NCBI RefSeq assembly: GCF_028290625.1
Contig: NZ_JAQGJM010000021.1
Location: forward strand, 253 to 64,252
Direction of reading: 5' to 3'
Source: Devosia sp.
GTDB lineage: Bacteria > Pseudomonadota > Alphaproteobacteria > Rhizobiales > Devosiaceae
Length of the DNA stretch: 64,000 bases
Below are positions 1 through 64,000 of this stretch, one piece after another. Both the position numbers and the translations under genes were made by a program. Position 1 is the stretch's first letter; every line of letters begins with the position of its first letter. A model generated the notes under the pieces. The model was not told where the DNA came from and made no database searches. It saw only the letters and a program-made list of their open reading frames with translations.

Positions 1-535
1 TTATTCTTCAATTGCCTCCAGTTGCAACACAAGGCAGCCGAGCAAAGCCCGGTAAATCGGGCATTGTGACTTTCTTGTTGCCAATTGATGGCAAGACCCC
101 TAAAGCCTTTGAGTGAGACGTATTGTTTTTCATGTTCCCGATCTTCCTGGCCCATTGGCCAGTGAAAAGGGAACGAAGAGCAGCCGGTTCGAACAGCGGT
201 TTCGGTCGCGGCGATCTGGTACAAAAGCGGCATTTTCTACGTCTCTATGAAATTTCGGCTCCCTCGAGAGTCGGACGGCAACAAGCGAACTTAATGTGTG
301 ATCGCTCGGTGCCTAACAGGAAGAGGTCCTATGGCCCTAAGGCGGACAAAACGCGACGCAATCACATCGACCGATTGCGCTTTTGTCATGAACCTTACGT
401 CGGCCATGGCCTCCCAGGTTACCGGCGCATTTTGCGCCACCCCCCTCAAACCATTCGCCTCGCGGGGCGCCACGAGCGCGGGGCCGGCTTGCCGGTCCGA
501 CCTTGTTGGCGCGCGAAGGCGCGGAGTACAGTCTT
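1..535 (+). promoter_or_regulatory. Probable promoter plus long 5' leader of rne (no credible ORF)
   Basis: Only short, mutually overlapping ORFs in all frames upstream of the RNase E start. RNase E genes are known to carry long autoregulatory 5' UTRs. No specific structure was verified. Confidence 0.3.
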
Positions 536-3244
536 ATGGCTACAAAAAGAATGCTGGTGGATGACATCCACCCGGAAGAAACACGGATCGTTGTAACTAT
601 CGGCAATCGCCTCGAAGAATTCGATTTTGAATCTGCCCAGCGGCGTCAGCTCCGCGGCAACATCTATCTCGCCAAGGTAACGCGCGTCGAACCGTCGCTG
701 CAGGCCGCGTTCGTCGAATATGGCGGCAACCGCCATGGCTTCCTGGCTTTTTCCGAAATCCACCCCGACTATTACCAGATCCCGGTGGCCGACCGCGAAG
801 CGCTGCTGCGCGACGAGGAAGAGCAGGATCACGCCGAAGCGGCCGAGCCCGAACTCTCGATAAGCCTTCCCGTCGGTGTCGAAGAACCCGATGCCGAAGA
901 AGACACCCAGGACATGGAAGGCGCGCATAGCCACATCGAGCAGGCGCCCTCCTCCGGCGCCGATACGGTCGAAAGCCTTGGCGGCAGCGACACGATGGAA
1001 GAGGAAGCGCCCCAGCGCCGCCGCAACCACAAATACAAGATTCAGGAAGTCATCAAGCGTCGCCAGGTCATGCTGGTGCAGGTGGTCAAGGAAGAGCGCG
1101 GCAATAAGGGCGCGGCTCTCACCACTTATCTGTCGCTGGCCGGCCGCTATTCCGTGCTGATGCCCAATACCGCCCGTGGCGGCGGCATCTCGCGCAAGAT
1201 CACCAATGTGGCTGATCGCAAGCGCCTCAAGGAAATCACCAGCGATCTCGAAGTGCCCCAGGGCATGGGCGTGATTCTGCGCACTGCCGGTGCTTCGCGC
1301 ACCAAGGCTGAAGTGAAGCGCGATTTCGAATACCTGATGCGCCTGTGGGAAAACGTGCGCTCGCTGACCCTCAAGAGCCAGGCGCCCTGCCTGGTTTATG
1401 AGGAAGGCTCGCTGATCAAGCGGACCATTCGCGACCTGTACAACAAGGACATCGATGAAGTGTTCGTGGCGGGCGACGACGCCTACCGCGAGGCCAAGGA
1501 CTTCATGCGCATGATCATGCCGAGCCACGCCAAGAACGTGCAGCTCTACAAGGATGATCAGCCGCTGTTCTCCAAGTACGGCATCGAAACCCAGCTCGAT
1601 TCGATGTTCTCGCCGACGGTCACCCTGCCCTCGGGCGGCTACATCGTCATCAACCCGACCGAGGCTTTGGTTTCGATCGACGTGAACTCGGGCCGCTCCA
1701 CCAAGGAGCACAATATCGAGGACACCGCGCTCCAGACCAATCTGGAAGCATCGGACGAAGTAGCGCGCCAGTTGCGCCTGCGGGATCTCGCTGGCCTGAT
1801 CGTCATCGACTTCATCGACATGACGGAAAACCGCAGCAACCGTGCGGTGGAACGCCGCCTCAAGGACGCGCTCAAGGACGATCGCGCCCGCATCCAGGTT
1901 GGCCGCATTTCGCATTTCGGCCTGATGGAAATGAGCCGCCAGCGCATCCGCTTCGGCGTCGTCGAAAGCTCGACCCACAAGTGCCCGATCTGCGACGGCA
2001 CGGGTCTGGTGCGGTCCGTCGAGTCGCTGGCGCTGATGATCATGCGCCATATCGAGGATCATGTGCTGCGCCGCCAGGGCCAGTCGATCAATGTGCGCAT
2101 CCCGGTCGAGGTCGCGCTCTATATCCTCAACTTCAAGCGCGAAACGCTGACCGCTCTCGAAATCCGCAACCAGCTGTCCATCACCATCACCGCCGATGGC
2201 AAGATGACCGGCAGCCAGTTCGCCATCGAAAAGGGCGAAGCCCGCGTCATCGCGTTCGCCGATGCTGCTCTGACCTCCCACGTCCGCGTCGATAGCGCCG
2301 TCATCGATGACAGTGCTGACGACGACTATGTCGAGGAAGACGAGGAAGAGCAGGACGATAAGCCCGTCGCTTCCAACGTGACTTCAACGCCGGAGACCGG
2401 CGAGGAAGAAGGTGGCGAGCCGTCGCGTCGTCGCCGTCGTCGTCGCCGTCGTGGTGGCGAGCGCGGTGATGACAATGGTGGCCCGCGTCCGGCCCAGCAG
2501 CGTCCGCCGCAGTCGGTGCAGGCTGCGCCTGCCGAGGGCGATGAGTCCGAGGACGATGGCGACGAGGAAGAAAACTCCGCGCGTCCCACCGATGCCGCCG
2601 AGACTGCTGCTGAAGGCGAGCGCAAGCGTCGCCGTCGCGGTCGCCGTGGTGGCCGTCGCAATCGTCGCGACGAGCTGGATGGCGTCGAGAAGGCTCCCTC
2701 GCCGGCTGGCGAAACCGGTCTTGCGCCTGATCAGGCTGAGGCTGTCGCTGAAGTGCTGCTGGCCCAGGATGCCATCGTGGCCGAACAGCCCGAAGCTGCG
2801 GCTGCAGAGCCGGTAGTCGCCGAAAAGCCCAAGCGTTCGCGCCGCAAGAAGGTCGAGGAGACGGCCGAATCCGCCCCGGCGGAAACTGCCCCGGTAGAAG
2901 CCGTAGCGACAGAAGCTGCGACCGCCGAGGACGAAAAGCCCAAGCGCAAGCGGGCACCGCGCAAAGCCAAGGCCGAAGCCAGCGAGGCTGCTGCCGCCGA
3001 ATCGGTGACCGCGCCGGTCGCCAAGGCATCAGCCCCGGTTGAAGCGCCGGCTGCTGTTGTGGTCGAAGCTGCGGCTCCCGTTGTCGAAGCTGAAAAGCCG
3101 AAGCGCGCCCGCAAGGAACTGCCGCCCGAAGGGATCGTCGTGTCCTCGACTGTGGCCAAGCCGGAAACGGCGGCTGAAGAAACGGCCGAGCCCGACAAGA
3201 AGAAAAAGGGCGGCTGGTGGCAGCGCCGGCTTGGCCTCGGCTAA
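536..3244 (+). CDS. rne: Ribonuclease E
   Basis: ORF 503..3244. Conserved N-terminus MATKRMLVDDIHPEETRIVV, catalytic core DVNSGRSTKEHNIEDTALQTNLEA, Zn-link CPICDGTG, and a long Arg/Glu/Pro/Ala-rich C-terminal scaffold (RRRRRRRRGGERGDD). Start moved to ATG 536. Confidence 0.95.
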   Translation: MATKRMLVDDIHPEETRIVVTIGNRLEEFDFESAQRRQLRGNIYLAKVTRVEPSLQAAFVEYGGNRHGFLAFSEIHPDYYQIPVADREALLRDEEEQDHAEAAEPELSISLPVGVEEPDAEEDTQDMEGAHSHIEQAPSSGADTVESLGGSDTMEEEAPQRRRNHKYKIQEVIKRRQVMLVQVVKEERGNKGAALTTYLSLAGRYSVLMPNTARGGGISRKITNVADRKRLKEITSDLEVPQGMGVILRTAGASRTKAEVKRDFEYLMRLWENVRSLTLKSQAPCLVYEEGSLIKRTIRDLYNKDIDEVFVAGDDAYREAKDFMRMIMPSHAKNVQLYKDDQPLFSKYGIETQLDSMFSPTVTLPSGGYIVINPTEALVSIDVNSGRSTKEHNIEDTALQTNLEASDEVARQLRLRDLAGLIVIDFIDMTENRSNRAVERRLKDALKDDRARIQVGRISHFGLMEMSRQRIRFGVVESSTHKCPICDGTGLVRSVESLALMIMRHIEDHVLRRQGQSINVRIPVEVALYILNFKRETLTALEIRNQLSITITADGKMTGSQFAIEKGEARVIAFADAALTSHVRVDSAVIDDSADDDYVEEDEEEQDDKPVASNVTSTPETGEEEGGEPSRRRRRRRRRGGERGDDNGGPRPAQQRPPQSVQAAPAEGDESEDDGDEEENSARPTDAAETAAEGERKRRRRGRRGGRRNRRDELDGVEKAPSPAGETGLAPDQAEAVAEVLLAQDAIVAEQPEAAAAEPVVAEKPKRSRRKKVEETAESAPAETAPVEAVATEAATAEDEKPKRKRAPRKAKAEASEAAAAESVTAPVAKASAPVEAPAAVVVEAAAPVVEAEKPKRARKELPPEGIVVSSTVAKPETAAEETAEPDKKKKGGWWQRRLGLG

Positions 3245-3263
3245 GCGCGTTCCAAATCATTGA

Positions 3264-3296
3264 ATAGAAAAGGCGGCTTCGGCCGCCTTTTCTATT
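3264..3296 (+). terminator. Rho-independent terminator of rne
   Basis: Perfect hairpin aatagaaaaggcggc-ttcg-gccgccttttctatt immediately after the rne stop, followed by a T-rich tail. Confidence 0.8.
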
Positions 3297-3322
3297 GGCA
3301 GGCCCGGCTGCTATCGTCGCGT

Positions 3323-4012
3323 ATGTCCCGCACCGCCCGCCTGCTCGATCTGCTGCAATTGCTGCGCAACCGCACCCAGCCCGTCACCGGCCCGGACCTC
3401 GCGGCCGAGTTGGGCATCTCCATCCGCACGCTCTATCGCGACATCGTCACGCTGCAGGCGCAGGGCGCGGATATCCGGGGTGAGCCCGGCCTGGGGTACA
3501 TCCTCAATCCCGGTTTCACCCTGCCACCGTTGATGTTTACCACCGAGGAGATCGAGGCCATCGTGCTCGGCTCGCGCTGGGTGGCGGCTGGGCACGGCGA
3601 TGCCCGATTGAGCCAATCGGCCAGCCAGGCGCTGAGCAAGATCACCGCCGTGCTGCCTCCGGAGTTACGCGGCCGCGCCGAGGCTACCAATCTGCTGGTC
3701 GCCCGCAATCGCGACACCAGCGGGCCGGCCGATCCCGCCGAGATTCGCGGCGCCATTCGCAATGAGCAGAAGCTGGCCATCACCTACCGCGCGCTGGACG
3801 GTTCGGCCTCCAGGCGCGTGATCTGGCCGTTCCTGATCGGCTTTTTCGATCGCGTCCGCATTGTCGCCGGCTGGTGCGAGTTGCGGCAGGATTTTCGCAA
3901 TTTCCGCGTCGATCACATTACCAGCATGCAAGTGCTGGACGGCCGCTATCCCCGTCGTCGCGCGGTGATGCTCAAGGAATGGCGTGCCGCCCAGAACATT
4001 CCACCGAGCTGA
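3323..4012 (+). CDS. YafY-family transcriptional regulator (HTH + WYL-type domain)
   Basis: MSRTARLLDLLQLLRNRTQPVTGPDLAAELGISIRTLYRDI is an HTH_11-like motif. The C-terminal WPFLIGFFDRVRIVAGWCELRQDFRNFRVDHI is WYL-like. Start set at ATG 3323 because the ORF's upstream extension overlaps the rne terminator. Confidence 0.85.
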   Translation: MSRTARLLDLLQLLRNRTQPVTGPDLAAELGISIRTLYRDIVTLQAQGADIRGEPGLGYILNPGFTLPPLMFTTEEIEAIVLGSRWVAAGHGDARLSQSASQALSKITAVLPPELRGRAEATNLLVARNRDTSGPADPAEIRGAIRNEQKLAITYRALDGSASRRVIWPFLIGFFDRVRIVAGWCELRQDFRNFRVDHITSMQVLDGRYPRRRAVMLKEWRAAQNIPPS

Positions 4013-4077
4013 CAGGCACTGCCGGAAACTGACAGTTCGAGGGTCTAGTCTCCCTGCATCAACCAAGGAGACCCGTC

Positions 4078-4449
4078 ATGCGTACCCTCAATTATCTGCT
4101 GCTCGCCGTCGCCAATCCGGCCAAGAGTGCTGAGTTCTACACCAAGCTTCTGGGTATCGAGCCGGTGGAGAATTCACCCACATTCGTACTGTATGTGCTG
4201 CCGAATGGCATCAAGATCGGCCTCTGGATCACGAACGAAATCGAGCCCAAGCCTAAAGTGGCCGGCGGCGTCGAAATCTCGTTTACCGAGGATAGCAAGG
4301 ACGCCGTCCTCGCCACCTACGCGGCCTGGAAGACCCTCGCCAAGGTGGTGCAGGAACCCACTCAAATGGATTTCGGCTTTACCTTTGTGGTTGAGGACCT
4401 TGACGGACACCGCCTGCGTCCGTTTGTGCTGGCGGATCGGCCGCGCTGA
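4078..4449 (+). CDS. VOC (glyoxalase/bleomycin-resistance fold) family protein
   Basis: MRTLNYLLLAVANPAKSAEFYTKLLGIEP matches the typical VOC N-terminal beta-alpha-beta pattern. GGAGA RBS 6-8 nt upstream of the ATG. Confidence 0.75.
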   Translation: MRTLNYLLLAVANPAKSAEFYTKLLGIEPVENSPTFVLYVLPNGIKIGLWITNEIEPKPKVAGGVEISFTEDSKDAVLATYAAWKTLAKVVQEPTQMDFGFTFVVEDLDGHRLRPFVLADRPR

Positions 4450-4530
4450 ACGGCGCTGGCGGGGGCTTACATTGACCTTCAGATCTTGGTCAGCAGCAAA
4501 CACGATAGGTTTGCGTGTCCCCTTAGCATC

Positions 4531-4635
4531 CCACCCACCGTTCTTCCCGCGGACTTGATCCGCGGGCCACTATCAACACGGCACAAGCGGTGAGAGGCCC
4601 GCGGGTCAAGCCCGCGGGAAGGACAGTGGGTGGGG
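4531..4635. repeat. REP/MITE-like inverted-repeat element, family A (copy 1 of 3)
   Basis: ccacccaccg..ttcccgcggacttgatccgcgggcc ... ggcccgcgggtcaagcccgcgggaagg..gggtgggg. The same arms recur at 10122-10239 and 47971-48086. Confidence 0.75.
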
Positions 4636-4683
4636 ATGGATTGATGGTGGGTGGATGGTGGGTGGATGGATGGATGGATGGGT
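4636..4683. repeat. Short tandem repeat (ggtgggtggat x2 followed by ggat x3-4)
   Basis: Read directly: gatggtgggtggatggtgggtggatggatggatggatggg, abutting REP copy 1. Confidence 0.6.
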
Positions 4684-4713
4684 AAGATTTGGGGGCCTAG
4701 CGGCGACCAACCC

Positions 4714-5862
4714 TTACTTCAAAAACGCCCGCATCCGCTCCAGCGCGAGTTCAATCGTCTGGCGTGTCCCCGCATACGAAAACCGCACAAAGCTCCGCCC
4801 GTCGGCACGATCGAAATCGATCCCCGGCGCCGTGGCGACTCCGGCATCCTCCAACAGCGTCTGGCAGAATGCCATCGAGTCGTTGGAGAACGGCGCAATG
4901 CCCGCATAGACGTAGAAGGCCCCTTCCGAGAGATGGCCGACATCAAAACCAATCGCTTGCAGTCCCTCGGAGAGCAGCGTCCGGTTGGCCGCGTAGTGGG
5001 CCTTCTGCTCTTCGGAATAGTCCCGCTCGCCCAGTGCCGCCGTCGCCGCGATCTGGCTCAGTGTCGGGGCAGAGATGAAGAGGTTCTGCTGCAGGATTTC
5101 GGCCCGGCGCAGCAGGTGTTCGGGCATGACCATCCAGCCGATGCGCCAGCCAGTCATGCAGTAATATTTGGAAAAGCTGTTGATGACGATGGCGTCGCGG
5201 GTCAGCTCGAGCGCGCTCACCGAGGCGCCGCGATAATCCAGCCCGTGATAGATTTCGTCGGAAATGAGCTGCACGCCCAGCCGCTTGCAGGTGTCGATGA
5301 TATCCTGCATCCCGGCCCGGTCGACTGCCGCACCGGTCGGATTGGCCGGGCTGGCGAACAGCAGGCCGGCAAAAGGCTGCAGCCTGTACGCCGCTTCGAT
5401 GTCCGCCCCGCGCAATTGCCAGCCGCTCGCCGCCGAGAGCGGGATTTCGGCGATCTCGAAGCCCAGTCCTACCAGCGTATTCACATAGGCCGGATAACCG
5501 GGCCTCGTGATGGCGATCCGCGCGCCGGGCCGGAACGCGGTGTGGAACGCGATGATGAAGCCCGCGGACGAGCCCATCGTCGCCAGGATCGTATCGGGAT
5601 CGACGATCACGCCATGCTGTTCAGAATAATACGCAGCCAGCGCCTCTCGCAGTTGGATAAGGCCCTTGGCATTGGTATAACCCTGCGCCTGGGGCAGCGC
5701 CTTGGCCACCGCCTCGATGACGCGCGGCGCGGGCGGCGAGCCGGGCTCGCCCACTTCCAGATGGCAGATCACGCGGCCACCGGCTTCGAGCGATTTGGCT
5801 CGATTCAGAATTTCTAATGCATGGAACGGCATTAGATCGTAGTTGCGTGTTTCGTCTAACAT
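4714..5862 (-). CDS. Pyridoxal-phosphate-dependent aminotransferase (class I/II)
   Basis: 382 aa. ASPANPTG and SFSKYYCMTGWRIGW (PLP-lysine motif) are typical of the AspC/AlaT-like fold. Confidence 0.9.
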   Translation of the reverse strand: MLDETRNYDLMPFHALEILNRAKSLEAGGRVICHLEVGEPGSPPAPRVIEAVAKALPQAQGYTNAKGLIQLREALAAYYSEQHGVIVDPDTILATMGSSAGFIIAFHTAFRPGARIAITRPGYPAYVNTLVGLGFEIAEIPLSAASGWQLRGADIEAAYRLQPFAGLLFASPANPTGAAVDRAGMQDIIDTCKRLGVQLISDEIYHGLDYRGASVSALELTRDAIVINSFSKYYCMTGWRIGWMVMPEHLLRRAEILQQNLFISAPTLSQIAATAALGERDYSEEQKAHYAANRTLLSEGLQAIGFDVGHLSEGAFYVYAGIAPFSNDSMAFCQTLLEDAGVATAPGIDFDRADGRSFVRFSYAGTRQTIELALERMRAFLK

Positions 5863-6016
5863 AGAGATTCCTTTTGCGCATGCATGACATACAGCGAACA
5901 GTCTTTGCTCTCAACTACAATTGATACCGCGGCGCAGTCCGTCTTCACCATCACCTGCTATTGTGACATCCAAGGCTGCGGGAAATTGCGGCTATAGCGT
6001 TTATCCGGAGCCTTTC

Positions 6017-6892
6017 ATGCCGCGCGTCACACTCGCCCTCGTAGCCCTTGCGGGCATTCTCGCTGGGGCATTGGGCTTTTCCGTCCTGCATCAGAACGCC
6101 CCCCAGACCGACACCGCCGCCGTGCGCAGCATCGTCGAAGGCGTACTAGCCGATCACGACACCCGACTGGCCTCCGCTGCGCCAATCTATCGGGCGCCGC
6201 AAAATGTCGCTGGCCTCGATCCGAAGGTGCTCAACCCGATGATCGAAAGCTATCTCATGGGCGATCCCACTATCCTGCAGCGACTGTCCAGCGCGCTCGA
6301 TAGCAAGATGCAGGTCGCGGCGCGCGAAAAATCCACCCAGGTCATCGCCACCATGAAGGATGCGATTTTCAACGACCCCAACCAGGTTGTGCTGGGCAAT
6401 CCCAATGGCGACGTGACCCTGGTGGAACTGTTCGACTACAATTGCGGGTATTGCCGCAACGCCCTGCCCGATATGGCCTCACTGCTGGCCGACGATCCGA
6501 ACCTGCGCGTCGTGCTCAAGGAATTCCCGATCCTGTCCAACGAATCGATCGATGCGGCCCGCGTCGCCATCTTGGTCAACGAGTCCGATGCCGATTACTG
6601 GGCCTTCCACGAGGCCCTGTTCACCAGCCGCGGTCAGGTCGACAAGAAGGTGGCGCTCGCCGCCGCCGCCGATCTGGGTCTCAGCCCGGTCAATATCGAG
6701 CTGAAGATGGAAGAGCCGGAGGTGTCTAAGGCGATCCAGACCTCCTACGACATCGCCAAGGCGCTCAATATCACCGGCACGCCGACCTATATCATCGGCA
6801 ATGAGGTGATCCCCGGCGCCATCGGGCTCGACGAGCTCAAGGGCCGAATCGCCAATATGCGCGCCTGCGGGGAAACCGAATGCGCGAGCTAA
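6017..6892 (+). CDS. DsbA-family thiol:disulfide oxidoreductase (secreted/anchored)
   Basis: N-terminal signal/anchor MPRVTLALVALAGILAGALGFSVL and thioredoxin CxxC in FDYNCGYCRNALP. Start moved to ATG 6017. Confidence 0.85.
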   Translation: MPRVTLALVALAGILAGALGFSVLHQNAPQTDTAAVRSIVEGVLADHDTRLASAAPIYRAPQNVAGLDPKVLNPMIESYLMGDPTILQRLSSALDSKMQVAAREKSTQVIATMKDAIFNDPNQVVLGNPNGDVTLVELFDYNCGYCRNALPDMASLLADDPNLRVVLKEFPILSNESIDAARVAILVNESDADYWAFHEALFTSRGQVDKKVALAAAADLGLSPVNIELKMEEPEVSKAIQTSYDIAKALNITGTPTYIIGNEVIPGAIGLDELKGRIANMRACGETECAS

Positions 6893-6984
6893 CCAAGGTT
6901 TTGCCGCCGTTCTTTGCCTTTTCGGTGCATTTCGTATAGTCGAGCTTGCTCTGGCCTTAAGGGCTGGTGCAAAAGGCGAAAATC

Positions 6985-7422
6985 ATGGCAAAGCGCGTTC
7001 TCGTCCTCAACGGCCCGAACCTCAACATGCTCGGTACTCGCGAGCCCGAAATCTATGGCGCCCAGACCTTGGGCGACATCGAGAAGCTTTGCCAATCTAC
7101 TGGTCAAGCCCTTGGCCTCAAAGTGGATTTTCGCCAGTCCAATCACGAGGGTGAGCTGGTGACCTGGATTCAGGACGCCCGCAAGACGGCTGATGCGATC
7201 CTGATCAATCCTGCCGCCTATTCGCATACCTCGGTCGCCATTCACGACGCTCTCAAGGCTGCCGGCCTGCCGGTGGCCGAAGTTCATCTCAGCAATATCC
7301 ATCAGCGCGAGGCGTTTCGGCATCATTCCTATGTGTCGGCCGTCGCCTATGGCGTCATTTGCGGCTTTGGCGCACTTGGATATAGTCTGGCGCTGCAAGC
7401 CCTCTCCGAAAAACTCAAATAA
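6985..7422 (+). CDS. aroQ: Type II 3-dehydroquinate dehydratase
   Basis: [25 protein letters not shown] and [15 protein letters not shown] signatures. Lies upstream of accB-accC, a common arrangement. Confidence 0.95.
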
Positions 7423-7455
7423 CGATCGACGCGCAAGCGCGGGAGACCGACAAGA

Positions 7456-7944
7456 ATGACCAAGGCATCTCAAGTGGATCAGGACCTGATCCGGGCCATC
7501 GCCGAACTGCTCAACAAAGAAAATCTCGCTGAAATCGAGATCGAGCAGGATGATTTCCGGGTCCGGGTTACCCGCTCCTATGCCAATGAGGCTCCCGCCT
7601 ATGCGCCGCAATATCTGGCGCCGCAATATGCGCCCGCGCCGCAGTCGCTGACCCCTGCGGGTTCGGTTGCGCCGGCAGCGCCTGTCGCGGCCGAAGACCT
7701 TGCATCCAATCCCGGCACCCTGACCTCCCCGATGGTCGGCACCGCCTACCGCTCGCCCGAGCCGGGCAAGCCCGCGTTTGTCGAAGTGGGCGCCAAGGTC
7801 ACCGAAGGGCAGACCCTGCTCATCATCGAAGCGATGAAGACCATGAACCAGATCCCGGCGCATCGCTCGGGCACGGTCACCCGTATCCTCGTCGAAGACA
7901 GCCAGCCCGTCGAATATGGCGAACCGCTCGCCGTCATCGAATAG
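7456..7944 (+). CDS. accB: Acetyl-CoA carboxylase biotin carboxyl carrier protein
   Basis: Ala/Pro-rich linker followed by a biotinyl domain with the EAMKTMN motif. Confidence 0.95.
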
Positions 7945-7953
7945 GGGGCGGGC

Positions 7954-9300
7954 ATGTTCCAGAAGGTCCTCATCGCCAATCGCGGCGAAATCGCGCTGCG
8001 TATTTTGCGCGCCTGCAAAGAACTCGGCATTCAGACCGTTGCGGTGCATTCGACGGCCGACGCCAATGCAATGCATGTGCGTCTCGCCGATGAAAGCGTC
8101 TGCATCGGGCCGCCAGCCGCCAAGGACAGCTATCTCAATATCCCCTCGATCATGGCTGCCTGCGAGATCACCGGCGCCGATGCCGTGCATCCGGGCTATG
8201 GGTTTCTTTCCGAGAACGCCCGCTTCGCCAAGATTTTGACCGAGCACAACGTCACCTTCATCGGCCCGTCTGCCCATCACATCGAAATCATGGGCGACAA
8301 GATCACGGCCAAGAAGACCGCCGTGGAGCTGGGCATTCCGGTGGTTCCAGGCTCCGCTGGCGCCGTGGAATCCGACGAAGAGGCGATCAAGACCGCCAGG
8401 GAAATCGGTTATCCCGTGCTGATCAAGGCCACGGCCGGTGGCGGCGGACGCGGCATGAAGGTCGCGTTGACCGAAGCCGACGTGCTGATCGCCTGGTCGA
8501 CCGCCCGCTCCGAGGCCAAGGCCGCGTTCGGCAATGACTCGGTCTATATGGAAAAATACCTCGGCAAGCCGCGCCATATCGAAGTCCAGGTCATGGGCGA
8601 CGGCCAGGGCAACGCGGTGCATCTGGGCGTGCGCGACTGCTCGCTGCAGCGTCGCCACCAGAAGGTCTGGGAAGAAGCCGGCGGGCCGACCATTGCGCCC
8701 GAAGAACGCGACCGGATCGGCGAAATCTGCGCCGCCGCCATGCGCAAGCTCAGCTATTCGGGCGCCGGCACCATCGAGTTCCTCTACGAGAACGGCGAGT
8801 TTTATTTCATTGAAATGAACACCCGCCTGCAGGTCGAGCATCCGGTTACCGAGCGCATCACTGGCATCGATATCGTCTACGAACAGATCCGCGTCGCCTC
8901 GGGTGAAAAACTTTCAATGACGCAGGAGCAGGTGCAGTTCTACGGCCATGCCATCGAAGTGCGCATCAATGCCGAGGACCCGCAGACTTTTGCGCCCTCG
9001 CCCGGCACCATTACTTTCTATCACCCAGCCGGCGGCGTTGGCGTTCGTGTCGATTCGGCGGTTTATCAGGGCTACAAGATCCCGCCCTATTACGACTCGC
9101 TGATCGGCAAGCTGATCGTCTATGGCCGCACCCGCGACGAATGCCTGCATCGCCTGCGCCGCGCGGTCGACGAATTCGTCATCGATGGCATCAAGACCAC
9201 GTTGCCGCTGTTCCAGCGCCTGATCCGCGAGCCCGATATTCTGGCCGGAAATTACGACATCCACTGGCTGGAAAAGTACTTGGCCGAGAACAAGGTCTAG
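7954..9300 (+). CDS. accC: Acetyl-CoA carboxylase biotin carboxylase subunit
   Basis: MFQKVLIANRGEIALRILRACKELGI, ATP-grasp loop GGGGRGM, and EMNTRLQVEHPVTE. Confidence 0.97.
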   Translation: MFQKVLIANRGEIALRILRACKELGIQTVAVHSTADANAMHVRLADESVCIGPPAAKDSYLNIPSIMAACEITGADAVHPGYGFLSENARFAKILTEHNVTFIGPSAHHIEIMGDKITAKKTAVELGIPVVPGSAGAVESDEEAIKTAREIGYPVLIKATAGGGGRGMKVALTEADVLIAWSTARSEAKAAFGNDSVYMEKYLGKPRHIEVQVMGDGQGNAVHLGVRDCSLQRRHQKVWEEAGGPTIAPEERDRIGEICAAAMRKLSYSGAGTIEFLYENGEFYFIEMNTRLQVEHPVTERITGIDIVYEQIRVASGEKLSMTQEQVQFYGHAIEVRINAEDPQTFAPSPGTITFYHPAGGVGVRVDSAVYQGYKIPPYYDSLIGKLIVYGRTRDECLHRLRRAVDEFVIDGIKTTLPLFQRLIREPDILAGNYDIHWLEKYLAENKV

Positions 9301-9430
9301 ACGACTCTCTCCCTTCTCCCCTCGTGGGAGAAGGTGGCGCGCAGCGCCGGATGAGGGGGCTGCGATTGCTAGGAGAACCCCTCACCCGCCCTTCGGGCAC
9401 CCTCTCCCACAAGGGGAGAGGGGGAGCAGA
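9301..9430. repeat. REP-like palindromic intergenic element, family B
   Basis: Nested hairpins cttctccc-ctcg-tgggagaag and ccctctcc-cacaa-ggggagaggg, with ccggatgagggg / cccctcacccgcc between them. One copy in this window. Confidence 0.6.
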
Positions 9431-9438
9431 GGTAGCCT

Positions 9439-10083
9439 GTGGCCAGACGCAACGACCCCTTCGATATCGAGATCACGCCCGAGCTGATCGTGCGGGCCTA
9501 TCGGGCCGGCATTTTCCCAATGTCGGAAAGCGCCGGTTCGACCGACGTGTTCTGGGTCAGTCCGGAACAGCGCGGAGTCATCCCCCTAGATGGGCTGATC
9601 GTCTCCACCAGCCTGCGCAAGGCCATCCGCAAAAGCGTCTTCACGGTCCGCGTCGACACGGATTTCGAGGCGGTCATCGAGGCCTGTGCCACAGTGGGCG
9701 AGGACCGCGACGAGACGTGGATCAACGCCACGATACGCGGTGTCTATGGCGAACTGTTTCGCCGGGGCGTGGCCCATACCGTCGAAGTCTGGGACGGCGA
9801 GGAACTGGTCGGCGGGCTGTATGGCCTGGCTATCGGCGGCGCGTTCTTCGGCGAGTCGATGTTCCACCGCGCCACCAATGCCAGCAAGATCGCGCTGGCG
9901 CATCTCGTAGACCGCCTCAATGCCGGCGGCTTCATCTTGCTCGATACCCAGTTCATCACCGACCACTTGGCCTCGTTGGGCGGGATCGAAATTCCGCGCG
10001 CGGACTATGAGGAAATGCTGGCTGCGGCGTTGCTGCGTGAGGGTGATTGGGCCGCGTGGGATCGGCGCACAAGCGCTCAATAG
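9439..10083 (+). CDS. aat: Leucyl/phenylalanyl-tRNA--protein transferase
   Basis: YRAGIFPMSES, WVSPEQRGVIPLD, GLYGLAIGGAFFGESMFH and FILLDTQ motifs. GTG start. Confidence 0.93.
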   Translation: MARRNDPFDIEITPELIVRAYRAGIFPMSESAGSTDVFWVSPEQRGVIPLDGLIVSTSLRKAIRKSVFTVRVDTDFEAVIEACATVGEDRDETWINATIRGVYGELFRRGVAHTVEVWDGEELVGGLYGLAIGGAFFGESMFHRATNASKIALAHLVDRLNAGGFILLDTQFITDHLASLGGIEIPRADYEEMLAAALLREGDWAAWDRRTSAQ

Positions 10084-10121
10084 GCTGCGCATACCCATAG
10101 CGCGCTTGTGGCACGCTGCCT

Positions 10122-10239
10122 CCCAACCCACCGCCCTTCCCGCGGGCTTGACCCGCGGGCCGCTCACCGCGAACCCTGAATTCCGGGCATGCTGATGGAG
10201 GCCCGCGGGTCAAGCCCGCGGGAAGGACTTTGGGTGGGG
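10122..10239. repeat. REP/MITE-like inverted-repeat element, family A (copy 2 of 3)
   Basis: cccaacccaccgcccttcccgcgggcttgacccgcgggcc ... ggcccgcgggtcaagcccgcgggaaggactttgggtgggg. Confidence 0.75.
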
Positions 10240-10287
10240 ATGGGTCGTGATCCAAGAGGTGGCGACGGCTGCTGCGGAACAGATGCC

Positions 10288-10723
10288 TCAATCCGCCAAC
10301 CGGAACGCCACTTCCGTCACCGGATTGCCGGATGGGCTCTGGTCGGGGTCGTTCAGATAAATCTCCATCCGCGTCGCGCCCACGAACCGATCGCCTTCTG
10401 GCCGTCCATCAAGCTGGTGGCCAGCGTCCTTCGCCCAATCCATCAGCGTCATATTGGCCTGATGCAGCTCTTGGTACGGGCCGTCATGCACTAGGCTGGC
10501 ATAGCGCCCCCCGGGCAAGGTGCCGGTCCTCACTGTGTCGTCGCCGGCCATCACCGTGGCGGTCGGCATGCCGACCCACCGTCTCGCCGCCATGGGCATT
10601 GACCCAGGCGATGACGTCGCCGATCAGCGGCGGCGCCTTTTGCGAGATTTCAGGCTGCCGCAGCGTCAGCACGATAGCAGCGAAAGGCTGCGGCTTGCGG
10701 GTGGCGATCATGATCTGGGTCAT
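10288..10723 (-). pseudogene. GyrI-like small-molecule-binding protein, split by a frameshift
   Basis: The N-terminal 50 aa (MTQIMIATRKPQPFAAIVLTLRQPEISQKAPPLIGDVIAWVNAHGGETVG; GGAGA RBS upstream of ATG 10723) lie in one frame. The C-terminal 94 aa (MPTATVMAGDD..LPGGRYASLVHDGPYQEL..MEIYLNDP) lie in another. The frames meet near 10570-10580. A sequencing error is an alternative explanation. Confidence 0.6.
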
Positions 10724-10783
10724 CTGGGGTCTCCTCACGGCATGGTTCAAGCATAGGCAATTGTCGTTTGATTGAATGCGGCC

Positions 10784-11569
10784 TCAATCCACCTGGGCGC
10801 CGCCGGTTGCGTTGGCGACCGTCGCAGTCATGCCCGCGGCGAGATCAGACGACAGCAGCACCGCCGCGTCGGCCACCTGCGCCAGCGCCGTCACCTTGCG
10901 CAGCGGCGTATCCTTGCCGAACTCGCGCGCGATATCGTCGAAAGTGACGCCTTGCTCGTTGGCCCGCAATTGCCAGGCGTTGCGCACGCCCGGCGCGTCG
11001 GGCGAGCCCGGTGAGCGCACGAAGCACACGCGCACTCCATGCGGGCCGTTCTCGACCGCCAGCTGGCGCAGGAAGTGCTCGATCGCCGCGCAGGCCACGC
11101 CGAAGCCACCGACATGGCTATAGGCCTCGCGCGCCGCATTGGCGGTAATACCGACGATCGCGCCGCCGCCATTGGCCCCCATATGCCGCGCCATGGCGGT
11201 GCCGGTCACGAACCAGGTCTGCATGGAATTGCGGATCGGCCGCAGGAAGCGTTCGAAATCCATGTCGGTCAATTCGGCGCCCTGGGTGTCGCCCCAGTCG
11301 ATGGCGTTGAACATCAGCTTGACCGGCCCCGCACCCTTGGCAATATCGGCCAAATGCCGCTCGACGGCTTTCGCATCGAGGGCATCGACCGGGGCGACCT
11401 GCGCCCTGCCCCCGGCGGCCTCGATTTCGTCGGCCACGGCCTGCAGGCTGTCCGGCGTCCGCCCGGCCAGAAACACCAGCGCGCCCTCCCGTGCATAGGC
11501 TTTGGCGACGGCGCCGCCGACTGCACCGCCGGCGCCATAGACGATCGCCGTCTTCCCCTTGAGCAACAT
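10784..11569 (-). CDS. SDR-family oxidoreductase
   Basis: MLLKGKTAIVYGAGGAVGGAVAKAYAREGALVFLAGR has a Rossmann Gly-rich motif. Start moved to the MLLKGK Met. Confidence 0.85.
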   Translation of the reverse strand: MLLKGKTAIVYGAGGAVGGAVAKAYAREGALVFLAGRTPDSLQAVADEIEAAGGRAQVAPVDALDAKAVERHLADIAKGAGPVKLMFNAIDWGDTQGAELTDMDFERFLRPIRNSMQTWFVTGTAMARHMGANGGGAIVGITANAAREAYSHVGGFGVACAAIEHFLRQLAVENGPHGVRVCFVRSPGSPDAPGVRNAWQLRANEQGVTFDDIAREFGKDTPLRKVTALAQVADAAVLLSSDLAAGMTATVANATGGAQVD

Positions 11570-11667
11570 CCCATCCCTCCTGACGTGTTTCATCCTCATG
11601 CGGTCGCGACCCGCTCAAGACATAGACGAACGCGCATTGGGGAATGCGACATCAGCCTGGAGAAAAA

Positions 11668-12126
11668 TTATTGTGCCGGTGGTTCCGGCGTGGCCCGCGA
11701 CCCGGGCGGCGGCACGGTCGAGCTGGTCTTGCACTCGATCAGCCAGACGTCATAGACGGCGTGGTCGAGCGCGTTCAGGGCTGGGCTATCAGCAAACATC
11801 CACCCGGTGAAGATGCGCTTGGAATTGCCCTGCAGGCTGCGCTGGTCGACTTCGAGAAACGCCGAAATGCGCTGCGTTTCGGTTGGCGGCCGGCTGTAGC
11901 AGGCGCGCGGCGTCACTTCGAGCGCGCCGAACAGCACCGTCTCGTCGATATAGACGTCGAATTTGGTGATGCGGCCGGTGATCTTGTCGAGCCCGGCAAA
12001 GGTGGCGATCGGATTGGCGATCGGGCCTGCCACGGCAACTCCAGCCATAAACGCCGAAAGCGCCAGTGCCGCGATCGGCACCAGCGTCTTGCGAAGCATT
12101 GGCGTAAGAAACTCTGTCAGGCGCAA
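11668..12126 (-). CDS. DUF2155 domain-containing secreted protein
   Basis: Signal peptide (MLRKTLVPIAALALSAFMAGVAVAG; the true start may be Met 12099) followed by LDKITGRITKFDVYIDETVLFGALEVTPRACYSRPP. Conserved pairing with the NDUFA12-like gene next door. Confidence 0.8.
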   Translation of the reverse strand: MRLTEFLTPMLRKTLVPIAALALSAFMAGVAVAGPIANPIATFAGLDKITGRITKFDVYIDETVLFGALEVTPRACYSRPPTETQRISAFLEVDQRSLQGNSKRIFTGWMFADSPALNALDHAVYDVWLIECKTSSTVPPPGSRATPEPPAQ

Positions 12127-12139
12127 GGCGCCACTGTCC

Positions 12140-12523
12140 TTATTCAGGCGACCAGGCCTTGTAGTCGCCGGTCACGCGCGGGCGCTCGCCCTTGCTCAGC
12201 ATGCTGCCATCGGGACGATAGGCGGCGGCCGTGCCAGTCAGGTTCTGCTCGTGTGGCTTTTCCCAGGCGCGCGGCACATATTTGACATCGCTCGGCACCA
12301 CGTCGGTGCGGAAATGGATCCAGCCATGCCATTCGGCGGCGATCTTGGACGCATCGGCAACGCCATTATAGGTGACGTAGCGGCGGTTTTCCTTGCGGTC
12401 CTGGTAGTAGCTATTGCCCATCTCGTCGGTGCCGACCAGCTCGCCGCGGCGCCAGATCCACAGCCGGGTGCCCCAGGTCTGCCCGTGCCACCAGCGGAAA
12501 ATTTCGAGAAGGAAGTCTTTCAT
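12140..12523 (-). CDS. NADH:ubiquinone oxidoreductase subunit NDUFA12-family protein
   Basis: FRWWHGQTWGTRLWIWRRGELVGTDEMGNSYYQD..EWHGWIH is the B17.2/NDUFA12 pattern. Confidence 0.9.
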   Translation of the reverse strand: MKDFLLEIFRWWHGQTWGTRLWIWRRGELVGTDEMGNSYYQDRKENRRYVTYNGVADASKIAAEWHGWIHFRTDVVPSDVKYVPRAWEKPHEQNLTGTAAAYRPDGSMLSKGERPRVTGDYKAWSPE

Positions 12524-12794
12524 GTCGCGGCCTGCTTACGTCCGGGGGGATCGGATGGACAGGCTCTAGCATGAGCCGATGCCGCTTCGCCAGAGTTTGC
12601 TAAACACAAGAGCCCGATGGCGCCCATTTTCACAAAAAAGTCCGCTTGACACGAACTTGCCACATTCGGCCCCTGCCCAGCAGCGCCGAAAGAGTCTTGC
12701 AGCAAGCGGGTTTAGCCTGATTCCTGGCTCTCACAACTAAACTGCAGTGCCTTTATTAAGTCCTCATTAACCTTTGATGACACTTGTCGCTTAT

Positions 12795-12830
12795 CCCCAC
12801 TAATCCCATATCAGATACTAGATTTTGGGG
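12795..12830. promoter_or_regulatory. Imperfect 36-bp palindrome in the nrdJ leader (possible NrdR-type operator)
   Basis: ccccactaatcccatat-cag-atactagattttgggg in an AT-rich region about 160-200 nt upstream of the nrdJ ATG. The repressor assignment is only a guess. Confidence 0.3.
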
Positions 12831-12991
12831 TTATGATGGACCCTGACACAACGAGTGGTGTGAAGGCTGTGGGAAAAAAGTGAAAATGTTGGCCTCGACT
12901 CTGGCTCCCAAGCTGGCTCACAGTTAGCTCAACGCCAGTACCCGAGTCCTCCCGACCGCACCCGGCCACCACACATTCTGACCCAAGAGAT

Positions 12992-15900
12992 TTGCGAATG
13001 CGCATCGAACGCCGCTTTACGAACGCCGAGCAAGACCGCTACAGCGCCCTCGATTTCCGCTCGGCCACGAGCGAAATCCGCAATCCGGATGGCTCTGTCG
13101 TGTTCAAGCTGGAAAATATCGCCGTGCCGGCTCAATGGAGCCAGGTGGCGGCCGATATCATCGCGCAGAAGTATTTCCGCAAGGCCGGCGTCGCCAAGGC
13201 GCTGACGAAGGTGGAGGAGAATTCCGTCCCTTCCTGGCTGTGGCGCTCCGTCCCTGACGAAGCTGCGCTCGCCAAGCTGCCGGAAAATGAGCGCTACGGC
13301 TCGGAAATGGATTCTCGCCAGGTGTTCGATCGCCTGGCCGGCACCTGGACCTATTGGGGCTGGAAGGGCGGCTATTTCGATAGCGAGGACGACGCCAAGG
13401 CGTTCTTCGACGAACTCTGTTTCATGCTCGCCAGCCAGCGCGTGGCGCCCAATAGCCCGCAATGGTTCAATACCGGCCTGCATTGGGCCTATGGCATCGA
13501 TGGCCCCGGCCAGGGCCACTTCTACGTCGACCCGTTCACCCACAAGCTGGTGGCGTCCAAGAGCTCCTACGAGCATCCCCAGCCGCATGCCTGCTTCATC
13601 CAGTCGGTCAATGACGATCTGGTCAACGACAACGGCATCATGGACCTTTGGGTCCGCGAAGCCCGCCTGTTCAAGTACGGCTCGGGCACCGGCACCAACT
13701 TCTCCAAGCTGCGCGGCGGCGGTGAGAAGCTGAGCGGCGGCGGCCGTTCGTCGGGCCTGATGAGCTTCCTCAAGATCGGCGATCGCGCTGCGGGCGCTAT
13801 CAAGTCCGGCGGCACCACGCGTCGCGCCGCCAAGATGGTGGTCATCGATATCGATCACCCCGATATCGAGGAATATATCAACTGGAAGGTCAAGGAAGAG
13901 CAGAAGGTTGCGGCGCTGGTTACCGGCTCCAAGGTCGTCTCCAAGCACCTCAAGCTGATCATGAAGGCCGCCGTGAACTGCGAAGGTTCGGGCGACGATT
14001 GCTTCGACGTGCAGAAGAACCCTGCCCTCAAGCGCGAAGTGCGCGCTGCCAAAAAGGCGCTGGTGCCGGAGAACTACATCTACCGCGTCATCCAGTTCGC
14101 CAAGCAGGGCTATACCGACCTCGATTTCCCCATCTACGACACCGATTGGGATAGCGAAGCGTACCTGACCGTCTCGGGCCAGAACTCGAACAATTCCGTC
14201 CGCGTCACCGATGACTTCCTCAAGGCCGTCGAGACCGATGGCGACTGGAACCTGACCGCCCGCAAGGACGGCAAGGTCACCAAGACTCTCAAGGCGCGCG
14301 ACCTGTGGGAACAGATCGGTTACGCCGCCTGGGCCTCGGCCGATCCCGGGATCCAGTACCACACCACTATCAACGAGTGGCACACCAGCCCCGAGGCCGG
14401 TCCGATCAATGCATCGAACCCTTGCTCGGAATACATGTTCCTCGACGACACGGCCTGCAACCTGGCTTCGGTCAACCTGCTGCCTTACCGCAATGCGGAT
14501 TCGACCTTCGACACCGCCGCCTATGAGCACACAGTGCGCTTGTGGACTGTGGTTCTCGAAATCTCGGTGATGATGGCGCAGTTCCCGTCCAAGTCGATTG
14601 CCGAACGCTCGTTCGAATATCGCACGCTGGGCATCGGCTACGCCAATATCGGTGGCCTCTTGATGACCTCGGGCATTCCCTATGACTCGGTTGAGGGCCG
14701 CGCCATTGCCGGCGCCGTCACCGCCATCATGACCGGCGTCAGCTATGCCACGTCCGCCGAAATGGCCAAGGAACTTGGCCCCTTCAAGGACTACAAGCGC
14801 AACGCCAAGCACATGCTGCGCGTCATCCGCAATCATCGCAACGCCGCCCATGGCAACACCGCGGGCTATGAAGGCCTCTCCATCAACCCCGTCCCGCTCG
14901 ACCACGCCTCGCTGACCGACGCGGCGCTGTCCGAACGCGCCAAGCTGGCCTGGGACAATGCCCTGGCTCTCGGCGAACAGCACGGCTACCGCAATGCCCA
15001 GGTATCGGTGATTGCCCCGACCGGCACCATTGGCCTCGTCATGGATTGCGACACCACCGGCATCGAGCCCGATTTCGCGCTGGTCAAGTTCAAGAAGCTC
15101 GCCGGTGGCGGCTACTTCAAGATCATCAACCGCGCCGTGCCCCCGGCTTTGCGGACCCTGGGTTACTCCGAGTCCCAGATTGCCGAGATGGAGGCCTATG
15201 CGGTCGGCCACGGCAACCTGAACCAGGCGCCCGGCGTCAATCCGGCCACCCTGCGCACCAAGGGTTTCACCGACGACAAGATCGCCGCCCTCAATGCCGC
15301 GACCGAAAGCGCCTTCGATCTCAAGTTCATCTTCAACCAGTGGACGCTGGGCGTCGATTTCCTCAAGAGCCTGGGCGTCACCCAGGAGCAGATGAACGAC
15401 TTTTCGTTCGAGCTGCTGCCGTTCCTCGGCTTCTCCAAGAAGGATATCGAGCTCGCCAATATCCACGTCTGCGGCGCCATGACCCTCGAGGGTGCTCCGC
15501 ATCTGCGCGCCGAGCACCAGGCGGTGTTCGATTGCGCCACTCCGTGCGGCAAGATCGGCAAGCGCTCGCTGTCGGTGGATAGCCACATCCTGATGATGGC
15601 GGCCGCCCAGCCGTTCATCTCCGGCGCCATCTCCAAGACCATCAACATGCCCAATGATGCGACGGTCGAGGACGCCAAGGAAAGCTACATGACCAGCTGG
15701 CGCCTGGCGCTGAAGGCCAATGCGCTCTATCGCGACGGCTCCAAGCTCAGCCAGCCGCTGAACTCCTCCGTGCTCGCCGTCGAGGATGAGGACGAGGAAG
15801 ACGCGATGGAAGAACTGCTGATGCAGTCGCCTGCCGCCCGCGTACCCCAGGTGGCCGAACGCATCGTCGAGCGCATCATCGAGCAGGTGCGTAGCCGCGA

Positions 15901-16705
15901 AAAGATGCCGGATCGCCGCAAGGGCTATACCCAGAAGGCCGTCGTCGGCGGCCACAAGGTCTATCTGCGCACCGGCGAATATGACGATGGCCGCCTCGGC
16001 GAAATCTTCATCGACATGCACAAGGAAGGCGCCGCCTTCCGCGCCATGATGAACAATTTTGCCATCGCCATCTCGCTGGGCCTGCAATATGGCGTGCCGC
16101 TGGACGAATATGTGGAGGCCTTCACCTTCACCCGTTTCGAGCCCGCCGGCATGGTCATGGGCAATGACCGGATCAAGAACGCGACCTCGATCATGGACTA
16201 TGTGTTCCGCGAGCTGGCCGTGTCCTATCTCGACCGCGACGACCTGGCCCATGTGAACCCCGCCTCCCCGACCTCGCTGTCGGGCGGCGTTTCCGAAGAG
16301 CACGGCACCCGCTCGGCGCCGCAGTCCGCTCCCGCGCCGGTTCCGGCCGACAAGTTCGTCTCCCGCGGCATGACCCGCGGCCGCACCCAGAACGCGTCGC
16401 TGATGCTGGTCCCCACGTCAGAGGCCGCCCGCTACGCGCCCGTGGCCTCCTCGATTTCGACCGTCACGGCGCTGCGCAGCGCCACGGCCCTCAAGATCGA
16501 GCCCTCAGCCACGGTTCTCAACGCCGCCGAACTCACCCCCATCCCCTCCCCGCCGCCCTCGACCGACAAGCACCAACTCCGCGCCGAAGCCCAAATGAAG
16601 GGCTATACCGGCGACCAGTGCAGCAACTGCAACTCGATGCGGATGAAGGTGTCGGGCCACTGCATGGTTTGCGAGGATTGCGGGACGACGACTGGGTGTA
16701 GTTGA
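12992..16705 (+). CDS. nrdJ: Vitamin B12-dependent (class II) ribonucleotide reductase
   Basis: 1237 aa. Active-site region [21 protein letters not shown] and a long alphaproteobacterial-type architecture with a Cys-rich C-terminal tail [28 protein letters not shown]. Confidence 0.97.
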
Positions 16706-16947
16706 GTAAGAGCCACGTACGGCTGTGACGTGGGGAATAAAAGTTCCATGAATCCCCGATAGCCTTCCAGTATGCGGGGCATAAAGTTTCCACTGCCAGG
16801 CGAGGTGCCCGGGGTGGTGAAAAACGACGAAGGCGGCGGGGTTTCCTCGCCGCCAAGTAGCCAAGAGAACATTTAGTGAATCTGCGATTTGACAAAGATC
16901 TGACTTAGCGACCCGGCGACGGGTCACTCATTCAAAGGGCAATTTTG

Positions 16948-18327
16948 ATGAAGAGACTCGTTTTTTGCTTCGACGGCAGCTGGAACCGCATTGACGCAGC
17001 CAATCCAACGAACGTGCTGTTCACGGCCCAGAGCGTTCTCCCGCAGACAAAGGATGGCACGTCGCAGGTCATCTACTACGATGAAGGCGTCGGCACCGGC
17101 GACCACGACAAATTCCGAGGCGGCCTGTTTGGCGAAGGCTTGGTCAAGAACCTGTCGGACGCCTATCGCTTCTTGATTTTCAATCACATGCCAGGCGACG
17201 AGATCTACGTATTCGGGTTCTCGCGTGGCGCGTTCACCGCTCGGTCCTTTGTCGGCCTGATCGGTACGTGCGGCATTCTCCAGCGACCATCGGCCGGCAG
17301 GTCGAACGAGGCGGTCGGGCTCTATAAGAAGCGCGAGGACACTGACGCGTTTCGACAGAAGCTTCTCGAGTTCCGTCGCGATGTCGCGCCGCACATCAGC
17401 GTGTCCGACGCAGAGGATCAGTGGCGAGCGGCTAACGTGCCGGATTACCAGCTGGGCAAATCCCCGTTGCTGAAGATCACCTATCTCGGCGTATGGGATA
17501 CGGTGGGAGCTCTTGGCGTCCCCGACTACATTTGGAACGCGGAAGGCTTCAACAAGGACCACCGCTTCCACGACACCAACCTGAGTCCCATGGTGATGTC
17601 GGCCAGGCACGCCGTCGCGATCGACGAGAGCAAAGCGGACTTCAAGCCGACGCTCTGGGAAAACCTGCAAGAACTCAATGGCGGCCGCGGCAAAGATCCG
17701 AAGGCCGAGGATACTCCATACCAGCAGAAGTGGTTCCCTGGGGTGCATGGCGGCGTGGGTGGCGGCGGCCCGCGTCGAGGCCTTTCCGACCAGGCGTTGG
17801 AATGGATCTGGGATGGCGCCGGCAATGCCGGCCTAGTGTTGGATAGCTCCAAGGGCTCGCCGATCTACAGCCTGTCGCCATCCCACTTGGAATACCTCGA
17901 AAATTCCGAGGAGGAAGAGGGCTTCAGCATCATCGGCACCCTGATGAAGGTCATGCCCAAAACAGTCCGCCAGCCAGGCCCGCAAGGCCTGCACGAGGTC
18001 AGTGTAAGCGCCCAGCGTCGGTGGCACGAAAAGGGAGACAACCTTCCCGAAAAAACACCCTATCGCCCGAAGCCGTTGCAGCATGTCGAGTCGGAGCTTG
18101 ATGCTCTTGATGCCGTCACGTTGGGTATGGGCGAAGACGGCATTGAGTTGGCACCGGACAAGTTCACCGCACATATCGTCGAGCCCGGCGACTCCCTATC
18201 CAAGTTGGCCAAGCGCTATCTTGGCGATGCCCAGCGTTGGCCGGAAATAGCAGCCGCCAACCGGTACAAGATCACAAATCCGGACCTGATCTATGTTGGG
18301 CAATCCCTGCGAATACCCATCAGATGA
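16948..18327 (+). CDS. DUF2235 (Tle1-like alpha/beta hydrolase/phospholipase) protein with C-terminal LysM domain
   Basis: LVFCFDGSWN, YYDEGVGT and VFGFSRGAFTARS (GxSxG nucleophile elbow) are typical of DUF2235. The C-terminal HIVEPGDSLSKLAKRYLGDAQRWPEIAAANRYKITNPDLIYVGQSLRIP is a LysM motif. Confidence 0.85.
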   Translation: MKRLVFCFDGSWNRIDAANPTNVLFTAQSVLPQTKDGTSQVIYYDEGVGTGDHDKFRGGLFGEGLVKNLSDAYRFLIFNHMPGDEIYVFGFSRGAFTARSFVGLIGTCGILQRPSAGRSNEAVGLYKKREDTDAFRQKLLEFRRDVAPHISVSDAEDQWRAANVPDYQLGKSPLLKITYLGVWDTVGALGVPDYIWNAEGFNKDHRFHDTNLSPMVMSARHAVAIDESKADFKPTLWENLQELNGGRGKDPKAEDTPYQQKWFPGVHGGVGGGGPRRGLSDQALEWIWDGAGNAGLVLDSSKGSPIYSLSPSHLEYLENSEEEEGFSIIGTLMKVMPKTVRQPGPQGLHEVSVSAQRRWHEKGDNLPEKTPYRPKPLQHVESELDALDAVTLGMGEDGIELAPDKFTAHIVEPGDSLSKLAKRYLGDAQRWPEIAAANRYKITNPDLIYVGQSLRIPIR

Positions 18328-18431
18328 ATCGTTGATGCCGTAAGAAATTGCGACTGCAAGTAATTCACAGTCTTGCAGTTCTAAATGGATGCACCATTTC
18401 TTGGTAAACTAAGTGTGAACGGAGATTAAGC

Positions 18432-19448
18432 GTGCCGGTACCTCAGGCTCGTTTCGACGAATTGCTGAAAGATATTGAGCCTAGCCCAACCACCGTGAGT
18501 CGGGCATCTGGTGGTCATATCGGTGTTCGGAATCACTTGGCGACGCAGAAGGATTTTAAATCGAAGTTCCTTTATGCATTCTTGTCAGGAAGCTACGCAC
18601 GCGACACCGCTATCAGGCCTGGCACGGTCGATGGTGTTCAGGAAAAGCCAGATGTCGACATTATTGTCGTCACGAACTTCACCAGTCAGGACACGCCCGA
18701 CGCGGTGCTCAACTCAGTTTGCAGGGCACTTGAAGACGGGGGAAATGGCTATGCCGTAGAGCGCATTAATCGCCGGTCGGTGCGTCTGGAAACCTGGCAA
18801 GCCGATATGGACATCGTACCAGTATACGAGCTCGCCAGCGGTGGATACATGATCGCGGATCGCGAGAGTGGCACGTGGAAATTCACCAATCCACCGATGC
18901 ACAGCCAGTGGAGCGTTGAGCGCAACCAGACCTACGGCGACCGTTTCAAGCCCTTGGTCAAGATATTTAAGTGGTGGCGTCGGATCAACCCAAGCGGAAA
19001 GCGACCAAAGGGCTTCGTCCTCGAAGTACTGGTAGGGCGCCATGCGCCGCTTGGGGTAACCCACTATGGCGAAGCTTTCGCGCAGACTCTGGAGAACATT
19101 TACGCTACGCACGGACAAAACGCTGAGCTCGGGCTCAAACCCCAAATCTGGGATCCGGCCGACGGCTCCAACGATATCCTTTCGAAGGTGACCATCGCCC
19201 AATGGCAAGCGTTCGTCGAAAAGGTGCGCGTCTATGCGGGTATCGCGCGGCGCGCCCAGGAAGCAGACGATATGGAAGAGGCGTCACGCCAATGGCGCCG
19301 CGTGTTCGGAGACCGATTCAAGTGGACTGCGAACGCCGCCAAGACCACAGCTACGGGCGCATTCGCATCTGCACCGGCGGCCGCCGGTTACACCTTCCCC
19401 AACACCATGGCGGCGCCCGTCAGCAGTAAGCCCCGAGGTTTTGCTTGA
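18432..19448 (+). CDS. CBASS cGAS/DncV-like nucleotidyltransferase (CD-NTase/SMODS-type)
   Basis: Pol-beta NTase motifs LSGSYARDTAIRP...PDVDIIVV and a third acidic site QADMDIVPV. The gene lies directly upstream of cap2-cap3-cap4 and overlaps cap2 by 4 nt. GTG start. Confidence 0.85.
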   Translation: MPVPQARFDELLKDIEPSPTTVSRASGGHIGVRNHLATQKDFKSKFLYAFLSGSYARDTAIRPGTVDGVQEKPDVDIIVVTNFTSQDTPDAVLNSVCRALEDGGNGYAVERINRRSVRLETWQADMDIVPVYELASGGYMIADRESGTWKFTNPPMHSQWSVERNQTYGDRFKPLVKIFKWWRRINPSGKRPKGFVLEVLVGRHAPLGVTHYGEAFAQTLENIYATHGQNAELGLKPQIWDPADGSNDILSKVTIAQWQAFVEKVRVYAGIARRAQEADDMEEASRQWRRVFGDRFKWTANAAKTTATGAFASAPAAAGYTFPNTMAAPVSSKPRGFA

Positions 19449-21130
19449 GGTTCTGGTGGGTCGACGACACCAATCGTCTCGGCGAAGAGATGCGGAGCGT
19501 TACTGCTCTCGGGTCAAACGAGGCTTGGTTCACCTTGACTCGCTGGCGTTTCTTCGAGGGCATGCTCTGCGCCGAGGTCGTCGTCACGGCGCACGGACAT
19601 GATTACCCAGTACGCTTGATCTATCCCGACCAGTTTCCGGAGGTGCCGGCGTGGGTCGAGCCCCAAGAGAAAGTCCATTGGTCTAGCCATCAGTATGGTG
19701 AATCGGCACTGTGCCTTGAGCTTCGCCCCGACAACTGGCATCCCGCCGCAACCGGCGTGGATGTGCTGCGGAGCGCCCACGACCTTCTCCACATTGAAAA
19801 CCCTTTGGGCGGCGGCACTGTGCGGGCGGAAACGGCACACCAGCCCAATCAAGCCCAGGCATACACCTGGTGGGGGAACCCAGTGATGATTTCAGACGGC
19901 TGCGCCGCCAGAATTCATGCCGGCACGGCCTCTGGGCTGGTAGCTCTCAGGTTCCCGGTTGATGACAAGCTGTGGCCGATCGTCGTACACGACGAGATCG
20001 ACCGAGCTGGGCTGCAGCGGCCACCCACCGCGACCATCGAAAAATGGCAGATCGACGTGCCGGTCTTCGTCTCTACGTCGAGCCCACCCTCCGATGCCGA
20101 TAATCGCGCCGGCTTGGCGGTACTGTTCGATGCAGATCTGATGTTGCAGGTCTTGGCCTCAACAGCGGGAGTCACGCTTTTCGTCAAGGAGGGCGGTATC
20201 GACGCGTACAATCTGCTTCCCGATGGCGCCAGCGAGAAGCGTGTAGTCTACGTTCTGCCGGATGAATTCGGCGCCCGTAGCGGACGTTCCGGCGGCGCGG
20301 CCAGCGAGAGCGCGACCATAGTGGGATGCGGATCAGTCGGTTCCAAGGTGGCAGAATCGCTGCTTCGCTCGGGGATAACTTCGCTGACGCTGGTGGATGG
20401 CGACGTATTCCTCCCAGGTAATCTGGAACGTCATGTACTCGACTGGAACCAAGTTGGGCTCCGCAAAGTCGAAGCACTCAAAAATCGTCTGCTGTCCATT
20501 GTGCCTGGGGCAACGATCAAACCGATCGCCGACAACCTGAGTTGGCAGCGCTCTGCCGAGACTCACGCATGGCAGGTACAAGCCATCGCTGCTTCCAGCA
20601 TCATCATCGACGCGACGGGGGATCCGGCCACTTCCTTGTTCCTCGGAGCCGTAGCAGACGCCAACGAGAAGCCGTTTGTGTCGGTCGAGGTTTTCGAAGG
20701 TGGTATCGGCGCCCTGGTCGCCACCAGTCTTCCCGAACGGGACCCGCCATTCGTCGCGGGACGCGCCAGCTTCCTTGCTTGGTGTGAAGAGAGGGGCAAA
20801 AAGCCGCCGCAGAGCGGTCCACGCCGTTATGAGATGATTTCGGACGGCGTTCCGGTAGTCGCCGACGATGCAGCGATCGAGATTACCGCGGGCAATTGCG
20901 CCAGAGTGGTGCTGGATATCCTCGACGGCCGCCCACAACCTCGATCGGCGGCGTGGCTGCTACTCGGCTACAGCGATCAGTGGCTGTTCGATGGCCATGG
21001 CGACAATATCCGCCTCGATGTTGGCGGGCGATCGCACTCTGGGGAGAAGATGCCCCCCGACTTCGAAGCTCTCGATATCGCCGGCCAGCTTTTCAAGGAA
21101 TGGATAGATGCACTTGATACTGGCAGCTGA
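19445..21130 (+). CDS. cap2: CBASS Cap2 (E2-like + E1/ThiF-like fusion)
   Basis: N-terminal UBC-like domain with HQYGESALCLELRPDNW (E2 Cys). ThiF/E1 Rossmann IVGCGSVGSKVAESLLRSGITSLTLVDGDVFLPGNLERH. TTG start overlapping the CD-NTase stop. Confidence 0.9.
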   Translation: MRFWWVDDTNRLGEEMRSVTALGSNEAWFTLTRWRFFEGMLCAEVVVTAHGHDYPVRLIYPDQFPEVPAWVEPQEKVHWSSHQYGESALCLELRPDNWHPAATGVDVLRSAHDLLHIENPLGGGTVRAETAHQPNQAQAYTWWGNPVMISDGCAARIHAGTASGLVALRFPVDDKLWPIVVHDEIDRAGLQRPPTATIEKWQIDVPVFVSTSSPPSDADNRAGLAVLFDADLMLQVLASTAGVTLFVKEGGIDAYNLLPDGASEKRVVYVLPDEFGARSGRSGGAASESATIVGCGSVGSKVAESLLRSGITSLTLVDGDVFLPGNLERHVLDWNQVGLRKVEALKNRLLSIVPGATIKPIADNLSWQRSAETHAWQVQAIAASSIIIDATGDPATSLFLGAVADANEKPFVSVEVFEGGIGALVATSLPERDPPFVAGRASFLAWCEERGKKPPQSGPRRYEMISDGVPVVADDAAIEITAGNCARVVLDILDGRPQPRSAAWLLLGYSDQWLFDGHGDNIRLDVGGRSHSGEKMPPDFEALDIAGQLFKEWIDALDTGS

Positions 21131-21569
21131 CCAGAAGCACAGATTGGTGGAAGCCCTGACGCTGGCCGGTACCAAAGAGATCGGCGGTCAGTTGTTCGGC
21201 GAACTCCTCGAGCCATCGAAGTTCCTCATCACCGAACTGGTCGTGCAGGCGAGACCCGGATCCTTCGCCCGGTTCGTGGTCGATCTCTTCCAAGCCGCTC
21301 GAGAAGCAATGCGGTTCTTCGACCGCACGGCGCACCGATACGTCGCCTTCAACTATATCGGAGAATGGCATAGCCATCCGAGCTTCGCGGTCAGGCCCAG
21401 TTCGACCGATGTGCAGACGATGCGAGGTCTCGTTTTGGAGCCCGATTTCCCAGGAAATTTCGCGGTTCTGGTCATCGTTCGGCTCGACGTTGACGAATTG
21501 ACTGTTGGCAGCTGGGTATTCGATCCACAAGGCCGCGAGAGCGAAGCGACGTTCGAGGTGCGGACGTGA
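21108..21569 (+). CDS. cap3: CBASS Cap3 (JAB/JAMM isopeptidase)
   Basis: JAMM motif EWHSHPSFAVRPSSTDVQTM (HxHx10SxxD) plus an upstream Glu in KEIGGQLFGE. Overlaps the cap2 end. Confidence 0.9.
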   Translation: MHLILAADQKHRLVEALTLAGTKEIGGQLFGELLEPSKFLITELVVQARPGSFARFVVDLFQAAREAMRFFDRTAHRYVAFNYIGEWHSHPSFAVRPSSTDVQTMRGLVLEPDFPGNFAVLVIVRLDVDELTVGSWVFDPQGRESEATFEVRT

Positions 21570-22978
21570 ACGATACAAAAGGCCCCACTCTCATCGACGC
21601 TCGTGGCATGGGCGGCATCATCGCCATAGATGGCTTCGATTACCAGCTCTGGGACTGCTTGGCCCGTATTCCTTCTTGGGTATCTAACCCAGTCTTCGAA
21701 CAACTGATCTTCGAGGGCCTAGAGGATCATGAAGCCAAGTTCTTTTCACCGCATAGTCCTCACCGAGCGGTGCTCGATAGGTACCAGGCCAAGGCCAGCA
21801 CACTGCAGCCTGCTGGGGTGAAAGAGGTCTTCGAAAATTTCCAGACCTATGATGAGGCGCATCCCAGCACCGCCCGGGTGCACACGCTGGTGATGCCGTC
21901 GCTTCCAGCGACATTGTCGTGGTTCACGAGTGACAAGAACCGTGTCCGAAAAGCACGGCCGTTTTACGCGCCCTTCAACACCATCACGGCGGCCAACGAA
22001 GACGGACTTCGCTCCACGATCGTTTCGACCTATCCTGGACCTTTAGGTGAATTCGTTGCCGACACCGTCGAGGTGCACGAACGCAATATGCCCGATCTTG
22101 CGAATGCGATGGCAACCTTCACCACGCAATTCAATATTGTATTTCCGCAGCTCGACGTCTCGTCGCGCAAAGTGGAGGCGGCGTTCGACGCTCTGGCCAA
22201 GCTGGTCAGAAATTCTGTGGGCGCGCCCATCGGTCGGGCAATCCTGATCGAGACGTTGGAAACGGCCATTGGAACATCCCTGCCTTTGCCGATGGCATTT
22301 CCTCTCAATGTGAGATCGGACAGGAACGAACAGGACGAAGCCAGTCTGGAGATCGATGCATCAGGTTTTTCCGGCGGCGACGCCGGCTACCCAGCTCCAC
22401 CGGTTTGGACCACCGATCTGTTGACCCCTCTGAGCGCCACATCCCAATGGCTGCGTCGACATGACGTTGTACGCATCGCGCCTAGAGGATCGTATCGCTT
22501 GACCACCGCATTTGCACTTGGATGGTCGTTCAGGTCGGCAATCGGCTTTGAGATCGATATTCCTACGAGGGACAGTCTCTGGCCCACCGATGACAGGCCG
22601 GTCGAGGGTTCACTGCCCGATTGGTCCATTCGACCGGCCACTCGTTTGCATGGCGGCAGGCTGCAGATCGCCATCGGCGTCATCCGGGATCCAACTGCAA
22701 CCTTGGTTGCATCGACCGAGATACCCGAAGACGCGATCATGTCTTTACATTTGCCCAGCGCCATGATGTCGGCGAAAGCTTCACAGGCCTCAGTCGGCCA
22801 TATCAAGCACAAGATCGATCAGGCAGTGTCCAGTCTACGCCCCGTGGGCATCGACATGTACTTCGTTGGACCAGCTGCGTTCGCCGTTGCCCTTGGTCAT
22901 CGCTGGAATGCGTTCCCGCCAACGCAACTTCATGAGTTCGTCGCGAACAAATATTCACCGACCGCGATCCTCGATTGA
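21566..22978 (+). CDS. cap4: CBASS effector, Cap4-like (N-terminal PD-(D/E)xK nuclease of DUF4297 type + C-terminal SAVED-like sensor)
   Basis: N-terminal GGIIAIDGFDYQLWD, FEGLEDHEAKF and RYQAKAS (nuclease motifs). The C-terminal half is roughly 250 aa with SAVED-like alternating beta/alpha segments (IAPRGSYRLTTAFALGWSF). GTGA overlap with cap3. Confidence 0.75.
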   Translation: MNDTKGPTLIDARGMGGIIAIDGFDYQLWDCLARIPSWVSNPVFEQLIFEGLEDHEAKFFSPHSPHRAVLDRYQAKASTLQPAGVKEVFENFQTYDEAHPSTARVHTLVMPSLPATLSWFTSDKNRVRKARPFYAPFNTITAANEDGLRSTIVSTYPGPLGEFVADTVEVHERNMPDLANAMATFTTQFNIVFPQLDVSSRKVEAAFDALAKLVRNSVGAPIGRAILIETLETAIGTSLPLPMAFPLNVRSDRNEQDEASLEIDASGFSGGDAGYPAPPVWTTDLLTPLSATSQWLRRHDVVRIAPRGSYRLTTAFALGWSFRSAIGFEIDIPTRDSLWPTDDRPVEGSLPDWSIRPATRLHGGRLQIAIGVIRDPTATLVASTEIPEDAIMSLHLPSAMMSAKASQASVGHIKHKIDQAVSSLRPVGIDMYFVGPAAFAVALGHRWNAFPPTQLHEFVANKYSPTAILD

Positions 22979-23173
22979 GCGAGTGAGCGCTGCGACCGTC
23001 TTTACCGTTTTGGCACACGATGCGGCCCCATTGCATTCGTGCCATGGGTCCGTCTAAGTTGTTGGTAGGTCGAGCAGCTCTGGTCGTGGTGTCGGTATTT
23101 TCGCCCACTCAGCCCGAGAGTGGCGTAACTATTCACTGCCAGCGAAAGCTTCCCTCACGATCAAGGTGACTGC

Positions 23174-24409
23174 GTGGACTATGAAGAAGATTGTCCACCC
23201 GTAACCGGCAATCTGGCAAAGGTCGTCAAGATCGATCACGGAGCCGGTGTGATGCACGCCCGTCTGCTCGACGGGCGCACGGCGCAATGGACGGGCATGA
23301 CCGGAGACCTGCCAGAAGTCGGTGATGTTCTCCTCCTGACCGACAATCGTTGGCGGCAAGCCGACCCGGACGCCTGGACGACCTACAACTCCACCGCGAT
23401 CGTGAAGAACGTGATGGAGGACGGTACGGTGCTGCTCGATGACGGTTTTCGGATCGTGCCGATCGCAAACCCCTTGGACATCGAGGTCGCTCCGGAAAGC
23501 ACCGTTGAATACAACGACATTGACGGCATAGTGCGGTCGCTCTCGGACCAACCGATCAGAAGTGCCAGGGGTCAGCCGGAGATCGACTATTCGACCTCGG
23601 ATTTTCTGGTCGACAGCGCTGCCAGCGGATTGACGTTCGCGGACTTCGGTGGGTATCCGCACGTCATCGATCGTGCTCGCGAGCTCATCGAGACGCAGTT
23701 GAAGCGGCGAGACCTTCTCGACAGGATCGGCGCAAGGCCCGTGAAGGGGATCCTTTTCACCGGTCTGCCGGGAACGGGGAAAACCTTTCTGGCCAAGATC
23801 GTTGCGGCCGAGTCAGGTGCCGCTTTCTTTCTGGTGAGCGGGCCCTCGATAGTGAGCAAATGGGTCGGCGGCTCGGAAGGTACGCTACGCAGGATATTCG
23901 AGGACGCGGCAGATCATCCAAGCGAAAAGGCCATAATCTTTTTCGACGAGATCGACAGCATCGCGGAGCGGCGAACTGGGGACTCGCACGAGGCGTCGAA
24001 GCGACTCGTCGCGCAATTGCTGACGTTGATGGACGGCTTCGACGACAAAGGGCGCAACGTCGTGGTCATCGCTGCTACCAATCGCGTGGACTCTCTCGAC
24101 CCCGCATTGACCAGACCGGGACGTTTCGACTGGGAGATCGAATTCGGTCTGCCGACTCTGGAGGATAGGCTTCAGATCCTACTCGTCTCGGCAAGAACCC
24201 ACAGAATATCCGATGACCTTCATTTCGGCGAAATAGCCCGAGCCACTGAGGGATGGGCTGCTGCTAAACTCACCTCGCTGTGGAGTGAGGCCGCGCTGAT
24301 TGCGGCCGGAGATGGACGGGATTTCATTGCGGGGGAGGATATGGATCAGGCCTTCGAACGCGTGGCTTCTCGTCCCAGGCGAGGCGAAACCGCGGGAGAC
24401 ACCGCATGA
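23174..24409 (+). CDS. AAA+ ATPase (classic CDC48/FtsH-clade AAA domain) with ~180-aa N-terminal beta-rich domain
   Basis: Walker A GLPGTGKTFLAKIVAAE, Walker B AIIFFDEIDS, sensor-1/SRH VVVIAATNRVDSLDPALTRPGRFD. GTG start is uncertain. Confidence 0.85.
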   Translation: MDYEEDCPPVTGNLAKVVKIDHGAGVMHARLLDGRTAQWTGMTGDLPEVGDVLLLTDNRWRQADPDAWTTYNSTAIVKNVMEDGTVLLDDGFRIVPIANPLDIEVAPESTVEYNDIDGIVRSLSDQPIRSARGQPEIDYSTSDFLVDSAASGLTFADFGGYPHVIDRARELIETQLKRRDLLDRIGARPVKGILFTGLPGTGKTFLAKIVAAESGAAFFLVSGPSIVSKWVGGSEGTLRRIFEDAADHPSEKAIIFFDEIDSIAERRTGDSHEASKRLVAQLLTLMDGFDDKGRNVVVIAATNRVDSLDPALTRPGRFDWEIEFGLPTLEDRLQILLVSARTHRISDDLHFGEIARATEGWAAAKLTSLWSEAALIAAGDGRDFIAGEDMDQAFERVASRPRRGETAGDTA

Positions 24410-25749
24410 GGTTGCTGGAGCGGTTCAAGCGTTTATTCAACAAGAGGAAACCTACGCCTCCCCGTGTCGTTGTCGTGAATCGCAGTCTTTTGCGAGAGTT
24501 TGTCTATCTCGATGAGGTCAGCCTGCGAAGCCTGCTCTCTTCGCAGACTGGCGGGGTCACCGACAGCACTTCCGATGAAATTACGAGAGCGGCCGAAGCG
24601 GAGATAACCGGCGGCTTTGGGGCCACCTCGCCTGTGTTGAACGCTGAGGTCGGATCCAGATATCAGACCAGCAACAGCAGCACGCTTCAGACTTCGCGGA
24701 AGGCCACCGTGCAATCGTGGTTCCGCGAACTACTCGCCATCAGCGGCCTTCGCCTGATCGAAGTAGCGGAGGCGCCGCCGGATGTCGCAGAGTTGGACGA
24801 GGTGATTGCTGGCTCGCCTTCGCTAGGCGCAATAGGCGCCGCCCACCTGCGCCGTGGCGAATTGGTGGAATTTCGAGTGAAGCTCTCCGCGGACCCGGTG
24901 TTCCACATGAGCACAATGGTCACTGAATTCGCCGGTATGGCCGAGGACTTCCCAGGCAAACTGGCGCCTGATGCCGGCAAGGCGCTCGCTGAAGTGGAAC
25001 CATTGAACCGGATCCTGAGCAAACTCCTTGCCGGGCTCATTCCCATCCGCGGCGAGGCTGTTGACTACCGCGTGGCGACAGTGAGGGGACAGGACTGGCT
25101 GGTGCACAAGGCTATCGCTGAGAAGTTCGATCTTCCCAGCCGCCCTTTGATAATCGTAGGGGTCACCGAGCACTTGGCGTACTGGAAAGACATTCGGCGC
25201 GTATTGTTCTCCCAGGCCGAATTCACGATCCTCTGTCGAGTCTCCCGCAGCTTACTGCAGCCCACATGGACGCCGGTTAAGTTGGCGGACCTGTTCAAAA
25301 TGATCGCGCCCGATTTCGTCCAACAGATCAATGAAGCGAGCCTACTCTCGGTAAACCCCCAACAACGACCGAACGCTCAAGCTCCGGCGAACGCGGTCAT
25401 CCGCCCAGCTTTGAAGCACTACTCCACGAAACTGCTGAAGGTCGCGAAGTACAGCATCAGCAAGGAGCAGAAGGCCGTAGTGGGTGAACTGATCGAAAAC
25501 AGCTGCTCGGAGCAGTTGAACGCGGCGCAGGAGCGTCAGGCTTTCCGAATGATGAGGCAGTTGGTCGAGAGTTGGGTTCCGGTGGCAATCAGTCCGGAGC
25601 AAGACCTGGCTCTGAGGCAATCCGCCCGCAAGCAGGCAGAATCCAGACCAGCTTCGGCGGTCCGTTCTCGCAATATGGCGCGCTTGGAGCCCAGCATGGA
25701 GCCGCCTCCTGCTCTACTGGATGTAGAGGTGGTCGCCATATATTGGTGA
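24406..25749 (+). CDS. Uncharacterised 447-aa protein translationally coupled to the AAA+ ATPase (possibly DUF6414/DolA-like)
   Basis: ATGA overlap with the upstream gene. N-terminal LREFVYLDEVSLRSLLSSQTGGV followed by a Ser/Thr-rich segment and a helical C-terminus. No catalytic motif or TM segment recognised. Confidence 0.7.
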   Translation: MRLLERFKRLFNKRKPTPPRVVVVNRSLLREFVYLDEVSLRSLLSSQTGGVTDSTSDEITRAAEAEITGGFGATSPVLNAEVGSRYQTSNSSTLQTSRKATVQSWFRELLAISGLRLIEVAEAPPDVAELDEVIAGSPSLGAIGAAHLRRGELVEFRVKLSADPVFHMSTMVTEFAGMAEDFPGKLAPDAGKALAEVEPLNRILSKLLAGLIPIRGEAVDYRVATVRGQDWLVHKAIAEKFDLPSRPLIIVGVTEHLAYWKDIRRVLFSQAEFTILCRVSRSLLQPTWTPVKLADLFKMIAPDFVQQINEASLLSVNPQQRPNAQAPANAVIRPALKHYSTKLLKVAKYSISKEQKAVVGELIENSCSEQLNAAQERQAFRMMRQLVESWVPVAISPEQDLALRQSARKQAESRPASAVRSRNMARLEPSMEPPPALLDVEVVAIYW

Positions 25750-26150
25750 TATCGGACCGAGTGAAGCAGGACTCACGCCAACACCAGTATCGCGCGGCCC
25801 ACCCATACGCGATCGGACTATTGTTTCCGCCTGTCGCCGGGTCGCACGGCTGTCTGAGCGGCAAATCAGAGATCGTTGCCCAGGTAAAACGGGGGACATT
25901 GATCATCCCCACACATGAGTCAGGCCCTTGGTACGGAGTAGATATGACCAACGGGAGTACCGCATGTGTTCACAGCGAGTTTCTTGCGCAGCTCCGGTAA
26001 GTGTTCTCCACTCAAGTATGCGGACGCAGGGTGCCTACCCTGTTGTCCATCGATGCGTTCGTTGCGCGGATCTCGAACTTTGTGCGTGGCTGGCCGATGA
26101 AAATAGCCTAGTTGCAACTCTTAGGCATACAACGGTTATCTCTTCAAACT

Positions 26151-26180
26151 TGTCAGAAACTCGCCTATATGTATCTGACA
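26151..26180. promoter_or_regulatory. Inverted repeat upstream of abiEi (candidate autoregulatory operator)
   Basis: tgtcaga-N16-tctgaca, ending 15 nt before the abiEi ATG. AbiEi antitoxins are known to bind inverted repeats in their own promoters. Confidence 0.4.
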
Positions 26181-26194
26181 GAAAGGATTGCAAC

Positions 26195-26785
26195 ATGTCG
26201 GTAGTGGAAGAAGTGCGAGGGGCCATTAAAGGCAAGCGCAGCGGATCGGTGATCAGTGCCAGCATGTTTGCAAACATCGGCTCTCGCGAGGCGGTCGATC
26301 AAGCGCTCTCTCGTTTACGGAAGTCAGGAGAGTTGATGCGGGTTGCCCGCGGAATATATGTGCGGCCCGTCAATGGGAAGTTTGGCACTTATCCTCCGCA
26401 CTCCAGCGAAGTCGTGCGGTCGCTTAAGCACCATCAGCGAAAGCGGATCGTCGAGCATGGCCTGTCTGCGGCCAACCAGTTCGGCCTGACGACTCAGCAG
26501 CCACTTCGGCAAATCTATCTGACCAATGGTAGCAATCAGGTGCTCAAACTCGGCTCAAATCCGGTGATTCTGAGACATGCGCCAGAGTGGCAAACCATTT
26601 TCGCAAACCGGCCTGCTGGTGCCGCTTTGCGGGCGTTGTCGTATGTCGGCAGATCGGGCGCAGTGAATGCCGCACGGCAGATTAAAGCTCAGCTTCCTGA
26701 ACCGGAATGGGAAGTCTTGACGAAGGCGAAGAAACGATTTCCGGCTTGGGTAGCAAACGCAGTCGTGCAGGCTTCTAATGGCTGA
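26195..26785 (+). CDS. abiEi: Type IV toxin-antitoxin system AbiEi-family antitoxin
   Basis: SVISASMFANIGSREAVDQALSRLRKSGELMRVARGIYVRP is the AbiEi wHTH pattern. Start moved to ATG 26195. Overlaps abiEii by 8 nt. Confidence 0.85.
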   Translation: MSVVEEVRGAIKGKRSGSVISASMFANIGSREAVDQALSRLRKSGELMRVARGIYVRPVNGKFGTYPPHSSEVVRSLKHHQRKRIVEHGLSAANQFGLTTQQPLRQIYLTNGSNQVLKLGSNPVILRHAPEWQTIFANRPAGAALRALSYVGRSGAVNAARQIKAQLPEPEWEVLTKAKKRFPAWVANAVVQASNG

Positions 26786-27812
26786 CCCGTTTTTTCGCTT
26801 GAGCGAGCGGGACCGGATTGATGCCCTCGGTGCCGCAGGTGAACAATTAGGAAGACTCCCATTTATCCTTGAAAAGGACGTGATGGTTGTTTGGTGCCTC
26901 AGTGCTGTTTTTTCCTCGGCAGATGGATCCCACCTGTCTTTTAAAGGCGGTACTTCTCTGTCCAAAGTGTTTCGCCTGATCGATAGATTCTCAGAGGACA
27001 TCGACCTGACCTACGACATCAGGCGATTGATCGGCGATAAATTCGATATTCCTGTGAATGGGCTCCCTGCCACTAAGAGCGAGGGGCGCCGATGGACGGA
27101 TGAGGTGAGAGTTCGGCTTCCCGAATGGATCGAAGCGGAACTCATCCCAATTCTAAGCCGACAAGCGGAAATGGACGGGCTGAAACTGACGTTTCGCCAG
27201 ACCACCAAGGAAACTCTGAATGTCGACTATGCGCCTTTGCAAGCTTCCAGAGGGACCTACGTCAAACCCTCTGTTCTTCTGGAATTCGGCGCGCGTTCAA
27301 CCGGTGAGCCGGTTGAAGATCACTTAGTAGCATGCGATGCAGCCGAGCGTTTGCCTGGGATCTCGTTCCCTGAAGCTCGCGTAAGAGCCATGCAGGTTGG
27401 TCGAACATTTTGGGAAAAGGCGACGGCGGCCCACGTATACACATTGCAGGACACCCCAAAGGGTGACCGGTTTTCACGCCACTGGCATGACCTGCACTTT
27501 ATTGCCAAATCGGGATATTTCGATAGCGCCGTCACCAATCACGCTCTTGCCCAAACCGTGGCTGATCACAAGGCTCTTTTTTTTGCCGAGCGAGAGACGC
27601 CTGAAAAGTGGATCGACTACGGTGCTGCCGTAAACGGGGCGCTTAAGATCGTCCCGAGCGGACAGGCGCGTGATGCACTAGAGGCGGACTATGCCGAAAT
27701 GAAGGAGGCAGGGATTTTATCCCAGGACGCGCCAGACTTTAAGACAATCATGGACACTTGCTTGAACATAGAGCGCCGCGCCAACGAAATAGATTCCCCA
27801 TCACTGGAGTGA
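26778..27812 (+). CDS. abiEii: AbiEii/AbiGii-family nucleotidyltransferase toxin
   Basis: LSFKGGTSLSKVFRLIDRFSEDIDLTYD is the NTase GS..D.D motif typical of AbiEii. Confidence 0.9.
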   Translation: MADPFFRLSERDRIDALGAAGEQLGRLPFILEKDVMVVWCLSAVFSSADGSHLSFKGGTSLSKVFRLIDRFSEDIDLTYDIRRLIGDKFDIPVNGLPATKSEGRRWTDEVRVRLPEWIEAELIPILSRQAEMDGLKLTFRQTTKETLNVDYAPLQASRGTYVKPSVLLEFGARSTGEPVEDHLVACDAAERLPGISFPEARVRAMQVGRTFWEKATAAHVYTLQDTPKGDRFSRHWHDLHFIAKSGYFDSAVTNHALAQTVADHKALFFAERETPEKWIDYGAAVNGALKIVPSGQARDALEADYAEMKEAGILSQDAPDFKTIMDTCLNIERRANEIDSPSLE

Positions 27813-28108
27813 TCGTAGGCTTGGGCTGTCCTGACCGGTGGGCCGGCGCACTATCCACAAGCGGCGCTGGGGTTTGTGCGCTCGCGATGCGGGCTGAACG
27901 ACAGGTTCCGAGCCCATTTCGCCGGTCTGAGCATTCTCGCATGCCCGAAATCCACCGTTGGCTGTCGCAGGACGCCACGGCCACTGCCCCCTAATGGTCC
28001 AAGGTCGAGGCTCACGTCACTCTCCACACGCAAAGCTATTCTTCAATGGCTGCTGGGCCCAAGTGTTTTCGGAAGAGCTGCAGCGCTCCAGGTTTTAGTG
28101 CACTCAGG

Positions 28109-30946
28109 TCAACCGAACTCGTTTGGTCCTTTGATGATTAGTGTCCTGCGCTTTGCATGCACTCGCAGTTTCAGGCGAGAGAGCATCTCGAGAACAACAT
28201 CCACTGCGCGGTACGAAAAGAGGGGTGCGTCCGTTTTTTGATTATCGGACACGAGATCGGTGATCACACTGACGACGGCAATAGGCAATTCCTTGGAGAT
28301 TGCATTGGCCGCCTGAATAGCACCGGCTGCTCCTACGTCGAGAGCCGCCACGTTTCTGGCAACAGAGCTGATGACACTCGCGTCCACATATCCAAGCGCG
28401 GAACTGACTGATGCGAGCGATCCCACATGAAGGCGCCCGAAACGACCATCAATGGCCATGTCATGCCCCAGGCGCTGCAGGAGGAGCGGCGTCACAAGGA
28501 CTTGCGGCCGAATGTGATTGAGCTCATTTGACATGAACGTTGGTTCGAAGATTAGCACTTCCGACGAAATGACGACGTCGCCGATGCTCTGATTGGGCCT
28601 AAGTCCGCCACAGCGGCTTACGATGAAAACCCCGTCCGGGCGATTGTCGATCAGCATTGAGGTCATCGCAATCGCGGCGGCAACGCTGTTGGCTTCGCGA
28701 AGGATAGTGCACGTAACTCTAACTCCGTCGCGCGTTACGCCTCGGAAGTAGAGACGGCCGGACCGCGAGAACCGGCTGACGCGCAACAACCTCTCGAAGA
28801 ACGCGCTCGCCGCTTCATCGCCCTCAAGCAGAATTCCGATACGTGGTTGGCTGGAAACCTCGTCTATTGTCACGGGCTGAAGATCGTGCCGTTCCAACAC
28901 CCCGTTTGCGTCGACAGCGAGTGCGCTCCTCACTCCACCGTCCCTGACCACGGTGCCGATCACGATGCCGAGGACGTTGCCTTGCTGATCGGACACGACT
29001 GCTCCAGAGCCGCCCTCCTCAACCGGTGAATCGAGCGAGACCTCGAACACGTCGCGGTACCTTCGCTTGATCATGCCGGTGGATTGGATGTCCATGGTAA
29101 TCTCGACAGCGTCGATGCTGCCCTCGATCATCTTGGTAGGCATTTCAACGAACGCCCGCGCACCAGGTTGGCGAAAACCAAGTGCGCGCGGAGAAAATGA
29201 GAGTTCCCTTTCGACCCGGAGGATCGCCCAATCCGTGCTTCCCTCATGGATGTCAAGGGTGAGTGGGATGCGCCGCCCATCAACGACCATCTCGATGCTG
29301 TCTTGGAGAATGGTTGGAAACGCATGGGCGACGGTGACCGCGAATAGCTGGCCGGTGACGTCGGCTCCGAACAGGCCAACAGTCGCACGTCGCTCGCCAT
29401 TGACAAGGAGTTCGTGTCCGCTGGTGTAGTTCGCCGAAGTCAACTTGATTTCCTCAACTTCGCGCACGACCACCTCGAACCCTTCGATTTTGTGAGGGAG
29501 GTTCGGTTTTGCTCCCTTTTCCACCGTAACGACGATTGCCTGCTTGATTCCCACCCCGATAACACCCTGCTTCGTCATGAGCGCATCCCGTTCTGCATCG
29601 AGGACGTCATGGATCGTGGGGGCTGTATCAACCGGCTGTGCCGAACCTAGTGTGGCATCGTCATTTGGCGCGGCTTGGTGGGGCGAAGCCGGTGCCGATT
29701 TAACAACGGCTCGGTTCTGGTAGGCGGTCTCGACCACCTCGATCAAGGCGTTTGCGCCTGCCTCCCAAGAGCATTTTGATTCCAAATGGCCACGCAGACG
29801 CGGGTAGAAATATGAGTCGCCTGAGCCGTCGATAAGAAGGGGCAGCGTCGCGTCTGCGAACCGTTGCGCTGCCGCGTGCGCATCTCCTGAGGTATCGACG
29901 ACGCATGACCCAAAATCTTGACCTGCCTCGGCGCCGGTTTCAAGTATGAGTTCGGCTATTCCGCTCTGCCTCGAAACGACTATCGGAGCTCCAAACGACA
30001 TCGCCTCGCACGCGACTAAGCCATATCCTTCTTCGCGCGAAGGCATTAGAAACGCAGTGGCGCCGCGCAGGTCGGCGTTCAGGTTCTGCTTATCGGTAGT
30101 GTAAGGGCGCACCACAATCTCAGGATTGCCGCCTGCCTTCTCCGCGAGACGCACGAGCGCTTCCTGAAGCTTTTCGGGCTCGCTCTCTGCTCCCCGCACG
30201 ACGAAACGAGGTTTGAGTATTCTGGATCTAGTCTGTGCGCTCGTCGTCCATTCTTTATCGATGATGCCGGCCATAAGAGCGAATATGTCGAGGCCCTTTA
30301 CGCCGACGCTTTCAGTTCGTCCAAGGCAGACTACCGTGGGCTGCTCGGGCGCTGCGTTGCGGACGGGTTGCTCAGGCGAGAGCCCGCAGTCTATGCGATG
30401 GACCTTGTTGTGGTCGAGTTGATGCGCCTTGAAAGTGTCCTTGGTAACGCGCGTGAGACGCGGTCCCACACAAAAAACCAGGTCCGCACTTTTGGCCGCT
30501 TCAAGTTCGGCTCTTTGCTTCTCCTCGCGCTCGGAAACGTACCGGTCCTTCTTGCCCTCTTTCATGCCTTCCGTGCGCATCGGGTCCATGTGGATAAATT
30601 GGACGGTATTGGCTTGTTTGAAATAGGTGTTGCGAAGCAGAAGCGCCTGCTTGCCGGAGAAAGAGCTGTGGCCGACCACGGCCAAGACCGAACTCGGATC
30701 GATCCGTCGAACATCTTCGGATAGCATCACGCTTTCCCATTTGTCGGATTCCGCACCGTGTAGCAACGTGACGTTGTTGTTGTACGCCTGCTCGACCTCG
30801 CTCTTGTCGGCGAAGCTGACGACCGCAATGCAGTTGAGGTCGGGCCTTGTCTTGGCCAACGCTAATAGCAACTCGCGATTGACCGTCTGTATGCCGCCCT
30901 TGCTGCTGTCCCAGCGATTCATGACGAAGATGATGCTTTGCTTCAT
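28109..30946 (-). CDS. Triple-fusion protein: GT4-type glycosyltransferase + trypsin-like serine protease + PNP/MTAN-like nucleosidase domain (divergent)
   Basis: Residues 1-~420 are GT-B/GT4, with FLMPSREEGYGLVACEAMSFGAPIV (E-x7-E). Residues ~450-690 carry an S1 triad: AVTVAHAF (His), STDWAILRV (Asp), EEGGSGAVVSDQQGNVLGIVIG (Ser). Residues ~700-945 align by eye to E. coli MTAN: SVAAAIAMTSMLIDNRPDGVFIVSRCGGLRPNQSIGDVVIS and NVAALDVGAAGAIQAA..AVVSVITDLVSD. The VEME acidic motif is replaced by LDVG. Confidence 0.8.
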   Translation of the reverse strand: MKQSIIFVMNRWDSSKGGIQTVNRELLLALAKTRPDLNCIAVVSFADKSEVEQAYNNNVTLLHGAESDKWESVMLSEDVRRIDPSSVLAVVGHSSFSGKQALLLRNTYFKQANTVQFIHMDPMRTEGMKEGKKDRYVSEREEKQRAELEAAKSADLVFCVGPRLTRVTKDTFKAHQLDHNKVHRIDCGLSPEQPVRNAAPEQPTVVCLGRTESVGVKGLDIFALMAGIIDKEWTTSAQTRSRILKPRFVVRGAESEPEKLQEALVRLAEKAGGNPEIVVRPYTTDKQNLNADLRGATAFLMPSREEGYGLVACEAMSFGAPIVVSRQSGIAELILETGAEAGQDFGSCVVDTSGDAHAAAQRFADATLPLLIDGSGDSYFYPRLRGHLESKCSWEAGANALIEVVETAYQNRAVVKSAPASPHQAAPNDDATLGSAQPVDTAPTIHDVLDAERDALMTKQGVIGVGIKQAIVVTVEKGAKPNLPHKIEGFEVVVREVEEIKLTSANYTSGHELLVNGERRATVGLFGADVTGQLFAVTVAHAFPTILQDSIEMVVDGRRIPLTLDIHEGSTDWAILRVERELSFSPRALGFRQPGARAFVEMPTKMIEGSIDAVEITMDIQSTGMIKRRYRDVFEVSLDSPVEEGGSGAVVSDQQGNVLGIVIGTVVRDGGVRSALAVDANGVLERHDLQPVTIDEVSSQPRIGILLEGDEAASAFFERLLRVSRFSRSGRLYFRGVTRDGVRVTCTILREANSVAAAIAMTSMLIDNRPDGVFIVSRCGGLRPNQSIGDVVISSEVLIFEPTFMSNELNHIRPQVLVTPLLLQRLGHDMAIDGRFGRLHVGSLASVSSALGYVDASVISSVARNVAALDVGAAGAIQAANAISKELPIAVVSVITDLVSDNQKTDAPLFSYRAVDVVLEMLSRLKLRVHAKRRTLIIKGPNEFG

Positions 30947-31314
30947 GCTTACCGCTGCGCCCCCAAGATGCTCGGCGTTTCCCTGTTAACGCGTCCCCCC
31001 CGCTTTGTCCGTCTAAAAGTGCTGGATTGGCCGTATTTGGGTACAATCGAGGTGAGGCAGTTCTGCTACGATTTGCCGAACCGCTCGCAAATACATGCCC
31101 AAACCGCTTTGTCGCCTATGTATATAGGGCGCGTCGCAAGGGCCGCATGTTCCTCGACGATATTCGTATCGTTGTCGGCTCATGAGTGGAGGTGATTGAG
31201 AGTGCTAGTCAACATTTCTAAGCCCGACACAGCTGCTACATAGAAGGCAAAAATGCATTTGCGTCTCGAGCCGAGCTCTGGAAGAACAAATCCAGTCCGT
31301 TCGCAGAGAAAAAC

Positions 31315-34300
31315 ATGACCGAGTCGAAGTATTTTGACATTGTGGTTGTCGTGCCGCTTGAAGAGGAACTGCTTGAGGTCATCGAGCAGTTTCCGAGCAT
31401 TGAAGACCGAAGCTCCACCACGACGTGGTGTCATGTAGTCGATTCCGGGAAGCCTGGCATATCGATGCTCATCGTCCAGCAGCAGACGATGGGCAAAACC
31501 GCCGCTATAAATGCTGCGAATTTCGTTCTTTCAAAGTACGAAGCCGGCCTTATGGTCTGCCTAGGCATTGCTGGAAGTTTGAGCGGCGACGCCCGCCTGG
31601 CCAGCGTGTGCTATTCTGGCAGCATCATCGACGTCCTGGACAATGCGAAATTCGTCGACACCGACGACGGCGCCGCCGACACCGAACTTTCCCCGACCAA
31701 TTACGACACGCCGGACGAATTCACGCAGGCGTTCAATTATATCCGCACACAACCGGCCCTGTTCAAGTTTCACCAGGACTGGCAAGAACAGCGCGCTTTG
31801 GTCGCAAAAGAACTGGTTCCGCATGAAGTGCCCGCTCCTGGTGGTGGTACGGAACAAATTGGCAAGCCAACGTCCAAGGGCGGCGTGATCGTGTGCGGCT
31901 CGGTCAGTAAGAGCCACGTGTATAATGCCAAATTGCGAAAAATCGATCGCGCTTTGCTTGCGGTTGAAACGGAGTCCGGAGGGGTGTTCTCGCAAGCCCA
32001 TTTCCATGGCAGCGTTCCTGCTATCGCAGTGCGCGGCATTTCCGACTACGCCGACAAAGACAAAGGCCGGCTCGAGGATGCCAGCAAAGGTGGCGTGCGC
32101 CGGCTGGCTGCATCCAACGCGGCTTCGTTTCTTAAGCTCCAGATCGTCTGCAACACCTATTTTCATGCTGCGCTCGAAAGGCGCCGCACGGGCAGGCAAC
32201 AAGCTTTAGTCCTGGATAACCGGCCGGTAGTAGTTCAACCGCTCAGCGAACTGATGCTCGGGTTAGGTATTGCTGTGGATGCCGCACTGCGAAAACTCTC
32301 ACCCGAATACAAACTTCAGCCACAAGGCTATCATCTTCCTCTGCCGCGCATCCGTCGCCCAAACGCAACCAATGCGATCGGGACCAAGAGCGATAGCTCA
32401 CCCACCGATGTTCTCGACGCGCTGCAGGTTCAGGAAAAAATCCTCGTGAGCCTACCGCGCACATATCCGGACCACAGCCTCGCCTGGGTCATGGCCGACG
32501 ACTTGCTCACGCAGGAAATTGACGGACGACAGCCGGTACCGGTCGTGATTAACGGCGACGACATCCGGGGAAAGCGGTTCGGCTTTAACGACGTCGTCGA
32601 TATCGACCTGAACGCAATCGAGGCCATGGACGGCACTCAACTAGTTCTTATCGTTGATAACATTCCATTTGCTTCAAAGCACAGAATGGAACAGATCGTC
32701 GCCGAGATCGAGCGCTACAGCAGTGCAAAATTCATTTTTGTGACGAGGGCGGGAGACGCCGGCCTCCTCGATGAGTCAGACTTTCTAACACAGTCGGGCG
32801 CAGAGCACTTCCAGATCTGCGCTGTGTCTTTTTTCGAAATCGCGCATTTTATCCAGAAGAATTTTGGGATGACGGGCGCTGAAGCGGAGGTTGTCGCACT
32901 TCGACTTCGCGATACGTTTGAACGGTTTGATCTCGATGCTCATCCCACATACTTTGCTGGCATCCCGAAGGAAACCCTGACCGCGCTACTGCAGGCGAAC
33001 CGCCGGTCCGAACTCATTCAGCTAGCGGTCGATGGCTTCCTGACCTTCATAGTGGCTGGCGATCGCGCAGACGTCTCGCTCAGTCGGTCCACCAGGGCGC
33101 GTTTTCTGCGAAAACTTGTGGTGGAAATCAACGTCGAAAAGCGAGCCTTTGAAGAAGCCGATCTGGTTGCTTTCACGCGTGAGTTTGCAGAACTGCACGA
33201 TTTCGACATCGACCCACTGGCGTTTATCAATGGGTTCGTTGACCAAGGCATCATGCATTTTGAAGGCGGCAGGGCCCGTGTCTCGTTGCCGTTTGTGGAA
33301 TCGTATTTGCTTGCTTCGGAGTTGCACGCATCGTCAGACCTCGCACTGCGCTATTTTGATCCTGGCGACGATAACTTCGATACTGTCACTTTCGACCTTT
33401 ATGCAGAAATCGGTGCGTCGGCCGATCTCGTGCAGAGGATCGAAGCTGGACTCGAGCAGTGCATGATCGCCCTCAAGGAAAAGAACCCGGGCAAGCATAT
33501 ACTTCTCACTGACAGCATTTCCCCGGCAAATCTGCAAAAACCCGAACGAGCAGGAGCTTTGCGCAAGCGACTGCAAAAGGCTGCTGACGCAGTGCGGGAC
33601 GGAAAGGACGAGAGCCAGGAAAAGCAGCGCATGCTTGATCTGAGCGAAAAGATCCGGGAGGCCTCCGGCCGGCAGCAAAAAAGCCAGGATGGTGAAAGCG
33701 ATAAAGCTGGCGATATGGACAGAACGTTTGTGCCGCTCAACGATGCCGCGCGTCACTGGGTTATCGCCACTTTGCTCCTCGGTTCCGGCGCGGAGCACTT
33801 GAACGCCAGAACAAAACGCGCGCTAAGCACGTCGATTATCAGCAGCGCCGCTTTGATCATTGATGAATGGTGTCGCCAGCAGCAAAAAATCGACTTTGCT
33901 GCGATCAAGCGGAAAATGACCACTGACGAAGCCTTGGCTGACCTGCCTGGCGGGGAGGACATTGAAGAAAAGCGCAAGTTCATCGACGGGGGCGTCGATA
34001 TTCTGGAGTACACCGCGCTTGCCGAGCCGTTGCGACGCGTTTTGGGCTTCCTTTGCGAGCAAGCTAGACACCGCGTTCTCGCACCAAGCGTTGAGGCTGC
34101 CACAGTCGACGGCGCCATCGAAAAGATAATCCACGGCACCTGGCTAGCCGATATCGACACGGCCCGCGGCAAGGACAAACTCCGTCAGGCAATCATCGAT
34201 CTGCCGACAGCACAATTCTTTCGGGTTATCCTCGCCTCCCATTACCTGGCTCGGGTCTATTGGAATCACTGGCGTAAAGAGGATCGATTGCACCTGCTGA

Positions 34301-34431
34301 ACTCCGCTGAGGAGGTGATCAAGCCGCTTGAACTCAAGATCAACAAATCCGAGCTCAAACGGATGATCGAGACCGAAGCGGAAAAGGCGGCCAAAGAAAA
34401 AAGGCTGGAGACCGAAATCCGCAAAGGGTGA
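31315..34431 (+). CDS. PNP/MTAN-like nucleosidase fused to a STAND-like NTPase module with a degenerate P-loop and a long helical C-terminal region
   Basis: The N-terminal ~270 aa align to MTAN: DIVVVVPLEEELLEV, MGKTAAINAANFVLSKYEAGLMVCLGIAGSL, LLAVETESGGVF and AVRGISDYADKD, so the canonical acidic motifs are retained. The middle has STAND-like landmarks KILVSLPRTYPDHSL (no GK[ST]), QLVLIVDNIPF (Walker B-like), KFIFVTRAGD and ICAVSFFEIAHFIQKNFG. Confidence 0.75.
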   Translation: MTESKYFDIVVVVPLEEELLEVIEQFPSIEDRSSTTTWCHVVDSGKPGISMLIVQQQTMGKTAAINAANFVLSKYEAGLMVCLGIAGSLSGDARLASVCYSGSIIDVLDNAKFVDTDDGAADTELSPTNYDTPDEFTQAFNYIRTQPALFKFHQDWQEQRALVAKELVPHEVPAPGGGTEQIGKPTSKGGVIVCGSVSKSHVYNAKLRKIDRALLAVETESGGVFSQAHFHGSVPAIAVRGISDYADKDKGRLEDASKGGVRRLAASNAASFLKLQIVCNTYFHAALERRRTGRQQALVLDNRPVVVQPLSELMLGLGIAVDAALRKLSPEYKLQPQGYHLPLPRIRRPNATNAIGTKSDSSPTDVLDALQVQEKILVSLPRTYPDHSLAWVMADDLLTQEIDGRQPVPVVINGDDIRGKRFGFNDVVDIDLNAIEAMDGTQLVLIVDNIPFASKHRMEQIVAEIERYSSAKFIFVTRAGDAGLLDESDFLTQSGAEHFQICAVSFFEIAHFIQKNFGMTGAEAEVVALRLRDTFERFDLDAHPTYFAGIPKETLTALLQANRRSELIQLAVDGFLTFIVAGDRADVSLSRSTRARFLRKLVVEINVEKRAFEEADLVAFTREFAELHDFDIDPLAFINGFVDQGIMHFEGGRARVSLPFVESYLLASELHASSDLALRYFDPGDDNFDTVTFDLYAEIGASADLVQRIEAGLEQCMIALKEKNPGKHILLTDSISPANLQKPERAGALRKRLQKAADAVRDGKDESQEKQRMLDLSEKIREASGRQQKSQDGESDKAGDMDRTFVPLNDAARHWVIATLLLGSGAEHLNARTKRALSTSIISSAALIIDEWCRQQQKIDFAAIKRKMTTDEALADLPGGEDIEEKRKFIDGGVDILEYTALAEPLRRVLGFLCEQARHRVLAPSVEAATVDGAIEKIIHGTWLADIDTARGKDKLRQAIIDLPTAQFFRVILASHYLARVYWNHWRKEDRLHLLNSAEEVIKPLELKINKSELKRMIETEAEKAAKEKRLETEIRKG

Positions 34432-34566
34432 GTGTAACCCTTCCAGATTCAGAGTTTTGGCCTTCAATCCTTTTGGCTTTGAGCAAACCTTGGTTGAAGG
34501 CTCAGTCGTCCCGTCCGCAGGAGACCGAGCCTTCGTGGCTTCCCACAGACTTTAGCTGACAGCTAT

Positions 34567-34911
34567 TTAAGGTCCCTTCGGAACGCTTTTCGAGTTCAGA
34601 TACTCTTTGATTTCGCTCAGAAGGAATGAGGGATTGCTGATGTACTTTTCTAGAATTTCCTTTTTATCAGCAGCATAATCTCCATCTTTAACGGCTGTCT
34701 TCATATCGGTGATCAGCCCATTGAATTGCTCGTTCTGCATCAGTTCATCATTGAGCAAATCGTCCCTGACATCATCGTCCAGGGCCAAAGCCACATTGAT
34801 ATTGTGAACCTCACCGGTTGAGCCGTCTGCAAGCCTGATGCTTACGGACCCGTCGGAATGAATTCCTAGGGTGCCCTGGAACTTGTCGGGGTATTCGGGC
34901 TCATCGGCCAT
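34567..34911 (-). CDS. Small acidic hypothetical protein (114 aa)
   Basis: ORF in a visibly AT-richer segment, downstream of and co-oriented with the FtsH-like gene. No recognisable motif, and coding status is supported only by ORF length and context. Confidence 0.5.
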   Translation of the reverse strand: MADEPEYPDKFQGTLGIHSDGSVSIRLADGSTGEVHNINVALALDDDVRDDLLNDELMQNEQFNGLITDMKTAVKDGDYAADKKEILEKYISNPSFLLSEIKEYLNSKSVPKGP

Positions 34912-35225
34912 GGTGTGCGCTTCTTTCGTGTTTGAGGTGATGTCGAAGCGCGCTGCTCATCGCGCAAGGGGTGCCTGGGAGACCAAATGCCGATACGACA
35001 CCGCGCCAAGGCTGCTGAGCCTGCAAGGTGCAGACGGCTTCTCCATTCAATGGTCGTGTTGCGATGAATCCTTCGTTGATCGGAACGCTGGGGAAAAGTG
35101 GAACTTCCTCACCGGCCAGACATATTTTGCTCATGCTTCCAAGTTGCGCCCTTCGAGGTTGTGTCAGCGCGGCACGATGGGGATGGCCACCCCACTGCGG
35201 CCGAACCAGCCTCCTCTTCATCCAT

Positions 35226-37196
35226 TTAGTTGAGCACGCGCCGCGGCGGCTGCGGTGCTGCCAGTCCTGCTCCTCGAACCGTGGCTGCAACGATGGCTTC
35301 CATCTCCTCTCTTCGATCCAGCAAGATACCAGATGCTCGAGCAATTGCCGCGTCGAGACGACGACGCACGCTACCAACTATGGCGGCCGGGAGTATTGTC
35401 CGCAAGACGGGATCTTCGAGGTCGACCAACCCCGCCTCACCCAATCCAGATCTGGTCTCGATTTGCCGTGCCCATGCAGTAGCCAAGGCAAGATCAGAGT
35501 AATTTGAACCCACACCCAACAATGACGCGCCGCCGAACAGAATTTCTTCTGCCGCCCGGCCTGCCATCAGAACGGCGATCGCGTCATTATAGTCCTGCCC
35601 GGTTGGAACGTGGCCTGCCTCCAGCGTCCGGGAAAGGGTTCCGCTGAAATCCACGATCTCCTCCGCGGCAACATCCATCATGTCCAAGGCTTGGGCCACG
35701 ACGACTTGGCCAGCGCGATAAGTGGCAATACGACGCCGGACCTCTGGCGGCAGTTTCTCAAAAACGCCGGGGACTTGCTGGTGCAGAGCCGAAATCGAGA
35801 AGGGGCGCCCTGCCCGACGCGCGGTTGCCCTTGCCGCACGGACCAGCTTTTCGATGTCCGCTCCAGTCTTGCCTTGCAACTTTGGTGCCAGTGTCCGCAG
35901 CTCTTTCTTGGCGATGCTCGAACCTGCATAGTGGGCCAAGATCGCGGTGATCTCGTCGGAGCTTGGAAGCTTCATGATAATAGTATGGTCGAGCCGGCCA
36001 GACCGCGTGAGGGCAGGATCGATCCGCTCGACGTAGTTCGTCGCGCCAACCAGCACGAGACCTGGAGTGGTCGTTGCCTGCGTCACGAGCTCCAACATCA
36101 AATTGACGATCTGCGTCCAGTACTCAGCGTAGCGTCCAGAGATACTCTGCCGGCTTGATATGCCATCGAGCTCGTCGACGAGCAAAACGCAGGGCGCCTT
36201 CTCCATCGCCTCGTTGAACACCATCCGCATCTTTTTAAGTGTGCCCGAGAGATAGTCTTGCGTGTTCCATTCCGCGACGCTCGAGGCGATCAGGGGAACA
36301 TGCAGCGTACCCGCCAAGAGGCCGGCGAAGCTGGTCTTCCCCGTGCCAGGCGGGCCTGCCAGCAGCACGGAGCGGTGATCAACTTCCTCCCACGACAGTT
36401 GGCCACGCCGCCAGATCTCGAAGTCTTGAGCGAGCTCCAGACCCCAAACTCGTGCCTCCCCATAGCCGTGCTGGTCCTGCAATCTGGCGCGATCGACCTG
36501 CTTTACCGGCTCCTTCGGCATCAACGACTTGAGGCTGTCGACGCAGGCCTCTGGCGAGCGCCCGCGTCGGAAATGCAGGGCCAGATCACTTGCGGCCAGC
36601 TTACTTGGACTGCCCAGGTCTGAAAAGTTAGCTGGCATCCGGCCAAAAAATTCGACGAAGGCAGCTGCTAGCATGTCGCGTGTCAGTGTGGAGGCGTCGA
36701 CGATGACATCGGCGACTGTGGTGAACTGGGCAGGCGCACTCGCCTCAGGATCATAGAGCCAAACCACCGGCAGGCCACGTCTTCCGGCGTCGGCCGCCAG
36801 TCGTAGGCGCTCGTCAATTCTGGATCCGGAGCCAATGAAAATTGGGTATTTATCTTGGGCGCGCAGTTGATATTGAGGCTCAACGATAGCTCCTGAGGCC
36901 GACAGAACGACTTTGAGCACGCTGGCCATCAGCCCCGCATCCTCGGTAGTGCGAACCGTTATTGCGATGAATTGGGTGGTGGTGGCGAGCTCATTCAGGG
37001 ATTGAAAATGGGGCGCCAGGGCCAAGCCGATTAGGTGCGCGGCAAGAACGTGCTCGGCACCGTAGCCGGGCACGGAAATTGGTTCTGACAGGTCGTCGAC
37101 TTCTGACGACGGTTCGCTGGCGACGTTGGCGCGAAGCTGCTGAAGAATGAGTTCAGTAAGCGGATTTGATCCAGCGCTGGATTTAGAAGTGACCAC
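35226..37196 (-). CDS. Soluble FtsH-like AAA+ protein with an inactivated M41 peptidase domain
   Basis: Walker A LLAGPPGTGKTSF, Walker B VLLVDELDG, SRH LVGATNYVERIDPALTRSGRLD. The C-terminal region is collinear with FtsH M41 (MAGRAAEEILFG, SNYSDLALATAWARQ), but the HEAGH zinc motif reads YRAGQ (IATYRAGQVVVAQAL). No N-terminal TM helices. Confidence 0.8.
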   Translation of the reverse strand: MVTSKSSAGSNPLTELILQQLRANVASEPSSEVDDLSEPISVPGYGAEHVLAAHLIGLALAPHFQSLNELATTTQFIAITVRTTEDAGLMASVLKVVLSASGAIVEPQYQLRAQDKYPIFIGSGSRIDERLRLAADAGRRGLPVVWLYDPEASAPAQFTTVADVIVDASTLTRDMLAAAFVEFFGRMPANFSDLGSPSKLAASDLALHFRRGRSPEACVDSLKSLMPKEPVKQVDRARLQDQHGYGEARVWGLELAQDFEIWRRGQLSWEEVDHRSVLLAGPPGTGKTSFAGLLAGTLHVPLIASSVAEWNTQDYLSGTLKKMRMVFNEAMEKAPCVLLVDELDGISSRQSISGRYAEYWTQIVNLMLELVTQATTTPGLVLVGATNYVERIDPALTRSGRLDHTIIMKLPSSDEITAILAHYAGSSIAKKELRTLAPKLQGKTGADIEKLVRAARATARRAGRPFSISALHQQVPGVFEKLPPEVRRRIATYRAGQVVVAQALDMMDVAAEEIVDFSGTLSRTLEAGHVPTGQDYNDAIAVLMAGRAAEEILFGGASLLGVGSNYSDLALATAWARQIETRSGLGEAGLVDLEDPVLRTILPAAIVGSVRRRLDAAIARASGILLDRREEMEAIVAATVRGAGLAAPQPPRRVLN

Positions 37197-37318
37197 GATG
37201 TGCTCCTGACTACGGCCCTTTTGGCCGCGAGTTGTGTCAAGGAGTGCGGCTCAGGGTCACTGTCTGCAGGCGCTCCGCCGTTTCGGCATCGGCATACAAG
37301 AACGAAACAGGAACAATG

Positions 37319-37501
37319 TCAACCGAGTTTCTGGTCGAGCGATTTGGCTATGATTTCTTCGACGAGCTCGTAAGCATGGCGGCCCTCCTCGAGTGCTTTC
37401 ATCTTGATCGACTGAATGAGTCTAGGATCAAGGTACACAACGAATTTCTTGCGACCGTCTGGCCGTTGCACCGCGCCTGTCATTTTGCCTGGTTTCTCCA
37501 A
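37319..37501 (-). CDS. Ribbon-helix-helix (CopG/Arc/ParG-like) DNA-binding protein
   Basis: KKFVVYLDPRLIQSIKMKALEEGRHAYELVEEIIAKSL shows a beta-strand/helix/helix pattern. Palindromic operators lie upstream at 37606-37641. Confidence 0.7.
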   Translation of the reverse strand: MEKPGKMTGAVQRPDGRKKFVVYLDPRLIQSIKMKALEEGRHAYELVEEIIAKSLDQKLG

Positions 37502-37605
37502 AATCAGAGACTCTTAGTTTTTCGCAAACCTGTATACCGCGGCGCGGTTGCCAAAATCTGCGCGCACGCGACAGAAGTGCGCGTTTCTGATCAACAAAGT
37601 GTAAA

Positions 37606-37641
37606 CCTAGACGTCTAGACACCTAGGTGCCTAGACGTCTA
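37606..37641. promoter_or_regulatory. Two perfect 12-bp palindromes (ctagacgtctag) flanking a 10-bp palindrome (cacctaggtg): candidate operator array
   Basis: ctagacgtctag at 37606-37617 and 37630-37641, and cacctaggtg at 37619-37628. The array lies in the divergent intergenic region between the RHH gene (-) and the 208-aa ORF (+), and a TTGACT hexamer follows at 37645-37650. Confidence 0.6.
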
Positions 37642-37730
37642 GGTGTTGACTTTTCAGCATAGCGGCGCAGATTTGGCGAGACCCTGGGAATTCGGTCTCT
37701 TTTGGCAAAAACTCAATCAGGAGTACCAGA

Positions 37731-38357
37731 ATGAGCGCTGACGTTCTCTCTTTTCCCGGGCCAGTCCAGTCAACAGACACTGGCCGTGGTTTCAACTGCT
37801 TCAAAAGCGACGGGCCCATCCGCTATACTAGGCGCTGCTGTCGCGACGCGCTGATCCAGGCAACCCTCGATCCCGACATTGTTCGCATCTTCGAACCCGA
37901 CGTGGCCCGCACCACCCCCAAGGACACGTTTTTCAATTTCGGCGTCGAAATCGGCGAGCGGCGCTGTTTGCTCGCACTTTGCGACGAGACCAATGGAGAA
38001 ACATTCTCCGCGCCCTCAGGCTTTGACCTTGGAATCTGCTTCAACCGCGATGCAATCCTGGCTGAGCCTGCGCTGACGACCTCACGCACAGTTTGGTCCC
38101 GTCGTGATGTTCTGGTGCCGCCGGCATTTTCGGTGCGCGTGCTTCGCCGGCTTGCGACGGCGGATGTCGGGTTGGGGCTCGGCGAACTCGAGGACGAGTT
38201 GGTCGACGAGCCAAAAAGATGGGTCGACTACATCCTGTCGATGGTTTGTGCCGGCCTCGTGAGTTGCGACTGCCGCCACCCCATCACTGACGATACCAGG
38301 GTTGGTTTGGGTCCACCTTCTGGGCGGCGAGCAACTCAGAAGCATTGGCTCTACTGA
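37731..38357 (+). CDS. Hypothetical protein (208 aa)
   Basis: ORF with host-like codon bias immediately upstream of the Tn7-like module. Only a weak resemblance to the TnsA-N/endonuclease-fold pattern (RDALIQATLDPDIVRIFEPD), and the catalytic residues are absent. Confidence 0.5.
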   Translation: MSADVLSFPGPVQSTDTGRGFNCFKSDGPIRYTRRCCRDALIQATLDPDIVRIFEPDVARTTPKDTFFNFGVEIGERRCLLALCDETNGETFSAPSGFDLGICFNRDAILAEPALTTSRTVWSRRDVLVPPAFSVRVLRRLATADVGLGLGELEDELVDEPKRWVDYILSMVCAGLVSCDCRHPITDDTRVGLGPPSGRRATQKHWLY

Positions 38358-38752
38358 GCATATTTTTTGAGGTCAGGTCCGACCACCGGCCCGTTCGCTT
38401 GCGGAAAGCGAAAAAGATTCGACTCTCACATTTGCTGACAAGCCGTTGGATTCGCGTAAGGATTCAAGAGAGTGAATCAAGCCGCTGATTTGACTTACGT
38501 TTTTCGTTTTGAATTTTCACTCACTGCCCAGAAGTTGAAGTTAACGAAACCGATAGGAGCGAGACGAAAACCGGCAGATGAAAAAAGAACGGCCAGATCA
38601 GCGCAAGCCGACCCAGCCATCCCAATAACCAAGTTCCAGTTCGCTTATCCCCGCGAAGGCCGGCGGACTGGCACAGCATCACACCGTGTAAGTCCAGAAT
38701 CTTCGTTCGGCATGAAAATGTCAAGCGGGCCTGGCCACGGCATGGAGAAACC

Positions 38753-39424
38753 ATGCTTGATTCTACATCCTTCACCCCTACCCTGCACAGCCGCGCCTCG
38801 CGGCACATCGCCCTTCGAGCAAAGGGGCACTTTTCCGGCGCCTGCGTCATATACAAGGGCGGGACGCGCCAACTCGTCGTCTTTGAATCGCGGTGTGAAC
38901 TCGTGACCAGCTACCGCTGGTCCACCCGTCCCGACGTCGTCGACCTCATCGATCAGTATCCACTCGATCCCTACGTCGATGACGACGGGTCTGAGCACCG
39001 CCACGTGCTGGACTTCCTTGCGATCATGGACGACGGCCGACGGATCGGCCTCTCGGTGAAGCCCGAGGGTTCAGCGCAGCGCCGCGACTTCCGCCGCACC
39101 CTGCAGCTGATCTTGGCCCAAAACGCGGACCACCTGGACGAACTGCGCCTTGTGACTGAGAAGTCATTCACTCGGGCAGAAGCCGAAAACGCGGAACTGA
39201 TCCATTTCGTCGGCTCCGAAATCGACGACGAAGCGGATCGCCTGGTCGCAGATGTGATCGCCAGCCTCGCTGGAACGACCACGATCGAGAGCATCGTCAA
39301 CGCCACAGGCCTCGAAGGCCGCGCCTTCCGCGCCGTCATTCGCATGGTGGGTCGACGGGTCTGTTTCCAGGTCGATGAAGGTCGGCTGCGCTATCCCACA
39401 CTCGTACGCAGGAATGCAGCATGA
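38753..39424 (+). CDS. tnsA: TnsA-like endonuclease (Tn7-type transposition protein A)
   Basis: Restriction-endonuclease-fold motifs in order: VVFESRCE, HVLDFLAIMDDGRRIGLSVKPEGS (E...D...xK). Confidence 0.75.
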   Translation: MLDSTSFTPTLHSRASRHIALRAKGHFSGACVIYKGGTRQLVVFESRCELVTSYRWSTRPDVVDLIDQYPLDPYVDDDGSEHRHVLDFLAIMDDGRRIGLSVKPEGSAQRRDFRRTLQLILAQNADHLDELRLVTEKSFTRAEAENAELIHFVGSEIDDEADRLVADVIASLAGTTTIESIVNATGLEGRAFRAVIRMVGRRVCFQVDEGRLRYPTLVRRNAA

Positions 39425-39660
39425 ACCCGTTCCGTTTTTCCGCTGCCGACACCGTCAAGATCGCCGGAACCGTGTTTCAGCTCTGCGACGTGCGGCTGGA
39501 TGGCTATCTCCTTCGCCGCGCCCCCGACAATGCTGCCGAGTTCCACAGCAACGCCCAACTGATGGACATGTGGGTCCACGGCCTCGTTGACCCGCAGTTT
39601 GCTAACCCTGGTCCTTACTGGCAGGGGAAGATGCCAGACGCAGACGGTGCTGCGAAATGA
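39421..39660 (+). CDS. Small protein (79 aa) coupled between tnsA and tnsB
   Basis: ATGA overlaps at both ends (39421-39424 and 39657-39660). Weak similarity to the first ~50 aa of the downstream TnsB. Confidence 0.5.
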   Translation: MNPFRFSAADTVKIAGTVFQLCDVRLDGYLLRRAPDNAAEFHSNAQLMDMWVHGLVDPQFANPGPYWQGKMPDADGAAK

Positions 39661-41804
39661 CCCGGCTCCGTCTCGCCACTGTCGACAGACTTACCATCCA
39701 CTCCACCTTCTATCGCCCCATTGAAGACAATGAGGAGGGCGTTCTGTTGGAACGCCCCGACGGGCTGAAGGAGTCCTTCACCCATGAACAGCTGGAGGCC
39801 CTCTGGGGCAGCAACAGTTTGACGTTCGAGCCGGGCTATTACAGCGAGGCCAGGGCACGCATTCGCCTTCATACTGATGAAGAGCTTCTCAGCAACCTCT
39901 CCCCGGCCGAGCGGGAAGCATGCCTGTGGCGTCAGGCATATTGCGACCTGTTCCTGAAGTCGCGGGCCACCGACCCCAAGAAGTACAAGCGCACCAATGA
40001 CAGCGCATCGGCTGCCGCCTTGGATTTTGCGCCCATCATCGAGAAGTTGGGGCTCAAGGCTCCCGACAGCGTCGGGACACAGGCAAAAAGCCCGAAACGG
40101 AAGACGCGTGCCAAACCGAAGCTGACGGTCCAGCCCCCAGAAAAAGTCGGCGTTCCTTCGGGTCGCGCACTGCTGGGCTGGGTGCGGCTGTACGAGCGCA
40201 ATGGATGCTACGCCATAAGCCTGCGCGACAACCGCAGATTTTCGGGTAACTTCAATCCGCGTTTTGTCGCCGAAGTGCTGCACCTTCTCGCGCTCGTGGT
40301 GAAGCGCTTCGCCTCGGCGGAGCGGCCCACGAAAACTGAAGTCCACGCCAATCTCGAACGAGCGATCAAGAAGGCCAACAGGGCCCGCAAGCTCGAGAAC
40401 CTCGATCCCTTGCCCACACCCGGACGTGACATGACGGATGAGGCGATCGATCGCCTCCCGAAGTACGCCACGATGGTAGCCCGGTACAACAAAGAATACG
40501 CCGACAAGCACATGCCCTGGGTTGGTGCTGGCCTGCAGGTCGATATTCCGGGCCTCCGCATCGAAATCGATGAGCACGAAATCGATCTCATGACGCTGTG
40601 TTGCGTCGCGGGGATATGGGATCAGTTGACCGAAGAGGAACGCGCCAACATCGAGCGCGCTCGTCGCCTGGTCATCATTGCGATCTGCGTGGCCACCAAG
40701 GTCATCCTCGCCCTTCGGATCATCGACCGTGCCACGCCCATGGCGCAGCTGAAGGCGCTGGAGATGATCTCGCAGGACAAAACTCGATATGCACTGGCCG
40801 CTTCCGCCAAGTCCACCTGGCATCAGAGATGTGGCCTGAGCGGCGTGGTGACGGATTGGAATTTCCTGTCCCACGAGGTGCGCACGGCCGTGGCGGACTC
40901 CGGCGGCACGCTGGAATTTCCAGGCGCCGGCGACGCCCCGGCTCGTGGCACGGTCGAGCACGTTTTCTATACTGCCAGCCTGGGTCCAATTGCCCGTCTG
41001 CCGGGCCGGACGTTTTCCAATCCCGTCGTCAAGGCCGATCACGATTCCCAGGGGCGTGCGGGTGTCACCGACGATGAACTGGCCGACGTTCTCGTCAACT
41101 GGGCCGTCGACAACTACCACAACACCGCACACGACTCCCTCCATGGGGCGACGCCGGCTAACACTTGGGAGCACGCGGTCCGGCGCTATGGAATCAAGCC
41201 GCCGCCAGACCAGCGAACCCTGCGGGCCATCCACGGCATAAAGCTCAAGCGCACGATCAGCAGCCGCGGCATCCGCGTCATGTCGAACTATTACCGGACG
41301 GAAAGCGGGCCATTGGGCGAACACTTCCGCGATAGCAACGACCTTGAGGTCGAGATCCGCGTAAACACCGACAATCTGGGGGCCATATCGGTACGCCTGC
41401 CCACCGGAAAGCTGATTGAGGTGCCTTGCCGTGAGGCCTCGATGGAGGGGGTCACTGCGCAGTGGTGGATCGCTGCCACCACGCACCTGCGAACTCAAAA
41501 TCGGCATGAAAGCAATTTGTCGCGCGAGGTGGCTCTTGAGTCCCTCGACTATGTCGACAACCTCGCTCAACGCGCCCACAGCCGGGCCAATGTGAGGGCC
41601 TACCTGTATTCCCCCGAGGAGATCGACCAGGCCGAGGTCGCGTATTTCTACCACCTCGAATTCGCCGACCAACGCCGTCCCGCCGCGGACGACGGCTATG
41701 GCGAAGTAATTTCGGCGGAAAGCCCGGCGTCGAAACCGGTTGACCAGCCCGAAACCCCGCCTTCTCCCCTCCCCTCGCCTGCAAAGAACTGGAGCCTGGA
41801 CTGA
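39657..41804 (+). CDS. tnsB: TnsB-like DDE transposase (Mu/Tn7 family, rve-type catalytic core)
   Basis: 715 aa. Catalytic-core stretch LRIEIDEHEIDLMTL, GTVEHVFYT and NYHNTAHDSLHGATPANTWE (typical integrase-core end), plus a C-terminal acidic/Pro-rich tail. Confidence 0.85.
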   Translation: MTRLRLATVDRLTIHSTFYRPIEDNEEGVLLERPDGLKESFTHEQLEALWGSNSLTFEPGYYSEARARIRLHTDEELLSNLSPAEREACLWRQAYCDLFLKSRATDPKKYKRTNDSASAAALDFAPIIEKLGLKAPDSVGTQAKSPKRKTRAKPKLTVQPPEKVGVPSGRALLGWVRLYERNGCYAISLRDNRRFSGNFNPRFVAEVLHLLALVVKRFASAERPTKTEVHANLERAIKKANRARKLENLDPLPTPGRDMTDEAIDRLPKYATMVARYNKEYADKHMPWVGAGLQVDIPGLRIEIDEHEIDLMTLCCVAGIWDQLTEEERANIERARRLVIIAICVATKVILALRIIDRATPMAQLKALEMISQDKTRYALAASAKSTWHQRCGLSGVVTDWNFLSHEVRTAVADSGGTLEFPGAGDAPARGTVEHVFYTASLGPIARLPGRTFSNPVVKADHDSQGRAGVTDDELADVLVNWAVDNYHNTAHDSLHGATPANTWEHAVRRYGIKPPPDQRTLRAIHGIKLKRTISSRGIRVMSNYYRTESGPLGEHFRDSNDLEVEIRVNTDNLGAISVRLPTGKLIEVPCREASMEGVTAQWWIAATTHLRTQNRHESNLSREVALESLDYVDNLAQRAHSRANVRAYLYSPEEIDQAEVAYFYHLEFADQRRPAADDGYGEVISAESPASKPVDQPETPPSPLPSPAKNWSLD

Positions 41805-41806
41805 GC

Positions 41807-42817
41807 ATGGAACACTTTCCCCTTCCGCCTAGCTTCGATCGGCTGACGGCCTTGCGCTCAAAGTACGTCACGACCTCGCGTGACCAGAAGGTCAGCACCA
41901 TCATCGACACCATCCTGACAAACCGCGAAATCGCCCATCGCATCTCTCAGCCGCTTTCGCGCGTGGGCATGATCGTCACTGCCGGCTCCGGGGCCGGCAA
42001 AACAACCACACTGATCCGGGGAATTCAACGCCATCCAGCTCTTCAACCAACAAGCGACGACGACTTGCCGGCCGTTTGCTTCAAGGTCGAAAGCCCTGTC
42101 ACATTGAAAGCCCTCGCCCTGCAGATGCTCCGCCAGCTCGGCTACCCCGTCAACGGAAAGGGTACCCGCGCGAACTATTGGGAGGACGTCCGCCAGCATC
42201 TGATGCTTCGGAATACAAAGCTGATCTGGCTGGACGAAAGCCAGGATGTCTTTGCTGGACGCAATGCCCGCGACGCCGGCGAAGTGCTCAGCACACTGAA
42301 GGGGCTCATGAGCGGACCCGATTGGCCCGTAGCCCTCGTTCTGTCGGGTGTTCCGGATCTGCTCGATCAATGCGCTCACGATCGACAACTCCTGCGAAGG
42401 ACCTTTCCGGTGGCGCTGGAACCGATATCCGCCGCCGCCGATGGCGAGGCGCTTCGGAGCATCATCGCCGAGTATTGTGCCGTTGCCGGTGTCAGCCACA
42501 CCCTGCCCGATGACTTGGTCGCCCGTCTGATCCACGCTACGGGCGGGATGCTCGGGACCTCTCTCGAACTGATCGTGGATGCGCTGCAAGACTTGCTTCT
42601 AGCGAACGGCCATGTCCTGACCATCGATAACTTCGTGCGCGCCTACCAGCAGCACAACGACCGCCCGACGCCGCTCAACATCTTTCTCGTGGCTGGTTGG
42701 CAGTCGATCAGCACCAACGCAACCCAAACCAGTGCGGCGGCCACGCCGGCTGCTGCCAGTCTCAAAAGCGATGCAAAGCGGAGAAAATCGATCGATCGGA
42801 GCCAAGGACCATGGTGA
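41807..42817 (+). CDS. tnsC: TnsC/TniB-like AAA+ transposition ATPase
   Basis: Walker A MIVTAGSGAGKTTTLIRG and Walker B KLIWLDESQDVF. Positioned between the transposase and tniQ. Confidence 0.88.
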   Translation: MEHFPLPPSFDRLTALRSKYVTTSRDQKVSTIIDTILTNREIAHRISQPLSRVGMIVTAGSGAGKTTTLIRGIQRHPALQPTSDDDLPAVCFKVESPVTLKALALQMLRQLGYPVNGKGTRANYWEDVRQHLMLRNTKLIWLDESQDVFAGRNARDAGEVLSTLKGLMSGPDWPVALVLSGVPDLLDQCAHDRQLLRRTFPVALEPISAAADGEALRSIIAEYCAVAGVSHTLPDDLVARLIHATGGMLGTSLELIVDALQDLLLANGHVLTIDNFVRAYQQHNDRPTPLNIFLVAGWQSISTNATQTSAAATPAAASLKSDAKRRKSIDRSQGPW

Positions 42818-44628
42818 AACTGGCTCTGACTGTGCCCTCGATAACCCATGAAACGCCCTTGTCGCTGGCGTTTCGACTGGCGTCCCGCAACGCCCGTGCT
42901 TCAGCACGAAGATTCTGCTCTGACATGGCGCTGTCTTTCGAAAAGCTGTTTGACGGTGACGTCGAGCTTACGGCCTCGCTCGCAGAGTTGGCGGGGATTG
43001 TCGAAGAGGAGCTGGCGTCCTCATCTATTCGCCGCGTCGGCGTGAAGATGTACATGTTGGGCCACGAGCCTCTGCATCCGAGCATCTTGCGCCGAGAAGC
43101 GGTTCGGGTGTGTCCCGCCTGCGTCCTTCACGATCGTCTCATGACAAATTTGCCGCCGGGCGCTTCCATGGCCGGCCGCGTGGCTTGGCAGCTGCGTCCC
43201 GCCCGCACCTGTATCGAGCACCATTTGCCCCTACTGACCTTTCCAATAAACGGAACGAATGACCATCACGACTTCGGCTTTTGGCTCGACAGAGTGCCGG
43301 TGCGCGATTTGCTCCGGGCGGCCCAAACAGAATGCCGCTCGCCGAGTGGGTTGGAGGAATACCTTGATCGGCGCCTCTTTCACGCGGCACGAACGGGATC
43401 CTGGCTGGACGATATCCCCATCGGCGCCCTCTCCCGGTGCTGTGAAATCGTGGGAGCCATGATCGATCATGGCCGTGATGTTCGTCTCGACTCGCTCGGC
43501 GAGGACGCCCTGCACAAAGCTGGTGGCGTGGGGTTCGCCATCTTGGTAACCGGCCCGCGTCACCTACGCGATTTCCTGGCTACGCTCCAAGAACGGTCGG
43601 GTCTTGCCGGCCCCGCTGGCGCACAGCAAATGTTTGGGGCGCTGTATAAGTGGCTGGCGTTTTCGGCATCCGGCTCTGACGCCGATGCCATACGTCAGGT
43701 CGTGCGGACCCACATTGTCGAAACCCTGCCTGTCGGCCCCAAAGACAATGTCCTCGGCTTGCCCGTCGAGAAACGGGTGATCCATTCAGTGTCAACGGCG
43801 GCCGCCGAGTACGGCCTCCACATCAAGACACTTCGAAACAACCTGGTTTCCGCAGGTATTGTCACCGCCGACGAAACCGTGGTGCACGCGCAAGCAGTGT
43901 TCAAAGCCGACGAGAACGAATCCCTGCTCGATCGCCTGCGGCGAGGCATGCCAGCGATCGCCCTGCGCAAGTACATGCACATCGATCGAGTGCCACTGAC
44001 CATCATTACGACCAACCGGATCCTGTCGCCAATAGTGTCCGGCAACAATGTCGAACAACTGTTCGACTCAAGGGATGCGGATCAAATACTGGCCGATCTG
44101 GGCCGTGGTGCAGTGAGCGTGGTCGAGCCTGCCGGAAACCAAGTCAGCGTCTCTATGGCTACCCGGCGCGCGAACTGCTCCCTCCTTGAAACACTTAGGC
44201 TGATGCTGGCTGGCGAACTCACCTGGGTAGGCCTTCTCGATCGCGAGGAAGGGTATCGCGCCTTGCTAATCGATCACCAAGAACTTCGTCAAAAGGTGGC
44301 CTTGCCGCCGTTAGAAGGCTTGATCCCGAGCGCAATCATCAGGAAACTTGGCATCAGGGGGGATGCCGTTCAGAAAATAATTTCATCGGGGCACTTGAGT
44401 ACCCTTGCCGGGATCAATCCGACGAAGCGCTGTCCTCAGCGCGTCGTGCCGTTCGAGGCGTTTGACAGGTTTAACGCCACCTATATTTCGTTGCGGGATG
44501 TCGCCCGCCAGATGAACCAGGCCTCGGCGCGAAAGGCGCTGGCGCTCCTCGCCAACGACGACATCTTTCCGGTACGCGAGTTTCAGAGTTATGGCGCCTA
44601 CTTGTTTTTGAGATCCAGCCTGAAATAG
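42811..44628 (+). CDS. tniQ: TniQ/TnsD-family target-selection protein
   Basis: N-terminal TniQ pattern ETPLSLAFRLASRNARASARRFC and a Cys cluster VRVCPACVLHD..CIEHH. ATGGTGA overlap with tnsC. Start moved to ATG 42811. Confidence 0.85.
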   Translation: MVKLALTVPSITHETPLSLAFRLASRNARASARRFCSDMALSFEKLFDGDVELTASLAELAGIVEEELASSSIRRVGVKMYMLGHEPLHPSILRREAVRVCPACVLHDRLMTNLPPGASMAGRVAWQLRPARTCIEHHLPLLTFPINGTNDHHDFGFWLDRVPVRDLLRAAQTECRSPSGLEEYLDRRLFHAARTGSWLDDIPIGALSRCCEIVGAMIDHGRDVRLDSLGEDALHKAGGVGFAILVTGPRHLRDFLATLQERSGLAGPAGAQQMFGALYKWLAFSASGSDADAIRQVVRTHIVETLPVGPKDNVLGLPVEKRVIHSVSTAAAEYGLHIKTLRNNLVSAGIVTADETVVHAQAVFKADENESLLDRLRRGMPAIALRKYMHIDRVPLTIITTNRILSPIVSGNNVEQLFDSRDADQILADLGRGAVSVVEPAGNQVSVSMATRRANCSLLETLRLMLAGELTWVGLLDREEGYRALLIDHQELRQKVALPPLEGLIPSAIIRKLGIRGDAVQKIISSGHLSTLAGINPTKRCPQRVVPFEAFDRFNATYISLRDVARQMNQASARKALALLANDDIFPVREFQSYGAYLFLRSSLK

Positions 44629-44651
44629 CTCACGCTCGGCGGCCATTTTCG

Positions 44652-44676
44652 AACCCAGCCGAGAGGCTGGGTTTTC
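44652..44676 (+). terminator. Rho-independent terminator after tniQ
   Basis: aacccagcc-gaga-ggctgggtt followed by ttc/t-rich sequence, 24 nt after the tniQ stop. Confidence 0.6.
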
Positions 44677-44782
44677 TGTCTCTGCGAAAATGTGGAGAAA
44701 ACCCGAAGGCGCTGCTTTGTCCGCACCGCTGGCAGCCTTATGGTCGAGGACAGGCAGACTAGGCGATATCGGACGGTTTTCA

Positions 44783-44805
44783 AGCCCCGGATTCCGGGCT
44801 TTTTA
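44783..44805 (+). terminator. Second terminator-like hairpin between tniQ and the hipA-like gene
   Basis: agccccgg-att-ccgggct followed by ttttt. One bulged base in the stem. Confidence 0.45.
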
Positions 44806-44889
44806 GCGTGCCTCAGTGGCAGTTCTATCCTCGGCGTCACAACGGCGGCGGCGCGTAGATGTGAACGTGCGGCAAGGTGAGTACCCTCA

Positions 44890-45657
44890 ATGGCAACGCA
44901 GCTTGATCTGATCCCGCTGACTATTGTCGAATACCAACCCTTTCCCGGTAAACCGGGAAAGGGTAGAGCCGTTTCTGATACTGGCGTGGCTTACTTCGTC
45001 AAGTCAGACAACGACATTCACTGTTGTGCAACCGAATGGGTAAGCAATCACGTCGCTGAGGCGTTGAATTTGCCCGTCACTCAGACAAAAGTTCTGCAGT
45101 TTCCTGATGGCAAGCTGGTGGTTGGCAGCGAACTGATGACCAACAGGCTTCCGGATTATCAGGTAGGCGCCCTCCTTTTGCGTGGAGAGCGACCAAATGA
45201 TCTATATCTGCCCGCACTGAACGAGCTGCTGTCGCAAATTTACGCCCTCGACTTGGCATTGGGCAATCACGATCGGCATGAGGAAAACTATTTGGTGTCT
45301 ATCGAAACGTCGGACGACGGTCGGCGAACGGGCAATCTTCGTCCCTTTGACTTTGAGTCCGCTGACATATTAAGGCGCACCGAAATACGCCTGCCAATGA
45401 ACCCGACGTCAAACACAATGCGCAAGTCGAAAGTTATCCTCGATATCCACGGTTTCAGCGCAGGCCCTGCTGACCAATTGCTGACTCGCTTTCGCCAGGG
45501 TCGTGAGTTTATTATGGATGGCGCAATCCGCGGCTTGCCCAAGGAATGGCTACCGGTTAGCCAACGAGACGCCTTCATGGCGCGAGTCGCTTCGAAGCAA
45601 TTCGGAGACGAGATCCTCAAACTTCAGCAGGGACTTAAAGATGGGACGTATCGCTGA
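44890..45657 (+). CDS. HipA-like serine/threonine kinase (kinase core only, 255 aa)
   Basis: Catalytic loop LALGNHDRHEENYLV (HipA-type GNxDxHxxN) and a DFE Mg-binding-like motif in LRPFDFESAD. Confidence 0.75.
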   Translation: MATQLDLIPLTIVEYQPFPGKPGKGRAVSDTGVAYFVKSDNDIHCCATEWVSNHVAEALNLPVTQTKVLQFPDGKLVVGSELMTNRLPDYQVGALLLRGERPNDLYLPALNELLSQIYALDLALGNHDRHEENYLVSIETSDDGRRTGNLRPFDFESADILRRTEIRLPMNPTSNTMRKSKVILDIHGFSAGPADQLLTRFRQGREFIMDGAIRGLPKEWLPVSQRDAFMARVASKQFGDEILKLQQGLKDGTYR

Positions 45658-46474
45658 ATACGCCATTTTGCGTTTCGTCCCAGAGGCACATCGCGGTGAG
45701 CTAATAAACGTTGGCTTGGTTGTGTTTCGGGATTCTCGATTGGACGTCCGGCTTTTCTTGCACGCCGCGGTTTTCAAGGCCATTGGGGTAAGTCCGACTT
45801 CCTTGGATTGGGTTTCGGCTTATCTAAGAGAGATAGATGATCCTAGCGCTGAGCCTAACCAGCGCTGGGAACGGCTATCGAAAATCCCCAGTATTGTCCT
45901 ATCCGAACCTGGCTGGCTTATGGCCGACTCTGACGAGCAATACGAGATACGCATCCAGCGGATACGAGAAGATTACATCGATCGACCGAAGTTGCCAATG
46001 AAGCGGAAGAAATCATCAAGTCTCGTCCGTGAGCTGCGGACAGTTTTTCGCGAATACCATGTCATGGGTAAAGATACGAGCGATTTACTCGATCATAAGG
46101 TGGTGCCAAATGTGCCAGTTGGTCCATCAGGTAAATTGCAAATTGACTTTGTGGTAAAAAATGGAATCTATCACGCGACTGAAACGGCAGATTTTCGATC
46201 TGCGCATGACGTAGGCACAGCCGAACTAAAAGAGGCGGCGCTAGCTGCTATCACCTTACAATGCGCACGAGAGCAGTTGGGCCATTATGGTGTCCAGTGT
46301 TACTTCGTATATTCGGCATCGGTGATTATAGAGACTGCAATTAATCCTGCGCTTCAAATCGCCGAACGCTCAGTCGATAGGATGTTCAACATCGAAAGTG
46401 GGGATCAACGCAGGGATTATTTCGATCTCATGCTCTCTGCGACGGGCTCGCCTTCTTTATTCAATTCCAATTAG
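45641..46474 (+). CDS. DUF3037 domain-containing protein
   Basis: N-terminal AEYAILRFVPEAHRGELINVGLVVF is the hallmark DUF3037 opening. Overlaps the hipA-like gene by 17 nt. Start moved to ATG 45641. Confidence 0.75.
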   Translation: MGRIAEYAILRFVPEAHRGELINVGLVVFRDSRLDVRLFLHAAVFKAIGVSPTSLDWVSAYLREIDDPSAEPNQRWERLSKIPSIVLSEPGWLMADSDEQYEIRIQRIREDYIDRPKLPMKRKKSSSLVRELRTVFREYHVMGKDTSDLLDHKVVPNVPVGPSGKLQIDFVVKNGIYHATETADFRSAHDVGTAELKEAALAAITLQCAREQLGHYGVQCYFVYSASVIIETAINPALQIAERSVDRMFNIESGDQRRDYFDLMLSATGSPSLFNSN

Positions 46475-46502
46475 ATAACGGGTTAAGCGCCAGCAACTAA
46501 AA

Positions 46503-46638
46503 GCCCTCATGGTGAGGTGCGAGCGCTTGCGAGCCTCGAACCACGAGGGCGGGCGCGTTGAACTGTGAGAGCCACCAAAAAATCTTGCCACGACCTCGTG
46601 GTTCGAGGGTCGCTGCGCTCCCGCCTCACCATGAGGAC
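46503..46638. repeat. Inverted-repeat (MITE/REP-like) element, family C, copy 1
   Basis: Arms gccctcatggtgaggtgcgagcgcttgcgagcctcgaaccacgagggc / gccacgacctcgtggttcgagggtcgctgcgctcccgcctcaccatgaggac. Near-identical copy at 46750-46884. Confidence 0.8.
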
Positions 46639-46749
46639 TGCTGTGGGGTTCATCCCTCAATCATTCAGACCGGCGGAGCGAACGCTTCTGGGCACCCATG
46701 CCCTCGGTCCCGCACTTCCGATCTCCTGGAAAGCGAAAGCACTCCCCAA

Positions 46750-46884
46750 GCCCTCATGGTGAGGTGCGAGCGCTTGCGAGCCTCGAACCACGAGGGCGAG
46801 CACACCGAACTGTGGGAGCCACCAAAAATCTTGCCACGTCCTCGTGGTTCGAGGGTCGCTGCGCTCCCGCCTCACCATGAGGAC
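46750..46884. repeat. Inverted-repeat element, family C, copy 2
   Basis: Same arms and central gccaccaaaaatcttgccacg as copy 1. Confidence 0.8.
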
Positions 46885-46961
46885 TACTGCGCAAATGAGG
46901 ACTACTGGGCCTCCTAGTGAGGCCTACTGAACCTAATCAGGACTGGGCCGAGTTGGATTGC

Positions 46962-47264
46962 TCAGGGAACGATTGGTTTGCGCTTTGGCCGGCTAGCAAG
47001 CTCAGGCAGGGCCTCATAGTCATAGGCGATCAGCGCCTCCTTCTTGCGGCGTGACCATTTCTTGATCTGCTGCTCGCGTTCGATCGCGTCGACGATCCGC
47101 TCATAGGTCTCGACGAACACCAGTTTGACCGGGGTGCGCGTCGCGGTGTAGCCGCGCACAAGCCGCTGGTTGTGTTCCCACTCGCGCGCCTCGGGTTCCT
47201 TGCGGGTCAGGCCGACATAGTAGGAGCCATCGGCGCAAAGCAGGATGTAGACGCTGACTTCCAT
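46962..47264 (-). CDS. GIY-YIG nuclease family protein (UPF0213-like)
   Basis: VYILLCADGSYYVGLTRKEPEAREWEHN..YTATRTPVKLVF..REQQIKKWSRRKK shows the GIY-YIG pattern. Confidence 0.88.
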   Translation of the reverse strand: MEVSVYILLCADGSYYVGLTRKEPEAREWEHNQRLVRGYTATRTPVKLVFVETYERIVDAIEREQQIKKWSRRKKEALIAYDYEALPELASRPKRKPIVP

Positions 47265-47309
47265 GATCTGCTCCGCGATAGTGGCATCCTGATGGGCCAG
47301 GGTGGGGTT

Positions 47310-47371
47310 GGCAAGATGGTGCCACGCCCTCGTGGTTCGAGGCTCGCGAGGGCTCGCGCCTCACCATGGGG
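47310..47371. repeat. Family C repeat, solo arm (copy 3)
   Basis: ggcaagatggtgccacgccctcgtggttcgaggctcgcgagggctcgcgcctcaccatggggg matches the right arm of copies 1 and 2. Confidence 0.65.
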
Positions 47372-47513
47372 GCCGATGTGAGATGGTCGCGCGCTGGTTG
47401 CTCGGACGGGCCGATCGCGATGCGCGTCACTCCTCGCCCGCTGCCCGCAATTGCCATGTCAGCGTCGCTCGTCGTACCCATTTCCGACGTTTGATCTTCG
47501 AAGGAGCGACGCC

Positions 47514-47906
47514 ATGGACAGTTTCACCGGCGGATGCCTCTGCGGCGACGTCCGCATCGCGGCGACGGGCCGCCCGTACCGGGTTGGCCTGTGTCACTGT
47601 CTCGATTGCCGCAAGCATCATGGGGCGCTGTTTCATGCGTCGGCGATTTTCCCGCAGGATGCGGTGACGATCACGGGCGAAACTCGCGACTATGAGGGGC
47701 GATTTTTCTGTCCGCGCTGCGGCTCGTCGGTTTTTTCGCGCAGCGCCGACGAAATCGAGGTGAACCTGGGCTCGCTGGATGAACCTAACCAGTTCATGCC
47801 CACCTATGAACTCTGGACCGTGCGTCGCGAGGCCTGGTTGCCGCCGTTTCCGCTTGCGCATCACTATGAGCGGAACCGTGACGGCACGGGGCGTTTTGAG
47901 GACTAG
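47514..47906 (+). CDS. GFA-family (glutathione-dependent formaldehyde-activating/CENP-V-like) protein
   Basis: MDSFTGGCLCGDVRIAATGRPYRVGLCHCLDCRKHHGA and FFCPRCGSSVF are the Zn-binding Cys motifs. Start moved to ATG 47514. Confidence 0.88.
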   Translation: MDSFTGGCLCGDVRIAATGRPYRVGLCHCLDCRKHHGALFHASAIFPQDAVTITGETRDYEGRFFCPRCGSSVFSRSADEIEVNLGSLDEPNQFMPTYELWTVRREAWLPPFPLAHHYERNRDGTGRFED

Positions 47907-47970
47907 GTCACCGTTTGGCCCAGCACAACGACTGAGGCGTTACCGCCCTTCCAGCCAGCCACAATCTCTC

Positions 47971-48086
47971 CCCACCCACCGCCTTCCCGCGGGCTTGACC
48001 CGCCGGCCTCTCGCCACACCGCCGCCGTCATGTGGCCGCCCGCAATGACCCGCGGGTCAAGCCCGCGGGAAGTCCGGTGGTGGGGG
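47971..48086. repeat. REP/MITE-like inverted-repeat element, family A (copy 3 of 3)
   Basis: ccccacccaccgccttcccgcgggcttgacccgccggcc ... gacccgcgggtcaagcccgcgggaagtccggtggtggggg. Confidence 0.75.
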
Positions 48087-48508
48087 AACTCGTGGTGATC
48101 AACCGCAGTCTTACCCCTTTTATCCCCATCCCAAGTTCCTCCCTCATAATCGCCCTCGATATCTCCACAATGGCTGCGGGCTCGCGACGAACGGCCGTGG
48201 AGAGTTTGGTGGGAGGGGAACGCGGTCGCGCGATCCCTGGGCCAGCGCGACGTTCGTTTTCCCAAATTAAGGGAAGGCCACGTTCGGGCGGCCAGAAAAC
48301 CCATCGCATGCGGCGAGATATGTCTCGCTTATCTAAAAAACCATGAGGCACGTCTCGCCGCATGCCGCAGTCTTCCAACCGTCGGCACCAGCCGGGCGGC
48401 GCTTTGGCGTGGCCGCCGTGGACCCCGCCAAAAATGTTACTCCCGCGCTGTCGATTTCCCCGTCTACCGTTCGTCTATAGTGTGCAAACACGTTGAGGAG
48501 CGGGCAAA

Positions 48509-49735
48509 ATGGAAAACCGGTACGGCTGGGTTATCGTGGCGGCGGGGGCGCTGATCACCTGCGTGGCGATGGGGGCGATGTTCGCCCTGCCCGTCTATCT
48601 GCAACCCATGTCGGACGATACCGGCTGGGGCCATGCGGGCATTTCGCTGGCGATGACCTTCGCGTTCATCGTCATGGGCGTGGCCGGCTTCGGCTGGGGC
48701 GCGGTGACCGACCGGATCGGGCCGCGGCCCGTGGTGCTGATCGGCTCGGTCATGCTCGGCGTCGGGCTGTTCGTCGCCAGCCGCGCGCCGAACTTGCTGG
48801 TGTTCCAGATTGCCTATGGCGGGTTGTGCGGCGCCTCGGTGGGCGCGTTTTTCGCCCCGATCATGGCCACCACCCTGGCCTGGTTCGACAAGCACCGCAG
48901 CCTCGCCGTCTCGCTGGTGTCGATCGGCGGCGGCGTCGCCCCGATGGTGGTCACGCCGCTCGCCAGCGTGCTGATCTCCGCCTATGGCTGGCGCAGCGCC
49001 ATGCTGATCGTCGCCATCGGCGTCTGGGCCATTCTGATCCCCGCCACCTTCCTGATCCGCCGCGCACCGATCGCAATGGCGGCGCCCGTTCCCGCTCCGG
49101 CTGTCGTTTCCGGCGGCCCTGCCCCACGCTCCGTGCTGTCGACGACCTTGCGCTCGCCCCAGTTCATCGTCCTCGCGGCAGTGTTCTGCCTGTGCTGCGC
49201 CGCCCATTCGGGGCCGATTTTCCACACCGTCAGCTATGCCATGCTGTGCGGTGCCTCGTCGCTGGCCGCCGCGAGCATCTACAGCGTCGAAGGCGTTGCG
49301 GGGCTGTTCGGCCGGCTGCTGTTCGGGCTCGCGGGCGATCGGCTAGGCGTCAAACGCGTCATCATCGCCGGGCTCCTGCTGCAGGCGGCGGGCATTTACA
49401 CTTACATCTATGTCAGCGAACTGAGCCATTTCTACATGCTGGCCAGCGTACTCGGCATGGCCTATGGCGGCGTCATGCCACTCTATGCGGTGCTGGCACG
49501 CGACTATTTCAAGCCCCAGGTCATGGGCACGGTGCTGGGCGGCATCACCATGATGTCGAGTATCGGCATGGCCATCGGCCCAATCGGCGGCGGCTGGATT
49601 TTCGATACGTTTGGCGATTACCACTGGCTCTATATCGCCTCCGCAGCCATCGGGCTGGGTGCCGCTGCCGTGGCGCTGACCTTCCCAAAGCCCTCGGCGC
49701 CGACCGAGCCGGAGGGCCAACTGGTACCGGCATGA
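48509..49735 (+). CDS. MFS transporter
   Basis: 408 aa with about 12 hydrophobic segments and an MFS loop motif GAVTDRIGPRPVVL. The competing frame 48493..49779 is Arg/Gly/Pro-rich nonsense. Confidence 0.88.
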   Translation: MENRYGWVIVAAGALITCVAMGAMFALPVYLQPMSDDTGWGHAGISLAMTFAFIVMGVAGFGWGAVTDRIGPRPVVLIGSVMLGVGLFVASRAPNLLVFQIAYGGLCGASVGAFFAPIMATTLAWFDKHRSLAVSLVSIGGGVAPMVVTPLASVLISAYGWRSAMLIVAIGVWAILIPATFLIRRAPIAMAAPVPAPAVVSGGPAPRSVLSTTLRSPQFIVLAAVFCLCCAAHSGPIFHTVSYAMLCGASSLAAASIYSVEGVAGLFGRLLFGLAGDRLGVKRVIIAGLLLQAAGIYTYIYVSELSHFYMLASVLGMAYGGVMPLYAVLARDYFKPQVMGTVLGGITMMSSIGMAIGPIGGGWIFDTFGDYHWLYIASAAIGLGAAAVALTFPKPSAPTEPEGQLVPA

Positions 49736-49827
49736 TCAAATCCGCTCAGCCATGCGCAAGACTTGCGCATGGCAAGTAGACTCGGCCCCACGGTCATGCT
49801 TGATGAGGCAAACCACTGGAGTCCGCC

Positions 49828-50205
49828 ATGAAACGTCTTGCCAGCGCCCTGCTCGCCGCCTCAGCCCTCATCGCCTGTGCTGCGCCCGCATTCGCGCAGG
49901 CCGATCCGGTCGAAAGTTATTGCGCCACGCTGGGCGAAGCCGATCATTTTGCTTCGGACGGCTATCCACTGGACAATGCCGCAGCCATCATCCGGCAGGA
50001 TCGCGCCAATTTTCACCAGTTCGGCGTCCGCGATCCGAGCGACGAAAACGACTCGATCTTTGGCCGCAAGGCCAATCGCGCGCGCCTTGAGCAGATGCTG
50101 CGCAACGGCGATATCTCGCGCAGTGCCGAGCGCGCCATCGTCCGCGGCACGCCCGATATCTGCGTCGATGTCTATGACGACTTCATCAACGTGACCCTGC
50201 TCTAG
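49828..50205 (+). CDS. Hypothetical secreted protein
   Basis: Sec signal MKRLASALLAASALIACAAPAFAQA. No family recognised. Confidence 0.6.
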   Translation: MKRLASALLAASALIACAAPAFAQADPVESYCATLGEADHFASDGYPLDNAAAIIRQDRANFHQFGVRDPSDENDSIFGRKANRARLEQMLRNGDISRSAERAIVRGTPDICVDVYDDFINVTLL

Positions 50206-50334
50206 ATACGACGGCAAGTCGCAGAGACGCCCGGCTGGCGGTGAGCTGCCAGCCTCAAGGAAAGGTTGTCCTAAGCCGCTCGATGGGCTAAGGCACCGCG
50301 TCTCACGCACTGCACGAACAGGAACGAACGCATA

Positions 50335-50694
50335 ATGAAGCAGCCCAAGGAAGCCGGTTTCGCCGAACGCCGGAACAATTCCCTCGAGGCCAAGAAGCTG
50401 TTGCTGGAAAAATTCAAGGCGGCGCCCAAGCTCGACGACCCCGAAGTGGCCGCAAAGCGCGCCGAGCGCGAAGCGCTGGCTGCTGCTCGTGAGGCCCGTC
50501 GCGCCGAGCGTGATCGCGCCAATGCCGAAGCCAAGGCCGCCAAGATCCTGGCCGATGCCGCCGATCGTGAAGCCAAGGCCGCCGAAGCCGAGGCCCAGAA
50601 GATCGCCGAAGAGCTGCGCCTGAACATGAGCGAAGAAGAGCGCAAGGCCGAACGCGATCGCCGCTACGCCGCCCGCAAGGCCCGCAAGCGCTAA
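50335..50694 (+). CDS. Conserved hypothetical Lys/Ala/Glu-rich coiled-coil protein
   Basis: MKQPKEAGFAERRNNSLEAKKLLLEKFK followed by charged helical repeats. Family not assigned with certainty. Confidence 0.6.
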   Translation: MKQPKEAGFAERRNNSLEAKKLLLEKFKAAPKLDDPEVAAKRAEREALAAAREARRAERDRANAEAKAAKILADAADREAKAAEAEAQKIAEELRLNMSEEERKAERDRRYAARKARKR

Positions 50695-50714
50695 TAAGCA
50701 AGCAGGAGGTCGCC

Positions 50715-51041
50715 TTGGACAATGCCACTGCCGACCGCCTGCGCAACCTGCTCGATGGCGACCCCCGTATCACCGAAAAGAAGATGTTCGGCGGCATCAC
50801 CTTCCTGATGAATGGCCACATGCTGATCTCGGCCAAGAAGAATGGCCAGATCATGGTCCATGTCGGCGAGGACGATAATGACGAGGCCCTGTCGCGTCCC
50901 GGCGCCAGCCAGATGGTGCATGGCGACAAGATCATGCGCGGCTTCATCTGGGTCGATGCCGACGAGACCGAGGACGACGACACCCTGCGCGGCTGGATCG
51001 CGCTGGCGGAAAAATACGTGCGCACGCAGAAGCCGAAGTAG
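50715..51041 (+). CDS. TfoX/Sxy N-terminal domain protein
   Basis: ITEKKMFGGITFLMNGHMLI and GFIWVD match the TfoX_N pattern. Confidence 0.8.
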   Translation: MDNATADRLRNLLDGDPRITEKKMFGGITFLMNGHMLISAKKNGQIMVHVGEDDNDEALSRPGASQMVHGDKIMRGFIWVDADETEDDDTLRGWIALAEKYVRTQKPK

Positions 51042-51109
51042 AACGCGCTTGACCCGGCCCCTGGGGCTGCCCCGATAAGGCTGACGATCAACCAGCATCG
51101 AGGTGAGTC

Positions 51110-52147
51110 GTGAGCTCTTCTAATCAGTTCCTGAACCCCGCCACCGCCGCGCAGCAGCTTGGCGTTTCCGCCAAGGCCCTGCGGCTTTACGAACAGCGCG
51201 GCCTTGTCACCCCCAGCCGCACGGCTGCGGGATATCGGGCCTATGGCCCCGACGAGATGGCCCGCGCCAGCGAAATCGTGGCCCTCCGTGCGCTCGGCCT
51301 CAGCCTCGCCCAGGTGGCCCGCGTGCTGGCCGGCGATCCGCAAGGCCTCGAGCCGGCGTTGGCGATGCATCAGGCGGCACTCGAAAGCCGCATCCGCGAT
51401 CTGGCCGGAACCGCCGAAAGCGTCCGGCAGCTGCGCGCCGATCTCGCCCAAGGCAAGTCCCCTGCCGCTGGAGAGCTGGCGCGCCTATTGGCCCCGGAGA
51501 GCGAACTTGCCGTTGCCTTCGATCTGCCTTGGCCGTGGGGCGGCGAACGCTTCGAGCTGCGCGATATCCGGCCGCTGAACTACATTATCGGCCCCTTGGG
51601 TAGCGGCAAGACGCGGCTGGCCATGGCGCTGGCTGAGGCCCTGCCCGGTGCCGCTTTCCTGGGTCTCGATCGGCTGGAGCATGGCGGCGCGACGGCACGG
51701 GCGCAATTGCACGCTGATCCTGCCCTCAAGACCCGAGTCGATCAAAGCCTGGCCTGGCTGGTGGACGATGGTGCCACGCGCTCGGATGCCTTGATCGCCC
51801 TGCTGGCCGGCTTGGAATCCGAAAATGCCACTGTCGTAGTGGTCGATACTGTGGAGCAGGGCTTGGATCACGCCACCCAGGAAGCGCTGATCACCCACTT
51901 GCGCAATCGCGCGTCGACCAGTCGGCCGCTGTTCCTGATGACGCGATCCAGTGCGATCCTGGATTTGCCTGCGATAAGCGCCGACGAGGCGGTTATCCTC
52001 TGCCCCGCCAATCACAGCCCGCCGACCCGCGTCGCACCCTATCCCGGCGCGCCCGGCTATGAGGCGGTCGCCACGTGCCTCGCTACTCCCGAAGTGCGTG
52101 CTCGCACTGAGGGCGTCATTGCATGGCGGCCACCACAGGTCGCTTGA
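51110..52147 (+). CDS. MerR-family HTH regulator fused to a P-loop ATPase-like domain
   Basis: MerR HTH AAQQLGVSAKALRLYEQRGLVTPSRTAAGYRAYG. C-terminal Walker A IIGPLGSGKTRLAMA and Walker B-like ATVVVVDTVEQGLD. GTG start. Confidence 0.75.
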   Translation: MSSSNQFLNPATAAQQLGVSAKALRLYEQRGLVTPSRTAAGYRAYGPDEMARASEIVALRALGLSLAQVARVLAGDPQGLEPALAMHQAALESRIRDLAGTAESVRQLRADLAQGKSPAAGELARLLAPESELAVAFDLPWPWGGERFELRDIRPLNYIIGPLGSGKTRLAMALAEALPGAAFLGLDRLEHGGATARAQLHADPALKTRVDQSLAWLVDDGATRSDALIALLAGLESENATVVVVDTVEQGLDHATQEALITHLRNRASTSRPLFLMTRSSAILDLPAISADEAVILCPANHSPPTRVAPYPGAPGYEAVATCLATPEVRARTEGVIAWRPPQVA

Positions 52148-52156
52148 TAGTCGCAG

Positions 52157-52669
52157 TCAACGCCATTCGGACAATTGGCGCCAGATAGACCATTCCCGCC
52201 GCGCATCGTCGACCGCGCGGTGAGCTACCGGGAGCGCGTTGGCCCGCTCGCGCGCCGCGGCGATGCGCTCCGTCACAAGCTTCGCCCCGGCATGCTGGCT
52301 CGCTGTAGCAACGAACGCCTCCTCGGTATCCTTGAGCCGCAACAGATGGCGCGGCCGGCCTGCGGCGCGCAACAGCATGCTGAGCCAATGGCCGTCCCAG
52401 GATGGGGCGCTGGCGTAGACCACATTGCCCGCGAACACCTGGACCAGCCGGGCGCAGACCACATCATGCTCCTCGCCGTCCTGCTCCAATTGCTCGCGCG
52501 AAATGCCATGCACGGCCTGGGCCGTATCGTCCCAATCTGTCCAGTTGGGCGCCGGCCGGATCAAATGCCCTTCTTCCGTACCGTCCTCCAAGACCCAGCC
52601 GACCTCGATCGGATAGCTCTGCTTGTTCAGCGATGAGGCTTCGAAATCGAGGAAGACGTGCATGGTCAC
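52157..52669 (-). CDS. DEDD-family 3'-5' exonuclease
   Basis: Exo I FLDFEAS, Exo II-like WDDTAQAVHGI and Exo III HRAVDDAR motifs. Confidence 0.8.
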   Translation of the reverse strand: MTMHVFLDFEASSLNKQSYPIEVGWVLEDGTEEGHLIRPAPNWTDWDDTAQAVHGISREQLEQDGEEHDVVCARLVQVFAGNVVYASAPSWDGHWLSMLLRAAGRPRHLLRLKDTEEAFVATASQHAGAKLVTERIAAARERANALPVAHRAVDDARREWSIWRQLSEWR

Positions 52670-52703
52670 ACCTTAGCGCTCACCAAACGCGCCGACTACC
52701 CGA

Positions 52704-54203
52704 TCAGCGCTTGACCGGCCGCGACAGCGTGCTCTGTACCGCCTCGTGCCAGCCTGCCAGCTTCTTCTGTCGCGTCTGGTCTGACATTGCGGGCCAATAC
52801 TGCCGCCCGATTTCCCGCCGGCTGGCAAAGCCCTCGGCGTCGGGCCAAACCCCGGCCTTCCAACCCGCAAGCCAGGCTGCACCACGCGCCGTGATTTCCA
52901 GATCGATCGGCCGGTCGACCCCGACCTCGACCACATCGGCGATGAACTGCATGGTCCAGTCCGATGCCACCATGCCGCCGTCGACCCGCAACACGATGTC
53001 CTTGGCGCCACTCCAATCCTTGCGCATGGCGTCCACCAAGTCGCGCGTCTGGTAACCAACCGCCTCCAGGGCCGCCCGGACCAGTTCTGGCCTTCGTGTC
53101 CCGCGTGTCAGCCCATAGATCGCGCCGCGGGCATCATTGTCCCACCAGGGCGCGCCCAGCCCGCTGAAGGCCGGTACCAGATAGATGGGCTGTTCGGGGT
53201 CGGAGGCAATCGCCATGGCATCGCTTTGGCTGGATTGCTCAATAATCCCCAGATCGTCCCGCAGCCATTGCACGGCGCCGCCAACGATAAAGATCACACC
53301 CTCCAAAGCATAGGTTGTGCGGCCGTTGAGCCGATAGGCGATAGTGGACAGCATCCGGCTTTTTGAGCGCACCAGATCGGTTCCGGTATTGAGCAAGGCA
53401 AAGCAGGAAGTTCCATAGGTAGACTTCATCATGCCCGGCAAGAAGCACGCCTGCCCGATCAGCGAGGCCTGCTGGTCGCCAATCACGCCATGGATCGGAA
53501 TGGCCGCGCCCAGCACGCCCGGATCGGTGCTGCCATAGTCGTCGGCGCTATCCTTGACGGTCGGCAGGATATTGGCGGGTATCTCGAAGAGATCCAGCAG
53601 ATCGGCGTCCCACTGATTGGTCTCGATATTGAAGAGCGCAGTCCGACTGGCATTGGTCGCGTCGGTCGCATGCACCCTGCCCCCGGTCAACCGGTAGATC
53701 AGAAAACTGTCGACGGTGCCGAAGGCCAACTCACCGTTCTGGGCCCGCTCGCGTGCGCCTTCGACATTGTCGAGTATCCATTGGGCTTTTGGCCCTGAGA
53801 AATATGGATCGAGGAGCAGGCCAGTCCTACGCGCAAGCATTTCTTCTTTGCCGGACTCACGCAATTTTTCACAGGCGGCTGCGGTGCGACGATCCTGCCA
53901 AACGATGGCGTTGTAGATAGCCTTGCCGGTCGCGCGGTCCCAGATTACCGTGGTTTCGCGCTGGTTGGTGATGCCGATCGCCGCAATATCCTTGGCGGTG
54001 ATCCCCGCCTTGCGCAGCGCCGTTTTGCATGCCCACAGGCAGGTAGCCCAGATTTCCTCGGGAATATGCTCGACCCAGCCGGGCGCGGGATAGTGTTGGG
54101 TGAACTCCATCTTGCCGAGGCCGACGATGGCCTGATCGGTGTCGAAAACGATGGCTCGACTCGAAGTCGTGCCCTGGTCGATGACCAGAATATAGGGTCC
54201 CAT
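52704..54203 (-). CDS. glpK: Glycerol kinase
   Basis: [34 protein letters not shown] and [15 protein letters not shown]. Start moved to Met 54203. Confidence 0.95.
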
Positions 54204-54369
54204 CGGCGCTGCCCCGTCTTCGATTTGACATTGCACTATTGTTTACTGGCATCACTACCAAAGAATCGTAGTAATGACCGCAAAATGGCATCTGCGGCAA
54301 TGACTTGGCTCTCGTCGTCGCGCAAATGCAATGCTATCACTCCCCTGCATCCAGAAGACCCAGCGTTAA

Positions 54370-56136
54370 ATGGCCAAATCCGAACGGCGGTTGGTCCCGA
54401 TCGTCTCAATTGACGTGGTTGGATTCTCCCGTCTTGTGCAGCACAGCGAATTGCAGACCGTGCGCCTGGTGCGGCGGCTCTACGAGCATTTCGCCGTCGG
54501 CCGGATCGAGGCCATGGGCGGCAAAGTGTTTAAGACGATGGGCGATGGCCTCCTGGCCGAGTTCAACAGTGTCATCGCCGCGGTCGATTGGGTCGCCGCG
54601 GTCCAGAAGGAATTGAACAGCCGCCAGGTGCAGGCGCCGGGCGGGGAAATCCTGCAGGTGCGCGCCGGCATCGTGATGGCCGATGTGCTGGTGCATGGCG
54701 ACGATCTGTTCGGCAATGGCGTCAACCTGGCGGTCCGGGTCCAGGGCGTGTCCCCGCCCGGCGGCATGGCCGTGACCAAGTGGATGTATGAATACCTGAT
54801 CGGCCAGTCCGACCTGCAGTTCAGCGATATGGGCCCCACCATCCTCAAGAATATTCCCAAGACGGTGCGCATTTTCGTCTGGCACCCGCAGGGTACGAAG
54901 GCGGCCGAAGCCGCGGCCCCGGTGGCGATTCCGTTGCCGGCCTCCAAGCGTCCATCCTTGGTCGTCATGCCGTTCGACAATATGTCCGGCGAGGCCGACC
55001 AGGGCTATTTTGCCGATGCAGTGGTTGAGGAAATCACCGCAACTCTTGCACGGATCAAGGACTTCTTCGTCATCGCCCGCAATTCGGCCTTTGCCTATAA
55101 GGGCCGTTCAGTGGATGTGCGCCAAGTCGGGCGAGAGCTGGGCGTCCGCTATGTGGTCGAAGGCAGCGTCCGCCGGGTTGGGGAGCGCGTGCGCATCACC
55201 GCGCAGTTGGTCGAGACCGAGACCGGCAACCACATCTGGTCCGATAAGGTCGATGGCACGGTGCACGAACTGTTCGATCTGCAGGACACCATGGCCGCGC
55301 TGGTGGCCAGCGCCATCTCGCCCTCGATCCGTCAGGCCGAGATTGACCTGGCCCGCTCCAAGCGCCCCGATACCCTGGCGGCCTATGACCTGGTGATGCG
55401 CGCCATGCCGCACCTGTGGTCGCACCTGCCGCATGAGAACCGCGAGGCGATCACCTTGCTCGATCAGGCGCTGGCGCTGGAGCCGAGCTATGGTCTCGCG
55501 GCAGCGCTGGCCGCCTGGGCCCATGGCCAGCAGGTGGCCTATAACTGGACCAGCGATATCGCCGCCGAACGCCTTGAGGCCAAGCGGCTGATCGAGCTGG
55601 CGGCAACCACCGTCGCCGGCGATCCCACCGCGATGACGGCCCTCGCCTCGGCGATGATGCAGACCGGCGGTGACGTCGCCCAGGCCACGGCTCTGGCCGA
55701 CCGGGCGCTGGCGCTCGACCCCAACCATGCCTGGGCCTGGATGCGCCGTGGCTTCGGCCAGGTTTATCTGGGTAATCCCGAGGACGGGCTGACCGCCTTC
55801 GAGCGGTCGGCACGGTTGAGCCCGCTCGATCCGTTCTCGTTCAACATGTATCTGGGGATGGCCCTGGCCCATTTTGGCGCCGGACGGCCGCAGCAAAGCG
55901 TCGCCTTCGCGCAAAGGGCCCTGGCTGAGCGCCCTGGACTGATCTGGCCCTATCGGGACCTCGCCACTTATTATGCCAATTGGGGTGAGACTGCCGCAGC
56001 GCGCGATGCACTGGAAAAATTCCGCGACGGCCGTACCAATCTGACGCTAGCCTCGGTCAGCGATAGCCTGCGCTTCATGCACCCGGCGCTGCTCAGCCGC
56101 TATATCGGCGGGCTGAAACTGGCTGGGCTGGAGTAG
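54370..56136 (+). CDS. Class III adenylate/guanylate cyclase domain protein with TolB-like and TPR regions
   Basis: IVSIDVVGFSRL..FKTMGDGLLAEF..GIVMADVL..GNGVNLAVRV is a cyclase core. A C-terminal TPR-like helical repeat region follows. Confidence 0.88.
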   Translation: MAKSERRLVPIVSIDVVGFSRLVQHSELQTVRLVRRLYEHFAVGRIEAMGGKVFKTMGDGLLAEFNSVIAAVDWVAAVQKELNSRQVQAPGGEILQVRAGIVMADVLVHGDDLFGNGVNLAVRVQGVSPPGGMAVTKWMYEYLIGQSDLQFSDMGPTILKNIPKTVRIFVWHPQGTKAAEAAAPVAIPLPASKRPSLVVMPFDNMSGEADQGYFADAVVEEITATLARIKDFFVIARNSAFAYKGRSVDVRQVGRELGVRYVVEGSVRRVGERVRITAQLVETETGNHIWSDKVDGTVHELFDLQDTMAALVASAISPSIRQAEIDLARSKRPDTLAAYDLVMRAMPHLWSHLPHENREAITLLDQALALEPSYGLAAALAAWAHGQQVAYNWTSDIAAERLEAKRLIELAATTVAGDPTAMTALASAMMQTGGDVAQATALADRALALDPNHAWAWMRRGFGQVYLGNPEDGLTAFERSARLSPLDPFSFNMYLGMALAHFGAGRPQQSVAFAQRALAERPGLIWPYRDLATYYANWGETAAARDALEKFRDGRTNLTLASVSDSLRFMHPALLSRYIGGLKLAGLE

Positions 56137-56142
56137 ACCTTT

Positions 56143-56754
56143 CTACCGATCCGTGAATGCCAGCTTGGCGCCGAGCAGCACGAAGGCGCCCGCGAAGCTG
56201 CGCCGCAGCCACTTCATGATCGAGGGGCGCGAGGTGACGTGATCCCGCACGGCAGCGGCGAACAACCCATAGATGACGAACACCATGAACGTCGCCAGCA
56301 TGAATACGACGCTCAATTCCAGCATTTGCGGCAGCGCATTGGAGGCGTTGGCCGGTACGAATTGCGGCAGGAAGGCAAAGAAGAAGATCGACAGCTTGGG
56401 ATTGAGAATATTGATCAGAATGCCCGAGACGATGACCTGAAACGCCGAACGCGGCGCCGCGTCCGTGTTGACGCTCAGTGCGCCTGTTTCGCGCAGTGTG
56501 TTCCAGGCCATATAGAGCAGATAGGCGACGCCGAGATATTTGATGATGTCGAAGGCCAGCGCGCTGGTGTGCAACACCGCGGCCAAGCCAGTGATAGCGG
56601 CTGCCATATGAGGCAGCGTTCCCAGTGTGCAGCCCAATGCGGCAACGAAACTGGCCTTGGCGCCGCGCGACAGGCCGGCCGCCAACACATAAAGCACACC
56701 GGTGCCTGGCGAGGCGACGACGATCAGTGTCGTCAGCAGGAATTCAATGCTCAT
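56143..56754 (-). CDS. LysE/RhtB-family amino-acid efflux translocator
   Basis: 203 aa with 5-6 TM segments. N-terminal LLTTLIVVASPGTGVLYVLAAGLSRG and NILNPKLSIFFFAFLPQF motifs. Confidence 0.88.
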   Translation of the reverse strand: MSIEFLLTTLIVVASPGTGVLYVLAAGLSRGAKASFVAALGCTLGTLPHMAAAITGLAAVLHTSALAFDIIKYLGVAYLLYMAWNTLRETGALSVNTDAAPRSAFQVIVSGILINILNPKLSIFFFAFLPQFVPANASNALPQMLELSVVFMLATFMVFVIYGLFAAAVRDHVTSRPSIMKWLRRSFAGAFVLLGAKLAFTDR

Positions 56755-56820
56755 CTGGCCCTCGGCGCTGCTTGCCGGACGAGCCTATGCGGCCGTCTGG
56801 AGCGCCGCAAGTGGAACCGG

Positions 56821-57105
56821 CTATTCTCGCCAGCAGGTGGGCCAATACAGGTCGTCGGCGAAGTCCGCGGGGATTGGCGATAGCTTGCAGATGGCGCGCG
56901 AGGCGAAGGTGATCTGCAGTTCGAGATATTTGACATCTGGCGGCATAGGATGGCCCGTGACGAATTCGCGAACCCGCCATTCGTTGACCTTGCCCTCGCG
57001 CATCCGCCGCGCGGCCTCAGCCTCTACATCTTCCGGCCGGACCGGCTCGGTGCCGTCCCGCCCCTGGGTATAAAATAGCCCGCCTTCGATAACCGACAAC
57101 CGCAC
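56821..57105 (-). CDS. Hypothetical protein (94 aa)
   Basis: ORF with host-like composition. No motif recognised. Confidence 0.45.
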   Translation of the reverse strand: MRLSVIEGGLFYTQGRDGTEPVRPEDVEAEAARRMREGKVNEWRVREFVTGHPMPPDVKYLELQITFASRAICKLSPIPADFADDLYWPTCWRE

Positions 57106-57218
57106 CTGACAACCCCGAGCATTCGGCGCGGGCTTCTGTCCGCAGCCTATGACTTAAAACTGTCATAAACTGGTTACGCATTTGCAAAGGCTAAATTCAC
57201 GGCTTCGGCATCGGAGGC

Positions 57219-57527
57219 CTATTTGCGGCGCGAGCGGCGCCACAGAGTCCATTTGCGGGTGCCACGCAGGATGGCGGAATTGACCGGCCCCTGCAGGAAC
57301 GCAAAATCCAGCGCCAGCAGCAGCAGGCCGAGCGGCAGCATCCATATGCCGAGGACCGGCAGGAAGCTAAATATGCCGCCCAGGATCAGCAGCAGCCCAA
57401 GGGGAATGCGGATCAACCGCGCCTGCGGCCGGCGCAGCCAGGACAGCGCGCCCGAAGCAGCGTTGGGGATGCGGCGTTCGATACGATCGAACTGGCGGTG
57501 CAGGCGGGCGTGGCTCTTGGGCGGCAT
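57219..57527 (-). CDS. Small membrane protein (two TM helices)
   Basis: IPLGLLLILGGIFSFLPVLGIWMLPLGLLLLALDFAFL is a hydrophobic hairpin. Confidence 0.6.
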   Translation of the reverse strand: MPPKSHARLHRQFDRIERRIPNAASGALSWLRRPQARLIRIPLGLLLILGGIFSFLPVLGIWMLPLGLLLLALDFAFLQGPVNSAILRGTRKWTLWRRSRRK

Positions 57528-57669
57528 GAATATTGTCCCCTGGTGACGCGGTAGTCCTCTTTAAGTGGGAAGCGATGCCGGCATATCCAATAGCGCTGCA
57601 CCAAATCGCCGCAGGAACCATTGCCCCCAAAGCGGAGTTTATCCCGAAACATCAAAGCGGAGCGTCATC

Positions 57670-58029
57670 ATGGCCACGGCAGCAAAACGAGCTATCAAGC
57701 GGATCGAAGATAGCGGTGACGACATCGGCGAGAGTCTGGCCGCGCAGATCGCATCGCTGCGCGAGGAGATTGCCTCGATTTCCGACAGCGTCAGAAAATA
57801 CGGCAACGGCCATTTCAAAGATGCACAGCACAGCTTGAGTGATGTGCAACACAACGCCGTGGCGGTCGTCGACCAGGTTCGCCATCAGGGCGCAGTTGCG
57901 GCCCGCCAGATCTCGCGGCAAGCCAATGTCGCCGGCAAGGCGGTGCAGGAAAATCCGATTCCGGTGATCGTTGCATTGGGCACGATAGCGCTGATTTCGG
58001 CCCTGATCTTCACGGCAAACGACCGTTAG
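57670..58029 (+). CDS. DUF883/ElaB-like C-tail-anchored protein
   Basis: Helical N-terminus and a single C-terminal TM segment (NPIPVIVALGTIALISALIF). Start moved to ATG 57670. Confidence 0.65.
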   Translation: MATAAKRAIKRIEDSGDDIGESLAAQIASLREEIASISDSVRKYGNGHFKDAQHSLSDVQHNAVAVVDQVRHQGAVAARQISRQANVAGKAVQENPIPVIVALGTIALISALIFTANDR

Positions 58030-58124
58030 TTTCTTAAAGGTTTAATTAACCTTCCGGGTCAGACCTTCCTTAAGCCTGTTGGGTCATCTTCGATTAGGCA
58101 CGCCACGCGCGTGCGTGATCTAGG

Positions 58125-58598
58125 ATGGCCTTTATGCTTGACCTGTCGAAAACTCTTCTGCGCGGTGCTGCGGTCGCCGTGGCGATCACCAGCCTGGGCG
58201 GCTGCAGTTTTTTTGGCATGAATTTCGGCATGGCGCAGCTCAGTCCGAAAGAATGCCTGATGCGGGCAATGTACTTCGAATCCAACCGTTCCAGCGCCGA
58301 GGGCATGCTGGCGGTCGGCACCGTGGTGATGAACCGCGTCAACGACCAGCGCTACCCACACAGCATTTGCGGCGTAGTGGGCCAGCCCAACCAGTTCGCC
58401 TCGGGCGTACTATCCAAGAAAATGACCGATAGCGGCGCGGTACTGGCGTCGCAGGTTGCCGACCAGGTCATGCGCGGCGAGCGCCATCCCGGCGTGCAGA
58501 ATGCCATGCATTTCCACACCGCCGGCATGCGTTTCCCCTATAACAACATGCACTACGTGCTGATGGCGGGCGGCAACGAGTTCTACGAAAAATACTGA
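58125..58598 (+). CDS. SleB-like cell-wall hydrolase (lipoprotein)
   Basis: Lipobox ITSLGGCS. Hydrolase_2 motifs CLMRAMYFESNRSS..GMLAVGTVVMNRV..YPHSICGVVGQPNQF. Confidence 0.88.
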   Translation: MAFMLDLSKTLLRGAAVAVAITSLGGCSFFGMNFGMAQLSPKECLMRAMYFESNRSSAEGMLAVGTVVMNRVNDQRYPHSICGVVGQPNQFASGVLSKKMTDSGAVLASQVADQVMRGERHPGVQNAMHFHTAGMRFPYNNMHYVLMAGGNEFYEKY

Positions 58599-59078
58599 TT
58601 ATTTGACCTGGATGAGCGCGCGGCTGACGAAAAAGCCGTGGCCGTCTTCGCGGGCGCAGGTCAGGCCGCGCCGCTCGGACAGGCACTGGAACGGCCCCAA
58701 TTCGACAGTTTTGCCATATTGAATGGTCTGCTCAATGGAGCAGCAGCTTGCATCGCCCACATCGTTGATGCGGTACGCGGCGCCGGCGTCACCCAAAATC
58801 GTGCGCACATAGCTGGGCTCGACCCGGTCGCACTGGATTTCAGCGCCGCCGTTGGCGGTCTCGTAAACCGGCGTGCCGCCTGCAGGTATGTAGACACAAC
58901 CGATATTGCCCGAGGGCGCATTGAACTCGACCTGGCCGTACTGGCCGACATCGAGTTGCTGGAACTGGCCGGCCTGCGCCGGAACGCCCAACACAATGGC
59001 GATGCTGGCGATCGCAGCGATGATCAGCGCGGTCTTGACGGCACTACGATGTTGGCGGCGGACGATGATCATGGCCAA
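58599..59078 (-). CDS. Hypothetical secreted/anchored Cys-containing protein
   Basis: N-terminal anchor AVKTALIIAAIASIAIVLGVPAQA and six Cys in the mature part. No family recognised. Confidence 0.6.
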   Translation of the reverse strand: MAMIIVRRQHRSAVKTALIIAAIASIAIVLGVPAQAGQFQQLDVGQYGQVEFNAPSGNIGCVYIPAGGTPVYETANGGAEIQCDRVEPSYVRTILGDAGAAYRINDVGDASCCSIEQTIQYGKTVELGPFQCLSERRGLTCAREDGHGFFVSRALIQVK

Positions 59079-59163
59079 AGCCCCTCATTGGCGTTGCGTT
59101 GAGGGATATTCGGCCAGATCGGCTGAACCGGTGCTGGTGCGCCGGTTCAGCTGGCGTTTATCT

Positions 59164-59760
59164 TCAGAAGTCGCCGCCCACGTCGAAGTCGTCACCGCCG
59201 CCGGAGTCGAAATCGTCGTTCTGCTGGTCGTCGGCAGCGGGTTCGTCGGCTGGCTGGTCTGCCGGCTGATCGGCGTTGTATTCGCCCGCATTGGCTTGCC
59301 CGGACAGCATGCCGGCAATGGCTGAGCCGAGCAGCACGCCGGTGGTCACGCCCAAAGCTGTCTGTGCAGCTCCCGCGAGGAAGCCACCACCGCCGCCGCC
59401 ACGCTGGCGATTGTCATAGCCTTCGTCGCGATCGCCCCAGGGGCCACGGGCAGTCCGCGCCGGCTGCTGGTTTCGTTGCGGTTCGTTGTCGCCGCCGCCG
59501 AACAGGCCACCGAGAAAGCCGCCAGCGGGCCTGCGGTCCGCGTCGGCTTCGAGCTCGGCTATCCGCCGCTCGGCCAGTTGCAGGGCATGCTCCTGCACCA
59601 GGATGGTTTGGGCCATGTAGTAAGGCGCAGCCGACGCCTGCTGCAGGCGCTGGCGGATTAATGCCTCCGCGTCGGCATCGCGCGGTCCGCTCTTGGCGAC
59701 GACGGTCTCGATGCGGTCGAACAGGCCTTCAATGGCGTCGCGGTCTTCAGGTTTCAGCAC
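59164..59760 (-). CDS. DUF2076 domain-containing protein
   Basis: MLKPEDRDAIEGLFDRI..APYYMAQTILVQEHAL..AELE followed by a Gly-rich and acidic tail, as is typical of DUF2076. Confidence 0.8.
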   Translation of the reverse strand: MLKPEDRDAIEGLFDRIETVVAKSGPRDADAEALIRQRLQQASAAPYYMAQTILVQEHALQLAERRIAELEADADRRPAGGFLGGLFGGGDNEPQRNQQPARTARGPWGDRDEGYDNRQRGGGGGGFLAGAAQTALGVTTGVLLGSAIAGMLSGQANAGEYNADQPADQPADEPAADDQQNDDFDSGGGDDFDVGGDF

Positions 59761-59828
59761 GGTCCCACTCCTTCGGGGTTGAACAGATGTGAAATGGGAT
59801 GGCAGGCCAGACGTTGCAATGCCCGAGG

Positions 59829-60098
59829 CTATTTCGTGCCGAGGCGCAGAACAAAGCCGATGACCACGGCGATGGATTCGTAAAGCTCGATCGGGATGGT
59901 GTCGTCGATTTCGACGCCGCTCAGCGCTTCGGCCAGCGAGGAATTGGACTCGATGACGACGCCGTTCTCCTCCGCCAGGGCCACAATCCGCTCGGCGACA
60001 AGACCCCTGCCCTTGGCCGTCACGCGCGGCGCCTCGCGACTGCCCTTCTGATACTGCAGCGCAACAGCCAGTGCGCGCTCCTTGGGCGTATCGCTCAT
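59829..60098 (-). CDS. FlhB C-terminal-like (EscU/YscU/HrcU family) protein
   Basis: AVALQYQKGSREAPRVTAKGRGLVAERIVALAEENGVVIESNSSLAEAL, immediately downstream of fliK with a 4-nt overlap. Confidence 0.85.
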   Translation of the reverse strand: MSDTPKERALAVALQYQKGSREAPRVTAKGRGLVAERIVALAEENGVVIESNSSLAEALSGVEIDDTIPIELYESIAVVIGFVLRLGTK

Positions 60099-61816
60099 GT
60101 CAGGGAATCCACGAAATGGCCTGTTGCCGTCGGAGCCTGCACCGGCTCGTCGGCGCGGACGGTGATGATGCCAGGCCGCAGCCCGGCGGCTGCCAGCGAC
60201 AGGTTCAGTTCGGGCACAGCCTGTTCCAGCCGCGCCGCGGTGACACCATTAGTGGCCCAGAGACGCACCGAGGTGACGCCGCCGCGCAAGCCGACCTGGG
60301 CGCCGACCTCGCCCAGCTTGGGCAGGTCCATGGCGAAATGGATCTGCCAGCCGCGCTCGGATGTCGCTTGCTCGGGCCCAGCCGCATCGCGGTGAATCTG
60401 CAATTGCATCACGGTCTGGTAGGTGCCGATCAGCACCGGAATATCGGTCGACCAATCGGCTTGGGCGCCAGCCGTGATGGTTTCAGGCAGCGACGCATGC
60501 TGATGCAGCCGCAGCCGCGCCAGCGAGCCCTCGGCCCGGCCCAACATGACCTTGCCGACCTCGATGGGCGTTTCGGGGATATCGATCGGGCCGGTATTGG
60601 CCGACCTTGCCCTTGGCAAGGCACCGCGCACCGGTGGCGGCAGTGGCCCGGGCGGTACAACGGGAGTCGCCGTTTGTCCCAACCAGGTCACCAGCGTACC
60701 GCGCAGGGTCAACAGCGCGGTTTTGAGGTCGCCCTTGGCCAGTTGCGGCGCGCCCTGCGCTAGCACGGCCTCCTGGAAAATGCCCGAACTGGCGATCGCC
60801 CTCTGCATGGCCGCGCCGTCCAGCGCCGGTCCGAGCGGGAGGCCGGCCGCCAGGACTTGTTGAGCCGCCTGCAATACCGGCGGCGGCAGCGCCACCTTGC
60901 CCACCACGGCGGCCAGGACGGTATTGAGGTTGCCGACACTATCCTGTCGCTGCACTGCGCTCTGCACCATCTGCGTCAAGGCCGCTTGAGCCGAGCCGGT
61001 CGGCGGCAGAGCGGGCGTCGGGAGCGGTGCTGAGGGTTGAGCCTGCGGAGCTGCCACTTGCGCCACCGGACCGCCCGAAGGCTGCGGGGCGGCTGCGCCG
61101 GGCGCTTGCGGTGGGGCGCCCGCATTCACCGGTGGTTGAGGCGATGGAGCCGCCGGATTTGCCGAAGCCTGCGGGACAGTGCTCTGCGCCTGAGGCTGCG
61201 GCAAGAGCACCAGTCTTTGCTGCGCCCCGCTGCCCTCGACCAGGAGCGGCAAGGTCGTGCCCGGCGGCAAGGGCGTCGGCAATGCAACCTCGATGGTCTG
61301 CCGCCCGATCTGCACCTGCGTCATGCCGTTTGGCGCCGGACCCAGCACGCGGGCTTCGACCTGCTGGCCGGGCTGCAGCGCCAGCGTCTGCAACGCCCCA
61401 GGACGCGTAGGAACCGGCACCGGCGGTAATGGCGGAGCGGAATTGGCGTTCGGCGGCAAATTAGGTATGGCCGTTTGCTGCGGGGCCGGAATGCTTGGCT
61501 GACTGACGGTGACCACACTTGCCTGTGTCGGTGGCGACATGGTCGGCGTTGGCGACGGTTGTGGCAACAGCACCAGCTTTTGCTGTGCGCCGCTACCCTG
61601 CGCTTGCAGGTTCAGCGCCGATCCGGCCGCCAGCAGCACCGGCAGGGTCAGGTTGAGAATCTGCTTGCCGATCTGCACTTGGGTCGTGCCATTCGGCCCG
61701 GCGCCAAGCACCGTGCCTTCCAGCACCTGCCCGGCCTGCAAGACAAGCGTCTGCAATGCTGTTGAGCGGATGGGGGTCGGAAGCTGCGTGGGAATCGCCA
61801 TCGATTGCCTGCCCAT
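60095..61816 (-). CDS. fliK: Flagellar hook-length control protein FliK
   Basis: Pro/Ala/Gln-rich central region and a C-terminal Flg_hook-like domain (VMQLQIHRD..GWQIHFAMDLPKLGEVGAQVGLRGGVTSVRLWA). The alternative start Met 61801 is possible. Confidence 0.85.
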   Translation of the reverse strand: MGRQSMAIPTQLPTPIRSTALQTLVLQAGQVLEGTVLGAGPNGTTQVQIGKQILNLTLPVLLAAGSALNLQAQGSGAQQKLVLLPQPSPTPTMSPPTQASVVTVSQPSIPAPQQTAIPNLPPNANSAPPLPPVPVPTRPGALQTLALQPGQQVEARVLGPAPNGMTQVQIGRQTIEVALPTPLPPGTTLPLLVEGSGAQQRLVLLPQPQAQSTVPQASANPAAPSPQPPVNAGAPPQAPGAAAPQPSGGPVAQVAAPQAQPSAPLPTPALPPTGSAQAALTQMVQSAVQRQDSVGNLNTVLAAVVGKVALPPPVLQAAQQVLAAGLPLGPALDGAAMQRAIASSGIFQEAVLAQGAPQLAKGDLKTALLTLRGTLVTWLGQTATPVVPPGPLPPPVRGALPRARSANTGPIDIPETPIEVGKVMLGRAEGSLARLRLHQHASLPETITAGAQADWSTDIPVLIGTYQTVMQLQIHRDAAGPEQATSERGWQIHFAMDLPKLGEVGAQVGLRGGVTSVRLWATNGVTAARLEQAVPELNLSLAAAGLRPGIITVRADEPVQAPTATGHFVDSLT

Positions 61817-61872
61817 GCCGCACCATGCGGCCGGACAAGCTTAGCTTATCGGAGGTTACTGAACAGTCCCGA

Positions 61873-62616
61873 TCAATCGGGCCGGATGTCGGTGTAGTCC
61901 TTGGTGGCCGGCTTGCCGCGGAAGGTGACCCAGAAGAAGTTGAGCGTATAGGTGCCCGCGGTCTTGAACACACCCTCTTTTTCCAGCCGGCGGCCCGAGG
62001 TCATCATCTTGAACGCGAAGGTCCATTTGACCGCACCCACCTTGGACAGACGAACCGCCACGTCGGTGTCTTCGCCGAAGAACTGGATGGAGCGGTCATA
62101 GCCGCCAACAGCGGCCCAGGAGGCGCGCTTGAACACGAAATTGCCGCCCTGCACCACCGAGCCGACGCGCAGGATGAAGCGGTTGAGGATATAGATCAGG
62201 TAAGTCAGGCCGTAAAAGGCGTTCACCAGGAACCGGCTCCAGGTGCTCATGTCGTAATAGACATAGGGGCCGCTGAGGCAGACCAGCTTGGGGTCGCGGT
62301 CGAACTCGCGGAAGCAGGTATCCAGCCAGCCGGGCGGCACGATGGTGTCGCTGTCGATATTGGCGACCAGCTCGGCGCCTTCGGAGGCGGCAAAGCCGGC
62401 GTCACGGGCATTGACCAGGCCTTTTTTTGGCTCGTCGACCACGCGAACGCTAGGGAAGCTGCGCGCGATCTCGCCGGTGCGGTCGGTCGAGGCATTATTG
62501 ACCACGATGATCTGGGCATCGGCCTTGCTGCGCGCGATTTCGGCTATCACCGATTCCAGGCACTTGCCGATCAGGGCTTCCTCGTTATAGGCGGGAATGA
62601 CGAATGCCAGTTTCAT
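61873..62616 (-). CDS. Family 2 glycosyltransferase
   Basis: MKLAFVIPAYNEEALIGKCLESV..IIVVNNASTDRT..NIDSDT shows the GT2 DxD pattern. Start moved to ATG 62616. Confidence 0.85.
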   Translation of the reverse strand: MKLAFVIPAYNEEALIGKCLESVIAEIARSKADAQIIVVNNASTDRTGEIARSFPSVRVVDEPKKGLVNARDAGFAASEGAELVANIDSDTIVPPGWLDTCFREFDRDPKLVCLSGPYVYYDMSTWSRFLVNAFYGLTYLIYILNRFILRVGSVVQGGNFVFKRASWAAVGGYDRSIQFFGEDTDVAVRLSKVGAVKWTFAFKMMTSGRRLEKEGVFKTAGTYTLNFFWVTFRGKPATKDYTDIRPD

Positions 62617-62763
62617 GCTTGCCTCTATTGGCGCCCCAAACCATGGGCTTGCGCCGTGTGCCAATAGCTTGTGTGACAGTCTTGAGCAACCGGATGGCAT
62701 GCTTTTCTGTTGCACTCGGGCACAGGTGCGGCCACCCTTGGGCCGCGACCAGGGAGTACGACA

Positions 62764-63417
62764 ATGCCCGACGAGCTGCCCGAAGACTCCAAACTGACCC
62801 GCACCAAGCAGCGCTGGGCCGAGCAAGGCCGCTTCATCACCGGCCGTACCAGCCGGCCCGGGGAAGATCGGCTGCCACCAGGTCAGCACCTGGTCAAGAA
62901 CTGGCCGGTGCTCGATTTGGGCATTGAGCCCGCCATCGCGCTATCGAGTTGGCGGCTGGATATCGGCGGCGAAGTGGACACGCCCATGGCTCTCAACTGG
63001 GACGCGTTTATCGCGTTGCCTCAGGTCGAGCACACATCGGATATCCACTGCGTGACCTCGTGGTCCCGCTACGACAATCGCTGGAATGGCGTGTCGACAC
63101 AGGAACTCGCCGCCCATGCGGGAATCCGCCCAGAGGCGCAATTCGCCATCCTGACCAGCCACGACGGCTACACTACCAATCTCGCTTTGGCCGATTTCCT
63201 CGCCGAGGATGCCTTGCTGGCTCACAGTTGGGAAGGCGCGCCGCTGACCGCCGAGCATGGTGGTCCTATGCGCCTCGTGGTGCCGCACCTCTATTTCTGG
63301 AAAAGCCCGAAATGGCTGCGGCGGATCGAGTTCGCAACCGCCGATCATCCGGGGTTCTGGGAAGTCCGCGGCTATCATAATCACGGTGATCCGTGGCGCG
63401 AGCAGCGCTATTCCTGA
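62764..63417 (+). CDS. Sulfite-oxidase-like molybdopterin-dependent oxidoreductase
   Basis: LPPGQHLVKNWPVLDLG, SDIHCVTSWSRYDNRWNGV and GGPMRLVVPHLYFWKSPKWL motifs. Start moved to ATG 62764. Confidence 0.85.
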   Translation: MPDELPEDSKLTRTKQRWAEQGRFITGRTSRPGEDRLPPGQHLVKNWPVLDLGIEPAIALSSWRLDIGGEVDTPMALNWDAFIALPQVEHTSDIHCVTSWSRYDNRWNGVSTQELAAHAGIRPEAQFAILTSHDGYTTNLALADFLAEDALLAHSWEGAPLTAEHGGPMRLVVPHLYFWKSPKWLRRIEFATADHPGFWEVRGYHNHGDPWREQRYS

Positions 63418-63517
63418 GCCGGTTTTGGGGAATTCAATAAGTCATTAATATATGCCATTGTGGCGTCGAGGTATTGCTGTTCATCGCTGGTTCAGCCAAA
63501 TCGCGCAACTACACAGG

Positions 63518-64000
63518 CATGATGATGAAAAATCTGCTCTTGGCTGGTATCGCTGTTGCTGTTGGCTCGCTCGTCATGCCGGCCTTTGCCGACAATGAAG
63601 GTACGGCGGTGGGCGTCAATCCCGACGCTATCGCGCGGATCAATACCGGCGACCGCGTACTGATCGCCGGAGCCGGCATCTCGGTGGGCGAAACGCTGGT
63701 GACCGGCCCGCGCGGGCAGGTCCAGATCATCTTCGCCGACGACACCCACATGGTGGTCGGCCCGAACAGCGCGCTGCGGATCGAAACCTATCTGATGCGC
63801 AATAATGGCACGGCCGAAAAATTGGCCGTCAACGCGCTGGCCGGCAGCTTCCGTTTCATCACCGGACGCAGCCCCAAGCCGGCCTATCAGATCAATACGC
63901 CCACAGCGGCGATCGCCGTGCGCGGCACAGAGTTCGATATCCTCGTCACCCCCACCGACACGCGCGTCATGCTCTATGAGGGTGCGCTACAATTGTGCGC
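63518..64000 (+). CDS. FecR-domain secreted protein (3'-truncated by the window end)
   Basis: My own translation gives MMMKNLLLAGIAVAVGSLVMPAFADNEG (signal peptide), then GQVQIIFADDTHMVVGPNSALRIE and TPTAAIAVRGTEFDI (FecR pattern). The frame stays open to position 64000. Confidence 0.75.

Follow-up and report, generated by a model that had tools for sequence, protein, structure and literature searches.

The 64,000-nt stretch of Devosia sp. DNA analysed here (hereafter the window) encodes a soluble, FtsH-derived protein in which the zinc-protease motif is erased and the ATPase motifs are intact. The family to which this protein belongs appears to be undescribed so far, and in relatives its gene (the AAA gene) probably moves as one unit with p208, encoding a TnsA paralogue, and with the tns genes of Tn7-like transposons. 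Our tentative explanation, in part inferred and held at somewhat less than even confidence, is that the protein is an SOS-induced unfoldase of a Tn7-like element in Hyphomicrobiales, which would strip or remodel a DNA-bound protein encoded by the element.

Table 1. Features of the FtsH-like gene and its surroundings, in window coordinates.
Feature	Position	Strand	Residues	Basis or remark
FtsH-like gene: degenerate AAA-like N-domain (predicted), active-looking AAA module, M41-like domain without HEXXH	35226..37196	-	656 aa	ORF, Pfam/NCBIfam, PDB alignments, AF2, Foldseek
N-terminal domain	36411..37196	-	aa 1-262	Predicted alpha/beta-plus-lid fold like an AAA+ module; no P-loop
AAA module	35787..36410	-	aa 263-470	Pfam, PDB alignment, motif location
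Walker A GPPGTGKT	36333-36356	-	aa 281-288
Altered pore loop	36240-36272	-		Family alignment
Walker B LLVDELD	36165-36185	-	aa 338-344
Sensor-1 GATN			aa 384-387
SRH DPALTRSGRLD, two Arg	35988-36020	-	aa 393-403
M41-peptidase-like domain	35226..35786	-	aa 471-656	Purifying selection; third zinc-ligand Asp kept
YRAGQ at the FtsH HEXXH (zinc-binding/catalytic) position	35706..35720	-	aa 493-497	Alignment to FtsH structures; family alignment
SNYSDLALAT, third zinc-ligand segment	35478-35507	-
LexA (SOS) box GTTCCTGTTTCGTTC, GTTC-N7-GTTC	37300..37314	-		118 nt 5′ of the start codon
TTGACA hexamer	37317-37322			LexA box fills the spacer after the hexamer
Small RHH-like gene, putative repressor	37319..37501	-	54-60 aa	Directly 5′ of the AAA gene, same strand
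Putative palindromic operator, CTAGACGTCTAG twice, degenerate CTAGACACCTAG overlapping the first	37596..37653	.		In the region of divergent promoters that separates the RHH and AAA genes from the p208-tns operon
p208, catalytically dead TnsA paralogue	37731..38357	+	208 aa	hhalign to TnsA family
TnsA-like endonuclease, E..D..K retained	38753..39424	+		Pfam Tn7_TnsA-like_N (weak); hhalign
TnsB-like DDE transposase, D305/D400/E434 invariant	39657..41804	+		Pfam Mu-transpos_C (weak); TnsB alignments A5, A6
TniB/TnsC-like AAA+ regulator	41807..42817	+		Pfam TniB, E 7e-14
TniQ/TnsD-like target selector	42697..44628	+		Pfam TniQ, E 2e-12

The FtsH-like open reading frame starts with GTG and has AGGAG 7 nt 5′ of the start. 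The protein matched Pfam AAA with an E-value of 1e-27, and its alignment to the NCBIfam FtsH family model (FtsH_fam, TIGR01241) was collinear over aa 275-595, corresponding to profile positions 196-528 of 598, yet scored 121.9 bits, below the equivalog cut-off of 600 bits. An earlier note, made from the letters of the window, had described the AAA module as fully intact, with GPPGTGKT, LLVDELD and the Arg fingers of the SRH; these motifs were all located, and the ATPase motifs, including R398 and R401 of the SRH, were invariant among the 70 relatives compared. Neither hydropathy nor the AlphaFold2 (AF2) model of the 656-aa protein (whole-protein pLDDT 83.5) revealed the N-terminal transmembrane pair of FtsH, bearing out a second claim of that note; the hydropathy maximum of 1.83 fell within a confidently folded alpha/beta domain. 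The top Foldseek matches of the model were the cytosolic regions of FtsH, comprising AAA and M41 (2ce7, 6gcn, 4ww0, 3kds, and 2dhr), over approximately 425-450 columns. One part of the motor is altered. Specifically, in the family alignment pore loop 1, 'MFVGVGA' in FtsH, has become W-N-x3-(Y/H/F/N)-L-S-G with a three-residue insertion, in which W310, N311, L316, S317, and G318 are conserved, L-S-G never varies, and different residues occupy the aromatic position. Because the canonical aromatic is missing, threading activity is uncertain, which counts against the reading of the protein as an unfoldase acting for a transposon.

The identity of the C-terminal domain and the replacement of HEAGH by YRAGQ, both put forward in the earlier note, were confirmed at the level of single residues. 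A phmmer search with the last 246 aa against FtsH proteins of solved structure (4ww0, 6gcn, and 2dhr) aligned 'riatYRAGQvvva' column for column with 'kiaiHEAGHalmg', matched MAGRAAEEILFG to LGGRAAEEVFFG, and spanned aa 421-646, in agreement with Foldseek. SNYSDLALAT fell on ENDLQRAT of FtsH, so that the third zinc-ligand Asp is retained; this residue, D568, is invariant across the family. A motif scan of the whole protein found no HEXXH at any other position. The Pfam Peptidase_M41 score (26.2 bits) lay below the gathering threshold of 29.9. In the family alignment the Devosia clade carried Y[RQ]xxQ and the other members HE[ASCG]GH, with HEAGH retained in most. As the Y[RQ]xxQ sequences formed a single clade, HEXXH was lost once, in a Devosia clade. 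The dN/dS of the motif-less M41 domain (0.16-0.21) indicated purifying selection. Since selection thus maintains the dead domain, the label of pseudo-protease unfoldase given in the earlier note is a fair description.

The N-terminal ~260 aa, which had been called a unique domain, are indeed family-specific by sequence: phmmer against 1.8 billion representative proteins returned 35 matches, apparently from the same family or fragments of it as judged by length and matched region. In structure prediction, by contrast, an alpha/beta-plus-lid fold was obtained that resembles a degenerate AAA domain and has no Walker motifs (AF2 pLDDT 83.4, pTM 0.74), and Foldseek matched this model only to AAA+ ATPases (TRIP13, katanin, Bcs1, NSF, p97, and RFC; E 3e-4 to 2e-2, TM 0.3-0.4). 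Taken against FtsH itself (HflB; TIGR01241, PF01434), the source of its best structural matches, the Devosia protein shares a collinear AAA module and C-terminal peptidase fold, the conserved GRAAEE helix, and the third zinc-ligand Asp. It differs in having no transmembrane helices or periplasmic domain, in the predicted extra AAA-like domain, in YRAGQ for HEXXH, in the altered pore loop 1, and in a family score of 122 bits against a 600-bit cut-off; moreover, unlike that of FtsH, its gene is borne by mobile elements, patchy, multi-copy, and accompanied by a LexA box.

Genome searches recovered 350 relatives among 185,579 species genomes, forming an alphaproteobacterial family that most alphaproteobacteria lack. 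Its distribution is patchy, with several copies in some genomes and variable mobile contexts; members were present on 62 plasmids, and relatives are carried by the megaplasmid of Methylorubrum extorquens AM1 and by plasmids of Rhizobium. The genus Devosia holds both the HEAGH and the Y[RQ]xxQ types, and a small translationally coupled ORF of the active clade has been lost from the dead clade. Among sequencing runs holding the window sequence (a soil-metagenome contig), only metagenome DNA runs and no RNA runs were found.

Across a divergent promoter region from the AAA gene lies the p208-tns operon. The earlier note had passed over p208, the tnsA/tnsB/tniB/tniQ operon, the small HTH/RHH genes, and the LexA box. 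By hhalign, p208 matched the TnsA family with a probability of 63% (E 7e-5, 163 columns), and its E/D/K catalytic positions are replaced. It is the most frequent neighbour of the family: of 83 loci, 32 had it no more than 4 kb from the AAA gene, and of the 86 loci seeded on the AAA gene, 45 had it at some position in the locus. A tnsB gene was present in 36 of these 86 loci at a distance of up to 10 kb, and it almost always lay on the tnsA side. In the reverse test, counting only tnsB-seeded metagenome loci with enough flank, the AAA gene was directly 5′ of tnsA in ~12 of ~26, and some tnsB-seeded loci were compact p208-AAA-tnsA-tnsB-tniB-tniQ strings. About half of the related transposons in tnsB-seeded loci were without the AAA gene, which is therefore not needed for transposition. 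Moreover, about half of the related AAA loci had no tns genes within 10 kb, including the closest relatives (73-79% identity; L001/L009, L007, L008, and L010). Both findings count against the transposon reading.

Two pairs of loci point to joint movement. L020 and L040 shared 97.7% identity along 13.75 kb, a stretch that contains the AAA gene and extends past it by at least 2.3 kb, and L076 and L078 shared 94.6% along 11.7 kb, a stretch that starts at the AAA promoter and reaches the end on the tniQ side. The shared stretches of both pairs closed at a sharp ...CCATGTTTTGCC...ACA terminus beside four unrelated flanks. Four layouts were seen, differing in how the AAA gene and p208 are ordered and oriented with respect to tnsA. 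Like members of the Tn7 family, the window and many related loci carry genes for TnsA, TnsB, TnsC, and TniQ/TnsD, and relatives have a TGT...ACA terminus; the related elements differ from Tn7 in a variable region 5′ of tnsA and in a tniQ end ~230 bp from the terminus. In the literature searched, neither an FtsH-like gene nor a second, dead TnsA nor a LexA box or LexA control was found in described Tn7-like elements. For the element in the window itself, short-word BLAST on both sides and alignment downstream of tniQ recovered no ends and yielded only genome-wide REP-like repeats, and we thus infer from the relatives that the gene lies inside an element here.

The LexA box of the AAA gene has the form GTTC-N7-GTTC, the LexA motif of alphaproteobacteria (PMC3091678). 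On the sense strand this motif occurred at a similar position 5′ of 46 of 80 family genes, with ~2 expected by chance and a background of 0.05 per 700 nt, and in layouts with a p208-AAA operon it was found 5′ of p208 instead of the AAA gene. It was conserved in Devosia, Methylobacterium, Microvirga, and Rhizobium members; the Bradyrhizobium, Afipia, Bosea, and Mesorhizobium branches lack it. A consensus scan called no promoter at the box because the −10 element is weak. Both the missing boxes and the scan count against the reading as an SOS-induced unfoldase. The small gene between the AAA gene and the operator had no Pfam match, so that its assignment as RHH is a reading of its sequence; homologues were located 5′ of the AAA gene in L006, L011, L014, L015, and L034, and small HTH/RHH genes were among the commonest neighbours of the family. 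L006 and L014 have the CTAGACGTCTAG palindromes in the corresponding position. Because they were confined to the divergent promoter region and conserved there in relatives, we consider them a putative operator and reject them as TnsB-binding end repeats.

The mechanism that we tentatively favor, an SOS-induced unfoldase of the element, would operate as follows. The protein would form a cytosolic AAA+ ring, presumably a hexamer, whose M41 domain could neither bind zinc via HEXXH nor hydrolyse peptides. LexA would repress the AAA gene via the GTTC-N7-GTTC box in its promoter, and DNA damage, by removing LexA, would lead to production of the unfoldase, which would spend ATP pulling an element-encoded DNA-bound protein from its site. 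A candidate substrate is an RHH or Xre-type repressor on the operator of the transposition operon; an alternative candidate is a TnsA/TnsB/TnsC complex, recognised through p208. The outcome would be to couple DNA damage to transposon activity. Most lineages have an intact HEAGH and would therefore go on to degrade the substrate, whereas the Devosia protein would do no more than unfold, strip, or hold it. A more specific form of this proposal, which we regard as rather unlikely, is that of an SOS-triggered FtsH-derived machine that uses the dead TnsA as an adaptor, clears a repressor or dismantles TnsA/B/C complexes such that damage switches or resets transposition, and in Devosia has turned from a protease into a pure unfoldase.

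Known systems provide mechanistic analogies for the SOS-induced unfoldase. FtsH, which degrades lambda CII, CIII, and Xis, likewise determines what becomes of regulators of mobile elements. In ICEBs1, the repressor ImmR is cleaved upon DNA damage by the metalloprotease ImmA, and ClpX disassembles the Mu transpososome. In these two cases, a protease or unfoldase associated with or exploited by an element removes a repressor or transposase complex, so that the life cycle of the element is tied to DNA damage or to transposition being completed; by analogy, the small RHH/HTH gene, putative operator, and LexA box that flank the FtsH-like gene may serve a similar arrangement. The comparison is mechanistic only, as there is no sequence relationship, ImmA being a small COG2856 metalloprotease and ClpX a host protein.

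The main rival, which we consider less likely than not, is a role in defence or conflict. As cargo of transposons and plasmids, the AAA-M41 protein would form an anti-phage or anti-mobile-element system, either by itself or together with p208 or further partners. Here, the ATPase would detect an invader protein or remodel it, the nuclease-like or metallophosphoesterase partners would be effectors, and the Devosia protease would have become a scaffold. Defence systems abound in the cargo carried by Tn7-like elements (PMC8649781), and the window holds a defence island at 18-34 kb with CBASS, AbiE, and others, in which an IetA-like AAA gene (23174-24409, with DUF6414) is 11 kb from the FtsH-like gene; giants bearing PNP and trypsin domains are also nearby. 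Partners differ by clade as well, being p208, three types of small coupled ORFs, or, in other subclades, metallophosphoesterase, DUF6634, and Xre/MbcA/ParS-like genes, and the family is multi-copy, patchy, and plasmid-borne. These variable partners and the adjoining island look like conflict or defence cargo and count against the transposon reading. The island, invoked in the earlier note as the setting of the gene, is thus real, yet it is not specific to the family. Moreover, the functional link that the note drew to the 945-aa and 1038-aa giants has to be dropped, since tblastn and iterated HMMs found no homologue of either, nor of the 114-aa downstream ORF, beside any of the 86 related loci, and a partnership with any of these three was rejected on the same ground. 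Besides FtsH and Cdc48, the best PADLOC/NCBIfam likeness was to the anti-phage ATPase IetA (IteA, of IetAS), also a classical-clade AAA ATPase of defence islands. However, the 87-bit match, against a cut-off of 510 bits, was limited to the generic AAA core, IetA has no M41 domain, and the neighbours of the FtsH-like gene are the RHH-like gene, p208, and the 114-aa ORF, with no IetS serine protease among them; p208 and the other neighbours had no PADLOC match. Additionally, the place beside tnsA is fixed even though the TnsB proteins are only 27-34% identical, whereas ordinary cargo shifts position, and no phage homologues of the protein were found beyond the AAA domain. To our knowledge, LexA control is unusual among known defence systems.

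Retention of the LexA box across four genera could instead reflect service to the host, the protein being a damage-induced cytosolic segregase that clears proteins stuck on DNA (crosslinks or stalled complexes), with the transposon link due to hitch-hiking. In eukaryotes, p97/Cdc48-type AAA proteins act in this way; p208, with its nuclease fold, is probably a DNA-binding protein, and many loci are without tns genes. A core repair factor would, however, be single-copy and syntenic, and the rarity of the family, its variable and mobile contexts, its multiple copies in some genomes, and its sharp module boundaries make such a role improbable. Loss of HEXXH with the ATPase and M41 fold kept is also the condition of the plastid FtsHi proteins, which are FtsH-derived and co-assemble with FtsH12 (Ycf2-FtsHi import motor; 8xku, 8xqw, and 8xks), and FtsHi structures occurred among both the sequence and the fold matches (8xku and 8xqw with Foldseek). 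The FtsHi analogy drawn in the earlier note stands for the motif loss; it fails for membrane anchoring, as the Devosia protein is soluble and set in a transposon and SOS-box context, and for descent, as its loss occurred once and independently inside a bacterial family otherwise HEAGH, with no common descent with plant or algal FtsHi. That it is a regulatory subunit of this kind, tuning an active HEAGH paralogue or FtsH in mixed hexamers, seems very improbable, even with both types present in Devosia. Specifically, no HEAGH paralogue was seen in the window, and in Devosia sp. UYZn731, which has several copies, the two complete ones (L009 and L012) belong to the dead type, and the remaining copy (L010) is a 463-aa fragment in which a scan found neither motif. 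The absence of a membrane anchor makes mixing with membrane-bound FtsH unlikely, and the loss of the coupled ORF from the dead clade points to a changed, self-contained action. Finally, the motif loss could mark a decaying pseudogene or an annotation artefact, and one relative, L037 of Devosia sp. A8/3-2, is broken into fragments. This is scarcely credible for the window gene, in which the 656-codon frame is intact; dN/dS values of 0.06-0.24 over all three domains effectively refute it, sequences only 36-49% identical still agree in the replacement residues Y, R/Q, and Q, and all ATPase motifs are invariant.

Were the machine with its TnsA adaptor real, it would be the first transposon-encoded AAA+ protease/unfoldase in the Tn7 family and a natural case of active and inactive forms doing the same job. 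Tn7-like elements underlie CRISPR-guided transposon tools, and a genuine link to transposition would add a new layer of control to them, consisting of a damage-sensing promoter, a private unfoldase/protease, and a decoy TnsA. If the gene is defence cargo instead, it would represent a new ATPase-protease defence architecture under SOS control. The family is also a clean natural experiment on a non-cutting M41 domain, with one loss event, a domain still under selection, and active sister lineages. As relatives occur in tractable organisms (e.g., on the M. extorquens AM1 megaplasmid and Rhizobium plasmids), the question is directly testable.

Two further ideas concerning element boundaries were rejected or disfavoured. 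The second end of the L078- or L020-type element was not found in the fetched flanks with up to nine mismatches allowed. cTGTGGACAagc, at the start of homology 5′ of the Methylobacterium genes, was considered as a Tn7 end; no target-site duplication was found to match it, its place ahead of the LexA box resembles that of a −35 element, and homology runs past it in L076/L078 and at least 2.3 kb 5′ of the AAA gene in L020/L040. The attachment-site gene of Tn7 is glmS, and a corresponding role for the AAA gene is disfavoured by the four AAA/p208 layouts and by the apparent co-mobility with tns genes. That idea had come from the comparison of L071 with L067, whose AAA segments are 99.4% identical and only one of which has a tns element next to it.

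The FtsH-like gene of the window starts with GTG, is preceded 7 nt upstream by AGGAG, and encodes a 656-aa protein in which an intact-looking AAA motor is fused to a selected, catalytically dead M41 domain. Pfam placed an AAA domain at aa 277-408 (E 1e-27) and a sub-threshold Peptidase_M41 match (26.2 bits vs 29.9), while aa 275-595 aligned with positions 196-528 of 598 in the NCBIfam FtsH model at 122 bits (cut-off, 600). When compared with solved structures by phmmer, the C-terminal 246 residues matched FtsH-family chains only, that is, FtsH and FtsH-like AAA+ proteins such as Fhl3. These alignments placed 'riatYRAGQvvva' on the FtsH 'kiaiHEAGHalmg', MAGRAAEEILFG on LGGRAAEEVFFG, and SNYSDLALAT on ENDLQRAT, and thereby located the HEXXH position at aa 493-497; the Asp that forms the third zinc ligand of FtsH was retained in the alignment. 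Walker A, Walker B, sensor-1, and both SRH arginines were found and were invariant across the family, and no transmembrane pair was seen. An AlphaFold2 model built from 70 relatives (pLDDT 83.5) had FtsH cytosolic regions, AAA plus M41, as its top Foldseek PDB matches (~425-450 columns); AFG3L2, YME1, and the Ycf2-FtsHi motor ranked next. The earlier note's description of an intact AAA module, a C-terminal domain collinear with FtsH M41, replacement of HEAGH by YRAGQ, and absence of the FtsH transmembrane pair was therefore borne out.

By sequence, the N-terminal 260 residues matched members of this family only: a search of 1.8 billion representative proteins gave 35 matches, each consistent with the family in its length and in the region matched. 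Modeled separately (pLDDT 83.4, pTM 0.74), this domain matched AAA+ ATPases only (TRIP13, katanin, Bcs1, NSF D2, p97, RFC), with marginal scores (E 3e-4 to 2e-2, TM 0.3-0.4). We read it as a probable degenerate AAA-like domain without a P-loop, in which case the protein would resemble an AAA protein of two tiers, the first of them dead. Pore loop 1 was W-N-x3-(Y/H/F/N)-L-S-G, not FVG as in FtsH. By fold and collinearity the protein is an FtsH derivative, but it failed on three defining features of FtsH, namely HEXXH, the membrane anchor, and the equivalog score, and we therefore did not file it as FtsH.

A protein search returned 486 relatives and a genome scan 350, the latter all from Alphaproteobacteria and mostly from Hyphomicrobiales (Devosia, Methylobacterium/Methylorubrum, Mesorhizobium, Bosea, Bradyrhizobium, Afipia, Microvirga, and Rhizobium). 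Sixty-two PLSDB plasmids carried one, and no phage relatives were found beyond the AAA domain. The motif had two states in the alignment, Y-[RQ]-x-x-Q in one Devosia clade and HEAGH, HESGH, HECGH, or HEGGH in all other members. Since the Y[RQ]xxQ sequences formed a single clade in a neighbor-joining tree, HEXXH was lost once. Within this clade, the M41-like domain had a dN/dS of 0.16-0.21, and of 0.08 in a second pair; the AAA module gave 0.06-0.18 and the N-domain 0.18-0.24. The dead M41-like domain is kept by selection, and the gene is not a pseudogene. In the HEXXH-intact clades, a small ORF was translationally coupled to the AAA gene stop codon, and none was present in the Y[RQ]xxQ clade. 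The coupled ORFs were of three unrelated types (~65, ~90, and ~110 aa). The type of 60-70 aa, found in 28 loci, overlapped the stop codon as GTGATG/ATGA, carried the motif L..AID.LC.IL..DRE.VI.GLAEIVRKR..FE, and had no Pfam match; those of ~90 and ~110 aa belonged to Afipia/Bradyrhizobium and Rhizobium members.

The gene is carried on mobile DNA beside Tn7-like transposition genes and a dead TnsA. When every ORF within 4 kb at 83 loci was clustered without bias, the recurrent neighbors were a 208-aa protein (p208; 32 loci), the small coupled ORF (28), TnsA (27), TnsB (25), DUF6634 (23), a 118-aa HTH protein (19), Xre-type HTH proteins, divergent (18) or on the same strand (11), a metallophosphoesterase (15), and an Xre/MbcA/ParS antitoxin-like protein (10). 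By hhalign, p208 is a distant paralogue of TnsA (probability 63%, E 7e-5, 163 columns), and it is a dead one, since the catalytic E, D, and K are replaced. The earlier note had suggested a partner test with the 945-aa and 1038-aa neighbors, but a partnership found no support: no homologues of these, or of the 114-aa downstream protein, occurred near any relative. In Mesorhizobium, Bosea, and Rhizobium, metallophosphoesterase, DUF6634, and Xre/MbcA/ParS antitoxin-like genes flanked or shared an operon with the FtsH-like gene, which suggests alternative effector or partner sets for one ATPase-protease core.

Among 86 loci seeded with the AAA protein, tnsB lay within 10 kb in 36 and p208 was present in 45, and the AAA gene was almost always on the tnsA side. 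Four layouts were seen: that of the window, with AAA divergent from p208-tns; AAA followed by p208 and tns; p208-AAA alone; and p208-AAA-tnsA-tnsB-tniB-tniQ. In the window, the AAA gene, LexA box, RHH-like gene, and palindromic operator are followed by p208, tnsA, tnsB, tniB, and tniQ; tnsA keeps E..D..K and tnsB keeps DDE. In the reverse direction, a TnsB-seeded metagenome scan gave ~26 loci that extended 5 kb or more upstream of tnsA; ~12 of them had the AAA gene there and ~14 lacked it. The gene is a recurrent yet optional transposon accessory.

Co-mobility was visible in two pairs of loci. L020 and L040, from two Methylobacterium species, were 97.7% identical over 13.75 kb, a stretch that starts no less than 2.3 kb before the AAA gene and takes in this gene, an HTH gene, p208, and the genes from tnsA to tniQ. 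For L076 and L078, identity was 94.6% over the 11.7 kb between the AAA promoter and the tniQ side. The four stretches ended at one terminus, ...CCATGTTTTGCC(T/C)(G/C)AA(T/G)C(T/C)ACA, followed by four unrelated flanks. This is a Tn7-type end, with which the AAA gene travels in these relatives; the other end was not found in the searched flanks of the L078- and L020-type elements. The ends of the window's own element were not found, and it is from the relatives that we infer that its AAA gene lies inside. REP- or MITE-like palindromic repeats in the window, one an 81-nt unit at 247-nt spacing with inverted copies and another a scattered CCCGCGGGTCAAGCCCGCGGGAAG palindrome, confounded the searches for transposon ends. 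The genes most similar to that of the window (73-79% identity) had nothing but the gene and its promoter in common with it, and no tns genes nearby; the AAA module also exists on its own. On one Methylorubrum thiocyanatum contig (L017/L076), a Tn7-like operon lay between two FtsH-like genes of ~76% DNA identity, one on the p208/tnsA side and the other ~1.8 kb past the tniQ-side terminus, which could reflect insertion beside a resident copy.

Aligned upstream regions shared a conserved GTTC-N7-GTTC direct repeat ~110-170 nt 5' of the start codon, the LexA-binding motif of alphaproteobacteria (PMC3091678). The exact sense-strand motif preceded 46 of 80 full-length family genes (background, 0.05 per 700 nt on both strands). 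In loci with a p208-AAA operon (L079, L085, L086, and L117) it preceded p208, and it was not found in the Bradyrhizobium, Afipia, Bosea, and Mesorhizobium branches. In the window, a TTGACA hexamer overlapping the RHH gene stop codon is followed by a spacer that the box occupies; the -10 is weak, and a consensus scan called no promoter there. The repressor-like RHH gene and a 58-nt palindrome face the transposition operon. This palindrome, between the RHH gene and p208, contains CTAGACGTCTAG twice in exact form, the first copy overlapped by a degenerate CTAGACACCTAG, and the same palindromes were at the matching place in L006 and L014, whose proteins are only 46-65% identical to those of the window. 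It is an operator, most simply for the RHH protein.

There are precedents for proteases and unfoldases that act on proteins of mobile elements: lambda CII, CIII, and Xis are substrates of FtsH, the Mu transpososome is taken apart by ClpX, and ImmA cleaves ImmR in ICEBs1. We tentatively propose, at somewhat less than even confidence, that the protein is a damage-induced ring that removes an element-encoded DNA-bound protein. It would assemble into rings, be made after DNA damage, and pull its target, perhaps the RHH or Xre repressor or a TnsA/B/C complex recognized through p208, off its site; active relatives would degrade the target and the Devosia form would unfold or strip only. In a literature search we found no Tn7-like element described as having an FtsH-like gene or a dead TnsA, or as being under LexA control, and there is a substantial chance that this gene reveals a new control layer of Tn7-like transposition.

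The main rival, to which we give somewhat less confidence, is that the gene is defense or conflict cargo. Partners vary by clade and include metallophosphoesterase and toxin-antitoxin-like genes, the window gene adjoins a real defense island, and the cargo of Tn7-like elements is rich in defense genes (PMC8649781); however, the gene keeps its place beside tnsA even where the transposases are very divergent, it carries a LexA box, and no defense family matched beyond the generic AAA core. A host SOS segregase and a mixed hexamer of the plastid FtsHi kind are less likely. The analogy with plastid FtsHi drawn in the earlier note stood for the motif loss and for nothing else. A pseudogene is likewise less likely given the selection on the dead domain.

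Positions of the features discussed, in the window unless a related locus (L number) is named
Feature	Position	Strand	Remarks
REP- or MITE-like repeats	4543-4636; 10136-10226; 46501-47380; 47970-48085
~3.3-kb shared stretch	12929-16303; 12992-16705	-; +
Tle1-like/LysM fusion	16945-18327
Low-G+C block	~18000-47000		55-59% vs 60-67% in flanks
CBASS region: CD-NTase (SMODS)	18432-22978		PADLOC cyclase E 9e-134
CBASS region: E1/ThiF-domain Cap2-like gene	18432-22978
CBASS region: SAVED-endonuclease effector	18432-22978		PADLOC E 8e-204
IetA-like/DUF6414 pair	23174-25749
AbiEi/AbiEii pair	25928-27812
945-aa protein	28109-30946	-	GT4-conflict glycosyltransferase, trypsin-like, PNP/nucleosidase domains
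1038-aa protein	31315-34431	+	N-terminal PNP/nucleosidase domain; PADLOC PN-superfamily effector, weak
FtsH-like (AAA) gene	35226-37196	-	656 aa
HEXXH position	35706-35720	-	YRAGQ
LexA box	37300-37314	-
RHH-like gene	37319-37501	-
p208	37731-38357	+
tnsA-tnsB-tniB-tniQ	38753-44628	+
HipA_2-like/DUF3037 pair	44890-46474
Metallophosphoesterase/DUF6634/Xre-type neighbors	L005 7044-10867; L152 10377-14351; L153 8509-11330
Coupled ORF, 60-70 aa	L078 11572-11796; L003 10163-10366

Several other features of the window were recorded. The ~3.3-kb stretch shared 76-80% DNA identity with flanks in L027, L070, and L079, from other genera, and its long ORF had no Pfam match. A gene at the left edge of the low-GC island encodes a fusion of a LysM domain with a Tle1-like phospholipase domain (T6SS effector family, E 1e-71). 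The type II CBASS looked complete. A 411-aa IetA-like AAA ATPase (PADLOC IetA, 110 bits) extends into the start of a 447-aa DUF6414 protein, which occupies the place expected for the protease partner; the two may form a variant of an IetAS-like system in which the effector differs. Similar AAA genes of 347-417 aa lay a few kb from the FtsH-like gene in L021, L043, L066, L067, and L071. The AbiEi-like protein of the abortive-infection toxin-antitoxin pair also contains DUF6088, and the 945-aa and 1038-aa giant genes are divergent. Directly downstream of tniQ, a HipA_2-like kinase (weak match) and a DUF3037 protein, with weak PADLOC candidate matches only (PDC-M03A, PDC-M66B), may form a small toxin-type or defense pair carried as transposon cargo. 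The low-G+C block coincides with the defense island, the FtsH-like gene, and the Tn7-like operon, and may represent one large acquired region.
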